From the NCBI GenBank assembly GCA_965208675.1, contig OZ242351.1, positions 4,672,001 through 4,736,000 of the forward strand: 64,000 bases of DNA, given 5' to 3'. The notes under the pieces were generated by a model. That model was given only the letters and a program-made list of their open reading frames with translations, ran no database searches and was not told the DNA's origin. The translations under genes were made by a program, and so were the position numbers. This document shows, in pieces, positions 1-64,000 of this stretch. This DNA is from Candidatus Poribacteria bacterium (GTDB lineage: Bacteria > Poribacteria > WGA-4E > PCPOR2b). Within the stretch, counting starts at the first letter, position 1; each line of letters begins with the position of its first letter.

Positions 1-1
1 C

Positions 2-658
2 AAAGTAGCGGCCTCTGCCGTTCCAACTAATGGCTATGTCTGAAGATTCAAGTCTAGCAGTAAACGCCTCCGAAGTAAATTGACTTCCTTGGTCGTTGTT
101 GAATATTAATGGACTCGCTTTACCAAGCGCCCGTTCCAGAGCCGATAGGCAAAAGAACACGTCGAGGGAGTTTGACAGTTCCCATGACAACACATAACGG
201 GAAAACCAATCCATAATGGCTACCAGATAAACGAAGCCATTGTTCAAGCGAATATAGGTGATGTCAGTTGCCCAGACGTGGTTCGGTCTGGTGATGCTTA
301 ATCCTTTCAGCAGATAGGGGTACACTTTCGACGGTTTGCCCATTCTGGAGATCTTGGGATAGATGGCAACTAATCCCATCTTCCGCATTAACCGTGCTAC
401 CCGTTTCGGATTGACAACATATCCTTGACGACGAAGCCATTTCGTTAACTTAGGCACCCCACACCACGGCCTCTTGGTGTACTGTTCATCTAACAGACGC
501 ATGTACAGCAGATTTTGTGGTGACTCCCCTACAGGAGTGTAATAGAACGATGCTCGAGACAAGCCTAAGAGCTCACACTGTCTTACAATCGACACTGAAC
601 GGCACTCCGGTTCAACAAGCTGCCGCTTCTGTTCAACGGAAGCGCGACGTTTTTTTTT
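2..658 (-). CDS. IS3 transposase OrfB (DDE integrase core), partial
   Basis: Manual translation gives QCELLGLSRASFYY...VWATDITYIRL...IMDWFSRYVLSW...NDQGSQFTS, open to the window edge. Confidence 0.88.
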
Positions 659-920
659 GAAGCCAGTCCAGTTCTACCTTCAACTGACCAATCTGGCGAT
701 ACAGTTCAGACACTAGCTTGTCGTGGTCGGACGCCGTTTTTGAACGTCCCTTCGCAAAGAGTTGAGGTAATTCCTCAAGCACCTGTTTTTTCCATTGGCT
801 GACTTGAGCCGGATTGACACCGTATTCACTGGCAATCTGACTGATAGTCTGCTGATTCTTGATAGCTTCAAGAGCCACTTGCGCTTTGAATCGGCCATCA
901 CGCTGTATTCTACGGGACAT
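633..920 (-). CDS. IS3 transposase OrfA (HTH)
   Basis: FKAQVALEAIK...IASEYGV...QWKKQ...LYRQIGQLKVELDWLQKK; homologous to 38985-39272. Confidence 0.92.
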   Translation of the reverse strand: MSRRIQRDGRFKAQVALEAIKNQQTISQIASEYGVNPAQVSQWKKQVLEELPQLFAKGRSKTASDHDKLVSELYRQIGQLKVELDWLQKKTSRFR

Positions 921-1129
921 CGTGGAGAAACTCCTTTCTTTTTCTTGGCGTTTCCGAGTCCTATTTTCGCTCAGATGATGACCATTTTTCTAGTCGAAAA
1001 GATCTCTAATTCAACTGTCTAGGTTTTAGGGGTAATTATACCCCATTTCCGAAGCCTGCCGACCTTGTAACCTAAAAGTCGGTCGAGATCTGAATATTAT
1101 ACCAGCCTCTGTTGCCTCTTCCCACAGTT

Positions 1130-1411
1130 TTACGGTTGTGTGAGATATTCTAGTATCCATCGTTCAATACCCCTCAATATTTTTTCTAGCTTGCAATCTG
1201 ACAATGCGGGTTTGCAAAATAGATCTTCCCTTGAAATCGCCGAGTGTTTGGGGAAGTTTTGATCAAAGCGCGCCTCCCACGCATCCTTCGCAACTGTATT
1301 TGCGTACCTACCACAATCGATCTTCGGTTGACGGTAAACAATACCATCATCATCGCCGCAAGCTCCGTACAGCAAGCAGAGAGCGAGGATGAAGATTGTA
1401 AGGCGTTTCAT
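1130..1411 (-). CDS. hypothetical lipoprotein
   Basis: MKRLTIFILALCLLYGA-C lipobox-like N-terminus; ATG at 1411 preferred over the ORF-track start 1450. Confidence 0.55.
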   Translation of the reverse strand: MKRLTIFILALCLLYGACGDDDGIVYRQPKIDCGRYANTVAKDAWEARFDQNFPKHSAISREDLFCKPALSDCKLEKILRGIERWILEYLTQP

Positions 1412-1421
1412 TGGGGCGTCT

Positions 1422-1910
1422 TTAGTTTTCGTCGTAAACGGCTCTCTCAAGAGTTTTTACTTTGCTTTTAAGTTGGGCATTCTCGGTCTTAAGTTTATCT
1501 ATAGAATCCATCGCACGGCAAGCAACATCAATAGCATCTCTTACGCCTGCATTCACATTTTGAGTCGTAAAGTAAACAATTGCCCCTACCTTATCAACAG
1601 TAATTCGATATTCGTTCAATACGCTAGGAGTTATAGTTTCATCAGTAGACTGGCGAGTTGGTGCACCTCTTTTGAAAAATAGCCATGAGCGTTGATCTCG
1701 ACGCATCGCCAAATCTTCAGCCCACTCATTTTGTTTGTCTTTCTCTCGATAGGCGATTATAATCTCGTTGGGTTGAGAATCTAGGTCGTCCGGTAGCACA
1801 ACGTTAGGATAATAATAGTTGTGGTAACTTGTTGGTAACACAAAAGGCTGTGACTCTCTTTCTGTTGATTTGAGGACCACATAAACAGCGGGTTTTCGAA
1901 TTATCGACAT
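1422..1910 (-). CDS. hypothetical protein with C-terminal coiled coil
   Basis: AAGGAG RBS before ATG at 1910 (MSIIRKP); co-oriented directly after 1924-2631; IDKLKTENAQLKSKVKTLE coiled coil. Confidence 0.6.
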   Translation of the reverse strand: MSIIRKPAVYVVLKSTERESQPFVLPTSYHNYYYPNVVLPDDLDSQPNEIIIAYREKDKQNEWAEDLAMRRDQRSWLFFKRGAPTRQSTDETITPSVLNEYRITVDKVGAIVYFTTQNVNAGVRDAIDVACRAMDSIDKLKTENAQLKSKVKTLERAVYDEN

Positions 1911-1923
1911 TTTGAAGCTCCTT

Positions 1924-2631
1924 TCACTTTTGCAGATAGCCGTTTTTGTCCCATGTGGATACGGCGCCATTGCCGTATTCGTTGATTCCTATGGCAGCCG
2001 CACCCTCACCTTTGCCGTTTACTTGGACGCGCCCGCCGAGTTCGTCAATACTGAGCGCCGCCATCGACACCAATCCCTTTAGCACCCCGCCGTAATCTTT
2101 GCCAGAGACAGCAACCCGCCCGCCATGTTCATTGACTGTGAGCAGTGCTAACCCCCCGTCCTTGCCCCAAGCATTGACAATCCCGCCATACTCAGTGATA
2201 CTGAGACTCGCCCGCGAGTTCCTGTCCTTGTAATAGACTTCGACGCGCCCGTTACCGAGCACTACATGTTTGCCATCCTTTCCCCGAGCATCAACGCGCC
2301 CGCCATATTCAGTGATATGGAGATGCGCCGCCGATTCCCCGTTTTTGCTAAAGACATCAACCGTCCCGCCATGGTCTCCGATACCAATAAATACCCCCGA
2401 TTTGTCATCAAGGATAAAGCTCGTGGCATCTACCATGTTGGTACTGAGAATCACCCTCGACACGCCGTCCGCATCAACGACCGTTATCCCAGTACACTCG
2501 ATGTGACCGAACTTATCGCGTTGCGCTGTGACTGGTGACGCTAACATCCCGATTATCGTGCAAAGACACCCGAAAAAACTACCGAACCCGATATAGATCA
2601 ACTTGGTTTTCCAATTTTGCAGCGAAAACAT
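1924..2631 (-). CDS. secreted/membrane-anchored 22-aa GKDG-repeat protein
   Basis: Hydrophobic N-terminus, SPVTAQRDKF motif, repeats of L-x-I-x-E-H/Y-G-G-x-V-x-x-x-G-K-D-G; AAGGAGG RBS. Confidence 0.85.
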   Translation of the reverse strand: MFSLQNWKTKLIYIGFGSFFGCLCTIIGMLASPVTAQRDKFGHIECTGITVVDADGVSRVILSTNMVDATSFILDDKSGVFIGIGDHGGTVDVFSKNGESAAHLHITEYGGRVDARGKDGKHVVLGNGRVEVYYKDRNSRASLSITEYGGIVNAWGKDGGLALLTVNEHGGRVAVSGKDYGGVLKGLVSMAALSIDELGGRVQVNGKGEGAAAIGINEYGNGAVSTWDKNGYLQK

Positions 2632-2729
2632 CGCGTTACCTCCTTGTAGTGAAAAAGATGTGGTTAATGAATAGTGATAAGTAAAGACTTTAGACTAACC
2701 ACTGAATACTCTATTAATCTTTACTTAAC

Positions 2730-2757
2730 ATAATACAATGGGTTTGCTATATGTCAA
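2730..2757 (-). promoter_or_regulatory. sigma70-like promoter for 1924-2631
   Basis: Minus strand TTGACA-N16-TATTAT; the same block recurs upstream of the paralog. Confidence 0.6.
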
Positions 2758-2931
2758 CCCTGAATTATAGGGTGTCGGCCGGAGGTCAGTGACCTGACTA
2801 CTGTTTTTGATCGTAGGTTGGTTTGAAGGGTGTTGATGCAACACGTGAATTATAGCGAATGGAATTCCTTCGGCTGCAAATGTTCGTGTCTTGTTGGGTG
2901 GAGTGAAACCCAACATACATTGTTGACCTAG

Positions 2932-3768
2932 TTATTGCGGCAGCAGGAAATTACTCTTACCATCTTTGCCAATGACAGTGACCGATCCCTCATGTTCAAG
3001 TACAGTGAGAGTTCCTCGAGGTTTCCCGTCTTTGCCGTTTACTTGGACACGTCCGCCGTGTTCATTAGTGGTGAGCGACGCCGCTGATTTTCCGTCTTTG
3101 CCAACGGCATCAATATAACCGCCATGGTCTCCGGTACTGAGAGCTGCCAATCCCCCATCTTTACCAGAGACAACGACATGCCCACCGTGCTCAGTGATTC
3201 CGAGCAACGTCCCTAATTTCCCGTCTTTACCAAAGGTATGGACAAGTCCGCCATGTTCGTTGATACCGAGTGACACCTTCGATTTCCAATCTTTACCAGA
3301 GACAGCGACACGTCCGCCATGCTCAGTGATACGGAGCACCGCACCCAGTTTCCCATCTTTGCCAAGGGTGTTGACTGATCCCCCATGTTCATCAATATCG
3401 AGCCACGCCGCTGATTTTCTGTCTTTGCCAAGGGCATGGACAAGCCCGCCGCGTTCATTAATGGTGAGCAACACCGCTGATTCACCGTCTTTGCCAGAGG
3501 CAGTGACACGCCCGCCGTGTTCATCAATACCGAGACGAGCCGCCGATTTCCCATCTTTACCAAAGGCTGAGACAAAACCGCCGTGTTCAGTGATAGCAAA
3601 GACTCCCATCGTCTTACCTTCCGCATCCACGACCTCCAGCCTAGAACACTGAATCGTGTCAAACTTATCCCTTTGGGCTGTAACTGGTGAAACCAATAAC
3701 GCCGTTAACAAACTCCCTATGACCCCGCCAACAATACCGCTTATTGCCAGATAATATTTCGTGTTCAT
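2932..3768 (-). CDS. secreted/membrane-anchored 22-aa GKDG-repeat protein (paralog)
   Basis: About 10 regular 22-aa (66-bp) repeats; same SPVTAQRDKF..I.C..L.VVDA leader; AAGGAG RBS. Confidence 0.88.
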   Translation of the reverse strand: MNTKYYLAISGIVGGVIGSLLTALLVSPVTAQRDKFDTIQCSRLEVVDAEGKTMGVFAITEHGGFVSAFGKDGKSAARLGIDEHGGRVTASGKDGESAVLLTINERGGLVHALGKDRKSAAWLDIDEHGGSVNTLGKDGKLGAVLRITEHGGRVAVSGKDWKSKVSLGINEHGGLVHTFGKDGKLGTLLGITEHGGHVVVSGKDGGLAALSTGDHGGYIDAVGKDGKSAASLTTNEHGGRVQVNGKDGKPRGTLTVLEHEGSVTVIGKDGKSNFLLPQ

Positions 3769-3866
3769 TGCAAATTCTCCTTAGATATAGAAACAGTGAC
3801 CGGTAGCCAGTGGCTAGTGACCTGTTAGTTAATGACTACTGGATACTTTACTAATTTTTACTTAAC

Positions 3867-3895
3867 ATAATACAATGAAATTCGCTAGGTGTCAA
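3867..3895 (-). promoter_or_regulatory. sigma70-like promoter for 2932-3768
   Basis: Minus strand TTGACA-N17-TATTAT. Confidence 0.65.
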
Positions 3896-4611
3896 CTCTA
3901 AATTTAAAAGCAGCGGTCAGTTCTTGTAGGGCGGGTTGAGCCAATGGCGAAACCCAACGCTTTTGAAACGTCCGGACGACCGAAAAGCGTTGGGTTTGCT
4001 ACGGCGAGACGAGATTGAATCAAAATCTAGTTTCGGCACTTATGCGTTGAGTGGAGCGTTTTGTCATAAACTCGCCTATAAGAATTTTTCTCCCTTCCGA
4101 AAAACAGAAAAGTTTCATAGTAAACTCGCATGTCCTCTTTGCGTGAACTACGCCAAGATCAGCCCCGGGCTGCCTTTTCGCCTTTTTTATCACCACATTC
4201 AAATCTTCACTGTTGATTGAAAAACTATGAAAACTATGAAAATTTTTGAATCTGTGAACTGCAATTTCCTTAATGTTAAAATTTACCACTCATTGCCGTG
4301 TTTTGCAACGCTTATGTCCAAATACTTGTTGGCTGCGTTGCTCCGCCGAGGAATCGCAACCATCGACTGAGTTTTTTTTGGTCGGGTTACGCTACACCAA
4401 TTCTGTCAGGGGGAAAGAGGGATTAGCCGGCTTAGATTCGCCGAGACAGAAGGGTGGAAAATTTCATGGATCGGTAGGCTTATCACCCAATAGACAGGGG
4501 AGGCATTATGGTGCTAGTCGCATTTCTCAGATGGCCAATGCGCACATGCAATGCGGCAGCGTGGTTTGGCGGGGTTGGAGGCAGGGTGGATTACTGGTAT
4601 GCTTTACAAAA

Positions 4612-6342
4612 TTAAGAGGCTTTCTGTGCTTTTTGGATTTTTGCCCACGTGTCGCGCAACGATACTGTGCGATTGAAAACGAGTTTGCCGCTGGACGCGT
4701 CATCGTCCACGGAGAAATAACCCTGTCTGAGAAACTGGTAGCGGTTTCCCGGCGCCGCGCCCGCAAGGCTGGATTCGACGCGGCATGAACTCAATACCTT
4801 CAACGAATCCGGATTCAGATTGGCTTTGAAATCGGTTCCCTCCGCCGCATCGTCCGGGTCTGGTTTCACAAAAAGATGGTCGTACAGACGCACCTCGGCT
4901 GGGTGCGAATGGGGCGCCGACACCCAGTGCAACGTGCCTCTAACCTTTCGCCCGTCTTCGGACCAGCCGCCGCGAGTCTCGGGATCGTACGTGCAATGCA
5001 GTTCGACCACTTCGCCATGCTCGTCCTTGACCACCCGCGCGCACGTAATGTAATACGCATGTTTCAGCCGCACCTCGCGCCCCGGCGCTAAACGGAAGTA
5101 TTTCCTCGGCGGGTCTTCCATGAAATCGCCCCGTTCGATGTAGAGTTCGCGTGAAAAATGAATCTTTCGCGTTCCGGCGTTGGGGTCCTCCGGATTGTTG
5201 TCCGCATCTAACGCCTCCACTTTTCCCTCGGTATAGTTGTCGATAACCACTTTAAGCGGCGACAACACCGCCATCACACGCGGCGCGCGTTGGTTCAAGT
5301 CTTGGCGAACGCAATACTCAAGCAGCGCAATATCAACCAAATTATCGGCTTTGGCGATACCGATTCGATTACAGAAGTCTCGAATCGACTCCGGCGTGTA
5401 GCCGCGCCGGCGCAGTCCGGACAACGTCGGCATCCGCGGATCGTCCCACCCGTTGACATGCCCCTCTTCGACCAGTTGGATTAACTTTCGCTTGCCGAGC
5501 ACGGTGTAGCTGACATTGAGGCGGGCAAACTCAATCTGCTGCGGGTGATAGATGTCGAGCTGGTCGAGGAACCAGTCGTATAAGGGGCGGTTGTTTTCAA
5601 ATTCTAGTGAGCAGAGCGAATGCGTGATGCCTTCGATAGAATCCGAGATGCAATGCGTAAAGTCGTACATCGGATAGATGCACCACGTATCGCCCGTCTC
5701 GTGGTGGGACGCGTATAGAATGCGGTACATCACCGGATCGCGCATGACCAAATTCGGAGATGACATGTCAATTTTAGCACGAAGTGTGCGAGAGCCTTCC
5801 CCAAATTCGCCCGCACGCATACGGGCAAATAGGTCGAGGTTCTCTTCGACGGAACGGTTGCGGTTAGGGCTTTCCAACCCCGGCTCGGTCAAAGTGCCGC
5901 GGTACTTTCCGTATCGAATCTCCTCCGGACTCAGGTCGCAGACAAATGCCGCGCCTTTTTTGATTAGCTGAACGGCATATCCATAGAGTTGCTCAAAGTA
6001 GTCCGATGCATTATATTCCCGATCTTCCCAGTCGAAACCGAGCCATCGAATGTCATCTTTAATGGATTCCACAAATTCGACATCTTCTTTGGTGGGATTG
6101 GTGTCATCGAACCGCAGATTGTAAAGACCGCCGTAATCTTCGGCGATACCGAAGTTGATACAGATGGCTTTGGCGCTGCCCAGATGTATATAGCCGTTGG
6201 GTTCCGGCGGGAATCGTGTATGAACCCGTCCGCTGTACTTGTTTGTCCGCACGTCTTCATTTATAATCTGCCGAATGAAGTCGGTGGGTTGGGTAGTATC
6301 GGTCGAAATTGTGTTCACACGCTCCTCTGCAATTTTCTTCAT
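4612..6342 (-). CDS. glnS: glutamine--tRNA ligase
   Basis: [14 protein letters not shown] (HIGH-like), [32 protein letters not shown]. Confidence 0.97.
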
Positions 6343-6608
6343 TTAATACCGTAATCCGCGGAACGTTTATTGTGCGGGATTTACTATCGCCATCGCTCTT
6401 GGCTCAGTTGATTCTCTCACAGTGCGGCGCCGTACGGCTCTGCGGGCTGGCGAAAGTCAAGGTACAAGAACTAGGAAAAACCATGAAGACTATCGCCTTC
6501 GCTATTCGCTCAGTTGATCCTATTCAGTCGCTTGATCCCACGCTGGGGCTTTGGCTTTAGGCAACTGGTATTGGAAATATGAATTTTCAAGCGCGTTTTT
6601 AATTGTGT

Positions 6609-6756
6609 TAGGACTTAGGCAGTTCAGTTTGTAGTAGCGCAATTTATTGCGCGTCCGGCAGGTCGTTCACTTCCTTGACCTAACTATTTTTTAAGTAAAA
6701 ACGGGCAATGAATTGCCCTACTACGAGCCTTTGGACGTTCAACTGCGTAACTCCTA
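6609..6756. repeat. REPIN-like doublet enclosed by inverted repeats
   Basis: TAGGACTTAGGCAGTT ... AACTGCGTAACTCCTA enclosing GTAGTAGCGCAATTTATTGCGCGT and its inverted partner ACGGGCAATGAATTGCCCTACTAC. Confidence 0.75.
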
Positions 6757-6785
6757 TTGTGTATTCAATTCGAGCAAGTGCCGAC

Positions 6786-7652
6786 TTAATTCGACTGAAG
6801 CAACTTTATGACTTTCTGCGCACTCGCTGATTTTCTGGTGTCCGAGGAGTCCTGCCCGTTCTGATCGAGGGCTTCCAACGATTCGGGGGTGCCAATCCTC
6901 CGCAGCGCGGCAGCCGTTGTAATGCGCACTTCGGCGCATTTGTGATGGAGGTGGGTTTTTAGTGACTCAACCAATTCCGGCTCGGAATTCGTATGCGCGG
7001 CTTTCGTGGCGTTGATGTGGATGCAGCGCCGATAGCCCTTGCTGCCTAACGCGGCGTGAAAGAGCTTGTGGTTCATGAAGATTACATCTCCCGGCGTGTT
7101 CACAATCGGATACCTGCCCGGCACGTCCTCCGGGCGCATGTTCAATGCTCGGATAGCGTTTAAAATCTGTCCGTCCCGGTCGCGCGCGAGCGCCTGGCGG
7201 TACGCGGCAAAATGGCTGCCCGGAATGACGTTAAGGCATCCGTCTTCACTTCCGAGATGATCCAGATAGATATGGGCTCTCATTGTGAAAAAGCCGTCCG
7301 GGGCGATGTTGTCGTGGTGCCAGGCGGTATCTCCCGTATGCAGGATGCCTTCGCTTGCGGGCAGGATGAAATCGTCACCGAGTAGATGCCTGAAGATGTC
7401 GACAAATCTCTGATCGGTCAATAGCGGATAGAACACGTCAGGATTGAGGTCGAAGAACGGGACAAACGGATCAATCAGGTAATTGACCTGCTGCCTCTTT
7501 TCACCGTGTTCGGGCGCCGGCGCACCATCACGCGCCGCTTTCATCGCCGCGTCGAAGGCGTCTGAAAGCACTTGGGTCTCGTGCGGTGAGAAAAACTCCT
7601 TGCAATGGATATAGCCGAACGTCTGAAACTGGTTGATAAGCGCTTGATTCAA
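6786..7652 (-). CDS. phytanoyl-CoA dioxygenase (PhyH) family 2OG-Fe(II) oxygenase with HEAT-like tail
   Basis: FQTFGY, WHHD, GCLNVIPGSH, LFHAA; paralog of 22564-23355. Confidence 0.9.
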   Translation of the reverse strand: MNQALINQFQTFGYIHCKEFFSPHETQVLSDAFDAAMKAARDGAPAPEHGEKRQQVNYLIDPFVPFFDLNPDVFYPLLTDQRFVDIFRHLLGDDFILPASEGILHTGDTAWHHDNIAPDGFFTMRAHIYLDHLGSEDGCLNVIPGSHFAAYRQALARDRDGQILNAIRALNMRPEDVPGRYPIVNTPGDVIFMNHKLFHAALGSKGYRRCIHINATKAAHTNSEPELVESLKTHLHHKCAEVRITTAAALRRIGTPESLEALDQNGQDSSDTRKSASAQKVIKLLQSN

Positions 7653-7678
7653 GGATGGTTTCCTTAATTGTGAATTTC

Positions 7679-8074
7679 TTATTCGTATTTAATGAGTTGA
7701 ATTTTGAGCTTGTTCGGTGTAAACAGATGCGCCAACCGGCAACCGCTAGAGTGGATTTTTTTGAATTGGAAATTCCCTTCACCGACATCAGTTGGCTCGT
7801 CGCCGACTTGCAGCCCCTGCGACTTGAGTCTATCGAATTCCGCATCCACATCGTCCACTTCAAAAGTGATGTGATCCAGTTCTCCGGAATTGCCGTCGGG
7901 TTTTAAGATTAGCTCCAACCGGTGGCCGGTATGGACGTCCTCAACAAAAGCGACCTCTTGAATCTCTCCAACGCCCGGATGGCGAAGGACGAACTTCATC
8001 CCCAGGAACTCGCAGAAGGTTTCGATAGCCTTGTCCATATCGGTGACGATGATTGCGTGGTGATGCAGTTTCAT
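7679..8074 (-). CDS. VOC/glyoxalase family protein
   Basis: LHHHAIIVTDMDKA..F, RLELI, LDHITFEVDDVD. Confidence 0.88.
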   Translation of the reverse strand: MKLHHHAIIVTDMDKAIETFCEFLGMKFVLRHPGVGEIQEVAFVEDVHTGHRLELILKPDGNSGELDHITFEVDDVDAEFDRLKSQGLQVGDEPTDVGEGNFQFKKIHSSGCRLAHLFTPNKLKIQLIKYE

Positions 8075-8762
8075 ATATAATCACTCTCCCACGCTATTAT
8101 ATCACGGTTACGAAAAAGTTGACAGTTTAAACATGGGATATTTTAGCGCGGCGATGGTCCATTTTTTCTGTGATATGAAGATGGTAGAGAATTTTGGCGT
8201 TTAGGTGAAGTCAATATTCACGATAGGTAGGGTTGGGGGTGCTGGCGAAGCTTAGCCCACAACCTCCGCTAACCCCTCCTTAGTAAGGAGGGGGATTAAA
8301 ATTCATCGAACCGATTGAAGATGGGGCGAGCGGGTTCGCAAAACTCAAGGCACAAGAACTAGGAAGAACCATAAAATCTATCGCACTTCCTATTCGGTCA
8401 GTTGATCCTTCTTGGTGAGGAGGGGAATTTTTCTTCCCGCAGTTGAATCGAGATTTGAAGAATTTTGGTTGCTTTCGGTGTTTTGCACTCTTTATTTGTA
8501 TGCACGGTTTCATCTGAACGCACCATTTCTCAACATCCGTACTGAATTTTATTCATCCGCAACTCCGATGTTGGTGTGAAAAAGTTGGAGCGTAGAGAAG
8601 AAGTTGGACCGTCCCTGGATGAATTTGATTCGATATGACTTGAATCTGTATGTTAGGCAAGTTATTATAATTGCTTAACTTCTTGAACGAAATTTGAAGA
8701 TTGTACAAAGATTTAATGGGGAATCCACAGATTTGATGACTTTATGAGGAGGCTGCACTACT

Positions 8763-9599
8763 ATGAACACGCTGAAAACCGGTTTCCTGCTGACTGCTTT
8801 AACCGTGCTAGTGATGTTGATTGGGAGTATGTTTGGTGAGGGCGGAATGATTATTGCGCTCATGATCGCAGTTGTCATGAACATCGGTTCCTACTGGTTT
8901 AGCGATAGAATTGTCCTGAAGATGTACAAGGCGCAGGAGGTCGACTCCAACAGCGAACTGTACCGAATGGTAGAGGAACAGGCGCAGCGAGCTGGATTGC
9001 CGATGCCGCGCGTCTATGTGATTCCAACTGATTCGCCTAACGCCTTTGCGACAGGTAAAAATCCGAATAATTCGGCGGTGGCTGCAACGCAAGGAATTAT
9101 GCGGCTGTTGTCGCGAGAAGAGCTCGCCGGCGTCATTGGGCACGAACTTGCGCACATTAAACACCGCGACATCCTGATTTGCAGCATCGTTGCTACCATG
9201 GCCGGGGCGATTATGATGCTTGCTTCCATGGCGCAGTGGGCTGCGATATTCGGCGGCTTCAGGGGCGATGACGAGGAGGACGGCGGCGGCGGCATCTTTG
9301 GTTTTCTATTCATGATTATTGTGGCGCCGTTTGCCGCGATGATTATCCAACTCGCTATCTCCCGTTCTCGCGAATTTGCTGCCGATCGAGGCGGCGCGGA
9401 GATTTGCGGGAATCCGAATGCGCTCGCTCGCGCCCTTCGGAAACTTGAGCTAGGCGCCGAAATGTCGCCGATGGAAACTAACGCCGCCACTTCCCACCTA
9501 TTCATTGCGAATCCACTGCGCGGCGGGTTCGCGAAGCTCTTCAGCACGCATCCGCCAATGGAAGAACGCATCCGCCGCCTTGAGGCGATGCGGCGTTAA
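8763..9599 (+). CDS. htpX: zinc metalloprotease HtpX
   Basis: [39 protein letters not shown]. Confidence 0.96.
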
Positions 9600-9633
9600 T
9601 TGCGCTGCCGCGTGAAAAAGCGGAGGAGTTGGT

Positions 9634-12372
9634 ATGATTCTGAATTTACTCCGAATGAGTGAATTTCGCCGCATTCCGATTCGAGTTTTATTCGCCTTGA
9701 TTCTTGGAATCACGGCGATTGATGGAATTGGCGGTGTCCTACACGCTACAGAAGAGCACGCATCCCAACACCAACTCAAAAACCCGGACGGAACGTGGAA
9801 ATGGACGAACGCCTTAATCCACGAGACTAGCCCCTACCTGCTCTTGCACGTTCACAACCCGGTGGAATGGTATCCGTGGGGTCCGGAAGCGCTGGAGCGG
9901 GCGAAAGCGGAAAATAAGCCGATTTTTCTCTCGGTCGGCTACTCCACATGTTATTGGTGTCATGTTATGGAAAGGAAGGTCTTCTCAAATCCGGAAATTG
10001 CCGAACTAATGAATCGGTGGTTTATCAACATCAAGGTCGATCGAGAGGAACGTCCGGACATTGACGAAATCTACATGACAGCCACCCAGATTATGACGCA
10101 GCACGGCGGTTGGCCGAACTCTGTCTTTTTGACGCCGGATTTGCTGCCGTTTTTTGCGGGCACCTACTTTCCGCCGGAGGACAGCGTCGGACGCCCCGGT
10201 TTTCCACGCATTTTACGAGGTGTTCATGACGCGTGGGTGAATCAACGGGAATTAGTCCTTGACCGGGCGAAGCAGATTACCGCAGTCATCAGACAAGCAA
10301 CGAGCGAGGGCATTGTCGATACCGGTGAAACGCCGGTAGATCGGCAGTTGATAGAATCTGGCGTAGATTATCTCACTGGAATGTACAGCGCGGACTACGG
10401 CGGCTTCGGCGATGCGCCGAAATTTCCTAGCCCAACCAATCTTGAATTTTTGCTGGGTGAATATCAGCGCCGGACTGAGACGCCGATTCAGATTGATTCG
10501 CAATTCGCGGGGGATTTGGATGAGGGGCGATTTTCGACTTCCTTACGTCACGCGCTTGAACATGCAGGCTTCTCACTTTCTGAAGATGTCCTCGTTTCGG
10601 TTAAAGAGAACGGCGCCGAATGGGTAATCAGTGATGTGGCGAACAAACAGACTTACCCTGTAAATGCGGATCGGGCGGGGTTAACAATTTTTCAGCCTGC
10701 TGAGGCGTTACTCAAGATGATTTCCCATACGCTCGACATGATGGCATACGGCGGGCTTTACGATCAGATAGGCGGCGGTTTCCACCGGTATTCCGTTGAT
10801 GCGAAATGGCTTGTGCCTCACTTCGAAAAGATGCTCTATGACAACGCACAACTGGCAAACGTTTACTTGCACGCATATCGTCTGACGAAGGCGCCGCTTT
10901 ACCGGTCAATCGCCGAAGAGATTTTCGAGTTCGTTTTCCGCGAGATGACATCACCCGAAGGCGGTTTTTATTCTGCGATTGATGCGGAGGTGGATGCGGA
11001 AGAAGGTAAATTCTACGTTTGGACGAAGGCGGAGATTAGAAAGATTTTAGGGAAGCGGAAGGCGAAGTTGTTCAATAGGGTTTACGGTGTAGACAAAGGG
11101 CCTAATTTTGAGGGTGAGACCAATATCCTGTATCTGCCTGCTCCGATAGCGAGCGTTTCAAAGGCTGAAGGGAAGTCTGAGGACAAAATTCTTAGGCAGC
11201 TTGAACCGCTCAAGACTAAGCTGTTGGCTGCACGAGAGAAACGGAAGCGTCCACTGCTCGACACGAAAGTGATAACGAGCTGGAACGGATTAATGATTGA
11301 TGCGCTCGCCTACGGTTATGAGGTTTTGGGAGATACGCGTTACCGCGACGCGGCGCAGAAGGCGGCGGAATTCATCCTGGAGCACTTGACGAGAACGGAT
11401 GGGCAGTTGATGCGGACCTACAAAGACGACATTGCCAAATATGACGGTTACCTCGATGATTACACCTTCGTCACTCGGGGGTTGCTCGGGTTGTACCGGG
11501 CAACCGGCGAAGGTCGATGGCTAAAGGAGGCAAAGTCTCTAAATGACACCATGATTAGACTGTTCTGGGACAACGAAGGCGGCGGGTTTTACTTCACACT
11601 CGCCGTTCAGGAATATTTGGTGGTTCGCACCAAAAATCCTTATGATTCTGCACTTCCATCGGGAAATGCCGTAGCTATCAACAACTTACTCACTCTCACG
11701 CGCCTTACGGGTGAAACGGATTATCTCGACAAAGCCGAGAAAAGCCTTCGCAGCTTCGCTAGCGTGATGGCGCAATCGCCCGGCGGCTTTATGCACATGC
11801 TCCTGGGCGCCAACAACTTTCTCTCGACAGATTGGACAGAGGCTGCGGTCGCGCAAGAAAAACAGCACCCTCAATTAGCGACCAAGTTGAAGGGAGAGCG
11901 TGGTATTAACGCCAATTCTCCGCTGGAAAGCCTAAGCGGAATCGGTTTGCCTGCGGGAGACGACGTTGTGAAAATCTCGGTACCAGAATTGTCGAAAAAG
12001 CAAATTTCCCAACGACGCCCGTTCGATATCGAAGTTCAACTAGAGATTGGCGACGGCTGGCACATTAACGCCAATCCAGCGTCTGACGATTTCCTCATTC
12101 CCACCACTGTATCGGTTAGTCCGGACGCGGCGTTTGAAGTCATCTCGGCGGTATATCCGAAAGGGAAGCCATTAACTTTTAGCTTCAACGACGAACCCGT
12201 GTCTGTTTATGAAGGCGTGCTGACGATTCAGATGCAACTGCAAATGAAACCCGGTGTTTCCCGCGAGGAGGCGTTTCCCGTGAATCTGAACCTTGAGTAT
12301 CAGGCGTGCGATGATCAGCGTTGCCTACCGCCTTCAACGGATACGATCCAGCTCGAGCTGGACAATCGTTAG
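9634..12372 (+). CDS. YyaL/DUF255 thioredoxin-domain protein with C-terminal DsbD_N-like domain
   Basis: [42 protein letters not shown]; C-terminal GWHINANP...[12 protein letters not shown]. Confidence 0.92.
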
Positions 12373-12548
12373 CAGCTTAACCTGGCGCCTAGCTAGCCCC
12401 TATTCATGGGGCAAAACCTTGTGCTATATGGTGAAGTTTTCCGTAAAATACCCAAAGACGTTCCCGCCAATTTTCATGTAGTAAGCCGCTTTAACGATGA
12501 CATCCAACCTCAAGAAGATGCCAGAAGATGAGATGATAGGCGTGAACC

Positions 12549-13298
12549 ATGAGCGATCGAAATATCAAACTCACGATAGAATACGACGGTACGCACTATC
12601 ACGGCTGGCAGATTCAGCGGAATGCGGTGACGATTCAGGAAGTCGTCCAGAACGCGCTCACAAAAATTACACAGACCGAGACGCAGATTGTCGGCGCGGG
12701 CCGAACAGACACAGGCGTACACGCTTCGGGCCAAGTTGCAAATTTTCGCACGCACGCCCAGATGACCCCGGCTGCGCTCCAGAAAGCAGTTAACGCGCTG
12801 CTTCCGAGTGACATCGTAATCATTGCCGCGGAAGAGGTCTTTTCGGATTTTCACGCCCGTTTCAGCGCATCGAGCCGCACCTACCGATACACCATCCTCA
12901 ATCGTGTCTATCCCTCTGCTTTCTTACGCAATCGGGCACATTTTTTGCCTCGTCCAATGATTAACGTGGACGCAGCGAATGCGGTTTGCCGGGCGTTAAT
13001 CGGCAACCATGACTGTTCTTCATTCCAGCGGACAGGCGGGGGCCGCGCAAACCCGGTATGCGACATCTACGAATCCCGCTGCTGGAAGGAAGAAGACCTG
13101 GTGCACTTCGAGATTGAGGCAGATGCGTTTTTGCGCGGCATGGTTCGCGCGATTATCGGCACCATTCTGAAGTTACATGAGGCAGCGTCGCCGGTTGATC
13201 AGTTTCGCAAGATTCTTGAAGCGCACGACAGGTCGGCGGCAGGCCCCTCAGCACCGGCGCACGGCTTGTGCCTGACTCGAGTGAAATATGACCCGTGA
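12549..13298 (+). CDS. truA: tRNA pseudouridine(38-40) synthase
   Basis: IEYDGT.YHGWQ.Q, GAGRTDTGVHA.GQV, FHARFSA, FLRGMVR, APAHGLCL. Confidence 0.97.
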   Translation: MSDRNIKLTIEYDGTHYHGWQIQRNAVTIQEVVQNALTKITQTETQIVGAGRTDTGVHASGQVANFRTHAQMTPAALQKAVNALLPSDIVIIAAEEVFSDFHARFSASSRTYRYTILNRVYPSAFLRNRAHFLPRPMINVDAANAVCRALIGNHDCSSFQRTGGGRANPVCDIYESRCWKEEDLVHFEIEADAFLRGMVRAIIGTILKLHEAASPVDQFRKILEAHDRSAAGPSAPAHGLCLTRVKYDP

Positions 13299-13669
13299 AA
13301 GAGGTTCAAAGGTCTTGAAAACATAGCCGCTGGAACGAAAGTCTAAATATCACCTTCCTCCACAGACTCGCAGTCCAAGCCGTATTTGCCTACCGACCCG
13401 CCTTACGCCCAATCGACGCAGGATAGCATATGAGTTTTACCTGAACGCAACCTCCACCGCACGAAACTGCACCAAATTGTTCACAAGAAAGGCAATCTTG
13501 CACTGTTTGGGGCAGATACGGCGGGAGTTGACGAAGCGTCGAATTGGCAGATAAACGCTCACCGCTTGCATTTTCCAATTTTAGCGCTCTGGCATACAAA
13601 TTGCGTGTTTCCTGCCTGAAATTCACGCAGTTGGATGGAGATTTTCGGAAAGGAAGGCGAGCGCCCGTA

Positions 13670-14482
13670 ATGAAATTGCCCAGGATTTCGATTGGACCGC
13701 ACCGTGTCAGCAAGTTGATTATTGGCGGCAACCCGTACAGCGGAATTTCACACCATTCCCCAGCGAAATCGAAAGAGATGGAGAATTACTACACTGCCGC
13801 GCAGATCATGCGGGATTTGCGGGAGGCGGAGCGGTGCGGAATTAACACTGTGCTTGCCCGTGCTGACCGGCATATCATGCGGGTATTGAATGAGTACCGC
13901 GGTGCAGGCGGAAAGATCCAGTGGATTGCGCAGACGGCTAAGCGAAACGAATACGCGGATCTCATGGATCATATTCGCTTGATTGCGCGTTATCAACCGA
14001 TAGCTATCTATCAGCACGGCGGAACGACCGATCAGCTCTACGATGAAGGAAAGCTCGAATCTCTGCAGGACGCTTTGGCGCTGATTCGAGAACTGGGCTA
14101 CGCAGCGGGCATCGGAACTCATGACCCGCACATACTGAAGTATTGTTACCACGAAGGATTCGATGTCGATTTCTACGTCTGCGCGCTTTACAATCACTCA
14201 CGCCGTCCTGAAATGTACCTGCCCGCTGATCGAGATGCTGCAATTACGGCGATTCAGGCGGTACATCTACCGGTGATTGCCATCAAAGTGCTCGCCGCCG
14301 GGCGCACCGAACCTGTTTCTGCGTTCCGATTTACGCTCGACCGCATCAAGCCGATTGATGCCATAGCGGTTGGCATGGATACGAATGGGCGGCCGGAGCT
14401 CATCAGCGATAACGTTACATTGGTGGGTAAAATGATTAATCCTATCGATTCACCAAGGACAGATGAAAGGAGTACACCGTGA
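13670..14482 (+). CDS. hypothetical oxidoreductase, aldo/keto-reductase-like
   Basis: MKLPRISIG..VSKLIIGGNP, GIGTH.P, IAIKVLAAGR; ATG at 13670 follows AAGGAAGG. Confidence 0.7.
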   Translation: MKLPRISIGPHRVSKLIIGGNPYSGISHHSPAKSKEMENYYTAAQIMRDLREAERCGINTVLARADRHIMRVLNEYRGAGGKIQWIAQTAKRNEYADLMDHIRLIARYQPIAIYQHGGTTDQLYDEGKLESLQDALALIRELGYAAGIGTHDPHILKYCYHEGFDVDFYVCALYNHSRRPEMYLPADRDAAITAIQAVHLPVIAIKVLAAGRTEPVSAFRFTLDRIKPIDAIAVGMDTNGRPELISDNVTLVGKMINPIDSPRTDERSTP

Positions 14483-15099
14483 TACACTATTTACCACACA
14501 TTTTTTGCCTGTGGATGTGTTTGTTGTGGAGCGGCTGCGGCATTATCATGCCGCAATCTGACTACATCTGGAGTGAGAACTACGCGCTGGACAAAAACGG
14601 CGGACGCAGTTCTATCCCAAAAGTAAACGACGGGAATTTGGACACGTTTGGGCGGCTCGGCGTAAAAGCTGTAGGAACACTCAATAGGGCAAGGAGCAGA
14701 AACACGGCAACTCAATCACCCCTGGAGTTAAGAACGTTCGGCAGAAGCTACTCATTTGAGGAAGCCGAGGTTTTCCCGCAGGTCGATATTCAATTCCGAG
14801 AAAAGTTGCCGATTGACAAAATTATCATTCATGCGACGAATGTCAACACATTGGATGTCTATTGGCGGGATAATGAGTCCAAATGGCAGCTATTGGCGGG
14901 TTTTCGTCAAAACCCAAAAAGTCCCGTCGTTATCCGTGAACACGCCGTGACCAATGCCATACTTATCGATGTGAGACCTCGAAAGCCGGTTCCGTCAAGG
15001 CAGTCAATGTGGCGATCACTCGAATTTGCGCTGGAAGCTGAAGCGCACATAACAGAGGTTGAAGTTTACGGGAAGATTCCAAAGAAGGCGAGTTTATAG
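14479..15099 (+). CDS. hypothetical lipoprotein
   Basis: LLWSG-C lipobox-like motif, WSENYAL, C-terminal ITEVEVYG strand; start overlaps upstream stop (GTGA). Confidence 0.7.
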   Translation: MIHYLPHIFCLWMCLLWSGCGIIMPQSDYIWSENYALDKNGGRSSIPKVNDGNLDTFGRLGVKAVGTLNRARSRNTATQSPLELRTFGRSYSFEEAEVFPQVDIQFREKLPIDKIIIHATNVNTLDVYWRDNESKWQLLAGFRQNPKSPVVIREHAVTNAILIDVRPRKPVPSRQSMWRSLEFALEAEAHITEVEVYGKIPKKASL

Positions 15100-15267
15100 A
15101 GGACGAGGTTTCTGTGAAGCGGCTTTACCTTTGTAGAAGCTTCAGCATACGCATTCATTCACCGTCATGACATGGATAGGTTACTCTTGAAAATCGTGTG
15201 GTAAGCCGACTTAAATCTGGTCTGTTCCATTAGACCGCACCCCGCACGGGGGAACCCAAATGGAAGT

Positions 15268-17490
15268 ATGAATCTCATGAAAAAAGCGCTGGCATTCAAT
15301 TTCACTCTCGTGTTCATTTCAGTCTTATTTTTGCAGAACAGTTTCGCTCAAGAATACACGCGATGGGGTTTGCCCGAAGGTGCCATAGCGCGCTTGGGTA
15401 AAGGTAGTATAAGCGATATACAGTATTCGCCCGACGGCACTCGTCTCGCGGTGGCTGGTAGTATCGGCATTTGGGTTTACGATACGGTGACGCATCAGGA
15501 GTCCGCACTGTTCACCGGACATACGTCCGGGGTTCATAGCGTTGCATTCAGTCCCAATGGTGGTATCATTGCCAGTGGTTACGGTGACGGCACCATCCGT
15601 CTACGGGAAGCAGATACCGGAAAACTCCAGCGTACGCTTACTGGGCATACATCTGGGATTAGCAGTGTTGCTTTTAGCCCGGATGGGGCCACCATAGCTA
15701 GCGGCAGTTGGGATTCTACAATTCGGATGTGGAATGCCATTACGGGGGAACATGTGCGCACGCTCAGCGGGCATACAAAATCGGTTTGGTGCGTTACGTT
15801 CAGTCCCGATGGGCGCAGCGTCGCTAGTGGGAGTTGGGACGCTACCATCCGACTGTGGGATACAAATACGGGCGAACACCTACGCACGCTTACCGGGCAT
15901 TCGGATTCGGTCAATAGTGTCGTGTTCAGTTACGATTCACAGACGATCACCAGTTGGGGTTGGGACAAAACCATCCGGGTGTGGGACGCCAATACGGGTA
16001 AACACCTACGAAAGCTAAAGGGGCCTTCTGGGTACGGAAGCGTTACGTTCAGTCCCGACGGACGCAGGCTTGTAAGTGGGCATTGGGACGGTACAATCGG
16101 TTTGTGGAACGCCGGTACGGGAGCGCACCTGGGCACGGTCACCGGGCATTCATCTGGGGTGGAAAGCGTTGCGTTCGGTCCCGATGGACGCACAATCGCA
16201 AGTGAGACTTGGGACTCTGCCATTTTGCTTTGGGACAGCAATACAGGAAATCCCGTCGGCGAACTTACCGGATACACGGATTTGGTCTTCAGCGTTGCGT
16301 TTAGTCCTGACGGCGGCACGCTCGCCAGTGGGAGTCGGGACGCCGCGGTCAGACTGTGGCAAGCCGATACGGGAAGACACCTGCGCACGCTCACCGGCCA
16401 TACGACTGAGGTTTGGAGTGTTGCGTTCAGTCCAGATGGCAGTATGATTGCTAGCGGGAGTTGGGACCATACCATCCGTCTGTGGCAGACAGAATCGGGA
16501 GAGCATGTGCTCACGCTTGGAGGAGATACGAGTCAGGTCTGGTGCGTTGCGTTCAGTCCGGATGGCAGCACGATTGCTAGCGGGGGTTGGGACCACGCCG
16601 TCCGTCTGTGGCAAGCCGATACGGGAAGACACCTGCGTACGTTCACCGGTCATGCGTCTGAGGTTTTAAGTGTTGCATTCAGTCCCGACGGCGGCACGCT
16701 TGCCAGTGGGAGTCAGGACGCCACGGTTCGCCTGTGGCAAGCTGATACGGGAAAACACCAACGCACGCTCACAGGGCATGCGGATTCAGTCAATAGTGTT
16801 GCATTCAGTCCTGACGGCGGTATCATCGCTAGCGGAAGTAGGGACAGTACCGTCCGTCTGTGGAACGCCGGTACGGGTAAACTCCTGCGTACGCTCGCCG
16901 GACATACGAGTTCGGTTTTGAGTGTAGCGTTCAGTCCCGATGGCGGTACCATCGCTAGCGGGAGTGCGAGTCGGGACAATACTATCCGACTATGGCGGAC
17001 CGATTCCGGAAACCACCTACAATCGTTCACCGGACATGCGTACGGCGTCTGGAGCATTGCGTTCAGTCCCAATGGGGACACACTCGCTAGCGCGAGTACG
17101 GACGGCACCGTGTTGCTGTGGAAACTTGCCTCTTCAACCGGTATAGGGGTTGGGGTGGAATTGTCCGCACGACGTGCAACCACGCTAGGGAACATCAAAC
17201 GAACCGCTTTGCTACAGAATTTTCCCAATCCATTTAACCCCGAGACGTGGATACCGTACCAGTTGGCGGAAGGTTCTCCGGCGGCATTAACCATCTATGA
17301 CCAGAGCGGGCGAGTCGTGCGTACGCTTAATCTTGGATATCAGATATCAGGCAGCTACGAGAGTCGAGATAAGGCGGCGTATTGGGACGGACGCAACGAG
17401 GCTGGGGAAATGGTCACAAGCGGCGCATATTTCTACCAACTTCGTGCAGGCGATTTTACATCGTTACGGCGAATGATAATTCTCAAGTAG
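15268..17490 (+). CDS. secreted WD40-repeat protein with C-terminal FlgD/T9SS-A-like domain
   Basis: Signal peptide; about 13-14 GH...V.SVAFSPDG..ASGS.D.TIRLW repeats; LLQNFPNPFNPETWIPYQL...YWDGRNEAGE...YFYQL. Confidence 0.95.
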   Translation: MNLMKKALAFNFTLVFISVLFLQNSFAQEYTRWGLPEGAIARLGKGSISDIQYSPDGTRLAVAGSIGIWVYDTVTHQESALFTGHTSGVHSVAFSPNGGIIASGYGDGTIRLREADTGKLQRTLTGHTSGISSVAFSPDGATIASGSWDSTIRMWNAITGEHVRTLSGHTKSVWCVTFSPDGRSVASGSWDATIRLWDTNTGEHLRTLTGHSDSVNSVVFSYDSQTITSWGWDKTIRVWDANTGKHLRKLKGPSGYGSVTFSPDGRRLVSGHWDGTIGLWNAGTGAHLGTVTGHSSGVESVAFGPDGRTIASETWDSAILLWDSNTGNPVGELTGYTDLVFSVAFSPDGGTLASGSRDAAVRLWQADTGRHLRTLTGHTTEVWSVAFSPDGSMIASGSWDHTIRLWQTESGEHVLTLGGDTSQVWCVAFSPDGSTIASGGWDHAVRLWQADTGRHLRTFTGHASEVLSVAFSPDGGTLASGSQDATVRLWQADTGKHQRTLTGHADSVNSVAFSPDGGIIASGSRDSTVRLWNAGTGKLLRTLAGHTSSVLSVAFSPDGGTIASGSASRDNTIRLWRTDSGNHLQSFTGHAYGVWSIAFSPNGDTLASASTDGTVLLWKLASSTGIGVGVELSARRATTLGNIKRTALLQNFPNPFNPETWIPYQLAEGSPAALTIYDQSGRVVRTLNLGYQISGSYESRDKAAYWDGRNEAGEMVTSGAYFYQLRAGDFTSLRRMIILK

Positions 17491-17511
17491 TAGCAAACGA
17501 CCAAATGGCGT

Positions 17512-18447
17512 TCATGGCTGGTCAATGACTCTATGATTCTTAAACACTTTGAAATTATCGAATTTTGTGCCTTTGTACGATGCTCCTCCTTTTATTGTCC
17601 AGACACCCGCTTGACCACTTTGGTAGCGCTCCGGGGAGTGATCTGAGGCTTCCAACAACCATGTGCCCGGTTCGGATTCGCCTTTCGGCCAGACTTTGCC
17701 CTTCAGATAGGTGTACGCATCGTGGGTCGTAACCTCAAACTGAAAAATATACCAACGGTTATCTTCGAGATGTAGGTCTATCTCGTTCAAATAGATATTT
17801 CCGTACCTACCCTGCTCAATGGGTACGCGTTTGGCAATTTGGAGTTTTCTGTGAACATCGGACGTTCGGAGCCTGTAGTTCTCAACGGTTGAGTTCCAAT
17901 AGGCAAACACGCCGGCATCGCCGGAATGATTAATGCGGAGCTCCGCCTGAACGACGTAACTGGTCCAATCCTTTTCCCCGACTAGCGCGGCGCTATTTGG
18001 TGCGTTTCTATTCGACTGTTCCAATACACGGCTGCCCGAGGTAGAAATGCCCCATCTCCCGCCGGAAGGGAAGTTCCAGTCGTTCTGATCCTCCACATTT
18101 GTCTTGCTTTCAAAGTTGTCCTCAAACAGTGTTTCGCGGCGAATACCGCGTAGTTGAGATAGTTTCTTTTCGAGCGTATCGACCCTCGCTTCAAGTTTTT
18201 CCTTTTGCTGGACTTTTACCAGTAACTGCGTTTTCTCGGGGATGACTATCTTTTGTTGTGCCTTAATTACGTCAGGATTAGAGATGCTGTTATACTTGGC
18301 GAGTTGCGGCCATAACGAGGCATCCTGTAGTTTCTCTTTTGCTATTTTTTCGAGTGTATCGCCTTTCTGGACGGTGTAGAGGTCTTCCTCTGCTATCACG
18401 ATACTACAGCACAGTGTAACCGTTAAAACCACGCCTAGAAACTTCAT
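17512..18447 (-). CDS. secreted LysM-domain protein with lectin-like beta-sandwich
   Basis: YTVQKGDTLEKIA...WPQLAKYN.I.NPD.I (LysM), coiled coil, LFEDNFE...KFDNFKV. Confidence 0.85.
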   Translation of the reverse strand: MKFLGVVLTVTLCCSIVIAEEDLYTVQKGDTLEKIAKEKLQDASLWPQLAKYNSISNPDVIKAQQKIVIPEKTQLLVKVQQKEKLEARVDTLEKKLSQLRGIRRETLFEDNFESKTNVEDQNDWNFPSGGRWGISTSGSRVLEQSNRNAPNSAALVGEKDWTSYVVQAELRINHSGDAGVFAYWNSTVENYRLRTSDVHRKLQIAKRVPIEQGRYGNIYLNEIDLHLEDNRWYIFQFEVTTHDAYTYLKGKVWPKGESEPGTWLLEASDHSPERYQSGQAGVWTIKGGASYKGTKFDNFKVFKNHRVIDQP

Positions 18448-18754
18448 GATTTAGTCTCCTATTGAGTTCATGAGTTGTTCGTGCGTAAGAGAGCAACCGA
18501 TTTTTCGAGAAAAAATTTGGTTACGCCGACAAGGGAACGTTGAAATTGTACCCGATTGGGCGGGGAAAGGGCAAACAAGAAATGAAACATTCGACATGAA
18601 TCGAAACCGCGAATTGAAAAAGTTCGTTTTTGGCAGAGGCAGACGCTATGAAATTCGAACTGGGTGAGGACTAGTCTAAAAGAGTCTAATTTCAACATTT
18701 CGACAACAGGAAAGGGAGTTTTGCTGAACGAGAAGTTCAGCAGAACATGAGAAT

Positions 18755-19417
18755 ATGAAGCGCATATTAGAACCGGAGGTAATGGACACACGTGAAGAAG
18801 CCGAGGCGTATGATGCGATGGATCACGGTGAAGTTAATGACTTATTTGTAGGGCGTATCATTGAACTTGGCGCATGTGATGGGAATTTCCTGGATCTTGG
18901 GACGGGAACGGCGGACATTCCCATCTTGTTAGCCCAACGCCTGCCGAAGATTCAGATTGTTGGGATTGACCTTTCGCTGAACATGTTGAAGTTGGGGGAG
19001 GCGCACGTTGCCAAAGCCGGGTTAGCCGATCGAATCGCGTTGGAGTGTGTTGATGCAAAATCCCTCCCGTATCCCGACCAATCGTTCGACGGTGTCATCT
19101 CCAATAGCATTATCCACCACATTCCTGATCCGATGCCGGCGCTACGGGAAATTAGCCGGACTGTCCGCTGCGGCGGGTTAATTATGATTCGAGATTTGAT
19201 ACGTCCAGAAACCCCAGAAGCGGCTCAAACATTAGTAGACCAATATGCAGCAGATGATACACCTTACCAGAAAAACCTGCTTTATAACTCCTTCCGCGCC
19301 GCGTTCACAATTCCTGAGGTTGAAGCGATGCACGCGCAAGTGAATTTGCCCGATGCCGTTGTGGTTCAAAGTTCGGATCGCCACTGGTCTATAGAGCGGA
19401 GTATTGACCGGAATTGA
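18755..19417 (+). CDS. class I SAM-dependent methyltransferase
   Basis: RILEPEVMD, FLDLGTGTA, FDGVISNSIIHHIPDP. Confidence 0.92.
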   Translation: MKRILEPEVMDTREEAEAYDAMDHGEVNDLFVGRIIELGACDGNFLDLGTGTADIPILLAQRLPKIQIVGIDLSLNMLKLGEAHVAKAGLADRIALECVDAKSLPYPDQSFDGVISNSIIHHIPDPMPALREISRTVRCGGLIMIRDLIRPETPEAAQTLVDQYAADDTPYQKNLLYNSFRAAFTIPEVEAMHAQVNLPDAVVVQSSDRHWSIERSIDRN

Positions 19418-19427
19418 TTAATGGCAA

Positions 19428-20699
19428 TCACTCCGATGAAGATGTAACCTCTTCATCAATATCCATCAGGCGATTGTATTTTACAACGCGTTCGCCCCGT
19501 GATGGACCTACCTTAACAAAATCTGCGCCCACGGCTGCAGCGAGGTCGATAATAAACGTGTCAGTGGTTTCACCGCCGCCTCGATGGGATACAATAACTT
19601 TCAGTCCGTGCTCCTTTGCTAGTGTTACCGCTTCGACGGTCTCAGTGAGTGTCCCAACCTGGTTTGGCTTAATCAGGATGGCGTTGATCGCCTTTAGGTC
19701 GATGGCTTTTTGCAGGCGAGTCACGTTAGTTGTGGTGAGATCATCACCGACGTTTATCACGCTCTGCCCTACGCGTTCGTTAAGCAGCGTCCATGAATCC
19801 CAATCGTCCTCTCCAAGGCCGTCTTCAATCGAAAATACCGGAAATTCGCGCACGCATTCTTCATAATAGCGGATGAGCTGTTCAGCGGAGAGGTTTCTGT
19901 TATCCCGTTCGAGGCGGTAAGAACCGTCGCTGTAGAATTCTGACGCAGCAGGGTCGAGCGCTATGGCGACCTCATCCATCGGCTCATAACCGGCATCGAC
20001 AATCGCCTTTTGGATGTAGATTAAGGGCTCCTTATTCGACGGGATGCCGGCAGGGGCGTAGGCACCTTCCAATCCTACATTTATGGGGTACCCGTGGGCT
20101 TTGAGCACTTTTCCGAGCGTATGGTAGATTTCGATACCGGCTCGCACCGCGTCACGGGAATCCATATCTGCGCGAATGCCTACCATATATTCCTGCAAAT
20201 CTGTAGAATCGTCCGCGTGACACCCGCCTTCAATGACGACCATCATGGGTTTCGGCAGAGACGGGTTTTCGCCTGCCAAACTGTATGTTTCCCGGATATA
20301 CTGATAAAGCGGTAAAGCCCGCGCGGTGCACGCGGCCCGGGCGCATGCGAGTGAAACGCTGAGAATAGAGTTACCCCCAATATTTTCCCTTCGCGGCGTT
20401 TTATCCAAAGCAATTAACCGGCCATCAATGTCTTTCTGGTCGAACACGTCCGTACCGGCAATTTCTGGCGCAATCACGTTATTTACATTGTGGGTTGACT
20501 TGAGCATTCCGCGGCCGCCGTACCGCGCCGGATCGCCGTCTAACAAGGTAAGGGCTTCGTATCTCCCTGCTGAAGAACCGAACGGGACGGATGCGATACC
20601 AGTGATTCCGCTTTCTAGCGTCACAATAGTCTCAATCGTGGGGTATGCGCCGCTGCTCAGAATCTCTCGTGCTCGAATGGTTTTAATTTTTGCGTTCAA
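19428..20699 (-). CDS. eno: enolase (divergent)
   Basis: DLQEYM, ALDPAASEF, SIEDGL.EDD, VGDDL, ILIKPNQ, SHR, ER..KYNRL; TTG at 20699 likely start (ORF track starts at 20750). Confidence 0.85.
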   Translation of the reverse strand: MNAKIKTIRAREILSSGAYPTIETIVTLESGITGIASVPFGSSAGRYEALTLLDGDPARYGGRGMLKSTHNVNNVIAPEIAGTDVFDQKDIDGRLIALDKTPRRENIGGNSILSVSLACARAACTARALPLYQYIRETYSLAGENPSLPKPMMVVIEGGCHADDSTDLQEYMVGIRADMDSRDAVRAGIEIYHTLGKVLKAHGYPINVGLEGAYAPAGIPSNKEPLIYIQKAIVDAGYEPMDEVAIALDPAASEFYSDGSYRLERDNRNLSAEQLIRYYEECVREFPVFSIEDGLGEDDWDSWTLLNERVGQSVINVGDDLTTTNVTRLQKAIDLKAINAILIKPNQVGTLTETVEAVTLAKEHGLKVIVSHRGGGETTDTFIIDLAAAVGADFVKVGPSRGERVVKYNRLMDIDEEVTSSSE

Positions 20700-20800
20700 C
20701 CGGGTAATCTGCCTTTCTGGATGTGTGGGGGTGTTCAAGGTTAACCTCAATATTATACCATCATTATGTATTTATGGTGGATTTTACTTACTCCCAATGT

Positions 20801-21145
20801 AAGGTTACGGCACACGGCGTGTGCTTACAACGTTATCGCGGCTGGAAGCCGCTCCCCCAGGGATTACTTGCCCCCAAAGTTTAGACAGCTATGGCGGTCT
20901 GTTAATGGGAAATTTGAGTTGGGGGTAGCACGATTTCACAGGAAGGTTACGGCACACGGAGTGTACCTACTACTTTATCGCGGCTGTAAGGCGCTCCCAC
21001 AGGGATTGCTTGCCTCCAATGTTTAGACAGTTATGGCGGTTTATTTAGGAGTGATTTCAGTTGGGGGTAGTACGTTTTCACAGGAATGTTACGGCAGGCG
21101 GCGTGTGCGTACAACCTTAACGCGGCTGGAAGCCGCTCCCACAGG
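20801..21145. repeat. tandem 142-bp composite repeat (about 2.4 copies) of REP hairpins plus IS3-IR-like minielement
   Basis: Units start at 20801, 20943 and 21085; each has CGGCACACGG.GTGTGC.TAC and CGCGGCTGGAAGCCGCTCCCACA; the two complete units add TACTTGCCCCCAA.GTTTAGACAG..TTGGGGGTAG. Confidence 0.9.
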
Positions 21146-21340
21146 TGAAGCGAATGAAACAACCGAAAGTCATATACTTGGTTAGGACGACGAACCTACC
21201 GCCGTGTACGAATCAACATTGATTTTACTATGGCATAGAACTCGGAATCAATCTGTGCTATAATTACAATATCGTCCAGCAGCGTACTCCGAGCGAAATC
21301 TGCTGGAAATTGGCGCATATAATTCAAAGGGGACGAACGG

Positions 21341-22369
21341 ATGGCAACATCGCGGCGGATTCATGCAGATAGACTTAGGGACTTTTGCACTCAACTCTTT
21401 AAGGCTGTGGGGACACCGCCAAACATTGCGGCGGTAGAGGCTCGAATTCTAGTCAATTCTGACCTCAAAGGACATCTCTCCCACGGTGTCTTTCAGATTC
21501 CCGGTTATATTCAGTCAATAGAAAATAAGGGGTTAGTGCCTGCCGGCACTCCCGAGATTGTACGACAGACAGCGAGCACAGCTTTTGTGGATTCTAAACT
21601 GTGTTGGGGGCACTACGCCGGCGAATGGTGTATGAACCTCGCGATTGAGAAAGCGCGTGCTACAGGCATGGGGTCAGTGAGTATCACAAATTCTCATCAT
21701 ATCGGTAGATTGGGTGAATACGCTGAGCAAGCCGCCGCAGCGGGCTTTGCCTCCCTCCTTGTGACCGGCGGGAAATCAGCAGGCGGCGCAAGTCCGTTTG
21801 GCGGCGCTGAAGGCGCATTAGGCACGAATCCCATTGCGTTCGGTTTTCCAAGTGCAGATGGGAGGCATTTCGTCTCGGATTTTGCGACTACCGAAATCGC
21901 GGGTGCAAAAATCCACATTGCACGTATTAAAGGGACAGAACTTCCACCCGGGTCAATCATTGACAAGCATGGGCATCCGAGTGTTGATCCCGAAGACTTT
22001 TTCGCCGGCGGACGGCTTCTCGTCTTCGGCGGTTACAAGGGGTATGCGATATCCTTGGTGACATGCCTGCTCGGCGGTTTAGCCGGCGTGGTTCCGAATT
22101 CAGGCGATGTTGGGGGAACCTATTTTCAAGCGATTGACATCGGCGCTTTCCAGCCGCTTGAGGATTATCAATCGGCAGTACAGTCATTCCTCAATGATTT
22201 CCGAGCTATCCCGCCGGCGCCGGGATTCTCGGAAGTAATGGTGCCGGGTGACCCGGAACGGAACAAGGAAGCGGAACAGTTGCGCGAAGGGATTGATCTG
22301 CCTGAGAAGATTTGCCAAGAATTGCTGGAATACGCAGAGAAATACAGTGTTACAGCTACACTAGGATAG
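21341..22369 (+). CDS. Ldh_2 family (malate/L-lactate/ureidoglycolate-type) oxidoreductase
   Basis: DLKGHLSHG, SHHIGRLGEY, LGTNPIAF, DFATT, FGGYKGYA, VMVPGDPE; TG-N-TATAAT upstream. Confidence 0.93.
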   Translation: MATSRRIHADRLRDFCTQLFKAVGTPPNIAAVEARILVNSDLKGHLSHGVFQIPGYIQSIENKGLVPAGTPEIVRQTASTAFVDSKLCWGHYAGEWCMNLAIEKARATGMGSVSITNSHHIGRLGEYAEQAAAAGFASLLVTGGKSAGGASPFGGAEGALGTNPIAFGFPSADGRHFVSDFATTEIAGAKIHIARIKGTELPPGSIIDKHGHPSVDPEDFFAGGRLLVFGGYKGYAISLVTCLLGGLAGVVPNSGDVGGTYFQAIDIGAFQPLEDYQSAVQSFLNDFRAIPPAPGFSEVMVPGDPERNKEAEQLREGIDLPEKICQELLEYAEKYSVTATLG

Positions 22370-22563
22370 TATGGCACTCGAGGCGTAATATACTCAGGCG
22401 TGGAGCATTCATAGAAATTTGAAGCCTTACCAACGCGAAGGATTTGAGCGAGGAATAGCGCCGCACAGCGCTAGTTCAGTAGGTTTAATTGAGCACGCGG
22501 TAAGATAGGCGGCGACAATATCAAGCTAGGCCGATTCTCCAAAAAACCTAGGGGAGTAACCTC

Positions 22564-23355
22564 ATGACAGAAGAACAGGTCAACTATTTTCGGACATTTG
22601 GGTTTATCCAATTCAAAGATTTTCTTGAGCCGGAAGAGGTAGAAACGCTGTCGGAGGCTTTTGACGAAGCCATGTTGAAAGGACGCAACGGCGCACCGCC
22701 GCCGAAGCCGAATGAGCCGAGGCAACAGATAAATAATAGCATTCCGCCCCATATCTCATTCTTCGACCTCAACCCTGAGGTGTTTTATCCGCTATTGGTC
22801 GATGACCGGTTCGTTGATGTGTTCCGAAACTTGCTTGGCGACGACTTTATCCTTCCCATCAGCGAGGGGATTCTCCATACCGCCGGATCCGACTGGCACC
22901 ACGACAACGTTGCCGAACCGCCTTATTTTACGATGCGGGCTCATATCTATTTGGATCACCTTGGTCCGGAGGATGGCTGCCTCAATGTTATACCGGGCAG
23001 CCATTTCAGTGAGTTCCGGGAAGCGCTTGCCGAGAATATTGGCGGGTTGGGGGTAGGTGCAAAGGATGTGCCGGGCCGGTTCGCGCTCGTGAACGGGCCG
23101 AGGGATGTTATTTTTCTGAATCATAAAACGCACCATTCTGCCTTGAGCGACAGACCCTACCGCCGGTGTATCCATATTAACGCTATCAAACCTAGGCATA
23201 CGGAATCGGTGCCCGAACAGGTTGAGACATTGAAAAACAGCTTGCATGCAAAATATGCGGAAACACGGATTACGGCTGCTGCGGCGTTGAAGCGGATTGG
23301 CACCCCCGAAGCGTTGGCGGCGCTTGAATCACACGAAGAGTCGCCCCTGGATTGA
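22564..23355 (+). CDS. PhyH family dioxygenase with HEAT-like tail
   Basis: FRTFGF, WHHD, GCLNVIPGSH, THHSA. Confidence 0.9.
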   Translation: MTEEQVNYFRTFGFIQFKDFLEPEEVETLSEAFDEAMLKGRNGAPPPKPNEPRQQINNSIPPHISFFDLNPEVFYPLLVDDRFVDVFRNLLGDDFILPISEGILHTAGSDWHHDNVAEPPYFTMRAHIYLDHLGPEDGCLNVIPGSHFSEFREALAENIGGLGVGAKDVPGRFALVNGPRDVIFLNHKTHHSALSDRPYRRCIHINAIKPRHTESVPEQVETLKNSLHAKYAETRITAAAALKRIGTPEALAALESHEESPLD

Positions 23356-23509
23356 GACTTGGGCGTCTCAATGTGTGGCCGCCTGGTCGCATTGGTGAAA
23401 CAACGCGCCCCCGGTACGATTACGATTTGACCGCATATGCTCTACGGTATCGCGATGCGGCACCTTCGCTAATGGACAAGGTACGAGTATTTCTGATTAA
23501 CTGGAGATT

Positions 23510-24271
23510 GTGATGGCATCCTCCATACACATTACCGATGCGCAAAAACAGCAGTTTGAGGAAGACGGCTATTTCATTCTAAATAGCGTTATTCCGACTC
23601 ATTTTCTGGAATTGCTTCGAGGCGAATGCCAGACATTCATTGATCAGGCGAACGCCGAAATGGATAAGCAAAACACGGACAGCCTGGGCCTCAACCACCG
23701 GAACAAACGCTATTTTGTCGCCAACTGCTTTAGACAGCAGCCGAAACTTCGTACATTCCTGTTCAGCGATTTGACGGCGGAAATCTGCCGTGCGACGCTT
23801 GGGGATACGGCATACCTTTTCTGGGAACAGTATGTCGTGAAAGGCGCAGACGGCGGCATGAAGTTTGGCTGGCACCAGGATTCAGGGTATGTTGGCTACC
23901 CGGACCACAAGCCGTATTTGACCTGCTGGTGTGCGTTGGACGATATGACGGAGGAAAACGGCACTGCTTACATCATGCCCTTTTCTCGGATCGGGATCCG
24001 CTCGTGGGTTAAACATTTTCATGAAGAAGGCAGCAATGACCGAATCGGGTATTTCGGGGACGATCCCGGAATTCCGGTGATTGCGCCGGCAGGGAGCATT
24101 GCGGTATTTACCAGTATTAACTTTCACCGCAGCGGGCCGAATCGGACTAGCCGATTGCGCCGCACATATTTGGCGCAATATTCCGCCGAGCCGATTCTTA
24201 CTGCGGACGGCGCGAAACTGTGGGGAAACGCGGAGCCGTTGATAGTGGATGGGAAACGGTGCGCGCCGTGA
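23510..24271 (+). CDS. PhyH family dioxygenase
   Basis: QFEEDGYF, FGWHQDSGY, LTCWCALDD...ENG, FHRSGPN. Confidence 0.92.
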   Translation: MMASSIHITDAQKQQFEEDGYFILNSVIPTHFLELLRGECQTFIDQANAEMDKQNTDSLGLNHRNKRYFVANCFRQQPKLRTFLFSDLTAEICRATLGDTAYLFWEQYVVKGADGGMKFGWHQDSGYVGYPDHKPYLTCWCALDDMTEENGTAYIMPFSRIGIRSWVKHFHEEGSNDRIGYFGDDPGIPVIAPAGSIAVFTSINFHRSGPNRTSRLRRTYLAQYSAEPILTADGAKLWGNAEPLIVDGKRCAP

Positions 24272-24313
24272 GCGGGCAATCACTGGGTTCTAACGCGACG
24301 AAAGGGGGGCGAT

Positions 24314-25237
24314 ATGGCGCCGGAACTCGAATCGAAAATCGATGTCCCGAAGGTTCTTGCCGAGCGGATGGTCAATTCGTTCGTTGAGATGGGCTATCTC
24401 GCCGTTCCGGAGTTGGTTTGCCCCGATGAAATCGAGGAGTTGCGCCGTGATGCTGCCAAACTAGCTCGCGGCGGTTATCCAAACGAAGGTTCAGAATCCT
24501 TACCGGCTGGAAACAGTGATGAAGAGGCGTTGCAAAACATCCTGTGTATCCATCAGCCGCACTTTGTCAGTCCCGTCATGCAGAGGTACGTGAAGCATCC
24601 AAGGATTTGCGGCGCGTTAAGCCAACTTGCGGCGGCGCATCTGCCGTATTGGGACGGGAGCGTGAAGTGCATGCAGTCGATGCTATTCGTCAAACCGGCG
24701 GGGTTTCAAGGACAGGCGTGGCATCAGGACGAGATTTACATTCCGACGCGCGACCGTTCCTTGATTGGCGCATGGATTGCGATGGATGACGCGACCGTCG
24801 AAAACGGATGCTTGTGGGTGCTTCCGGGCTCGCACCGATCGGGTTACCTATACCCGCAGCGGAACCACAACAACCCCGACGAGTTCGATTTTTCTCAAGA
24901 GAGTTACGGTTTCGAAGATTCTGCCGAGATTCCGGTCGAGGTCAAAACCGGAACAGTCGTATTCTTCAACGGTTATCTGTTACACCGTTCCCGAAAGAAC
25001 CGCGGCGACGACTATCGGCGTGTTCTGGTGAATCACTACTGCAATGCGTGGTCGCTGCTTCCGTGGGGTTTGCGAGATGGTGAACACCCCGCAAATGCAG
25101 ATCGGCGCTGTATCGTGCCGGTTGCGGGAGTTGATCCGTATGCGTGGAAGGGTTACGAGGCGCCGCCGCAACGCTTTCATTTGCGTATGTGCAAAGCCGT
25201 CGAGGAAAGGCGGGCGGAACTAGAAGCAATGGAGTAG
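24314..25237 (+). CDS. PhyH family dioxygenase
   Basis: GQAWHQDE, WIAMDDATVENGCLWVLPGSH, LLHRS. Confidence 0.93.
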   Translation: MAPELESKIDVPKVLAERMVNSFVEMGYLAVPELVCPDEIEELRRDAAKLARGGYPNEGSESLPAGNSDEEALQNILCIHQPHFVSPVMQRYVKHPRICGALSQLAAAHLPYWDGSVKCMQSMLFVKPAGFQGQAWHQDEIYIPTRDRSLIGAWIAMDDATVENGCLWVLPGSHRSGYLYPQRNHNNPDEFDFSQESYGFEDSAEIPVEVKTGTVVFFNGYLLHRSRKNRGDDYRRVLVNHYCNAWSLLPWGLRDGEHPANADRRCIVPVAGVDPYAWKGYEAPPQRFHLRMCKAVEERRAELEAME

Positions 25238-25320
25238 AAGGTATTGGATTGAAACCTCCCCAAGTTGTGGACGCACATCCCTCCTTTAGGTACGTTAGTT
25301 CAACTTTGTCCCCAGTTCAA

Positions 25321-26112
25321 TCAAGCCAAATAAATGGGCAAGCTGCTGTCGGCGCCGCGGTAATCTTCATGCCTGCCGGACAGCCATAAGAAAACTTCGG
25401 CGGAATCATTGAAAGACCGGTGCGCCTCGCGTCCGTATGGGAAATGGCCTGACCGCATATTATAGAGGTCGTCCATGTTAAAATCCGGTTCGACAATCCA
25501 GTCACGTTCCGGCGGCACGGTACGTACGTACCAATATTTTAACATATTGCGAACACCAGTTGCAGTGGACGCTCCCTTTCGGTGCCACAACTGATAGATA
25601 GTAACGAAGATAGACCCTGCGGGCGCCGCGGTTGAAATGACGCCGCGAATCCCCGTGTAGTGCGCCATGTAGCTCTGCAAAGCGAAGAAATAGTGCGAAC
25701 CGGGCACCACATCGGTCGGCCCCATTTCAACAGGGGTATCGTGCGGATAATAAAAAACTTGTAGCGCGTCTATTTTAGGACCGTAAATTGAGCCGCCATC
25801 ACGGTGCCAATGCTGCGGCGGTGCAGGGCAATTCGCGCGATGGTTGCTCATGAAAATCGGCAGTTGGAAATTTCGACCCAATAACGTCCGAATGGTTCCC
25901 GCCGCTTGGGGATTGAGAATCACATTGTCTACAAACCAATCATGCTGAAGTATACCGTCTGCGTCATCGGGCTGAATGTCTGCAAGAAAATCTATTGTTT
26001 TTCGGTTTATCTCGTCCGGCACAACTGCCTCCAGCATTAGAAACCCTTTTTGGCAAAAGTTGTACACCTGGGTGTCTGTCATCGTTGGTTCGCAATCAAA
26101 AGTTCGTTTCAT
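25321..26112 (-). CDS. PhyH family dioxygenase
   Basis: QHWHRDG, GPTDVVPGSH, LWHR. Confidence 0.88.
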   Translation of the reverse strand: MKRTFDCEPTMTDTQVYNFCQKGFLMLEAVVPDEINRKTIDFLADIQPDDADGILQHDWFVDNVILNPQAAGTIRTLLGRNFQLPIFMSNHRANCPAPPQHWHRDGGSIYGPKIDALQVFYYPHDTPVEMGPTDVVPGSHYFFALQSYMAHYTGIRGVISTAAPAGSIFVTIYQLWHRKGASTATGVRNMLKYWYVRTVPPERDWIVEPDFNMDDLYNMRSGHFPYGREAHRSFNDSAEVFLWLSGRHEDYRGADSSLPIYLA

Positions 26113-26387
26113 TATAGCTAGACTCCATTTGTTAAATTGATTTTGGATTGTGGATAAAAAGTCTGGATGTATATCCTGACATGCTTTCAGTATTTGCGTG
26201 TTGTGTTACTGTGTTCGCTGTGAAATATGACATGACGGGGTATGTTTCCTCTTGAGAAACTGACTGATTGAAAATCGAGGCTAGGAAGCCTCTCCTACCA
26301 ATGAATAAGTATAGGAGTTACGCGGTTGAACGATTGGGTGTTGTAGTTTGATGGTTCATCACCAAGCTGATTGACAATCGAGGCTAG

Positions 26388-26586
26388 GTTCTGTTGCCAT
26401 TTTGAGGCTACTGATTCGGCAAACGTTGTCACCATTGGATAATCTGATATAAGAAGCGCAAACTGTTAGTTTGCGGGCTCGGATCACAATCTAACAGATT
26501 GTGTTACAAAAGATTCCTTTGTACTTGATAGGGACTGCCGTTTAACCGTTCAATTCAACCTACGGGATGCCAAATGTCAACACGCC
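26388..26586. mobile_element. 199-bp MITE-like element inserted in a REP hairpin
   Basis: Imperfect TIR GTTCTGTTGCCATTT / AAATGTCAACACGCC with CTAG duplicated on both sides; an uninterrupted REP AATCGAGGCTAGGAAGCCTCTCC lies at ~26273. Confidence 0.75.
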
Positions 26587-26705
26587 CTAGGAAGCCTCTC
26601 CCACAAATCAAAACATAAATGTATGATTTTTGGTGGGAATGACTATAAACAACAATCTCTTTTAACATCACATGTCTATGGGCTAAGGTACGATTCGCTT
26701 GCAGG

Positions 26706-27563
26706 CTATCCGTCGGCTGGGAATTTGTGGAAACCTTCGGGTTTTCGGGACGGGGAATAAGCCATTGGCCATCCGCCGCCGCCTACGAAAGCGGGGAACT
26801 CTTTTGCCTTCCCACAAACCCAGAAGAACATCTGGGCGGCATCATACCAGTCGCGATGTTGTTGCCGAGGTGGCGGAGAGGGCCACCCATCCCAACCGTA
26901 CGGGGCAGAACCGAAATTAAAATCGGGTTCGCAGATCCAATCCCGCTGCGGAGGCACCGTTCTCCAGTAGCAGTATTTTAACAGACTTCGGATGCCGGGG
27001 ACAGTAGACGCAGTGCGCCGATGCCAAATCGAATAGACGGTAATGAATATAGTGCCCGCGGGCGCCGCAGTTTTGACGCCGCCGCGGATGCCATTGTAGT
27101 GGGACATCCAGCTCTGCAAGGCGAAAAGGAAATGCGACCCGGGCAACACTTCCGTTGGACCGAGCTCCACCGGCGTGTCTTGGGGATAGTAGAACACCTG
27201 CAGATGATTCAGTGCTGAACCGTAGTGGGAACCGCCGTCCCGGTGCCACTGTTGCGCCGGAGCGGGACACTGAACCCAATGGTTGCTTGGCCTGATGGGC
27301 AGACCGAAATTTTTGCCCAGCAATGACCGCACCGCGCCCGCGGCTTGTGGGTTAAGAAGTACGTTCTCGACAAACCAGTCCTCTTGACCGAGCGGGTTGT
27401 TGATAGTCGCTTGGAACGTCCGAAACTTATTCACATCTATGTATTCGCACGTTCGCCGGTTAATTGAATCCGGAACTACGCCTTCCAGCATTAGGTAGCC
27501 TCGTTTGCAGAATTCCAGCACCTGTGCATCTGTCAGCGTGGGTTCGCAGTCATATGTTTGCAT
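26706..27563 (-). CDS. PhyH family dioxygenase (paralog of 25321-26112)
   Basis: MQTYDCEPTLTD, QQWHRDG, GPTEVLPGSH, IWHR. Confidence 0.88.
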   Translation of the reverse strand: MQTYDCEPTLTDAQVLEFCKRGYLMLEGVVPDSINRRTCEYIDVNKFRTFQATINNPLGQEDWFVENVLLNPQAAGAVRSLLGKNFGLPIRPSNHWVQCPAPAQQWHRDGGSHYGSALNHLQVFYYPQDTPVELGPTEVLPGSHFLFALQSWMSHYNGIRGGVKTAAPAGTIFITVYSIWHRRTASTVPGIRSLLKYCYWRTVPPQRDWICEPDFNFGSAPYGWDGWPSPPPRQQHRDWYDAAQMFFWVCGKAKEFPAFVGGGGWPMAYSPSRKPEGFHKFPADG

Positions 27564-27973
27564 TGGACAAACTCCAATTTCCAAAATTAGCTAGCTTTTC
27601 AGAATTGCTGCAACTGCGGAATAACAGTTTTAAGCCTGTGTGAATAATAGGCGCCCAAACCAATCTTGGGCGTTTAGTTTCCATAATCTGCCGCCCCGCT
27701 GGGGCTTTCGATTTAATGTGAATTAATGATATTACACACCTGATAAACTCTATAACACTCGCTAATCGTTCGCTTAATCCCACGCTGGGGGTTTTGACTG
27801 AAGACAACTGGCGCTGCAAAAAATGAATTTCCGAACAGGATCTTAGACGGCGCCGCCGGATTTCGCAACGTCTCAAATTCCCCCCACGATTGGTGAAGAA
27901 CGGAATCATCAGTGATGTTTGGAATCCACCCTGCGCCGCTCCCATGAAAGAGTTGGCAATTCTGGGGATGCCA

Positions 27974-28975
27974 TTATCGGTCACGTTCGATCTGCTTTAA
28001 CCAACCCCAAGTCAAGGTTTTTTTGTTGTCGGGCGCGACCGAGAACGCCACGACAAATTTAGGATCGAACCAGGACGGCGCGCGGTTGACAGCCCCCACG
28101 TCGGGCGCTTCAACGCGCTTCTTTCCGTCGGGATCGGTGATGTACAAAGAGCTGACCCCACCCATAAATGCGATGTGGGCGAGTTTCTTGCCGCTCGGCG
28201 CCCAAGTGAGATCGCTTTCTTCCCACTGTCCCTCTAGTCCGGCTGCGAAGCCAGTGAGTTGAATCACGTTTTCTCCGTTCGCATCCATCACGAAGATATC
28301 CCCGTTTCCGTGCCGGGACGAGGACCAAGCAATTTTGGAATCATCGGGGGACCATGTAGGTTCGAAGTCTCCGCCCTTATGGTTCGTCAGGTTCACGAGA
28401 TTACCGCCGTTCGGGTCCATCAAATAGACGTCAGAAATCGTGCGGCCGCGTTTAGAAGAAAAGGCGATTGTTCTTCCGTCGTGAGACCAATCCGGTTGGA
28501 CGTCCTTAGCTGGATCGTTAGTGATGTTTCTCAAGGCTCTGCCTAACACTATCATCTCATAGATTTCAAAATTGCCGTCGCGATCTGTCCCGAACGCGAG
28601 GCGTTGGCCGTTCGGGTGCCAACTAGGATAGCTATCCTCCGACTCACTGTCGGTGAGTCTCTGCAGGTTCTTACCTTCTGAATCTACCATATAGATGTCA
28701 ACATTTCCTTTTGCTTCCGTGTGAAAGGCGATGCGGTTTCCGTCCGGGGACCAGACCAGTCCGAGCGGCAGCGGATTCGCATCAACAAACAATAACGGGC
28801 GCGGGTCGTGTCCGTTATCATCGGTCAACCAGATGTTTGATTCACCTCCATCGGCGGAGAGGACAAACGTCCCCTTGTTAGGCGGTCTTGCCTCTGAATT
28901 CATGGTCAGCGCGACTGAAATTAACACCGTTATTGCCGCAAATGCGGTTGACAGCGTCAAATTGCCGATTTTCAT
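27974..28975 (-). CDS. secreted TolB-like PD40 beta-propeller protein
   Basis: Signal peptide; repeats P.WSPDG..IAF.S.R.GN.DIY.MD..G.N...LT; C-terminal FSV.P..K.TLTWGWLK. Confidence 0.92.
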   Translation of the reverse strand: MKIGNLTLSTAFAAITVLISVALTMNSEARPPNKGTFVLSADGGESNIWLTDDNGHDPRPLLFVDANPLPLGLVWSPDGNRIAFHTEAKGNVDIYMVDSEGKNLQRLTDSESEDSYPSWHPNGQRLAFGTDRDGNFEIYEMIVLGRALRNITNDPAKDVQPDWSHDGRTIAFSSKRGRTISDVYLMDPNGGNLVNLTNHKGGDFEPTWSPDDSKIAWSSSRHGNGDIFVMDANGENVIQLTGFAAGLEGQWEESDLTWAPSGKKLAHIAFMGGVSSLYITDPDGKKRVEAPDVGAVNRAPSWFDPKFVVAFSVAPDNKKTLTWGWLKQIERDR

Positions 28976-29075
28976 GGTTCCTACCCTCCTTTGCAGTGAT
29001 TTTGCAATACAAACGACGCGGCGTTGGTCATGGATTTACGGAATGCACTGTTTGTGAAACACTTTACAGGTTATG

Positions 29076-29813
29076 TTAAACCCTCTCTGCCCAAAATGCC
29101 AGCATATTTTGCCGCTGCGGCGGGGCATCTAGGTAGAGTTCCGGCGTATACCAGCCGCCCTGACCGCCGACGTCCCAGACGTACCGTATGTCAGCCTCCG
29201 TTTGCGGTTTCTGCATGAAGTTTAGATACAACCCGCGGCGGGGTCCATCGGGAAATGCACCGTGGTACGCCTTTACATTAAAGACGATTACATCGCCGGG
29301 TTCCGTCTCGCACGGGTGGGCGCCGGGAACATCTTTGCCTAGCGGCAAAATTTCGTTGCCGTAGGTCTGCATACGCTCTCGATATGGGATGAATTGACTG
29401 CCGGGCAAGAGGTAGAGGCAACCGGTGTCCACTGTTGTCGGATCCAGAAACAGCAATACCTTCAGGTGCGTATGGGTTTCGGCTGAGACGGCGTCGTGGT
29501 GCCACGCAGTTCCGGACCAGTGTTTAATTGCTTCGGAGACCGTAAACACAAATCCTTCACCGATTAGGTCCTCAAGCACTTCGTTTATGCGGTTATCGTC
29601 GAGCAGGCGGTTATAGATTTCGGGATTATGTCTGAAGAATGGCAATACCTGATGGCGCACAGGCGCCCGCGACCACGGCTCTCCACCGTTGGCTTTGACA
29701 AGCGTATCTTCAAACGCGTCGGCGTACAATTTTACCTCATCGCGTGGCAAGAAATCTCTCAAAATAATGAATCCGAGCGTTTCAAAATGGTGTTTCTGAG
29801 CTTCACTGAGCAT
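29076..29813 (-). CDS. PhyH family dioxygenase
   Basis: HFETLGF, WHHD, GCLYLLPGS, PGDVIVF..KAYHGA. Confidence 0.88.
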   Translation of the reverse strand: MLSEAQKHHFETLGFIILRDFLPRDEVKLYADAFEDTLVKANGGEPWSRAPVRHQVLPFFRHNPEIYNRLLDDNRINEVLEDLIGEGFVFTVSEAIKHWSGTAWHHDAVSAETHTHLKVLLFLDPTTVDTGCLYLLPGSQFIPYRERMQTYGNEILPLGKDVPGAHPCETEPGDVIVFNVKAYHGAFPDGPRRGLYLNFMQKPQTEADIRYVWDVGGQGGWYTPELYLDAPPQRQNMLAFWAERV

Positions 29814-29884
29814 ATTTGACTCCTTGCGGGTATAGTTCGGTCGTCGAATTCAACCCGAAGCCGATTTAGGCGACTCAAAAACGA

Positions 29885-30745
29885 CTACAACATTTCTCGT
29901 GCAAAAGTGTATGCCCCCCTCAACCAGGATGCGTAATAGAGTCCGTTGGCATACAGGAAATACAGCGATTTCAAACAGATAACGCTCAACAAACATGCCA
30001 AAAGGAGTGCCATTAAGCTGCCATCGCACCGACCCATCTTTAAGGCGCGCAGGGAAGTGCGATTTCCCGCGGCAACTTCCGGAGAAAACCCACGGCTTTC
30101 AACGGCTTCGCCAAGTTGCGTTGCGCGGCGAACATTATTCATCAAAATCGGACGCAGACTGTTTAAGATTCCGCTAAAGGTGCGAATCGGATTCAGCCGA
30201 AAATAACGAAACCCGCGCAGCCGCTGCAATCTGACGACCGTCACGGCTTCTGAGCCGATGAGTGGGATGTAACGCAAGGCGGTGGTTACCATAAACGCCA
30301 AGCTATAGGGGACACCTAGTTGAACCAAAGCAACAAGCAGATCGCGCGGCGGTGTTGTCCACACAATAAAACAGCCGATTGCCAGCGTTGTGTTGAACCG
30401 CAGGGATTGAACTGCGCCATACAATAACCCCTCGCGGTAAAACCGGATGCCGCCCGTAACTTCGCCGATTACCGGGAAATCCCGGTCAATAAGCGTGAAA
30501 ATCGGAGTACGCGGGAATTCATTGTAGAAAATTGCTTGGCTGTACACCAAGCCCCATGTCCCGAGTAGCACAAACAGTATCAGCAGACGAATTTGATGCC
30601 ACGATGCTCTGGAGCTTGCAACCAAACAGATACTAGCAAGAAAACAGACAGCAAGTGAAATTGGGCTGTCGAGCAAAACCACCAGACATCCGACGACAGC
30701 GAGGACAACGATTTTCGTGCGAGGATGGAGATGTATGATTGACAC
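29885..30745 (-). CDS. ecfT: ECF transporter transmembrane component T
   Basis: LHPRTK, multiple TM segments, ALRYIP, QRLRG and ESRGF motifs. Confidence 0.9.
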   Translation of the reverse strand: MSIIHLHPRTKIVVLAVVGCLVVLLDSPISLAVCFLASICLVASSRASWHQIRLLILFVLLGTWGLVYSQAIFYNEFPRTPIFTLIDRDFPVIGEVTGGIRFYREGLLYGAVQSLRFNTTLAIGCFIVWTTPPRDLLVALVQLGVPYSLAFMVTTALRYIPLIGSEAVTVVRLQRLRGFRYFRLNPIRTFSGILNSLRPILMNNVRRATQLGEAVESRGFSPEVAAGNRTSLRALKMGRCDGSLMALLLACLLSVICLKSLYFLYANGLYYASWLRGAYTFAREML

Positions 30746-30759
30746 ACCACCTCAATTGG

Positions 30760-31749
30760 TCAGTTGAGACTTGTATCTTCTGAAAATCCCAGCATTAGGT
30801 TCATATTCTGAATCGCGGCGCCGGACGCACCCTTTCCCAAGTTGTCCAGCCGCGAACACAGGTTCACGTGCGTGTCATTACCGCCACACACAATAATTTC
30901 CAACCGGTTGCTATCATTGCAGCTAACGGCGTCTAGATAGGTGTAAGGAAGTTGGGGATGATTGCGCAGCGGCGTCTCTGTCCATTTGGACACGGAAACA
31001 AATTTTTCTCCACGATAATAGTCGTTCAAACATTGGAAAACGTCATCGAAACCGGTCTGGTATGCCTTCAGGTATTTTCGATGGATGGGAATATTGACGA
31101 GCATTCCCTGTTTCGAATAATTGACCGCGGGCAGCAACAACGGCGGTTGCGTCAACCCGGATATCACCGTCATTTCTTCGAGGTGTTTATGATTTAGATT
31201 TAGCCCGTACTGCAAGAAATGGTATAATTCATTCGGTCCGCCGAACCCCTTTTGCGAGAACACTTCCATCATTTTCCTGCCGCCGCCCGAATGGCCGGAT
31301 ACGGCATTTACAACAAAAGCGTGGTCTCGCGGGAAAAGACTCGAGTCGATTAACGGCTTTACCGGTGCGATAAATCCTGACGCATAACAGCCCACATTGG
31401 CGACTCGGCAGCTTGCGGCGATTCTCTCTCGAAAATCGGGTCTCAATTCAGGAAAGCCGTATGTCCATCCCGGTGCGGTTCGATGGGCCGTACTTGCGTC
31501 GATGATTTTCGCGGTTATGTTTTCGGCTTCGATGAGCGACACTGTTTCCTTTGCAGAATCGTCTGGCAGACACAAGAAAACGAGGTCAGATTGGCGGATG
31601 CAATCTAGCTTTGCGGTATTGTCCTTTCGTTTCGCCTCGGGAATGTGAATAACTTCGACATCGCTTCTCGCCTTAATTCTTTCGTAAATTTGAAGCCCCG
31701 TAGTCCCCGATTGCCCATCGACAAAAATCTTTGGTTTTTGCACGTCCAC
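30760..31749 (-). CDS. argC: N-acetyl-gamma-glutamyl-phosphate reductase (type 2)
   Basis: FVDGQSGTTGL, FLCLPD, IDASTAHR, GCYASG, LDNLGKGASGAAIQNMNLMLG. Confidence 0.95.
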   Translation of the reverse strand: MDVQKPKIFVDGQSGTTGLQIYERIKARSDVEVIHIPEAKRKDNTAKLDCIRQSDLVFLCLPDDSAKETVSLIEAENITAKIIDASTAHRTAPGWTYGFPELRPDFRERIAASCRVANVGCYASGFIAPVKPLIDSSLFPRDHAFVVNAVSGHSGGGRKMMEVFSQKGFGGPNELYHFLQYGLNLNHKHLEEMTVISGLTQPPLLLPAVNYSKQGMLVNIPIHRKYLKAYQTGFDDVFQCLNDYYRGEKFVSVSKWTETPLRNHPQLPYTYLDAVSCNDSNRLEIIVCGGNDTHVNLCSRLDNLGKGASGAAIQNMNLMLGFSEDTSLN

Positions 31750-31779
31750 TCCTACCTCACGCTACACTGTCGAACTCGG

Positions 31780-33540
31780 TCATACGCTTGCCGGCTCATC
31801 TTGTCGACTACTGCTTATACCGCCTTCCCGGCTGTTTAGTGCATACCCCAATTGCATTGCCAGCGGCGGAATGAGCGATGCCCGTTCTACGCAATCCGGG
31901 TCGGCGAATGCGGCGACGGGAGATCCATCAAAGATTAATTCACCGTGGTCAAGCAGCAGCACTCGATTAGCGTATTTTAGCGTGAGATGAGCATCGTGGG
32001 TCGAGAATATTACGGTTCTGTTCATCTTTGCCATTGCGTCATTCAGCACACTCATGAGTTTTTGCAGATGATAGCGATCCTGACCGGTTGTAGGCTCGTC
32101 GAGAAGGAGGAGTTGCGGATGGAGCGAAAATACGGCAGCGACCGCCGTGCGTTGACGCTGACCTTGCGAGAGTGCATACGGCGTTTCCGAACTAAAATTC
32201 GTGAGATTGAACATCTGCAGCGTGTTCTCCAGTCGATCTACGACCGTTTGAGAGGTTAGCTTCAGATTTTTCGGTCCGAAGGCGACCTCATCGGACACCG
32301 TCGCGGCTTGCAGGAGCAGGTCCGGATTTTGAAAAGCTAATCCCGCCAACCCTGCAAGCTGATGAGGTTTGTAACGCACAGCATTTCGTCCGTCGAGAAT
32401 CACACTCCCTTCGGACGGAGTCAAAAGCCCAATCATGAGCATGAGCAAGGTTGTTTTACCGCATCCATTTTCCCCCATAATTGCTATGGTTTCACCGCGA
32501 CCGACTTGAAAAGAGATTCGCATCAGTACGTCCGGCGATGCCCGGTGATAACGAAACGTAAGATTTTTTACGTCAATCAGCGGATTGCCATCGAAATTAG
32601 ACCTGCGTCCAGTTGGGTACTCGTCTGGTATATTTGAGCACGGTCCATTTCGCATTTCGTCCGCCGCTGCCCGCTTTTCAACCTCCGTGGTGGGCGTCGG
32701 CGGCATTCCAACCGTATCGCTGCGAAAACAGCGCAGGGCATCTTCAAGCGTTAGCGGCCGATCATCGAGCCCGCGCTCCTCCGCGATCTGTGCGAGTGCA
32801 GGCGCAGGAATCCCCAGTTGCCGAAACCGATCCAGTCGCTGGAAAGCTCGGTCTCTTGGCAGATCAGACACAATTTCGCCACTATGCATCAACCAAACGC
32901 GATTGCACAACGGGGCAACTTCATCGACCTGATGCCCAGCGATAATCACGGTGGTGCCTGCGGATTCGTTAAGTTGGCGGAGGAGTTCGAGCAGCTTGGA
33001 CGCTCCCTTTGAATCCAGATAACTGGTTGGCTCATCGAGCAGAAGAATCCGCGGCTGCATGGTTAACAGACTGGCAAGGGCGATCCGCTGTTTTTGTCCG
33101 CTGGAAAGTGAAGCGATTGCACATTCCCGGAATCCGGATAGTCCAACCTGCGATAGAGCGGTGTCAATTCGCCGATTTACCTCATTCGGCGGCACGGCGA
33201 GGTTTTCCAACCCAAATGCGACTTCATCTTCTACAACGACGGAAAAAAGTTGATCTTCGGGATTTTGGAATAAAAACCCAACCTGTTTTGACGTGACGTT
33301 CAGCGGCTGTTCAGCGACGTTTGCCTCGTTGATGAGTACGCGGCCGGAAATCGACCCGCCCGACGTGTGAGGAATTAAGCCGTTTATGGTTCGCAGCAGC
33401 GTAGACTTACCGCACCCCGTGGGGCCTAACAACAGAACGAACTCTCCAGAATTGACGCGTGCATTGATATTCCGCAGTGTCGGTTCGCTGCGACCCGGGT
33501 AGGTAAAACTGAGAGATTCGATCGCAATATTTTGTGACAT
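31780..33540 (-). CDS. ECF transporter double ATPase (EcfA-EcfA' fusion)
   Basis: Two ABC domains: GPTGCGKST/LSSGQKQR/LLLDEP and GENGCGKTT/LSQGQRQR/LLLDEP; FQNPEDQL. Confidence 0.93.
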   Translation of the reverse strand: MSQNIAIESLSFTYPGRSEPTLRNINARVNSGEFVLLLGPTGCGKSTLLRTINGLIPHTSGGSISGRVLINEANVAEQPLNVTSKQVGFLFQNPEDQLFSVVVEDEVAFGLENLAVPPNEVNRRIDTALSQVGLSGFRECAIASLSSGQKQRIALASLLTMQPRILLLDEPTSYLDSKGASKLLELLRQLNESAGTTVIIAGHQVDEVAPLCNRVWLMHSGEIVSDLPRDRAFQRLDRFRQLGIPAPALAQIAEERGLDDRPLTLEDALRCFRSDTVGMPPTPTTEVEKRAAADEMRNGPCSNIPDEYPTGRRSNFDGNPLIDVKNLTFRYHRASPDVLMRISFQVGRGETIAIMGENGCGKTTLLMLMIGLLTPSEGSVILDGRNAVRYKPHQLAGLAGLAFQNPDLLLQAATVSDEVAFGPKNLKLTSQTVVDRLENTLQMFNLTNFSSETPYALSQGQRQRTAVAAVFSLHPQLLLLDEPTTGQDRYHLQKLMSVLNDAMAKMNRTVIFSTHDAHLTLKYANRVLLLDHGELIFDGSPVAAFADPDCVERASLIPPLAMQLGYALNSREGGISSSRQDEPASV

Positions 33541-33704
33541 TAACGGCTCGAAAAGGTGATACCCTGAGTGCCTGGCGCTATACGATCGGAGAGGGATTTA
33601 TGCCTTTTTGATATGATAATTGATAATCTGACATCGGGGGTATGTAAACCGCGGCCTGGATAAACGATGGTATTAGGGCATGGATGTCCAAGGGGGATGG
33701 TACA

Positions 33705-35702
33705 TTAGGCCTTTATTGCGATCGGTACTCCAACCTGGTCCAAATGCGATTTCACAGACAGTTTGAAGGTTTCAAGCGTGTCTTCTAAATGGTCTCTGAA
33801 ATCGTGGTGTACGCGGTCATATTGCGCCTCTACCCGTGCGAGCAGTTCCTGTGTACGGGCTCCGATTGTCTCGATTCGATTGCTTTGTGTTTTCGCAAAT
33901 CGAGAAACGGTTTCCTTAAACACGCGCATTTCAGCGTCAAGATACTGCCTGAAAACCGATGTTTGGAAGGAAACAAGCGTGTCATGAACGCTGTGTCTGA
34001 AATCGTGGTGAATCTGCTCATACTGAACCTGTACACGCGCAAAAAGCGCTTGTGCATAGGTGCCAACGGCTGCGATTCGGTCGCCTTGGGTTCTGCGCGA
34101 CACCGTTTCTTTGAAGGCTTCAGATTCGGATTCGAGGGACTGTTTGAAGTTGTCGACCGCAACTGTTTGACTCGTTATCTTCTCGAAATGATACCCATGA
34201 ATTGCCAGCGTAACCGCGGGTACAAACATTTTCGGGTGATCTGCAATCACTTTCATCAGATACCGGAAATACGCAGGGCCCTGTTTTGAAAAGAGCTGCC
34301 TCTTTATAGACTTGACTAAAGCCAACAACTCTTTTAAACCGAGGCTGCGGGTACCGTGTTGCACCGGTTTTAGGTGCTTGAACATTGATAGGCACCGCTC
34401 AAAATAGTTCTTCAGCGTCGGATCATAGAGCGTTGAAAGTACGCGCTTGTATCCATCAATGAGTACCTGCCGATCCATCTCCGTCTTAAAATTCAAGCTG
34501 TCGAGACCGACATTGTTGCCATCAGACTCTCCCAACAGCCTGCCTTCTTTCTGTAAGCGGAAGAAGAGGTCTGTGTTTTTCAGGACAGTTAAAAGCCCGA
34601 CCATTGCCCGCGGGATACCGACAGTTTGGATGAAGTCAATTTGTGTATCAAATGCGTCTTCGGTATCGTCGTCCAATCCCAAGATAAATCCAGCCATCAC
34701 TTCCATGCCTTTTTCCTGAATACTCCGAACCGCTTTTACCAGATAGTTATCTTCGCCTTTTTTCGTGTTCTGTTTCTTCTTCATCTTTACTAACGCATCA
34801 GGATTAGGCGTTTCAATTCCTAAAAACACCTCACTCAGTCCGGCTGCAACCATGGCATCCATTAGCGGTTCCATGTCGGCGAGGTTCACGCTCGCCTCGG
34901 TGTACAGGTCGAACGGATAGTCTCTGTCGTTTTGCCACTTAGTAACTTCCGGCAATAGGCGCATGGCGTCCCGTTTATTTCCGATGAAGTTATCATCGAC
35001 GAGGAAGAGCGATCCGCGCCAACCGAGATCGTGCAACAATTGAAACTCACTTAACATCTGTTCATTGGACTTGGTGCGGGGTACGCGCCCGAACAGCTTG
35101 GTGATATCGCAAAACTCGCAGTCGAACGGGCAACCTCGAGAGAACTGAAGCGCCATGGAACCGTAATTTTGAAGATTGATTAGATCGAACCGCGGTATTG
35201 GGGTCTGCGTTACATCGGGTTTTCTCGTCTCTGCATACACCTCTTTGGCGACACCGCTCTTGAGATCGGTGAGAAAATCGCCAAAGACCTCCTCGACCTC
35301 TCCATAAAGAAAGTGGTTGACCGTTCCATCAGCTTCCTCTTTGATATTGTCGTGATAAGAGGTCGGATGCGGACCGCCAGCGATAATGGGTACGTCTGCA
35401 CGGTTGCATCGCCGCACAACGTCGTATAGCGACTCTTTCTGAACAATCATTGTGGAGGTTAAGACGAGATCAGCCCACTTGAGATCTGCGTCCGATAAAG
35501 TATCCACATTCATGTCAACTACTTTGAGGTGGTAATCTTTTGGGAACAAACCTGCAACCGTTAGCAAGCCAAGCGGCGGCATTGAGGCTTTTTTTCCAAT
35601 AAACTCTAAGGCGAATTGATAACCCCAGTAGGATGGGGGAAATTCTGGGTAAACTAACAACGCATTCGGCACAATATTCCTCCAACTAATCATTTGCAGC
35701 AA
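33705..35702 (-). CDS. B12-binding radical SAM protein (DUF4070-type)
   Basis: PPLGLLTVA, GGPHPT, SRGCPFDCEFC (CxxxCxxC), VDDNFIGN, GFILGLD. Confidence 0.93.
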   Translation of the reverse strand: MLQMISWRNIVPNALLVYPEFPPSYWGYQFALEFIGKKASMPPLGLLTVAGLFPKDYHLKVVDMNVDTLSDADLKWADLVLTSTMIVQKESLYDVVRRCNRADVPIIAGGPHPTSYHDNIKEEADGTVNHFLYGEVEEVFGDFLTDLKSGVAKEVYAETRKPDVTQTPIPRFDLINLQNYGSMALQFSRGCPFDCEFCDITKLFGRVPRTKSNEQMLSEFQLLHDLGWRGSLFLVDDNFIGNKRDAMRLLPEVTKWQNDRDYPFDLYTEASVNLADMEPLMDAMVAAGLSEVFLGIETPNPDALVKMKKKQNTKKGEDNYLVKAVRSIQEKGMEVMAGFILGLDDDTEDAFDTQIDFIQTVGIPRAMVGLLTVLKNTDLFFRLQKEGRLLGESDGNNVGLDSLNFKTEMDRQVLIDGYKRVLSTLYDPTLKNYFERCLSMFKHLKPVQHGTRSLGLKELLALVKSIKRQLFSKQGPAYFRYLMKVIADHPKMFVPAVTLAIHGYHFEKITSQTVAVDNFKQSLESESEAFKETVSRRTQGDRIAAVGTYAQALFARVQVQYEQIHHDFRHSVHDTLVSFQTSVFRQYLDAEMRVFKETVSRFAKTQSNRIETIGARTQELLARVEAQYDRVHHDFRDHLEDTLETFKLSVKSHLDQVGVPIAIKA

Positions 35703-35897
35703 TGTGGTGAGAGGGATTATATCACAACTTTATGAATAATCTCAACCTTTTTCTTGCGGGTGTTCATCCGAAGTGTTAGAATTACCGCGCAACCTCACCG
35801 TATGGCACACCCAACCGTAGATGGAAACGAAGACTCGAAGACCGCGAAGAACCCCTAAACAACGACAAACCTCGACTTCATTAGCACGCGAAACCCA

Positions 35898-37808
35898 ATG
35901 CAGACAAAAATGCGCCGGCGCATGACAATCCATTTCAATACAGAAACCGAGTTTTTGCCAAAAACTCGGTTTCTATTCGCGCTTATCCTCATTTTATCGC
36001 TTTTGACCATCCCACTTATCGCGCTCAGCGATGCGGATGATACAGCTATCCCCACTCCAATCGATCCCGATCTGACGTACCTGATTCGGCAAATTACGTT
36101 TGAAGGCAACGACTTTCTCAATCGCAAAGCGTTGGCGCAGCACATCGGTGTTGGCGCCGGACAACCATATGACAAAGGAGAGATTCTTGAGGGACTAAAC
36201 CGCATTACGGAAGAATACAGAAAAAACGGGTTTATCTCCGTGGTGCTTCGCCCGGAGGTTACTGTGATTTCGGCCGATCAGGTGCGTGTCCGCGTTCACA
36301 TTGACGAAGGAAAGCGAGTTCTGACGGGTAAAATTACGATTGACGGCGTCCAACTGTTTTCTGTACGCGAACTGAGGCGAGAACTTCGTCTGCGTAAAGG
36401 CGCACCGTTTAGCCACACGGCGCTAGAGCGCGGAATTGCGCGCATTCTCGCCCTGTACAGCGAACGCGGTTATCCGAAAGTAGAGATTCAACCGGTCGAT
36501 TTTCGACTATCGCCCGAAAAGGATTTGGTCGATTTTCACCTCCAAATCGATGAAGGCAATCTGACCCGCATTGGCGGGGTGAAATTGACCGGTTTGAAGA
36601 AAACAAAAGCAGATGTCGTCTCCCGCGAGTTGCCGATTCAATCCGGCGACGTGTTTAATCAGCGCAAAATCGATCAGAGTTTTCACCGGCTGGTAAATCT
36701 CGGCTACTTTTATGAGGTGAATCCTAATGTGCTGGAGCCGGGGAACGCGCCGGACGAGGTCATATTTAACGCACTGGTCACAGAAGCGCGGACAGGCAGA
36801 TTTAGCGGAGTGATTGGTTACGCCCCGCCGACCTCCGGCCTTGAAAACGCCCCCCAACTCACCGGAGTGATTGAAGCCAGCGAATCAAATCTGCTCGGCA
36901 CGGGCCGGCAGGCAAACTTTTTTTGGAAATCCGGTTTGATTTCGACGCTGCAGGTCGGGTATGAAGAACCTTGGCCCTTCGGTAAACCGCTCAAAATCGG
37001 CGTCGAATACAGCCGGTTGACGCAGCGGAACCAATTTACGGACGCAGAATCTAAAGAACAATCCACCCGCTTCATCGTGGGGACGCGCTTTCGCAGTTTA
37101 TTTGAAGGGTCTCTGGCGCTCTCGTACAAACGGATTGAACTGCCAACCATTGCCGCACCCTTCACTTCTTTGGACGCAACCGATCCATTTCTTCGAGGGG
37201 GTTCGCAGCGCCAGCCGCGTGACATCTCGGATTCAGATGGGGCGGGCGCGTTTATCGGTGAGAACGGCGTAAAGTACGGGATAACTTTGAGCCTGGCGCG
37301 CGACAGCAGGGATTACTTTCTGAATCCGACCCGCGGCCGCCGCGATCACATCGCTTTTGAATTTGCGCGCGGCGATTTCAAGCTTCGCAAATTGTGGTTA
37401 GATTTTCAACAGTATTTTCCGACGTGGCGGAAGCAGGTCATCGCTATCGGCGTGCACGGGGCGGCGGCGTGGGGGGCGAATATCCCGCCGACAGAACTTT
37501 TCTATTTGGGCGGCGCAAACACGCTGCGGGGTTACGATGAGGATTGGTTCTCCGGTCCTCGACGCGTACACGGTAATATCGAGTATCGATTTCTGACCGG
37601 GCGAACCTCGCAAATCTTCGCGTTTGTTGATCTCGGATCGGTGACGGCAATCGACCAGCCGTCGCGGCTGGACCCGCTTCGCGTCGGCTACGGTTTCGGC
37701 ATGCGGCTCGAATCAAAAGGCGGCGCACTGCGTATGGACTACGGACTGGCTGAGGGAAGTTCGGCGCTGCAAGGGAAGATTCATGTGAACCTGGGAACCA
37801 CTTTCTAA
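35898..37808 (+). CDS. Omp85/BamA-TamA family outer membrane protein
   Basis: About 3 POTRA domains, NLLGTG, FYLGGANTLRGY, terminal Phe; true start may be slightly downstream. Confidence 0.92.
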   Translation: MQTKMRRRMTIHFNTETEFLPKTRFLFALILILSLLTIPLIALSDADDTAIPTPIDPDLTYLIRQITFEGNDFLNRKALAQHIGVGAGQPYDKGEILEGLNRITEEYRKNGFISVVLRPEVTVISADQVRVRVHIDEGKRVLTGKITIDGVQLFSVRELRRELRLRKGAPFSHTALERGIARILALYSERGYPKVEIQPVDFRLSPEKDLVDFHLQIDEGNLTRIGGVKLTGLKKTKADVVSRELPIQSGDVFNQRKIDQSFHRLVNLGYFYEVNPNVLEPGNAPDEVIFNALVTEARTGRFSGVIGYAPPTSGLENAPQLTGVIEASESNLLGTGRQANFFWKSGLISTLQVGYEEPWPFGKPLKIGVEYSRLTQRNQFTDAESKEQSTRFIVGTRFRSLFEGSLALSYKRIELPTIAAPFTSLDATDPFLRGGSQRQPRDISDSDGAGAFIGENGVKYGITLSLARDSRDYFLNPTRGRRDHIAFEFARGDFKLRKLWLDFQQYFPTWRKQVIAIGVHGAAAWGANIPPTELFYLGGANTLRGYDEDWFSGPRRVHGNIEYRFLTGRTSQIFAFVDLGSVTAIDQPSRLDPLRVGYGFGMRLESKGGALRMDYGLAEGSSALQGKIHVNLGTTF

Positions 37809-37863
37809 GTTCTAAGTGCCGGCGGACGCACGAAATGGTTCCCGTAAAAATCCCAATTATTCT

Positions 37864-38772
37864 TCAACGCGCAACGCGAAATCCGATAATGAACTCGGTG
37901 TAGTCGGGGCTGAAATAGTCGAAACTGGTGCAGGTACTTGCGTCGTGGTTGTAGTACCAGGCACCGCCGCACACGACTCGAAATTGCGGGTCTTGCTCGT
38001 CGTACCAAGTGTTCGTCCATTCCCAGACGTTGCCGGTCATATCATAGCACCCTACGGGGCTAACACCGCCGGGGAACGCGCCAACAGGCGTTGTGCCGCC
38101 TGCACCGAGCTCCGCGGTGTTACAACGCGGCTTATCAATCTCGTTTCCCCACGGAAAGCGGCGCCCGTCGTCTCCGCGTGCGGCTCGTGTCCACTCCTCG
38201 AACGTCAGCAACCGACAGCCATTCCATTCGGCATAAGCCGCCGCATCGTCTGAATTTACCCAGACTACCGGATGATCGCCCTTCTTCTCCGGATAGGCAT
38301 CACCTTCCCACGATTGCGGCGAGGGATGTCCAGTGTCCCGAATAAACCGCTGGTATTGGGCGTTCGTGACGGGGTAACGGCCAATCTGAAATGCCTCCAC
38401 CCGTAACGGCGTCAATTCATCGCCGATGAGGACACATCCGGCGGGTACCTCGGCGATTGCGTCCAACACTTGAAGCGCCGATTGGCGTATAAGTTCGTCA
38501 CTCGAATCGAGCGCTATTCCCAACGGCGAAATAACCTCTCCGACGGGCGGGGTTGTGAGTTCCCGGTTTTTATCCCAGCCCAAATCCGCCGCCAAAAGCG
38601 TCCGAACCGCGTTGGACTGTGACGCATCAAAATGCCACTGCCAATACCGCTTAATGAGGAGGTCCAATGCCGCCGGATTGTCACATTCAGCGAGCGTTTT
38701 TCTGTGCTGATCGAAGTCATCCTGTATAGCGCCGTCCGGCAATTTGAGTTTTATTAGTGTGTCATCCGCCAA
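37864..38772 (-). CDS. FGE-sulfatase (SUMF1) domain protein
   Basis: YPVTNAQY..F, DHPVV.V, RRFPWG, GCYDMTGNVWEW, IGFRVA. Confidence 0.92.
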   Translation of the reverse strand: MADDTLIKLKLPDGAIQDDFDQHRKTLAECDNPAALDLLIKRYWQWHFDASQSNAVRTLLAADLGWDKNRELTTPPVGEVISPLGIALDSSDELIRQSALQVLDAIAEVPAGCVLIGDELTPLRVEAFQIGRYPVTNAQYQRFIRDTGHPSPQSWEGDAYPEKKGDHPVVWVNSDDAAAYAEWNGCRLLTFEEWTRAARGDDGRRFPWGNEIDKPRCNTAELGAGGTTPVGAFPGGVSPVGCYDMTGNVWEWTNTWYDEQDPQFRVVCGGAWYYNHDASTCTSFDYFSPDYTEFIIGFRVAR

Positions 38773-38984
38773 AATTGGTTAACCTTTCGAAGAATACTCA
38801 TGATCCAACCGTCAAGCGTTTTGACCTCCCCTAACCCCTCCTTGGTAAGGAGGGGGATAATGTTATAATTACCCCCAAAAACTAGACAGTGTCTTAAGGT
38901 GGAATTGTTGCTGTCAAAACGGCCATGTTATGAGCCATAATAAGGCTCAGCAATGCCAAGAATTGCGAAAGGAGTTTGTTTAAC

Positions 38985-39272
38985 ATGGCTCGTAGAAAAC
39001 AGTACGATAATCGATTCAAAGCGCAGGTGGCGATTGAAGCCATTAAAAATGAACGCACCATGGCGCAGATTGCCAGTGACTACGAAGTCCACCCGAATCA
39101 GGTCAGGCAGTGGAAAAGACAGATTCTGGAACAATCACCCCAGCTATTTGCGAACGGACACACGCAATCAACTTCCGACAACGACCGCCTTATAGCTGAA
39201 CTCTACCGGCAAATCGGTCAGTTGAAGGTAGAACTAGACTGGCTTCAAAAAAAAACTCGAATGCTCCATTAG
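38985..39272 (+). CDS. IS3 transposase OrfA
   Basis: FKAQVAIEAIK...LYRQIGQLKVELDWLQKK; AAGGAG RBS; A9 run at 39247-39255. Confidence 0.93.
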   Translation: MARRKQYDNRFKAQVAIEAIKNERTMAQIASDYEVHPNQVRQWKRQILEQSPQLFANGHTQSTSDNDRLIAELYRQIGQLKVELDWLQKKTRMLH

Positions 39273-39343
39273 CACAGAAGCGGCGGCTTGTCAAGCAAGA
39301 GCGCGGTGCTCCATCGGTTTCGAGACAGTGCGAACTGTTAGGG

Positions 39344-40099
39344 TTGCCGCGCGCTTCGTATTATTATCAACCCGCAGCGGAAGAATCGCCGGAAAACCTG
39401 CTTTATATGCGTCTGATTGATGAACAGTACATTAAAACGCCGTGCTACGGTGTCCCTCGAATGACGGACTGGCTATGTGATAATGGCCACGCTGTCAACC
39501 GGAAACGGATTGCTCGGTTGATGCGAAAGATGGACTTAGTTGCCATCTATCCCAAGCCCCGTCTCTCCAAGCACGGCAGGCCGTCGAAAAAGTATGCTTA
39601 TCTACTGAAGGATTCAATTATCACTCGACCGGACCAGGTATGGGCAACTGATATCACCTATATCCGTTTGAACACCGGCTTTGTGTATCTAGTGGCGATT
39701 ATGGATTGGTACTCTCGATATGTGTTATCATGGGAATTGTCAAATACACTAGACGTTTACTTTTGTCTATCGGCACTGGAACGGGCATTGAGTTGTTCTA
39801 GCCCTTTGATATTCAATAGCGACCAGGGCGCGCAGTTCACGTCAGATGCCTTTACGACTCGGCTTGAATCGGCTAACATTGCCATCAGTTGGACTGGTGC
39901 TGGCAGCGTGTTTGACAACATTTTAATTGAGCGGCTCTGGCGGACCGTCAAGTATGAACATGTGTATCTTCACGCTTATGACTCAGTTCACGCGGTTTGG
40001 TGTGGCTTGAACAACTATTTCAAGTTTTATAATGAGGAGCGGCTTCATACGTCGCTCAATACTAGAACACCTCATGAGGTGTATTTTCAAAAATCCTAG
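39344..40099 (+). CDS. IS3 transposase OrfB (DDE)
   Basis: WATDITY, NSDQGAQFTS, IERLWRTVKYE; frame open back to the A9 run, -1 relative to orfA. Confidence 0.95.
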   Translation: MPRASYYYQPAAEESPENLLYMRLIDEQYIKTPCYGVPRMTDWLCDNGHAVNRKRIARLMRKMDLVAIYPKPRLSKHGRPSKKYAYLLKDSIITRPDQVWATDITYIRLNTGFVYLVAIMDWYSRYVLSWELSNTLDVYFCLSALERALSCSSPLIFNSDQGAQFTSDAFTTRLESANIAISWTGAGSVFDNILIERLWRTVKYEHVYLHAYDSVHAVWCGLNNYFKFYNEERLHTSLNTRTPHEVYFQKS

Positions 40100-40179
40100 G
40101 TGTTGAAGCATAGCCGGATTGTCTAGCAATTACACCTTAATAGACGAGCATTACTGTCTAAACATTGGGGGTAAGTAAA

Positions 40180-40626
40180 TGTTTCCGTCCCCTTGCTAAG
40201 GGGAAGATAGAGGGGGTTGGTAGCGTATCGTTGAGAACAAGGAAGACTATCGCCTTCGCTATTCGCTCAGTTGATCCTTCCTTGTTCGGTCGGTTGATCC
40301 TTCGCTATTCGCTCAATTGATCCTTCCTTGTTAAGGAGGGGGATAATGTTTCCGTCCCTTTACTAGGGGGAAGATAGAGGGGGTTGGTAGCGTATCGTTG
40401 GGTATGGTGAAAACTATCGTCCTCCCTATTCGGTCGGTTGATCCTTCGCTATTCGCTCAGTTGATCCCTCCTTGTTAAGGAGGGGAATAATGTTTCCGTC
40501 CCCTTGCTAAGGGGAAGATCGAGGGGGTTGGCGGCGAATCATTGGGAATAAGGAAGACTATCGCCCTCCCTGTTCGGTCGGTTGATCCTTCGCTATTCGC
40601 TCAATTGATCTCCCTTGGCAGGGGGA
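40180..40626. repeat. three tandem ~145-165-bp composite REP units
   Basis: Each unit reads TGTTTCCGTCCCCTT.CTAAGGGGAAGAT.GAGGGGGTTGG...ACTATCG..TTCG..CAGTTGATCC..CCTTG.TAAGGAGGGG; starts near 40180, 40347, 40491. Confidence 0.9.
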
Positions 40627-40741
40627 GAATCTGGCAAATCCATACCGACGGAGTCATAACGCCTCTTTTCAACGATGTTGGTATTTAGTCGGGAGAAACC
40701 GAGTTTTTTGGAAAAACTCGGTTTCTTTGTGTGCCAACGAT

Positions 40742-42424
40742 TCAATTTGCAACCTTCTGATGTCGATGCCGCGGTCCATTTAGCAGCGTGCCAACCGGTG
40801 TATAGCGCACCAAGTATTCGTAAGTCACCAATAGCACCGCTGTGGTTGCGACACATATCAGACTGAACTTTAGCAGCGCCGGAAGTTGCCAAGGCTTAAT
40901 TAGCCATTGCGCGATGACGATTAACGGGAGGTGCGCGAGATAAATCCAGTAGGATGCATCCGAGACATACCGCCACACTCTGCTGCCTTTAACTACCAGC
41001 CGGCGAAACGCCCCCATCAAGGAAAACACCATCATCCAAGCGAACAGTGCCTGTGCGGCGACCGAGGCGATATGATTTGGCACTTCCGGATCAGCCGACC
41101 AGCCGAGCGTTAAACCGATGGGGGAGACAATTAGCAAGGCTACGGGCAGGGTGAAGAACCACCGTTTGCCGATTTTTCCGGTCTCGTCATTGCAATCGTA
41201 GTAGAGCGCGCCGAAGAAAAAGAAGATGGCATAATAAAAGAGCATGTGCGGCATAGGTAAAAAATTGGCTGAAAGGTCCGGACCAAAATTCGGGATTTTG
41301 CCTTGGGCGCCCATAAACCATTGCGGCAGCATCGTGAGCGGAATGAGCCACAGGTAGCGGCTCCACGGGAGTATGAACCTATGAAGACGACGCGACCAAC
41401 CGGTTCGATCGTCGATGGCGGCATATAATGCGAAGGCAGCCACAAACCAACATAGATACCAGAGGAACCAGAGGTGTGTGAGTATCTCGCCTGCGGTAAG
41501 GAAATTCCAAATGCGGCTCAGAATCTCGTAACCGGCGGACGCTTCTTTGCTATCCGTTATTAACTCGTGATGCCCTTGTTGTGCCATGCGATCACGGAGT
41601 ATCTCAATTACCTCCGCCCTGCCGGCTTTCACATTTTTCGAGTCAAATGAAATCTGTAAATAATTTGCGATTGCCCGTGTGTACGTCCAATTCGCCTGTG
41701 CGGTATCCAACGGTGTTTCACCGTTTAGGGTCTTGGCGGCGACATCTGCACCGTTGTCCAGAAGCAGTTTTACAATCTCCAGCTGTCCCATGAATGCCGC
41801 GGCGTGCAATGGGGTCGCCCCGTCTCTATTTTTAGCGTCAATGTCAGCCCCTGCCTCAATGAGAAGTTCCGCTGTTGCTTCCTTTCCCTCAAGGGCTGCC
41901 CATGACAGAGCCGTAACGCCGAATTCAGAATCCGCGGCGTTGGGGTCGGCGCCATCCGACAAGTGAAGCTTGAGCGCTTCAACGTCTCCAGTTTTTACTG
42001 CCGAGTAGAAATCACGTCGCCGAGTTTCTGACGGTGAACTAGGTTCGCCCTTGTCGGGCGTGATTGAAAAAGTGAAATTCGTCGCTGCAGCGAAGTAGCT
42101 AACATGGGTAATAGGGACGATGGTAAACAGCCCCAATATAAACGGGAGCAAAATGCGGCGAAACCGATGCTGCAAGAGCGACGCCAAACCTCGTTTGCGC
42201 CACAACATCGCCGTGAAGAAACCGCTCATGACAAAGAATACCGGCATTCGAAATCCGTGAATCAGCGCAAAAACGACACCGAGTCCGTCGGTTCGTTGCG
42301 TGTCTTGAACGGGCCAGATTGGCATATAAAAATATGCCATTGAAGCGTGCAATACGATGCCGAGCAGCATGGCGGCGGCACGCAAGGCATCGAGGTCGTG
42401 CCGCCGATTGGAAGGGGTGTTCAT
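40742..42424 (-). CDS. acyltransferase-3 (OpgC/MdoC-like) with internal ankyrin repeats
   Basis: RRHDLDALRA, HGFRMPVFF.MSGFF, HLWFLWYL, SYWIYLAH; about 4 ankyrin repeats (G.TPLHAAA..G...IVKLLLDNGAD). Confidence 0.92.
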   Translation of the reverse strand: MNTPSNRRHDLDALRAAAMLLGIVLHASMAYFYMPIWPVQDTQRTDGLGVVFALIHGFRMPVFFVMSGFFTAMLWRKRGLASLLQHRFRRILLPFILGLFTIVPITHVSYFAAATNFTFSITPDKGEPSSPSETRRRDFYSAVKTGDVEALKLHLSDGADPNAADSEFGVTALSWAALEGKEATAELLIEAGADIDAKNRDGATPLHAAAFMGQLEIVKLLLDNGADVAAKTLNGETPLDTAQANWTYTRAIANYLQISFDSKNVKAGRAEVIEILRDRMAQQGHHELITDSKEASAGYEILSRIWNFLTAGEILTHLWFLWYLCWFVAAFALYAAIDDRTGWSRRLHRFILPWSRYLWLIPLTMLPQWFMGAQGKIPNFGPDLSANFLPMPHMLFYYAIFFFFGALYYDCNDETGKIGKRWFFTLPVALLIVSPIGLTLGWSADPEVPNHIASVAAQALFAWMMVFSLMGAFRRLVVKGSRVWRYVSDASYWIYLAHLPLIVIAQWLIKPWQLPALLKFSLICVATTAVLLVTYEYLVRYTPVGTLLNGPRHRHQKVAN

Positions 42425-42479
42425 TTAATGAAGTCCTTTCAGTCCAGGGTTTTAGCGTGGGGGTTGAGAATATGGAAGA

Positions 42480-42845
42480 GACTATCGCCTTCGCTATTCA
42501 CTCAGTTGATCCCTCCCTGTTCGGTCGGTTGATCATACCCAACCTACGACCCTGTAGGAGCGATTTCCTAATCGCGACATTGTTCATTCCGTGCGACCTA
42601 ACCTGTGTGATTTTTAACCTCCCCTTACCCCTCCTTGGTAAGGAGGGGGATGATGCATGTGTTCGGTTCTCATTTAACCCCTCGCTTGTGAGCGTCCTAA
42701 TAATCCTCCCCCTTTCTAAGGGGGAGATTGAGGGGGTTGGTAGCGTATCGTTGAGAACAAGGAAGACTATCGCCTTCGCTATTCACTCAGTTGATCCTTC
42801 GCTATTCGCTCAGTCGATCCCTCCTTATCAAGGCGGGGAATGATG
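42480..42845. repeat. composite REP cluster at left edge of defence island
   Basis: GACTATCGCCTTCGCTATTC motif twice, GTAGGAGCGATTTCCTAATCGCGAC, CCCCTCCTTGGTAAGGAGGGG and CCCCCTTTCTAAGGGGG hairpins; same module order as 57010-57265 and 58040-58312. Confidence 0.85.
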
Positions 42846-45800
42846 ATTTTGTTCGGTTTCTGGATTTTCAATCACCAGCCATGTGACGAGTTCGAAGTCA
42901 GTTGCTCCGCTAATCTGATCGGTTAAAAGCGGCAGGGCGCCGCCGCGGCCTGACGTGAGGTTGTCGAAGGCGCGTTTTTTGTAGGTCTGGGCTATAGATT
43001 TTACGGTCTTTTCAAGAAGGTCGTCGTATTGGGACATTTCTGCCCCGTTAGCTGTGTATTCGTCGAACAGCGCACAGAGTTCGTCATACGGTCTGTTTTT
43101 GCCAGAGCAGAGTTGGCGGTACATTTCCAGAACCTGTTTGGGATAGGCAAATGAAAAGCGCACCATGCCATCATTTCGAATATAGACGAGGAAGTAGGGT
43201 TGGGTCGGATTCAATTTCACGTTTTCGTCCGACTCGGTTTTCTGGCGGAGGCAGAAGATGACTCCGGGTTGAATTATCGGGTCATTTGGAGGCGGCGGCA
43301 CGACAGCATAGAGCCCAAAAGGCGATTCCTCAAGTTTTTTCCGGTTACTTTCAATGTATTTTATGAGTTCTATGCGAAAATCGTCAAGCGTGAATTCGTT
43401 AAGGTTGACGTTTTCGTCAAAGTCTTCAAGGTCAAGGACTTCATCCTTGAGCCGAAGCAGTTGTTGATCACGGTATCGGAGATCGCCTTCAATCACATCG
43501 TGAAGTGCATCGGGATCGAGCAGGTTATCTCCTTGCGTAGCGGTAACGTCCACGAGCGCCATCCGGGCTTCAACCCGGTTTTTAAGGTTTATGTAACGAT
43601 TTAGATCGTCCGTGGGCCAGAAGTTGACAAGATGCACACGCTGGTTGACGCTTCCGATCCGATCAATCCGCCCGAAACGCTGTATGATGCGCACCGGGTT
43701 CCAGTGAATGTCGTAATTTATCACGTAGTCGCAGTCTTGGAGGTTTTGTCCTTCGGAGATACAGTCGGTGCCGATGAGCAAATCAATCTCCTCGTTCTGG
43801 GGCATGGATTCGTCGCTGGCACGGTTCTTCGCAATCGGGGAGAAGTTGGTGAGAATGTCGATGAAGTTGGTCCTGCCGAGCGTGGTTTTGTTCGCGCCTC
43901 CGCCTGTCACCATGCCGACGTGAATTTTCAGTTCAGTCCGCGCCCATTCGTGCAGCGCGCCGTAGAGGTAGTCGGCGGTGTCGGCAAATGCAGTGAATAC
44001 AAGCACCTTGCGATTCGGTGTATTTTCCTTCGTGGTTGTCGGATTATTTACCTTCGTCTCAACTAGTTCTTTAAGTTTAGCGAGTTTAGCATCACGGTCT
44101 ATGTTAATTTCTTTTGCCGAACGGAAGGGGCCTTCAAGCTGGTCTCGGTCATGTTGTAAATCCTCCAGCCACCGCTCAACGTCAAGGTGCGCCATCTTGA
44201 ACTTTAGGCTTTTACCAACTTCGAATGCATCCTGCCGTTCTTCGTCATCATCTGCGCCAATATTCATCTCCGCCGGATCTAGTTCAAGGTCTTCGGCTTG
44301 AGACTTTTGAAACAGTCGAATTCGCTTCTCCAAATCCTCAATCTTATCGAGCGTCCGCTTCAACGTAATCCTGAATGAATGTACGGAACTTTCCAACCGT
44401 TTAAGGAAGTTTACCTTCATCATGCCGATTAGGTAGTGCTCGCGGTCGCGCTGTGTAAAGTTATTGACCATTACTAGGTCGTATTTGGACTCGTATTCGG
44501 GGCGGAGATATTTGGTCGGATTGTAGAGGGAGAGCTGATACTGCGAAATCTCCGCGTTTAGCTCGTCGTAAGACATGAACTCACCGCGTGTATCAATATC
44601 CGGATAAACGGGTTCGGGTTTACTACGCTCCGGGAACCCGCCCAATTCCTTCAGTGAGCTAGGATAGTATTTTTCAATTTGTTTCCGGGAACGGGCGATT
44701 GTCAACCCGTCTAGCAACCTGAAGAAGGAGGTGCTTAGAATTTCAAGCAACCGTTGACTGCGGCGTACTCCATCCTGTTTTGCCCACCTGTTAAAGTCGG
44801 TTTGGGCGGCTGAGATGGTTTCTCTCAGGTTGGCGACGCCAAGCGATTCCTCGAAAGCGTCGTCACGCTCCTCCGTGAGAAAGTAGAGTTGGTTCCGTAG
44901 ATCCCTTAGGTCGTTGTTGACGGGCGTCGCGGACAGCAGCAGCATCTTGGTTTTTACGCCGCTCTTGACGATGTCTTCCATCAGCCGCTCGTAGCGGGAT
45001 CGGCTAATTGGAACCCCGTCCTCGTCCCGTTTTCCGCGGGTGTTGTTTCGGAAGTTGTGCGACTCGTCGATAACCACCAGCCCGTAGTTTCCCCAGTTAA
45101 ACGATGCAAGGTTAATATCGCCCGACTTACCGCTGCTCCGGCTCAGGTCGGTGTGCGACAGAACAGTGTAACCGAAGCGGTCGTTGGGAAACGGATTAAA
45201 CGTGTTTCCGGTGTGGGCTTGGTAGAGCGTCCAGTTCTCGCGCAATTTCTTGGGGCACAGCACCAGCACGTTTTCGTTGCGGAGTTCAAAGTACTTTATC
45301 ACCGCCAGCGCCTCGAACGTCTTGCCCAAACCGACGCTGTCAGCGATGATGCAGCCGTTGTGCGTCAAGATTTTATTGATGGCGCCTTTCACGCCGTCCT
45401 TCTGGAATTCATAGAGAACTTTCCAGATTTGGGTATCAACCAGTTGCGGCGGTTCGTCCAGCAGCCCCCACCCCTCCTGATCGCCCAAAAATTTTTCAAA
45501 AACGTGAAAAAGTGTTTTGTAGTATATGAATTCCGGGTCGTGATTCTCATAGAGCTGTTTTAAGTAGGTCAACACCTGTTCCTTAACGTCATCAACCCGA
45601 TTCTTGTCGTTCCAGAGTTCATCAAACCACAATTTCAAGTCGTTCAGGTCGCGCTTGTCTTCCACCGTCAGATTGAGTTCAATGTTACCCGCTGTTTGAC
45701 TTAACCCTAAACCCCGAACGGTAAAATTTGAACTGCCGAGGATGGCGTTTTCAACGCCGTTCTTAGCGATGTGGTACATCTTGCCGTGCAGCAAATTTGA

Positions 45801-46160
45801 TTCACGGATTGACCGCACCTCTACTTTCTCCTCAATCCAGTCAGCGCATTCCCGTGCCACCTGCTTGAGTTGAAGTTGGTTCCTCAAACGCAATCCGTCG
45901 CTATTTATGATGAAAGATTTCTTTTCAGATTTCTCGGAGTCTAGCCGATTAATGAATCGGGGTTCGCCGAATAGAAAGCGAAGGTCCCTGATTTGATACA
46001 GGGATGATTTCAACGCCTCGAAGGCGTAAATTGTAAAGTAAGCGGATACAACCGAGAGTGACGAACCGTTTTCGATTTGTGACTTCAGAAACTCGCCAAC
46101 CGTACCCCGCTCGCGGTTATCGCGGATGCCGGACGGGAATAGCGTCGTGTTTTCTGGCAT
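42828..46160 (-). CDS. PLD-nuclease/SNF2-like helicase (restriction-associated)
   Basis: N-terminal LHGKMY...GSSNFT (PLD); ADSVGLGKT, IDESHNFRN, LSATP, SEGQNLQ, QRFGRIDRIG. Confidence 0.92.
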   Translation of the reverse strand: MPENTTLFPSGIRDNRERGTVGEFLKSQIENGSSLSVVSAYFTIYAFEALKSSLYQIRDLRFLFGEPRFINRLDSEKSEKKSFIINSDGLRLRNQLQLKQVARECADWIEEKVEVRSIRESNLLHGKMYHIAKNGVENAILGSSNFTVRGLGLSQTAGNIELNLTVEDKRDLNDLKLWFDELWNDKNRVDDVKEQVLTYLKQLYENHDPEFIYYKTLFHVFEKFLGDQEGWGLLDEPPQLVDTQIWKVLYEFQKDGVKGAINKILTHNGCIIADSVGLGKTFEALAVIKYFELRNENVLVLCPKKLRENWTLYQAHTGNTFNPFPNDRFGYTVLSHTDLSRSSGKSGDINLASFNWGNYGLVVIDESHNFRNNTRGKRDEDGVPISRSRYERLMEDIVKSGVKTKMLLLSATPVNNDLRDLRNQLYFLTEERDDAFEESLGVANLRETISAAQTDFNRWAKQDGVRRSQRLLEILSTSFFRLLDGLTIARSRKQIEKYYPSSLKELGGFPERSKPEPVYPDIDTRGEFMSYDELNAEISQYQLSLYNPTKYLRPEYESKYDLVMVNNFTQRDREHYLIGMMKVNFLKRLESSVHSFRITLKRTLDKIEDLEKRIRLFQKSQAEDLELDPAEMNIGADDDEERQDAFEVGKSLKFKMAHLDVERWLEDLQHDRDQLEGPFRSAKEINIDRDAKLAKLKELVETKVNNPTTTKENTPNRKVLVFTAFADTADYLYGALHEWARTELKIHVGMVTGGGANKTTLGRTNFIDILTNFSPIAKNRASDESMPQNEEIDLLIGTDCISEGQNLQDCDYVINYDIHWNPVRIIQRFGRIDRIGSVNQRVHLVNFWPTDDLNRYINLKNRVEARMALVDVTATQGDNLLDPDALHDVIEGDLRYRDQQLLRLKDEVLDLEDFDENVNLNEFTLDDFRIELIKYIESNRKKLEESPFGLYAVVPPPPNDPIIQPGVIFCLRQKTESDENVKLNPTQPYFLVYIRNDGMVRFSFAYPKQVLEMYRQLCSGKNRPYDELCALFDEYTANGAEMSQYDDLLEKTVKSIAQTYKKRAFDNLTSGRGGALPLLTDQISGATDFELVTWLVIENPETEQNHHSPP

Positions 46161-46268
46161 ATTCTTCTCCTATGGGTCGGTGTCTGCTATTTTGGGGCTT
46201 TGAACTGTCTGAATCGCGGATTGGCGCGGATTTTGCGGATTACGCAGATTAAAACGTCGTAATCTGCG

Positions 46269-46670
46269 TCAATTTTTATCGGATTGCGTGAGTATTAACC
46301 TTTTGAATGTCAATTTTTTCGATCCGAAATTAATCAATAATCCGACTTTCAACCGGTATGTTCTCAAGTAATTTAACGCTTGGGCGATGTGCACGTCTTC
46401 CAGGTCGGTTATCGCTTTTAATTCCACCAATACCTTTTCTTCGACCACGAAATCTGCTCGACGAGTACCGATTGGTTCCGGCACATCTTTGTAGAAAATA
46501 TCTCGCTCCATTTCGCGCGCAAATGCCAAGCCTGCCCGCGCCAACTCAATTGCTAATCCTCGCTAATTTATCACCTCTTGAAAGCCGTTTCCTAAAAACT
46601 TGTGCACTTCAAACGCAGCCCCAATAATCTTTTCGGTGATATCCCTGTGTTTTAGATTGCCGCTCGTCAT
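46269..46670 (-). pseudogene. GxxExxY (PD-(D/E)XK-like) protein with in-frame TAG
   Basis: MTSGNLKHRDITEKIIGAAFEVHKFLGNGFQEVIN*RGLA; TAG at 46565-46563 where the paralog has CAG. Confidence 0.88.
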
Positions 46671-47233
46671 GCGTATGGGGTGTTGGTATGTATTCTTCTT
46701 TGTCTGAATCGCGGATTGGCGCGGATTAAGGGATTACACGGATTGAGAAGACCACACTATCAACCTGCTAACCGTGGGAGGGGACCTCCCCCGATTGGAT
46801 TAGCGATGAATCGGGACTGCCCTCAATCGCATCGGGGTATTGGTGCCTGCCCAAAGACAATAATGCCCAACAGCAATCATGAGCAGGGAAACCACAAGTA
46901 TCTTAATCCCGATTTATAGGGGGTTACCCCGACAAAAATTAACCATTTGCAGAGATGGATCACATCGCTTTACACCTTCTTTTACATGAGGCGAAATGTG
47001 GTGAATCTTATAGCCGTTTACATTCATATTTACACACATTCAGATACCCCCCTGATAAGGGGGGCTAGGGGGGTTGACACCTCTTTTTGATCGGAGTGAA
47101 GGTAATGTGTAATTTTTAGTTGCAGTGACTATAGATTTAATGAGACGCTCCGAACCGGTGCCGTTCGGAAACCGCGCCTACCGCGGAGGACGAAAGCGTC
47201 TATTTTTTTGGTGTTCACCATAATTTAGGGCAC

Positions 47234-48001
47234 TCATGTGACATCGAGGAACAGTTTACGACCATTTAACGGCTGTACCGGCCGGTTGTTGCCGTGGATA
47301 ATCGCTTTAAATGCCGCAATTTGCGATTCAGACATCTCAGCGGGTGTTGTGAGCACAATCCATTTGACACCCTCTGTACATGGCGGGGTCGTCAGTGAAC
47401 CGTCGTAGCGGTAGGTGCTAGGAAAAGTCTGTATTGCCGGATCTCGCATCTGTCCATTGGACGAGAGCATCAAATCAAGATCGATAACGACATTCTCAAT
47501 GCGCTGTTTTTCGAGCGGCGAGGACGGTAAGGAAGCCCAGATTGGGTCGAATGCAGGGTGGTGACGACCACTCTCGATTAACAAACCCACGACTGCTAAA
47601 TCGCCCGCTTCACTTTCGTGAACGAGGTGCATTTCCATGTCAAACGATTTACCTTCTACCGTATGTTCGCTAGGTGCATGGAAATGGAATTGGAGCAGTT
47701 GATAGTCGGTGCCATCGATCTGGATTCGGCTGCCTTCAGGATACGCCACTTCAATCGTGTGTCCATTATGGTGGACGTTCACACTCGTTGCAGTGTAATA
47801 CTCATAGAAGATTGGCGAAAGTTGGGTTGGCATTGGGTTCACAATGTCGATAGGTGATTGGTGCGTACCCTCGCCGCAAAGGATATATTCCTGATTAAGG
47901 TGCCCCCAAACATCCGGCCCATTCTCTGCTGCATAACCCCATTCCGCCTTGTGAGTATGGGCGGGAAATTTTTTTGTCCTATCACAACCTGTTATACACA
48001 T
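47234..48001 (-). CDS. alpha-class carbonic anhydrase (signal peptide apparently broken)
   Basis: WGY....GP..W, QSPIDI, QFHFH.PSEH, EMHLVH, YDGSLTTPPCTEGV, NNRPVQPLNGR. Confidence 0.93.
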   Translation of the reverse strand: MCITGCDRTKKFPAHTHKAEWGYAAENGPDVWGHLNQEYILCGEGTHQSPIDIVNPMPTQLSPIFYEYYTATSVNVHHNGHTIEVAYPEGSRIQIDGTDYQLLQFHFHAPSEHTVEGKSFDMEMHLVHESEAGDLAVVGLLIESGRHHPAFDPIWASLPSSPLEKQRIENVVIDLDLMLSSNGQMRDPAIQTFPSTYRYDGSLTTPPCTEGVKWIVLTTPAEMSESQIAAFKAIIHGNNRPVQPLNGRKLFLDVT

Positions 48002-48303
48002 AATAAATCAGATAACGAAGATAAATCTCTTCGCAATACAAGGACTCTGGAAATCGAGCCATGTTAGTAGTAAATAGACTTGGAATTGCGTCGTCATCAA
48101 TCAGATAACCTCCGAGTTTTTTATCGGCAACGTTCAGAATTTGTTTGAGAGAAGATATGGAGAAAACGGGAAAACGAGAAGCTGACAAAGATTTTGTTTG
48201 TCTGAATCGCGGATAGCCGCGGGTTTTACGGATAACGCAGAACAGTCTGAATCACGGATTGCCGCGGATTAAAGGATTACACGGATTAAAGGCGTTATTT
48301 GAA

Positions 48304-48705
48304 TCAGCGGCGATTCGGTTGCGTGAGAATTAACCTTTTGAATGTTAATTTTTTCGATCCGAAATTAATCAATAATCCGACTTCCAACCGATATGTTCTC
48401 AAGTAATTTAACGCTTGGGCGATGTGCACGTCTTCCAACTCGGTTATCGCTTTTAATTCCACCAACACCTTTTCTTCGACCACGAAATCTGCCCGACGAG
48501 TACCGATGGGTTCCTGCACATCTTTGTAGAAAATATCCCGCTCCATTTCGCGCACAAATACCAAACCCGCCCGTGCCAACTCAATCGCTAATCCTCGCTG
48601 ATATATCACCTCTAGAAAGCCGTTTCCCAAAAACTTGTGCACTTCAAACGCAGCCCCGATAATCTTTTCGGTAATATCGCTGTATTTTAGATTGGCGTTC
48701 GTCAT
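48304..48705 (-). CDS. GxxExxY (PD-(D/E)XK-like) protein, intact
   Basis: LGNGFLEVIYQ, RADFVVEEKVLVELKA, QALNYL, GLLINFG; ATG at 48705. Confidence 0.93.
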   Translation of the reverse strand: MTNANLKYSDITEKIIGAAFEVHKFLGNGFLEVIYQRGLAIELARAGLVFVREMERDIFYKDVQEPIGTRRADFVVEEKVLVELKAITELEDVHIAQALNYLRTYRLEVGLLINFGSKKLTFKRLILTQPNRR

Positions 48706-49097
48706 TCGTATGGGGTGTTGGTATGTATTCTTCTTTGTCTGAATCGCGGATTGGCGCGGATTTTGCGGATAACACAGATAGAAGAAAACCACGATTTTGG
48801 GGTTTGTTCCGCAAAACTCGGTATTGCGATTTCATTGTTGATATTCCAACAGAGATACATAACTGTCAGACACATCTCCGAAGTCGAAATTTGACAAAAC
48901 TTGACAAAATTTGACAGATTTTGTTTTTTCTCCGCAATGCACTCATTCATCGCCGTAGAGCCGCAATTGTCTGAATCGCGGATTGGCGCGGATTTTGCGG
49001 ATAACACAGATAGAAGAAAACCATCGCATTTGGGTTCGTTTCGCAACAAGGGGTGTCAGGTTTTCATCGTCAATGTGTCACAGCGGTCTGTAATTTG

Positions 49098-49928
49098 TCA
49101 CGCCTGCGGCGGCGACAGCATGGCGGTGATGTCTGGCGGCAGCTTCACCTCATGTTTCTGCTCGAAGTCCGGGACGCTTTCGTAGTCGTTTTGGAACGCG
49201 GCAATAACATTTAATCCCAAATTCTCAGCGGTAATCAGGTCTGCTTTGGCTTTTTCCCATTCCGCCAGGATTAACCACGCTTCACCACGATTGTAATAGG
49301 CATCGGCATAGTCTGGTTTCAGTTGCACGGCTTTAGTATAATCTACGATGGCACGCTCAACCTCCCTCTTTTTTACATAGGTTACGCCGCGATTGCTATA
49401 GGCTTCCGTTAACTTGGTATTTAGCGCTAATGCCTTGTTAAAATCTACGATAGCGCGGTCATATTCTCCTGTACGGAGGTAGGCTGTCCCCCGATTGTAA
49501 TAAGGTTCCGCATAATCCGGTTTCAACGCAAGTGCCTTGTTAAAGTCATCAATGGCTCGGTCATAATCCTTCTTGTCGCGGTAAGTGCTGCCACGATTAT
49601 TATAGGCTTGTGCATACACCGGCTTCAGTTGAATCGCCATATTATAGTCTTCGATAGCCCGGTCATACTTGGCTATCTCGTGCCGAACAACGCCACGATT
49701 GTTGTAGGCTATTGCATAATTAGGATTAATCTCTATTGCCTTGGTAAAATGTTCAATGGCATGGTCATAGTCTCGTGCGTTGAGATAATCAAGGCCGAGA
49801 TTGTTTAAGATTGCGGCGTCGCGCCGCTTTTGGCGCGCTTCTGGTCCGCGATGAATTTCGCCGAGTTCTGGTGCGTGTTCCTTCATATAAGCTTGATAAT
49901 CAAATTCCGCTTCCTTTATAGTATTCAT
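49098..49928 (-). CDS. TPR protein with short non-TPR (antitoxin-like?) N-terminus
   Basis: About 6 TPRs (AY.NRG..Y....YDRAI.D..KA..L.P); start overlaps the end of brnT. Confidence 0.88.
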   Translation of the reverse strand: MNTIKEAEFDYQAYMKEHAPELGEIHRGPEARQKRRDAAILNNLGLDYLNARDYDHAIEHFTKAIEINPNYAIAYNNRGVVRHEIAKYDRAIEDYNMAIQLKPVYAQAYNNRGSTYRDKKDYDRAIDDFNKALALKPDYAEPYYNRGTAYLRTGEYDRAIVDFNKALALNTKLTEAYSNRGVTYVKKREVERAIVDYTKAVQLKPDYADAYYNRGEAWLILAEWEKAKADLITAENLGLNVIAAFQNDYESVPDFEQKHEVKLPPDITAMLSPPQA

Positions 49929-50184
49929 CGACCAATCTCCTTTCCGCATCAAAAGCAGTGATTAAACGGTAAACTGGCAATTCTTCGTCGGAATAAACCA
50001 CTGCCAACAGTCGATTATCGACGGTCTTTCCTACAAGCATCCACCGGTCGTCGTGCCCGGTGGGAGCGGGGATTTCGTATCCATTTGGATCATCAAATGC
50101 AGAGACTACCTCATGAAATTGGACACCGTGTTTTCTTTCCACTTCTTTAAATTTGTCTGCATCCCATAAAAATCCGATATCCAT
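49900..50184 (-). CDS. BrnT family toxin
   Basis: F.WD..K.....KHGV.F.E...AF.DP, RW..VG, LLAVVY, RLITA. Confidence 0.85.
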   Translation of the reverse strand: MDIGFLWDADKFKEVERKHGVQFHEVVSAFDDPNGYEIPAPTGHDDRWMLVGKTVDNRLLAVVYSDEELPVYRLITAFDAERRLVDEYYKGSGI

Positions 50185-50575
50185 GTGATGGAGTCCATGT
50201 ATTTTACCAAATTATTGTAGAATTGCGTTGAGATTAGAAATCATCGGGATGCTGCACGATGACATGGTGAGGATAATTTCTTCCACAAATGTGTGTGCTT
50301 TCTTGTCTGAATTGCGGATTGAGGAAAAACACGGATTGAAGAATCCGCGTTATCCCCTTAATCCGTTTAATCTGTGATTCAGACAATTGGCGCCTCATTT
50401 ATAATCCATTTATTGTCTGAATCGCGGATAGCCACGGATTTTACGGAAAACACAGATTGAATAAATTCATCATATTTGGTTCGTTTGGCTTCGTTTCGCA
50501 AAAATGGGAATTACGTTTTTCATTGCGGCAACTTCTCTTATTCATCGCCAAGGAGGTACGTTAGTCTGTCATCGT

Positions 50576-52978
50576 TCACTCCTGCGATGGCGTCAGCATC
50601 GCAGCGATGTCCGCCGGTAGCTTCACCCCATTTCTCCGCTCGAAGTCCGGGACACTTACGTAGTCGCTATGAAATGAAGCGATAATATTTTTCCCCATGT
50701 CTCTGGCAATCATCAGATCTGATTTCGCTTTCTCCCATTCTCCTACGTGTAACCACGCCTCACCTCGATAATTATAGGCATTCGAATCATTGGGATTCAG
50801 TTCTATGGCTTTGGTGAAGTCTACGATGGCACTGTCATTCTCTCCGACTTTACGGTAAGCGACGCCGCGATTACAATAATAATGGGCCTCATCAGGTTTC
50901 AATTCTATTGCTACATTAAAGTCAACAATCGCGCAGTCCAATTGGCCTCTGCTGGCGAAAACAACACCGCGACTGTTATAGGCCAGGGCAAGGTCGGGTT
51001 TGAGTTGTATCGCTTTGGCATAGTCTGTGACGGCATGCTTAGAATCACTTTTGTTCCTGTAAGCATTGCCACGATTGTAATAAGCTATAGTATAATTGGG
51101 ATCGAGTTCTATTGCTTTGGTGTAGTCTGTGATAGCGCGGTCATGATTATCCTTCTGATCGTAGGCATTGCCGCGATTGAAATAGGCTTCGGGATAATCG
51201 GGTTTGAGTTGTATCGCTTTGTCGTAGTCTGCGATGGCACGGTCATTATCGCCCTTGTTGAAATGTGCCCTGCCTCGATAATAATATGCTAAGGCTTCCC
51301 TTGGTTCCATGTCTATCACTTGAGTATAGTCTGCAACAGCGCAATTATAATCGCCGATATTATAATAAGCCATGCCTCGACAAAAATAAGCCTCAGTATA
51401 ATCGGATTTTAGTTGTAAGGCTTTTCCGAAGTCGGCTACGGCCGAGTCAAAATTGTTCATATCATTGTAAGTAGATCCACGGTAGAAAAAAGAGTTCGCG
51501 TTGTAGGGGTTGAGTTGTATCGCGCTGCTAAAGTTCGAAATTGCCAATTCGAAATGGTGCTCTCTGGCGTGAACCATGCCACTCCTGAAAAAGGCTTCCT
51601 CATCTTTGGGATTCAGTTGGAGAGTTTTAGTATAGTCTTGAATGGCACGGTCTGAAGCGCCGTTATCGTCGAAAGCAACACCACGCCTGAAATAGGCTTC
51701 CCCGTAATCGTGTTCCAACTCTATCGCAGTGTTATAGTCTTCAATGGCGCGGTTAAGTTCGCCCTTGGCACTGTAGGCATTACCGCGATTGTAATAGGCG
51801 TTTGCATAATCGGATTTGAGGTGGATCGCCCAACTAAAGTCTGAAATAGCCGCATTATACTGATTTTTCTTGGCCTTAGCAACTCCGCGATTGTTGTAAG
51901 CCTTGGCACAATTTGGGTTAAGTTTTATTGAGGTGTTGAAATCGGCAATGGCCGAGTCATGTTCGTTTCTGTCATTATAAACAGTGCCGCGATTGTTATA
52001 AGTTTCGGCACTATTAGGGTTGAGTTCCAACGCTTTGTTATAGTCTTCGATGGCGTGGTTAAGTTCTCCAATACTACTGTAAGCCGCTCCGCGATTGCTA
52101 TACGCCTCAACAAAAGCGGGGTAGAGTTGTATCGCAATTTTGAAATCTTCAATATCGGCGCTATGCTCCCCCAGATGATTGAAGGCAACGCCGCGATTGT
52201 TATAAACTGGGGACAGTTCCAAATTCAGTCTTAGGACATTGGTGTAATGACTAATGGCTTCTTTGCATGCCTTTCGTGCTTCTTTAGAGGTCTTTGCTTT
52301 GGCCGCTTCACGCTGTAATCTAAGCCCTCTATAATACTCTCTGTATGCTATTCCATTATCGCTCTGGCTTCTAATAAATCCATGGATATCTTTGTAAATG
52401 GTCTTGGCAGATACTTCGTCTTCCAGCACCTCCCGTAGATATTTCAATATGAGTAGTTTCACGACTGATGGAATACAGATTTCCTTATATTCCAACTCAA
52501 TATAACCCTTCGGTGGTTCAACGAATACGCTCTTTTGGGCACGGACGCGAACTTCTGGTGTTTGGGGCTTGTGGCGGATTTTCTCTAATTCATCCGTTTC
52601 CTGCAATATAATTACTCTGCCACATTCAGCCGGCGTTCCATAACAAGCAAAGAAGAGGGCAACGGTATAGTCAGTTGTAAAATCAATTAAGTTGGTTTTA
52701 CCGCCATAGTGCTGGATTTCAGTGAGGATGTCAAAATATTCTGTTTTGTCTGTATACTCTTTTGCCTCCGCTACAATGGAGTCCTGGATTTCCTTTAAGT
52801 TAGAGTATCTAGCATTAACATTTTCTAGCTCGCGGTATAGGTTCGAAGATATTTTCTCATAGCATTCAGGTTCACCGCGGAAGATGTAAGAACCGTCTGC
52901 AGATTTTTCCTCTATAGCGTGGACGATGTCCTGAACTGTGCGGGGCATATCATTGGAGGTATTGGATCGATTTGACAT
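50576..52978 (-). CDS. FRG-domain protein with ~15 TPRs
   Basis: YIFRGE, QHYGGKTNLIDFT.D..VALFFAC, R..AQKSVF; long TPR array. Confidence 0.92.
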   Translation of the reverse strand: MSNRSNTSNDMPRTVQDIVHAIEEKSADGSYIFRGEPECYEKISSNLYRELENVNARYSNLKEIQDSIVAEAKEYTDKTEYFDILTEIQHYGGKTNLIDFTTDYTVALFFACYGTPAECGRVIILQETDELEKIRHKPQTPEVRVRAQKSVFVEPPKGYIELEYKEICIPSVVKLLILKYLREVLEDEVSAKTIYKDIHGFIRSQSDNGIAYREYYRGLRLQREAAKAKTSKEARKACKEAISHYTNVLRLNLELSPVYNNRGVAFNHLGEHSADIEDFKIAIQLYPAFVEAYSNRGAAYSSIGELNHAIEDYNKALELNPNSAETYNNRGTVYNDRNEHDSAIADFNTSIKLNPNCAKAYNNRGVAKAKKNQYNAAISDFSWAIHLKSDYANAYYNRGNAYSAKGELNRAIEDYNTAIELEHDYGEAYFRRGVAFDDNGASDRAIQDYTKTLQLNPKDEEAFFRSGMVHAREHHFELAISNFSSAIQLNPYNANSFFYRGSTYNDMNNFDSAVADFGKALQLKSDYTEAYFCRGMAYYNIGDYNCAVADYTQVIDMEPREALAYYYRGRAHFNKGDNDRAIADYDKAIQLKPDYPEAYFNRGNAYDQKDNHDRAITDYTKAIELDPNYTIAYYNRGNAYRNKSDSKHAVTDYAKAIQLKPDLALAYNSRGVVFASRGQLDCAIVDFNVAIELKPDEAHYYCNRGVAYRKVGENDSAIVDFTKAIELNPNDSNAYNYRGEAWLHVGEWEKAKSDLMIARDMGKNIIASFHSDYVSVPDFERRNGVKLPADIAAMLTPSQE

Positions 52979-53097
52979 TTCTATTCATCCTCCTGCAGGA
53001 TGCTGATTTCCTTATTGTCCGAATCGCAGATTGCCGCGGATTAAAGGATTACATGGATTTATATGTCCGCTGTCAGCTTCATCCATCAATCCTTGAT

Positions 53098-56000
53098 TTA
53101 AACGGTATTTTCCTCCACAATCGCAATTTCTTCAGGGGTTAGATCGTACAATGAGTATACAACCTGATCAATCTCATTTTCAAGTTCGGATACATCGGCG
53201 TCTGGGTCGGCGCGTTTGGCAGCGAGGATTTTATTAACTAGGTTACTGATAAATGATTTCTGCGCCGAATTGGCAGCAGGGATTGGAATCTGTCTCATGT
53301 AGTCGCTAAATGCGCGAAGTGCCGCCCCTCCCAATCTATTCGACACCAGCGAATAAAACCACTCCACAGATTTAGAATTAAGTAATCCACATAGCCAAGT
53401 TTCCTCTGTAGGGATAAAATAACAGGAATTACTACAGAAGAAACCAGTCGTATCAACTGTGAAACTTTGGTGTTGGAATATATCAGGATAAACAACTTTC
53501 GGTAGCAGGAAATCACGCCAATAATCTGATGCATATCGACTTAGAGCATACCACGGAACACGCCCTTGTTTTACTTCTGGGCGTTTCTTTAATTTTCTCT
53601 CATACTTTTTCAGATAGGCAAAAATTGCGGGATACTCTTCAATTGGTAAATCCCATCCAACGTAACACAGGTAATGTCCTTTATCTTCAATTGTCCAGCG
53701 TTTCACGTCGCGTCCACGCAAAAATGGTTTTAACACTTGGATGGATGATGGATGATCCGCAATGAGTTGATTCTGCACCGGTTGGTCCACAACAAACGCT
53801 TCGTTCAAACCTGTTACAACACCGCGATAGAACCTTTCTTTCACATATTCTCCCAATGGTATACCCACTTTGCGGAGTATATCCAACAGATTCAATACGG
53901 CGGGAGGTGCGAGCTGCCATCCGTCAGCGGTTAAGGCATTTTGTGGCATTTTAAATCTCTGCCTCCGAAAAACTGTCCCAAGTTCGTCAATGGGCGGTCC
54001 CGGTTGCCAATTCAGAGCGCTAAGATGGTTCGCGTCAGAGAGGGTCTTGGACATAGTAATAATGCTAGCATCTACACCGGCCGAAAATACGCGACCCGCG
54101 CCAAAGTCAATGATATTGGAAAATGTACAATTACGAGTGAGAAATCCACGAAGTTTCTTGCCGTAGGCAGAACGGAAATATTTATTAGAAGAGATGTAGG
54201 TCAAGACTCCGTTGTTTCGGAGCAGCCGGCAGCCCTGTTCATAGAAATAGACGTAGAGATCTGCTACACCTGAATAACAGTCGTATAGGGTTTTTAGCGT
54301 CGGTTTCAGTGCTTTAATTTTCTCCTGGCGTACGTACGGTGGATTGCCGATTACGACGTCAAATCCGTCCTTGATACTGAACATCCATTCGGGATTAAAA
54401 AAGCGAGCTACGGAATTCTGGTCATAAGGGTCCCAATCTGCAATTTCACGCGCGGCCTCGCTTGACAGTCCTAAATCACTTAGTATTCCACTAATTTCTG
54501 TACGGAGTTCTGCATCGCGTTCGCGATAGCGCTTTTTTGTGGCGGGAGTGCGTGCCGTGAAGTGTCTCCGGCGAACCTCTTGCAGTTCATCTTCTCTTTT
54601 TCGAATCTCTGAATCTCGGAGCGTCCGTTGACCTGTAATATCAATCAATGTGTTTGCTGCCACAAACTTGGTTTCTAGATTTGGTAGCGGACGTACCCCA
54701 CGATTTTCCTGAGAGTCGTCCATCTTCTGATTCACCACTAGCGATATAAAGAATCGGAGTTTTGCAATTTGCACGGCGATAGGCTGTATATCCACACCAT
54801 AGATGCAGTTTTCGATGAGGTAGAGTTTCCGTCCGTAATCCAGTTCATTCCGTTCAAACGCCTCGTTGATGTTGTCAATTTCGCGCTCTAGGTCGTGGAC
54901 AGTATTCTCACGTACCGTGCTATCGTCAATCTGTTCTGCGATTTTGATGGTGCGATTCACTTTGTCAATCTGCCGCTGTCGCCACTGCTCGTTGCCCGGG
55001 TCAAGTTTCCCCAAGATAAACACCAGTTTGTGCAGCACACCCATCGGAAAGGCACCGGAACCGCAAGCGGGGTCAAGTATTCTGAGGGAGTCAACTGCGT
55101 TTATCAACGCTTCAGTTTCGTCGTCGTTAAAACGGTGCGGTTCGTCATTATAGGCGAGAAGATGCCGGAGGTTAGCTTCTATTTGGTCTTTTTGCTCATC
55201 AGAGAGTTTTACTCCACGAGCATCAAATTGCGTTTGGACAGGTTCTACACGCCCATCCAAATCCAGTTGCGCGGACGGGGCAGTCGGGGCAAGGGCGTTA
55301 CGGGATTCGTGATAGGCGATGCATTTATGCTTTAGGTAGGCAATGAGTGATTCATCGGTCATGTAGTTGACGATTTCACGGGGGGTGTAGTAGGAGCCAC
55401 TCTGCTTACGGGCAGAAGTACCGGTTTCGGGGTTATAGGCGGCGAGCAGGTTCTCAAACACTTTGCCGAGCAGTTCCGGGTCAAGTGCAACCTCCTCTTC
55501 GATTGGCGTATTCTCGGCAACCGTGAATTTGTACCTATCGAGAATATTGATCAGGCCGCGTACTTTGTAATCCTTGCCGCGTGTGCCGTAAGCGGCGTTG
55601 AGGTCAACGCTTTGTTCATCGGAGAAGAATAGGAAATTTGGGACAATTAACGGGTTTTTTTTATGGTCGGAAAAGCCATCAACGCGTAGAATTTTTTTAG
55701 GGACATCTTTGTCTTCCTTGTCCAGACATTCAAACAAACCGCCGTTAAGGAAAGGAATGTCACCAAAATGTTTGAACGCGCTTTGCTTATCCTTGAAACA
55801 ATTTTCGTACCGGTATAGGGAATGCGCCATGTAGTTTTGATCTCTATCGCCTGATTGCTTCGCCTGAATCCTGAATTTGCGGTTATTGGGTTTTTCTTCG
55901 GTGTTCATTTCCTGATTCAGTGTAGCGAAGAACAGGTTCTGTAGGATAGCCTTGTAGTAGGTACTCTGCTCGGGTTCCGTGTTATCAAGGATTTTTGCAA

Positions 56001-56862
56001 TTTCCCTTGGGTAAAAGAGCGCATCCGAAATTAACCCTTTTTCCTTGATGAACCAGACGAAAATCAGCCGTGTTATCAGCCGGATCACGCTGGTGGCGTT
56101 ACGCACCTCGAAATCTTTCCCTGCATCTTCAGGGAAAGTTACTTGATTAACCGCCCAAAAATACCAGTTCGCAATCTCTTTGAAGAAGCGTTTGTTGAGT
56201 ACCTCAGTGTCGAGCGTCTTTTTCCACGCTTCATGCAACGCCGCGAAGTCCGTGAAACCGTGCTGGCGCTGCAGTTGACTTAGTGACAGATCGAATTAGA
56301 TCTCAATGTGTGCGCGGTGGGGGTTAGGGAATTCGATGTCTTTAATGAGGGTCACCTTTTCGAGGACATCTTTGGATAGGTCGCGTTTGTGCAACCGGCG
56401 GTCGATTACAGCGAAGGTGAGCGTATCACCGTGCTGGAAAAGGACCAGGGCGGGTATCATAAACAGTCTGTTGATTTCGCGAGTGATATCCGACAGTTGG
56501 GTGCGGGTGTATTCGCACTTTTGTAGTTTTAGGGCGAAGAAGAGGTAGGATTCAATACGGATTTTATCTACAACGTTGCCTTCGAAGCCAAATGTAGTTT
56601 GGGTGCTCTGGACGATTTCCTCCTCAGTCAGTTGGAAGAGGAAGTCGATTGATTCCCACTCGCTTACTAGACCACGTTCCCGGTTCATCGTGTTATCTGA
56701 GTCGAAGTGCTCAACAAAGTTGTCGGCGGTATTCGGTTCAAGGGATAGCGTCCGTTGGCTTCGGTAGCCGAGGATGTTGAGAAGATTTCGGGCGTTGTCG
56801 GCGTGGTCGACGTTCGTGAAGCGTTGTAGGGCTGTTTTGATTTCTTGTTTGGATGTGGTCAT
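53098..56862 (-). pseudogene. Eco57I-like type II R-M N6-adenine methyltransferase split by one in-frame TAA
   Basis: ORFs 56296-56862 and 53098-56238 share a frame (PHRAHIEI*FDLSLSQLQRQHGFTDFAALHEAW); FLNGGLF, GSYYTPRE, LDPACGSGAF, IGNPPY, TaqI_C-like TRD. Confidence 0.88.
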
Positions 56863-56894
56863 TCTTTAGGTTCTCCGCAAGGAAATCATGATTC

Positions 56895-58345
56895 TAAGGG
56901 CAGGCACGAGACCTGCCCCTACAAATGGATTTTGTCAATTCCTGTAGGGGCAATCCTTGTGGTTGCCCTTTTGTCGTCGGGAATCGGAATTTCGTCCTAC
57001 CGAGACGATCCTGTAGGAGCGAATTCTGAATCGCGACACGGATTGTTAATTCTTCCCGTTCGACAGAATCTGTCTGTATATGAACCTCCCCTAGCCCCTC
57101 CTTGGTAAGGAGGGGAATGGTGTTTGCGTTCGGTTCTCATTCAACCACTCGCCTGTATGTGTATCGTAATAATCCTCCCCGTTACTAAACGGGAGTTAGA
57201 CTGGTTGGTGGCGAATCGTCGGGAATCGGGAAGACTATCGCCTTCGCTATTCGCTCAGTTGATCCCGTTGGCAATGGGATCAACCGAGTGAATAACGAGG
57301 GCTATGGTCCTCTCTAAAGCTCACGCAAGCTGACAACTCTCAACATCTTTACAAGAATAAACATGAAAAGCGTTGGGTTACGCTAGCTTTTGATAAATTT
57401 TGAAATTCATTTATTTGGCGAAACCGATGGGGTATTTGAGCTATATTTCACAAAACCCGCTCAACCCAACCTACAAAAACCAAAAAAACTGATTTACTTA
57501 TTTTGTGAGCATTTGGTATATGCAAAAAAGCACCAAATACCGCCTAAACCTAGACAGGGTGCGGGTTTAGGGCGTTGAGCATTTGAAAAAATAAGTTGAG
57601 AATACTCATTTTTCGACATCTTCCCACTGATAAAAAACGTTGAGTTAATACGCCCCGCCTGGTTCTCCCTTAACTACGAAATCAACCGAGCGAATAGCGA
57701 GGGCGTAGTCCTCTTTACAGTTCACGCATGTTCACAACTCTCAACATCATTACAAGAATAAACATGAAAAGCGTTGGGTTTCGCCTTCGGCTCTACCCAA
57801 CCTACGAAAGCAAAACAAATTTGCTCATTATGTGAGCATTTGGTTATGCAAAAAAGTGCCAAATAGGGCTTAACGCTAGACAGGGTGCGGGTTTCGGGCG
57901 TTGAGCATTTGTGAGCATTTGAAAAAATAAGTTGAGAATGCTCATTTTTCGACATGTTCGCACGAAAAAAAATGTTGGGTTAAAGACAAGACTATCGTCT
58001 TCGCTATTCGCTCAGTTGATCCCTCCTACCAATACAGCTCTGTAGGAGCGATTTCCGAATCGCGACACAGATTGTTAATTCTTCCCGTTCGACAGAATCC
58101 GTCTGTATATGAACCTCCCCTAACCCCTCCTTGGTAAGGAGGGGAATGATACGTTTTTTCGGTTCTCATTCAACCGTTCGGCTGTGCGTGTCTTGATAAT
58201 CCTCCCCTTTACTAAGGGGGAGCTAGAGGGGGTTGGTTGCGTATGGTTGGGAATCGGGAAGACTATCGCCTTCGCTATTCGCTCAGTTGATCCCTCCTTG
58301 CTAAGGAGGGGAATGAGGCTTGTGTTCAGTTCTTATTCAACCTCC
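56895..58345. repeat. 1.45-kb non-coding mosaic of REP/REPIN modules and duplications
   Basis: 57010-57265 resembles 58040-58295; 57280-57620 resembles 57681-57955; GTAG-type hairpin pair at 56898-56969. Confidence 0.9.
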
Positions 58346-58393
58346 CATTTTGTTAGGATTAGGATGGAATTGTAGGTTAATTCGGTTGCATAA

Positions 58394-59674
58394 TCACCTC
58401 GTGTCGAGATGGGTGGTGTACCAGAGGCTGCCTGTTGGAATCTCCTCTGAATCACGGTTGCGTACTGCGGGATCGTCGCTGGCTCGGCGGATTGTGGAGT
58501 AGCCGTCCTCGCCCTTGTCTAGGATCCAGACCTCTTGCGGTTCTAACAGATCGACAAAATACGGTTGATGGGTCGTAATGAAGACTTGGGATCCGCCTCT
58601 GCGTCCGGTGACGTATTCACGAAACTGTTTGGCGAGCGATTCCAAGAGTTTGTGGTACAAGCCGTTTTCCGGTTCTTCGATACAGAGGAACGGAGGCGGC
58701 GCCGGGTCTTTTAGCAGCAGCAAATAGGCGAATAGCTTAAGTGTTCCGTCGGACATCTGCTGGGCGTAAAACGGCGCCTGAAAGCCTTTGTCGTTGAACC
58801 TGAGCAGCAGACGCCCGTCACTGGTTCTTTCCGTGTCGATTTGGTCTACCCCCGGAATCTTGTCGGCAATCTCTTTGAGTATGGCACCGAATCGGCGCGG
58901 ATGTTCGCGTTCCATGAATTGGACGACGTTGCCGAGGTTATCGCCGTGAATGTTGAGATGCTGCTGGGGACCGGCGCGCGGCAGGCTGCGCGCCGCGTCC
59001 GGAGTAAAGTAGCTGAGATACCAGCCTTCAATGAATTGCCGGAAAGCCGAGATTCGCGGGTGTTGTTTCAGCGCGCCGAGCGTGGCGATGCCGAGCTTGC
59101 TCCGATCTTCCAATTCGATGATTTCGGTCTGGCTGGATTCATCCGCAATAATCAGTTTGATGAGTTCCGGGAAGTCGAGTTGCTCCATCTTTTCGTCAAT
59201 CTGATGACCCGCCTGTTCGCCCTTCCACGCGACGCCTTTGCCGCCGTTCAGGAACAAGAACGAGAATGGGCGGCCGTATTTCTGGCCTTTGCGCCTCTGT
59301 CTGAGGCGCTCTTTCAACACATACGGGCGCCCGGTCTCCTCTACCGCGATGGCGATCTCGTAGGTCATGGGCCGGGCGTTTCCGTGCTCTCTATAGTATA
59401 CCTCAAACTCGATGGGCTCCAACTCGCCTTGGGTACGGATCTGCTCGAACCCGCCGCGTGCGCGTGTACCGCACGCCTCCGCTACGCCGGACTTGAGGGC
59501 GTCTGCAAGGAATCCGAACGCATCGAAAAGCGCGCTTTTGCCGACGCCGTTCTTGCCAATGACCGCGGTCATGAGCGTGAGCGGTTGTATTTCCCGTTGG
59601 TTCCAAAGGCGCCCCAACGTCACATCTTTGAGTACCTTGAAGTTTTTTACTCTGAAGCCTTCGATTTTTGCCAT
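58394..59674 (-). CDS. ABC/SMC-like ATPase (AAA_21 type)
   Basis: IEGFRVKNFKVL, GKNGVGKS, MSDGT, IEEPENGL, FITTHQPY. Confidence 0.92.
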   Translation of the reverse strand: MAKIEGFRVKNFKVLKDVTLGRLWNQREIQPLTLMTAVIGKNGVGKSALFDAFGFLADALKSGVAEACGTRARGGFEQIRTQGELEPIEFEVYYREHGNARPMTYEIAIAVEETGRPYVLKERLRQRRKGQKYGRPFSFLFLNGGKGVAWKGEQAGHQIDEKMEQLDFPELIKLIIADESSQTEIIELEDRSKLGIATLGALKQHPRISAFRQFIEGWYLSYFTPDAARSLPRAGPQQHLNIHGDNLGNVVQFMEREHPRRFGAILKEIADKIPGVDQIDTERTSDGRLLLRFNDKGFQAPFYAQQMSDGTLKLFAYLLLLKDPAPPPFLCIEEPENGLYHKLLESLAKQFREYVTGRRGGSQVFITTHQPYFVDLLEPQEVWILDKGEDGYSTIRRASDDPAVRNRDSEEIPTGSLWYTTHLDTR

Positions 59675-59721
59675 GATACTGTGTTGGTTGGTGGAGCGTG
59701 ATTGATTCTGCGGCTACAAAA

Positions 59722-60723
59722 CTACGCTAATGTCACCCGCACCATTATCTTTTCTGCTAATTCTTTGAAATCACGACGAGCGGCGTTGGCAGCAGCGGCG
59801 TGACTGCCGATAGCTCCGTCGGCTGAAGTAAGGTGAAAAATTGGTTTTCGCGCTTCCTGTGCCATTGGCACCAAGCTCCAGTAGTGCTTAACAGTGGCGA
59901 GGGCGTGCGCTTTGTCTTGTTCCGGCGTCTGAGGGTAAGGTCCGTCGTTGTCATTGAGCAGGTTTCGTGCATATTCCTCCGGCATGCGGTTGACCCATTT
60001 GTTATACGCTTTAACAGGACGCTCCAAGCGGACGCCGTGCTGCTGTACCACATAACCAATCGGTTGAATTAATCCGCTGGGTATAGGTAGGTCAGAGACA
60101 GGGTTGCGGTCGTATCTATCCAACCACCCATTGCGCCAATCGTGCAGCGTTGGACCGAGGTTGCGCAACCCTTGAAGCGAGAGTAGATCTGATCCAAGTG
60201 GAACGATAACGTAATCTGTCGCCACTAGCACTGCCCTATTCAAAGCGCCCAAATTTGGGCCGGCATCTACCAAAACTATCTCGACCTGATTGCTTTTCGC
60301 CGCGTTTTGCACAATACGCCATAACGCCGAAATTACCCGGAAAGCACGAGGGCGCTTATCGAGGCATTCTTGCCATTGGCTGGAAAGTTCATCTTCTGTG
60401 GCTGATAAAGTGAGGTCCCCCACGATGAGACTCAATTCCGGCGTTATAATCTCCAAATGAGGTTTTTCAATGTCGCCAGTTCCGTCTAAAAGCGGTTCAA
60501 GTGCACTATAGATGGACTTTCGGGGTCCATTGTCGGGCCAGAGTATTTCTAGTTGGTCTCCATTGATAAACATGCTCGTAAGGTTTGCCTGCGGGTCGAG
60601 ATCACAGGCAAGGACGCGGTGACCGATGTCGGAAAGCATCCACGCCAGGTGATAAACAAGGGAGGTCTTGCCAACACCACTCTTATTGTTGAAAAATGTC
60701 AAAACTGGAACGGGCATTGTCAT
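59722..60723 (-). CDS. ParA/MinD-like ATPase
   Basis: FFNNKSGVGKTS, DLDPQANLT, VDAGPNLG; start overlaps upstream stop (ATGA). Confidence 0.92.
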   Translation of the reverse strand: MTMPVPVLTFFNNKSGVGKTSLVYHLAWMLSDIGHRVLACDLDPQANLTSMFINGDQLEILWPDNGPRKSIYSALEPLLDGTGDIEKPHLEIITPELSLIVGDLTLSATEDELSSQWQECLDKRPRAFRVISALWRIVQNAAKSNQVEIVLVDAGPNLGALNRAVLVATDYVIVPLGSDLLSLQGLRNLGPTLHDWRNGWLDRYDRNPVSDLPIPSGLIQPIGYVVQQHGVRLERPVKAYNKWVNRMPEEYARNLLNDNDGPYPQTPEQDKAHALATVKHYWSLVPMAQEARKPIFHLTSADGAIGSHAAAANAARRDFKELAEKIMVRVTLA

Positions 60724-61943
60724 GTTCTCATAGGATTTCTGGCGATCTTGATTGTAGTTAGCACGTAACTGCCATTTACCTTAAATTCGGGTTCCGGGTG
60801 TCCGGCTGCTTTGAGCGACATTCTAGCAATCGGTATTCCCATGCCGTACCGCTGCACAAAACCGAGGTTTTTCATGGCTTCCGCTAAATTGGGGTTACGA
60901 TAGTCGGTAAAACCGGTGTGACCGAAATTCTCGGTGGTCACAGCCCCGAAGGCGCCGCCGGGGCTCAACACCTCAATGCGGTCATTGAACCACGACACAC
61001 GAATCGGCGCATTGGTTGCTTCGTAGCTCCTATGCATCACCGCATTCCGAGTAATCTGTTGCACCGCCATCATGGGATAAAGCGATCTTCGTTGTTCGAC
61101 GTCACTCGTCGTAATATCAACTGCGATGCGGTTGTGAGCGTTTAGTTTATCGTGAAGACGGCGAAGCAGGTCCGGAATTGCGCCGCGAATCTCCTCACTG
61201 TCAATTATATCGTCGGTTAGCGCGCCGCCATCAATTTTGAGGAACTGGACGTATGCGCCGGGAAGAAAATCTTGTGTATTCTTACCAAGCACCAGGATTC
61301 CGAGCACTGTTGCGATTCGTTCATCGCCTGGAGCGATCATTTTAGTTGCAGCCAATCGTTCGTCAGGAGTGCGTTCATTGGCTTCCAATATTTCGGTAGG
61401 GACAACCCGCGGCAGATATTCATTCTCGAACTTCGCAAGATTTAGGTCAGAGATGCCGGCTGTGGGGATAGGATTTATGTCGAAGGGGATGTCTCCATAT
61501 CGCCGCTTTTCGTTGAGAATGCTTTCCTCCTGCGCTGTCGCGATGCCGCGGCGCGGACCAATACGGATATGGATAACACCCTTGTACCGAACCGGCGGCG
61601 AGTTAGATGGTTGCACCGTGACCAATGCAATTTGCCTTGCGCCCAGCACATACTTTTCAACGGCCAGTGAAGGCGGCGGTACGATATTCCCGTCGGTTTT
61701 CATGTCAGCCAATTGGCGGAGCAATTCGTTCGTGTCAGTTAACCCCGCGATAGATTTGTCGTTCCGTACCCCGACGAAAACAAAGCCTGGTTTTTCATGG
61801 CGCGGCAAATCGTTGGCAAATGCACAGATGGCTTCCCTGATTTCTTTCGGGGCACTGCCGGATAGTGACTCTTTGAACTCAACCCGGTCGGCTTCGTCGT
61901 CTTCTATAATTTGCAGCAATTCCTTTTCTGTAAGATTCGGCAT
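60720..61943 (-). CDS. Schlafen/AlbA_2 domain plus HATPase_c_4-like protein
   Basis: E.DRVEFKE, ICAFAND, FVGV; NAVMHRSY, DRIEVLSPG, YRNPNLAEAM..LGFVQRYGMGI. Confidence 0.9.
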   Translation of the reverse strand: MPNLTEKELLQIIEDDEADRVEFKESLSGSAPKEIREAICAFANDLPRHEKPGFVFVGVRNDKSIAGLTDTNELLRQLADMKTDGNIVPPPSLAVEKYVLGARQIALVTVQPSNSPPVRYKGVIHIRIGPRRGIATAQEESILNEKRRYGDIPFDINPIPTAGISDLNLAKFENEYLPRVVPTEILEANERTPDERLAATKMIAPGDERIATVLGILVLGKNTQDFLPGAYVQFLKIDGGALTDDIIDSEEIRGAIPDLLRRLHDKLNAHNRIAVDITTSDVEQRRSLYPMMAVQQITRNAVMHRSYEATNAPIRVSWFNDRIEVLSPGGAFGAVTTENFGHTGFTDYRNPNLAEAMKNLGFVQRYGMGIPIARMSLKAAGHPEPEFKVNGSYVLTTIKIARNPMRT

Positions 61944-62083
61944 ATCAATTTCCGTTCATTTTCGATAAAGTTTACCGACTGTGCTTTCCACTACAACCCG
62001 GTATGTGATGCCATGAATATTTTCCTATTGATGACTTTTTTGGTTGATTATGCTCGAATTGACCGTTGAATCTTGGAAATTCG

Positions 62084-62443
62084 TCAAGTTCTTTCTTCCC
62101 GCCCCAGGAGTGTTTCGACTCTCTGTAGAACGGCGTCTACCGTTGTTGCGGGCAAAGGACAAATCAACTCGGCGTTGCGCGTCCGCCAATCGACGCTCTT
62201 GACCTGATCCGCCAGAATAACGCCCGACACATCCAGCCCGGCGGGGATGGCGACCTCAAAGGGATAACCTTTTTCACGATTGGTAATTGGACACAGAATC
62301 GCCAAGCTGACCTTGCCGTTATAAGCCTTCGGTGAAATCACAACGGCGGGACGGCGTCCGCTCTGCTCGCTGCCGGCGCGGGGATTTGGGTCAAGCCATA
62401 CTGCATCGCCGCGCTGTGGAACGTACTCGGATGGGGCTACCAT
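62084..62443 (-). CDS. mazF: MazF/PemK endoribonuclease toxin
   Basis: YVPQRGD.VWLD.NP..GSEQ.GRRPAVVISP..YN, KGYPFEV, DQVKSVDW. Confidence 0.95.
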   Translation of the reverse strand: MVAPSEYVPQRGDAVWLDPNPRAGSEQSGRRPAVVISPKAYNGKVSLAILCPITNREKGYPFEVAIPAGLDVSGVILADQVKSVDWRTRNAELICPLPATTVDAVLQRVETLLGREERT

Positions 62444-62679
62444 GATTCGCTGCCTACGCTGCCGCCGGTGTCTACTTCACTGTGCAGGTTTTTGTCGGTT
62501 ACCTTAGCCAAAAGGTCATCTAGCGCAAGACTGGCGGGGCTCACTGGAACGATGACCAGATTTGTCCCGCTAAGCGATAAGTCTACGGTTGAGTTGGGTT
62601 CGAGTCCAATTTGGTTTGCCAGCGGCTTGGGAATCCGCAGTGCAAGGCTATTGCCCCATTTCTGTACACGGGTTTCCAT
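62437..62679 (-). CDS. mazE: MazE/AbrB antitoxin
   Basis: VQKWGNSLALRIPK, LDDLLAKVT..NLH.EVD.G..VG.E.W. Confidence 0.95.
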   Translation of the reverse strand: METRVQKWGNSLALRIPKPLANQIGLEPNSTVDLSLSGTNLVIVPVSPASLALDDLLAKVTDKNLHSEVDTGGSVGSESW

Positions 62680-62697
62680 TATATTTCTCCTCTATGT

Positions 62698-62739
62698 CGT
62701 AGATACAATGAGTATACATCATGAATTTGACATTGTCAA
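62698..62739 (-). promoter_or_regulatory. mazEF promoter with overlapping operator-like palindrome
   Basis: Minus strand TTGACA-N17-TATACT; imperfect inverted repeat GTATACTCATTGTATCTAC over the -10; AGGAG RBS. Confidence 0.75.
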
Positions 62740-62850
62740 GACCGAATTAGGGCGCGGTGAGCGGAGTGGGAGGGGTGTCAACGTCCCGATAGTCGGGGCT
62801 GGGAAGCCCCTCCTACAGATATTGTCGAGATATCGGCAATAGGTCTTTGT

Positions 62851-63312
62851 TCAAACGGTTTTAGATGAGAGGGCGAGCAGTTCGCGCAATTTTTCGGACC
62901 GGTAGGCAAAGATTTTCGCTATGTCCGGGGCGACGAAGAGTTTTTGGACGAGCCAGCCACCGAATACCGCGTATTCGACCTCGTCTTTGATCAGTGTGCC
63001 GTCTGGGTTTGCGACGAAGGTATGCTTGTGTATCCAGCGGCGGTAGGGGCCGCGGCGCTGTTCATCGACGAAGGAGTGCGGCGGATCCCATGCGGTAATC
63101 TCGCTCTGCCAGCGGATGGGGATGCCACGCAGCTTCAGGCGGTAGTCGATTAGCGTTCCGACCTTCATGTCAATCGGCGGGGGTGACAATACGTGGAAAT
63201 GCAGCCAAGGGGGCGTAATTTTCGCGAGGTTGTGCGCATCTGAAAAGAAGCTGAATAGTTCGTCCTGCGGCTTCTCGATTAGTTGTACGGTTTTTAGGTG
63301 GTAGGTTTTCAT
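62851..63312 (-). CDS. SRPBCC family protein
   Basis: F.FFSDA.NL..ITPPWL.F, W.SEIT.WDPP..FVDEQRRGPYRRW.H.H.F. Confidence 0.9.
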   Translation of the reverse strand: MKTYHLKTVQLIEKPQDELFSFFSDAHNLAKITPPWLHFHVLSPPPIDMKVGTLIDYRLKLRGIPIRWQSEITAWDPPHSFVDEQRRGPYRRWIHKHTFVANPDGTLIKDEVEYAVFGGWLVQKLFVAPDIAKIFAYRSEKLRELLALSSKTV

Positions 63313-63375
63313 TGATTTTGAGTTTGGTGCGCGACCGGGGATCTTGGGAATTCTTTTGAAGGGGATTAGTCCACG

Positions 63376-63999
63376 TCAGGCAGTAGCGATACCAGCTGAG
63401 CGTAGGGATTTGAGAAGTTTGGAGACGGGTCTGTTTTTCTTTTTGATTGCGAGGGCCGCCTCGCACGCCGCGATTGCGCGTAGTCCTATGGCGTTATCCT
63501 GTGTGGTACGATATAGGGCTGCGCAGATCTTTGCCGCGGCGGTGTGGTATTCGACCGGATCGATACCGTCTGGGTACTCGCTGGACTGAGTCTGGGGAGA
63601 TTCGCCGAGGTGGCTGGCGATACGGTCTAACGCGGCTAAACCCGCGTCCCACGCTTCAGAATTCGCTTCGCAGACGACCTTTAAGTATAGCGGTTTTAGG
63701 GCGGCGTTGTTTAACCAGTACGCCTGTTCGCAGCATTCTGCCGCTTCGCCGTAGACCTCATTGTCCTGGTGCAGCTTCGCCAATTCGCTATAAAACGCAT
63801 GCAGTCCGTCATGGGTAATGGTGTACCTGTTATGCGCGGTGTTCGCAAGCCAACCCCTGTCCTCTAGAAATTCTATGGCGGAGTTTTTGTCATCTTCTGT
63901 AATGATGATGCCGGTCAATAAGTGCATCGCAACAGCGGCGTTTGGGTAGATTCTTGTGCGGCTACTCATCAAGGGATAAGCTTGAACGGGTTTGTCCAT
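63376..63999 (-). CDS. hypothetical helical/TPR-like protein, probably 5'-truncated by window end
   Basis: Open frame up to the window edge, Ala-rich helical pattern, co-oriented with neighbours. Confidence 0.6.
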   Translation of the reverse strand: MDKPVQAYPLMSSRTRIYPNAAVAMHLLTGIIITEDDKNSAIEFLEDRGWLANTAHNRYTITHDGLHAFYSELAKLHQDNEVYGEAAECCEQAYWLNNAALKPLYLKVVCEANSEAWDAGLAALDRIASHLGESPQTQSSEYPDGIDPVEYHTAAAKICAALYRTTQDNAIGLRAIAACEAALAIKKKNRPVSKLLKSLRSAGIATA

Positions 64000-64000
64000 C

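Follow-up and report, generated by a model that had tools for sequence, protein, structure and literature searches.

Repeats in a Candidatus Poribacteria restriction-modification locus are terminal arms of a GxxExxY mini-element

Why does one short repeat fill every gap between the genes of a restriction-modification operon? The question is raised by a locus in the genome of a sponge symbiont, Candidatus Poribacteria (G000), of which a 64-kb stretch (the window) was analysed. An initial annotation had taken the repeat to be the recognition or recombination site of the small GxxExxY nucleases encoded among its copies, with unrelated cargo genes accumulating between them. Our comparisons identify the repeat as the terminal arm of a mini-element of ~470-520 bp, composed of an arm, a GxxExxY gene and an inverted arm.

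Arms and genes of the array

Ten copies of the ~48-nt arm lie between positions 46206 and 53062 of the window, with the core TGTCTGAATCGCGGATT followed by ~10-nt GGATT units. The arm starts with TGTCTGAATC, after which three or four GGATT-type units follow at ~10-nt spacing and therefore fall on one face of the helix; this period, annotated as 9-10 nt, is visible directly in the sequence. With up to three mismatches, the 18-mer TGTCTGAATCGCGGATTG matches the window 11 times; shuffled sequence gives an expectation of 0.05, and none of 100 shuffles reached 11. The plus-strand matches (46206, 46701, 48199, 48244, 48736, 48968, 50304, 50414 and 53016) and a minus-strand match at 50385-50368, the inverted copy, confirm the annotated series of co-oriented repeats with one inversion; a core-like match also falls within the carbonic anhydrase gene (47334-47317, minus strand). 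An nhmmer profile built from 20 G000 copies delimits the ten arms listed below and detects no further significant copy in the 64-kb window, in agreement with the annotation.

42828-46160, minus strand: PLD(HKD)-SNF2 helicase-nuclease, last gene of the RM-like module (Pfam PLDc_2, SNF2-rel_dom, Helicase_C; PADLOC 'HKD+Snf2', 3.2e-127)
46206-46254, plus strand: arm 1 (18-mer match, nhmmer), 14 nt 3' of the GxxExxY pseudogene stop
46269-46671, minus strand: GxxExxY (PDDEXK_3) pseudogene (Pfam), 89% identical to the intact copy
46701-46748, plus strand: arm 2 (nhmmer)
47011-47131: 121-nt insertion of an unrelated repeat family, missing from the corresponding site of the sister genome G002
47234-48188, minus strand: carbonic anhydrase cassette, ORF 47234-48001 (Pfam Carb_anhydrase 4.4e-42, alpha-type) and upstream 68-aa ORF 47982-48188
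48199-48291, plus strand: arms 3 and 4 in tandem (48199-48241 and 48245-48291; 18-mer match, nhmmer)
48304-48705, minus strand: intact GxxExxY, 133 aa (Pfam PF13366 1.7e-36; TIGR04256 2.3e-38)
48736-48784, plus strand: arm 5 (nhmmer), 30 nt upstream of the intact GxxExxY start codon
48785-48967: gene-less unit with three phased TTGACAAA-type repeats, with copies 3' of arms at two other G000 clusters
48968-49016, plus strand: arm 6 (nhmmer), 81 nt past the TPR gene stop
49098-50184, minus strand: BrnT toxin-like ORF 49900-50184, overlapping TPR ORF 49098-49952 (Pfam BrnT_toxin 2.7e-15, TPR families)
50304-50385: inverted arm pair (50304-50341 plus, 50385-50341 minus; nhmmer), a MITE-like or REPIN-like doublet
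50414-50462, plus strand: arm (nhmmer), 113 nt past the FRG-TPR stop
50576-52978, minus strand: FRG-domain and TPR protein, 800 aa (Pfam FRG, TPR; PADLOC PDC-S15)
53016-53062, plus strand: arm (nhmmer) in the 119-nt gap from the methyltransferase stop to the FRG-TPR start
53098-56238, minus strand: Eco57I/MmeI-type N6-adenine DNA methyltransferase with TaqI_C specificity domain (Pfam; PADLOC REase_MTase_IIG 2.9e-108)

As annotated, arms occupy every gap between the helicase-nuclease and methyltransferase genes. Pfam upholds the annotated gene content (FRG-TPR, BrnT with TPR, GxxExxY, carbonic anhydrase and a second GxxExxY), except that the second GxxExxY, correctly placed in its family, is interrupted by an in-frame TAG, which makes it a pseudogene. 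In correction of the annotation, the low-coordinate flanking gene is the helicase-nuclease and the high-coordinate one the methyltransferase. The statement that no transposase is nearby needs qualifying: an IS3-type rve ORF (39344-40099) lies 6 kb off, outside the array. Along transcription each unit reads leader, gene(s), arm; arm ends lie 10-119 nt upstream of start codons, with arm 1 45 nt upstream of the helicase-nuclease start and arm 4 12 nt past the stop of the intact GxxExxY gene. The paralogous order methyltransferase, arm, FRG-TPR is also found at 1.81 Mb of G000. The bin 46888-47134, which includes the 121-nt insertion, has the highest summed word depth of all bins in 4/4 metagenome runs.

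The outer part of the arm is the more conserved one. Among 123 distinct arms of three families, positions 1-17 are 86-100% conserved, compared with only 79-90% identity of orthologous genes within the genus, and the mean information is 1.65 bits at positions 1-20 vs 0.88 at 21-48. The TGT...ACA tip is conserved, and the inverted ends of ~45 nt contain subterminal repeated motifs. The core (at most one mismatch) is present in 30 of 41 related genomes, where a reversed control pattern occurs 0 times. Arms in Poribacteria are single, tandem (gene-less tandem arrays included) or inverted doublets. The inverted pair at 50304-50385, conserved in G001 and G002, folds as single-stranded DNA (-20.1 kcal/mol, z = -5.5), whereas solo arms have folding z-scores of -1.5 to +0.5 and lack an attC-like imperfect palindrome.

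Across the whole G000 genome the profile gave 25 matches at E <= 1e-3, 20 of them its own seeds, and two further matches at E 0.007-0.012. All ~27 arms fall in six clusters, each of which adjoins RM or other defence-type genes. When one weak match (E 0.39) is included, 26 of 28 arms share the orientation of the adjacent genes when read as ...GATTCAGACA; the other two are inner partners of inverted pairs.

A mini-element around a small nuclease gene

The intact GxxExxY protein is confidently predicted to adopt a minimal PD-(D/E)XK nuclease fold with its catalytic residues kept: its AF2 model has a pLDDT of 91.9 and weak fold matches to Cas4 and Hjc, and E32, D73, E83 and K85 do not vary among 37 aligned homologues. 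Proteins 75-83% identical to it are encoded at 80 loci across phyla. At 39 of these 80 loci the exact 9-mer GTCTGAATC lies no more than 200 nt before the gene and its complement no more than 250 nt after it; at 23 it is found on one side only and at 18 on neither, the chance expectation being, by arithmetic, about 0.0008 per 200 nt. Of 73 non-Poribacteria GxxExxY loci, 70 have a match to the arm profile, built from G000 only, in the 150 nt before or the 250 nt after the gene, and 46 of the 73 have the inverted-arm layout; profile matches number 173 in 34.2 kb near GxxExxY genes vs 65 in 193 kb elsewhere. Within Poribacteria, the clades of 24 GxxExxY proteins match the flanking unit type (GCGGATT, CAGGAT, GTGAT or TTCGTG), with 8 label changes on the tree against a shuffled mean of 14.4 and 0/200 shuffles as low. 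These counts bear out the proposed link between repeat and GxxExxY and, as judged from sequence, nuclease lineage and arm type diverge together. Linkage alone would also give co-divergence of the gene and its arms.

Flanking host sequence is duplicated at 19 of 45 complete elements (alignment scores 17.5-93, +1 per match), and no short target duplication was seen. Histidine kinase genes are among the conserved genes whose 3' ends harbour element copies. The family is widespread, built around a tiny nuclease gene, and apparently undescribed; full-text literature searches found no published description of the arm/GxxExxY element.

Within the lineage, the expectation that the repeat would be specific to GxxExxY genes fails. 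Only one of the six G000 clusters contains GxxExxY genes, and the third GxxExxY gene of G000 carries a different arm sub-type. Among PF13366 loci of relatives, only 8 of 30 have arms of the window sub-type within 1.5 kb. A genome can keep its arms without encoding the nuclease: 10 of 29 arm-bearing related genomes have no clear GxxExxY gene, including G040, with 115 cores and zero GxxExxY genes. In G040 many arms, of both orientations, are packed into most of the gaps across 32 kb of unrelated genes, a pattern that suggests small inverted-arm elements inserting again and again, not a single site for each cassette. Metabolic genes are also among those flanked by G040 arms.

Unit differences between sister genomes

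G000 and its sister G002 are collinear through the first ~19 nt of arm 1, then diverge, and homology resumes exactly at the first base of the TGTCTG end of arm 2. The slot between these arms is occupied by the GxxExxY pseudogene in G000 and by a ParE-type TA pair in G002. A copy of this TA unit with 89% identity is found at G000:1208097-1208714, next to hsdR and with an arm on either side; it has no counterpart at the orthologous site of G002. Of 11 homologous loci, 9 have an arm directly adjoining the 3' end of the TA unit. G002 also lacks the 537-nt GxxExxY unit and has a single arm in place of the stretch from arm 3 to arm 5. In addition, the gene-less unit is on the opposite side of the TPR cassette in G002, and its type has 4 copies in G000 vs 2 in G002. 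In these genome comparisons, strain differences are thus seen to break at the arm core, and one TA unit appears in different arm-bounded slots of two sister genomes.

The cassette idea is supported in part, by this slot swap with its breakpoints at the core and its TA pair bounded by arms elsewhere in G000. Not every difference breaks at an arm, as shown by position 49964 of the window, by the AAA_21 segment of L005 and by a missing hsdR gene. In a contig from another sponge metagenome (run X7), 46719 is fused to 48745, one arm core to another. This join falls in a 55-nt stretch identical before both GxxExxY copies and could be a product of ordinary homologous recombination. Arm-flanked copies of the carbonic anhydrase, 85-87% identical, are present in 5 genomes of another genus, and the carbonic anhydrase, GxxExxY and TPR units partly share their order across the two genera; part of the array may therefore have passed on, by descent or by transfer, in one block and not cassette by cassette. 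No circular form or excision product was seen in the assembled contigs of the metagenome runs.

Proposed mechanism, alternatives and related systems

On balance, we lean towards a mechanism in which the arms are the ends of mini-elements and their core is a crossover point, with GxxExxY presumably binding and cutting DNA and the host rejoining it. The arms would have multiplied without the gene in Poribacteria, where they sit wedged between the stop of one gene and the start of the next in runs of co-directional genes, within variable genome regions. The outermost 17-27 nt of each arm, which are strongly conserved, would act as the crossover point, such that units between two cores could be exchanged, lost, duplicated or shifted to further slots marked by arms. 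The GxxExxY nuclease may bind the phased units and cut at or near the TGTCTG end, and host recombination or repair would then join the cores; a unit with one arm could thereby leave and re-enter at another arm.

A lesser possibility, which we nevertheless take seriously, is that the arms are passive relics, i.e. decayed or gene-less GxxExxY mini-elements inserted singly in stop-to-start gaps and rearranged by RecA recombination and defence-island turnover, with no cassette mechanism and no present role for the nuclease. The arm-bearing relatives without a clear GxxExxY gene, the mixed orientations among unrelated genes in the 32-kb G040 region, the breakpoints away from arms, the decay of one of the two window GxxExxY copies and the X7 join within identical sequence are all in keeping with such relics. 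The slot replacement, however, has its crossover within the ~19-nt core, which is short for RecA-dependent exchange, and passive decay sits poorly with a conservation of positions 1-17 above that of genus orthologues, with the strict orientation of the arms and with the retention of a 3' arm by the TA unit.

We consider it improbable that the arm is mainly cis-regulatory, its phased sites working as operator, activator site or 5'-UTR element in the joint control of defence genes. The position of arms shortly upstream of start codons, their constant orientation to the gene, the one-face helical period and the defence context of all six G000 clusters would suit such a role; yet across phyla the same sequence forms an inverted pair around one small gene, gene-less tandem arrays and inverted doublets exist, and the metabolic neighbours in G040 fit poorly. 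Neither sigma-70-like promoters (17 vs 14.4 +/- 3.7) nor terminators (9 vs 7.8 +/- 2.4) are in excess in the region, and the arm has no Rfam match. Integron-like or Xer-like site-specific recombination, in which the core is the substrate of a tyrosine or serine recombinase encoded elsewhere and GxxExxY no more than a frequent passenger cassette, seems very improbable. It would account for co-oriented units, TA cassettes among them, that each end in a conserved site, and an Xer-like tyrosine recombinase gene is located at 1.12 Mb; no integron integrase, however, exceeds the family cut-off (best 41 bits vs 265), the solo arms lack the attC palindrome, and the association of the arm with GxxExxY extends across phyla, with the two diverging together.

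The parallels that the initial annotation drew with attC/IntI and REP/RAYT do not hold, because solo arms do not fold and the enzyme class differs. REP and REPIN sequences reportedly occur with RAYT transposases; RAYTs are HUH/Y1 transposases and REPs are hairpins. Shared with them are short intergenic repeats as singlets and inverted doublets, repeats far outnumbering a small, itself repeat-flanked enzyme gene, and joint divergence of enzyme lineage and repeat type; here, however, the gene encodes a 133-aa PD-(D/E)XK nuclease, the solo arms do not form hairpins, and arms cluster in islands rather than spread genome-wide. Y1_Tnp genes of G000 are located outside the window. Integron cassettes and CALIN arrays likewise have co-oriented units, a conserved 3' site, TA cassettes, and strain differences and relocations with breakpoints at the site, but the array lacks IntI and attC-like folds, homology links its site to the inverted termini of a nuclease mini-element, and it lies inside a restriction-modification operon. 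MITEs and their autonomous TIR transposons resemble the element in its inverted ends, conserved tip and subterminal motifs, in gene-less doublets (50304-50385) and in local copy clustering; they differ in that here only a minimal nuclease, without DDE or other transposase, lies between the arms, host flanks are duplicated at some of the complete elements with no short target duplication seen, and single-orientation solo arms predominate. PD-(D/E)XK-type homing endonucleases include I-Ssp6803I. Free-standing homing endonuclease genes are similar as very small nuclease genes behaving as selfish DNA, with high protein identity across phyla and copies at the 3' ends of conserved genes; to our knowledge they have no terminal repeats or gene-less derivatives, both of which are present here. 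IS26 translocatable units and Acinetobacter pdif modules also form direct-oriented arrays of short elements interleaved with unrelated cargo, in which a module with one copy moves to a site already holding a copy. IS26 uses a DDE transposase and pdif modules use XerC/D, neither of which is tied to the arms.

In this Candidatus Poribacteria genome, the repeat at this locus appears to mark points of whole-gene exchange between strains.

An arm array inside a restriction-modification-like module

The repeat studied here, which we call an arm (about 48 nt, with a conserved outer core at its TGTCTG end and inner GGATT-type units of about 10 nt), forms a real array, as the initial annotation had held: an 18-nt core with up to three mismatches matches 11 times in the window against 0.05 expected, and a profile search places ten arms at 46206-53062 and zero elsewhere in the window. 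The further claim that every gap from the helicase to the methyltransferase holds at least one arm is likewise borne out. Every gene between 42828 and 56238 is encoded on the minus strand.

Genes of the arm array (coordinates, strand, product and source of the assignment)
42828-46160, minus: PLD-SNF2 helicase-nuclease (Pfam, PADLOC)
46269-46671, minus: GxxExxY pseudogene with an in-frame TAG (Pfam)
47234-48001, minus: carbonic anhydrase (Pfam)
48304-48705, minus: intact GxxExxY gene (Pfam)
49098-49952, minus: TPR protein (Pfam)
49900-50184, minus: BrnT-like ORF, overlapping the TPR protein gene (Pfam)
50576-52978, minus: FRG-TPR protein (Pfam, PADLOC)
53098-56238, minus: Eco57I-type methyltransferase (Pfam, PADLOC)

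Read along the genes, an arm ends in ...GATTCAGACA and is followed by the next start codon after 10-119 nt; the distance from the previous stop codon to the arm is 12-113 nt in five of six cases, the exception being the carbonic anhydrase gap (485 nt). One inverted arm pair is present in the window, at 50304-50385. The helicase and the Eco57I-type methyltransferase, both present and co-oriented, constitute a restriction-modification-like module (Pfam, PADLOC), which is split by arm-bounded units over 6.9 kb in the source genome (G000) as against 11.7 kb in its sister genome (G002). The array lies within a larger defence island, since further defence-type genes occur beyond the methyltransferase at 58394-63312: an AAA_21 ATPase matching PADLOC HEC-01A (8e-184), a ParA-like ATPase, a Schlafen/AlbA_2 and HATPase_c_4 protein, and a MazF/PemK toxin.

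Across the source genome (4.89 Mb, one contig), the profile gives 25 matches at E <= 1e-3, 20 of which are its own seeds, and a further two at E 0.007-0.012; six clusters contain them all. Six of six are placed among restriction-modification or other defence-type genes by Pfam, a 'defence' label that is post hoc because it was assigned after the Pfam matches were known. The genome has three GxxExxY genes only, two in the window and a third at 0.96 Mb that is flanked by arms of another unit type.

Arm clusters of the source genome and their genes (Pfam)
0.47 Mb: STAND NTPase with AlbA_2 and HNH genes
1.21 Mb: hsdR with a ParE pair
1.81 Mb: paralogous DUF4391/Eco57I methyltransferase with FRG-TPR and Fic genes
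3.21 Mb: DUF1156 methylase with DUF499
3.51 Mb: Eco57I methylase with AAA_21 and Schlafen/AlbA_2 genes
Window locus, 46206-53062: helicase-to-methyltransferase module

Several smaller features accompany the array. A core-like 18-mer with two mismatches (47317-47334, minus strand) falls in the 3' part of the carbonic anhydrase ORF and makes up, with arm 2, an inverted repeat of 36 nt (family I13), arms being numbered by rising coordinate. Of the five arm-flanked carbonic anhydrase homologues from another genus, four (loci L160, L161, L163 and L164) likewise have an arm profile match within the carbonic anhydrase block. A gene-less unit sits behind arms in three clusters of the source genome (window 48785-48967, locus L003 near 6100-7200 and locus L001 near 7700) and carries three phased TTGACAAA/TGTAAAC-type repeats with a period of about 11 nt. 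A 121-nt insertion at 47011-47131, missing from the same site in the sister genome, may be another highly repeated small element, as its bin (46888-47134) has the top summed word depth in all four metagenome runs (644, 649, 134 and 733).

Outside the array, an IS3-type transposase ORF (rve, HTH_21) lies at 39344-40099, with a diverged inverted copy, 74-75% identical, at window 1-938; the candidate IS inverted repeat flanking the former (family I14) has, by eye, no likeness to the arm core, and no transposase of IS type tied to the arms was found. A second intergenic repeat family, with phased units of about 23 nt of TTCGCTATTCGCTCAGTTGATCC type, has copies at 6381-6542, 8375-8430, 40244-40610, 42479-42842, 57232-57287 and 57989-58315 (families D6, D9 and D11), including just outside both module ends, and is often adjoined by GC-rich palindromes of CCCCTCCTTGGTAAGGAGGGG type (38819, 42612, 57079 and 58108).

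Arm-bounded differences between genomes

The initial annotation took the genes between arms to be accumulated cargo, to be checked by looking for breakpoints at the repeat end. Comparison of genomes upholds the cassette reading in part: one slot was replaced, one unit relocated, and several insertions or deletions are bounded by arms. Several breakpoints lie away from arms, at 49964, at a 2-kb segment at 3.51 Mb and at the hsdR gene itself. The orthologous locus of the sister genome has flanking genes 90-94% identical to those of the source genome. Alignment between the two genomes continues past the helicase start and ~19 nt into arm 1, where they diverge, and homology returns exactly at the TGTCTG end of arm 2. 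The slot thus delimited holds the GxxExxY pseudogene in the source genome, and a ParE-like toxin ORF and an 81-aa ORF followed by a truncated arm in the sister genome. Over 617 nt, this toxin-antitoxin (TA) unit shares 89% identity with G000:1208097-1208714, where a TA unit lies between two arms and adjoins hsdR; at the orthologous sister site the TA unit is absent and the two arms are separated by 239 nt. Of 11 homologous loci in other genomes, 9 have an arm directly at the 3' end of the TA unit.

There are further differences. Where the source genome has arms 3 and 4, the intact GxxExxY gene and arm 5, the sister genome has one arm only, a difference of 537 nt, and the two genomes carry the gene-less unit and the TPR unit in opposite order. 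The 1.81-Mb cluster holds four copies of the gene-less unit in the source genome and two in its sister, and homology between them there also ends 25 nt into an arm. Arm-flanked copies of the carbonic anhydrase gene, 85-87% identical, occur in five genomes of another genus, in an order partly as in the source genome; two further genomes have copies 71-72% identical without arms. A contig from another sponge metagenome (run X7) joins 46719 to 48745 with a side of 137 nt; among contigs from four metagenome runs only this join was used, most of the other joints listed having short sides (18-41 nt) or lying within TPR repeats, and interpretation was confined to covered stretches. The entire hsdR gene (3.3 kb; locus L002 2485-5652 vs L142) is present in the source genome and absent from the orthologous sister site, and one boundary of this difference lies about 120 nt from the arm cluster.

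The GxxExxY mini-element and its spread

The intact window protein scores 131.1 bits against TIGR04256 (cut-off 35) and 125.5 bits against PF13366 (cut-off 22), with E32, D73, E83 and K85 invariant among 37 aligned homologues. Its AF2 model (pLDDT 91.9) is an alpha-beta core, a minimal nuclease core. The nearest solved folds, Cas4 (4ic1, SSO0001) and the Hjc Holliday-junction resolvase (2wiw), are weak matches (E ~1e-3 to 3e-3), Foldseek against the PDB giving zero matches below E 0.001 and a sequence search of solved structures 0 matches at E <= 1. The GxxExxY/PDDEXK_3 entry of the 2012 PD-(D/E)XK survey reads 'Unknown' with multiple transfers (PMC3424549), and the GxxExxY passage in PMC8934634 describes no element. 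A published description of the repeat or element was not found among the matches listed in the full-text literature, a reach that ends before subscription journals and supplementary files; matches listed for the core 9- and 10-mers were primers or sequences with no relation to it.

A search of public genomes with the window protein gave 80 loci, 75-83% identical, titled as Bacteroidota, Ignavibacteriales, Chloroflexota, cyanobacteria, Latescibacterota, Spirochaetes, Proteobacteria and others. The exact 9-mer GTCTGAATC stands upstream with its complement downstream in 39 of the 80; 23 loci have it on one side only, and 18 lack it on both. A profile built from the source-genome arms alone matches the gene flanks in 70 of 73 non-Poribacteria loci, so that the proposed link between repeat and GxxExxY is supported at the level of the element family; match density is 173 in 34.2 kb beside the gene vs 65 in 193 kb elsewhere, and in 46 of the 73 loci the gene is preceded by a plus arm and followed by a minus arm. 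Given these flank matches and this inverted layout, a complete element is, judging from sequence, an arm, the gene from start to stop codon and an inverted arm, with arms that begin GTCTGAATC followed by GGATT-type units. The most compact elements measure about 470-520 bp between outer ends. The intact window gene has a canonical arm after its stop codon and, in front, an arm of the same orientation plus a 30-nt leader, so that its arms are direct, not inverted, a layout shared by 5 of the 73 loci from outside Poribacteria and by 2 of 7 from within.

Among 24 Poribacteria GxxExxY proteins, clades match the unit type of their own flanks (8 label changes on the tree, where shuffling gives 14.4 on average and 8 or fewer in 0 of 200 trials), and host families are mixed in each clade. 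Gene and arms therefore evolve as one unit; linkage alone could also give such a match of clade and unit type.

In 19 of 45 complete elements of other phyla, host sequence left of the element is repeated on its right (alignment scores 17.5-93, at +1 per match; loci L063, L069, L070, L075, L080, L081, L088, L096, L098, L103, L106, L114, L115, L119, L120, L125, L130, L134 and L137). The duplicated flank is often the 3' end of a histidine-kinase gene, so that the interrupted gene keeps a full tail. These duplications are unlike the short target duplications of ordinary transposons, and would be compatible with a circle having integrated through recombination in the gene tail.

Within the related genomes, the core (at most one mismatch) occurs in 30 of 41, in three of four families, with 0 matches to a reversed control pattern, and PF13366 genes occur in 26 of 41; 18 of 19 public records sharing the repeat are titled Candidatus Poribacteria. 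Dependence of the repeat on GxxExxY at genome level was rejected: 10 of 29 genomes with at least two cores have no clear GxxExxY gene, for example G040 (115 cores) and G029 (18 cores), so the repeat needs no such gene in the same genome. Three genomes (G004, G009 and G034) have the gene and no core of the source-genome type. A 32-kb region of G040 (L144 and L145, G040:C2:8001-46000) has arms in most intergenic gaps, in both orientations and often more than one to a gap. The genes that they separate are unrelated: two Uma2 (putative endonucleases), Phd, HAD, NRPS-like, PALP, Ldh_2 and a DDE transposase. The region looks like repeated insertion of small inverted-arm elements. In another relative (locus L053, G035:C15), a GxxExxY gene is surrounded at 850-2700 by inverted doublets of ~117 nt and by tandem arrays whose 87-nt unit consists of an arm and a conserved tail of ~40 nt. 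These arrays are not CRISPR-like because the ~40-nt 'spacers' are themselves repeated, and a CRISPR array was also rejected for the window, where the repeats vary in their inner half and whole genes lie between them.

Candidate mechanism and competing explanations

Arm positions 1-17 are 86-100% conserved over 123 distinct arms, the inner half being variable, and orthologous genes of the genus share only 79-90% identity. The mapped crossover falls within about 19 nt, which is short for RecA-dependent exchange. Together these points argue that the core is a site and not just homology, and we consider it somewhat probable that a dedicated mechanism moved the cargo. An active role of the GxxExxY nuclease in it is one that we infer. 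More tentatively, the system might be a nuclease-driven gene-cassette system that needs no integrase, a scheme we hold possible rather than probable. Cleavage by the GxxExxY PD-(D/E)XK nuclease would take place at the conserved arm core, with cores then joined by host repair, and any gene with an arm behind it would thereby be mobile as a cassette. Restriction-modification operons of Poribacteria would hold stacks of such cassettes in one orientation, and the system would derive from a selfish mini-element spread over many bacterial phyla. It would be a functional parallel to IntI/attC that uses an unrelated enzyme and site.

The analogies drawn in the initial annotation to IntI/attC and to REP/RAYT fail on structure and on the kind of enzyme. 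An integron or CALIN reading fails on both components: the best TIGR02249 (IntI) match in the genome reaches 41 bits vs a cut-off of 265, at 1.12 Mb, and solo arms have no attC-like hairpin (z -1.48 to +0.50 vs shuffles; four solo arms folded, one on both strands). The REP/REPIN-RAYT reading fails on enzyme class and palindromy, the four PF01797 (Y1/HUH) matches of the genome (0.19, 2.03, 2.07 and 3.52 Mb) all lying outside arm clusters, the nearest 7 kb from the 3.51-Mb cluster, and solo arms not folding; only the inverted doublet at 50300-50390 folds (z = -5.5). The reading of arms as regulatory elements is weak. A consensus scan of 46000-53300 gave 17 promoter-like sites vs 14.4 +/- 3.7 in shuffled sequence, none of them inside arms, and 9 terminator-like sites vs 7.8 +/- 2.4; one terminator-like stem (46242-46269) begins in the inner end of arm 1. 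Rfam gave 0 matches at E <= 1 over 45900-53300, and arms also form gene-less tandem arrays.

A closer competitor, to which we give a modest chance, is that the arms are relics and cargo moves by recombination between them. Arms persist in genomes without a GxxExxY gene, the G040 region holds many of both orientations between unrelated genes, and the off-arm breakpoints point the same way. The X7 join lies inside a 55-nt stretch identical before both GxxExxY copies, and neither a circle nor an excision product was seen in the assembled metagenome contigs. Set against this reading are the conservation of the core and the short crossover, on which our preference for a dedicated mechanism rests.

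GxxExxY/PDDEXK_3 is a very common small protein, and its link to the arms makes it the candidate enzyme of a mobile mini-element, a testable role supported by the gene-less arm derivatives, the co-divergence of nuclease clade and arm type, and the near-identical proteins in many phyla. In the Poribacteria arrays, within restriction-modification loci, the arms coincide with exchange points of TA pairs, a nuclease gene and other genes, which would represent a new route of defence-island assembly in uncultured sponge symbionts. If the nuclease does act at the core, this would be a cassette system without a tyrosine recombinase.
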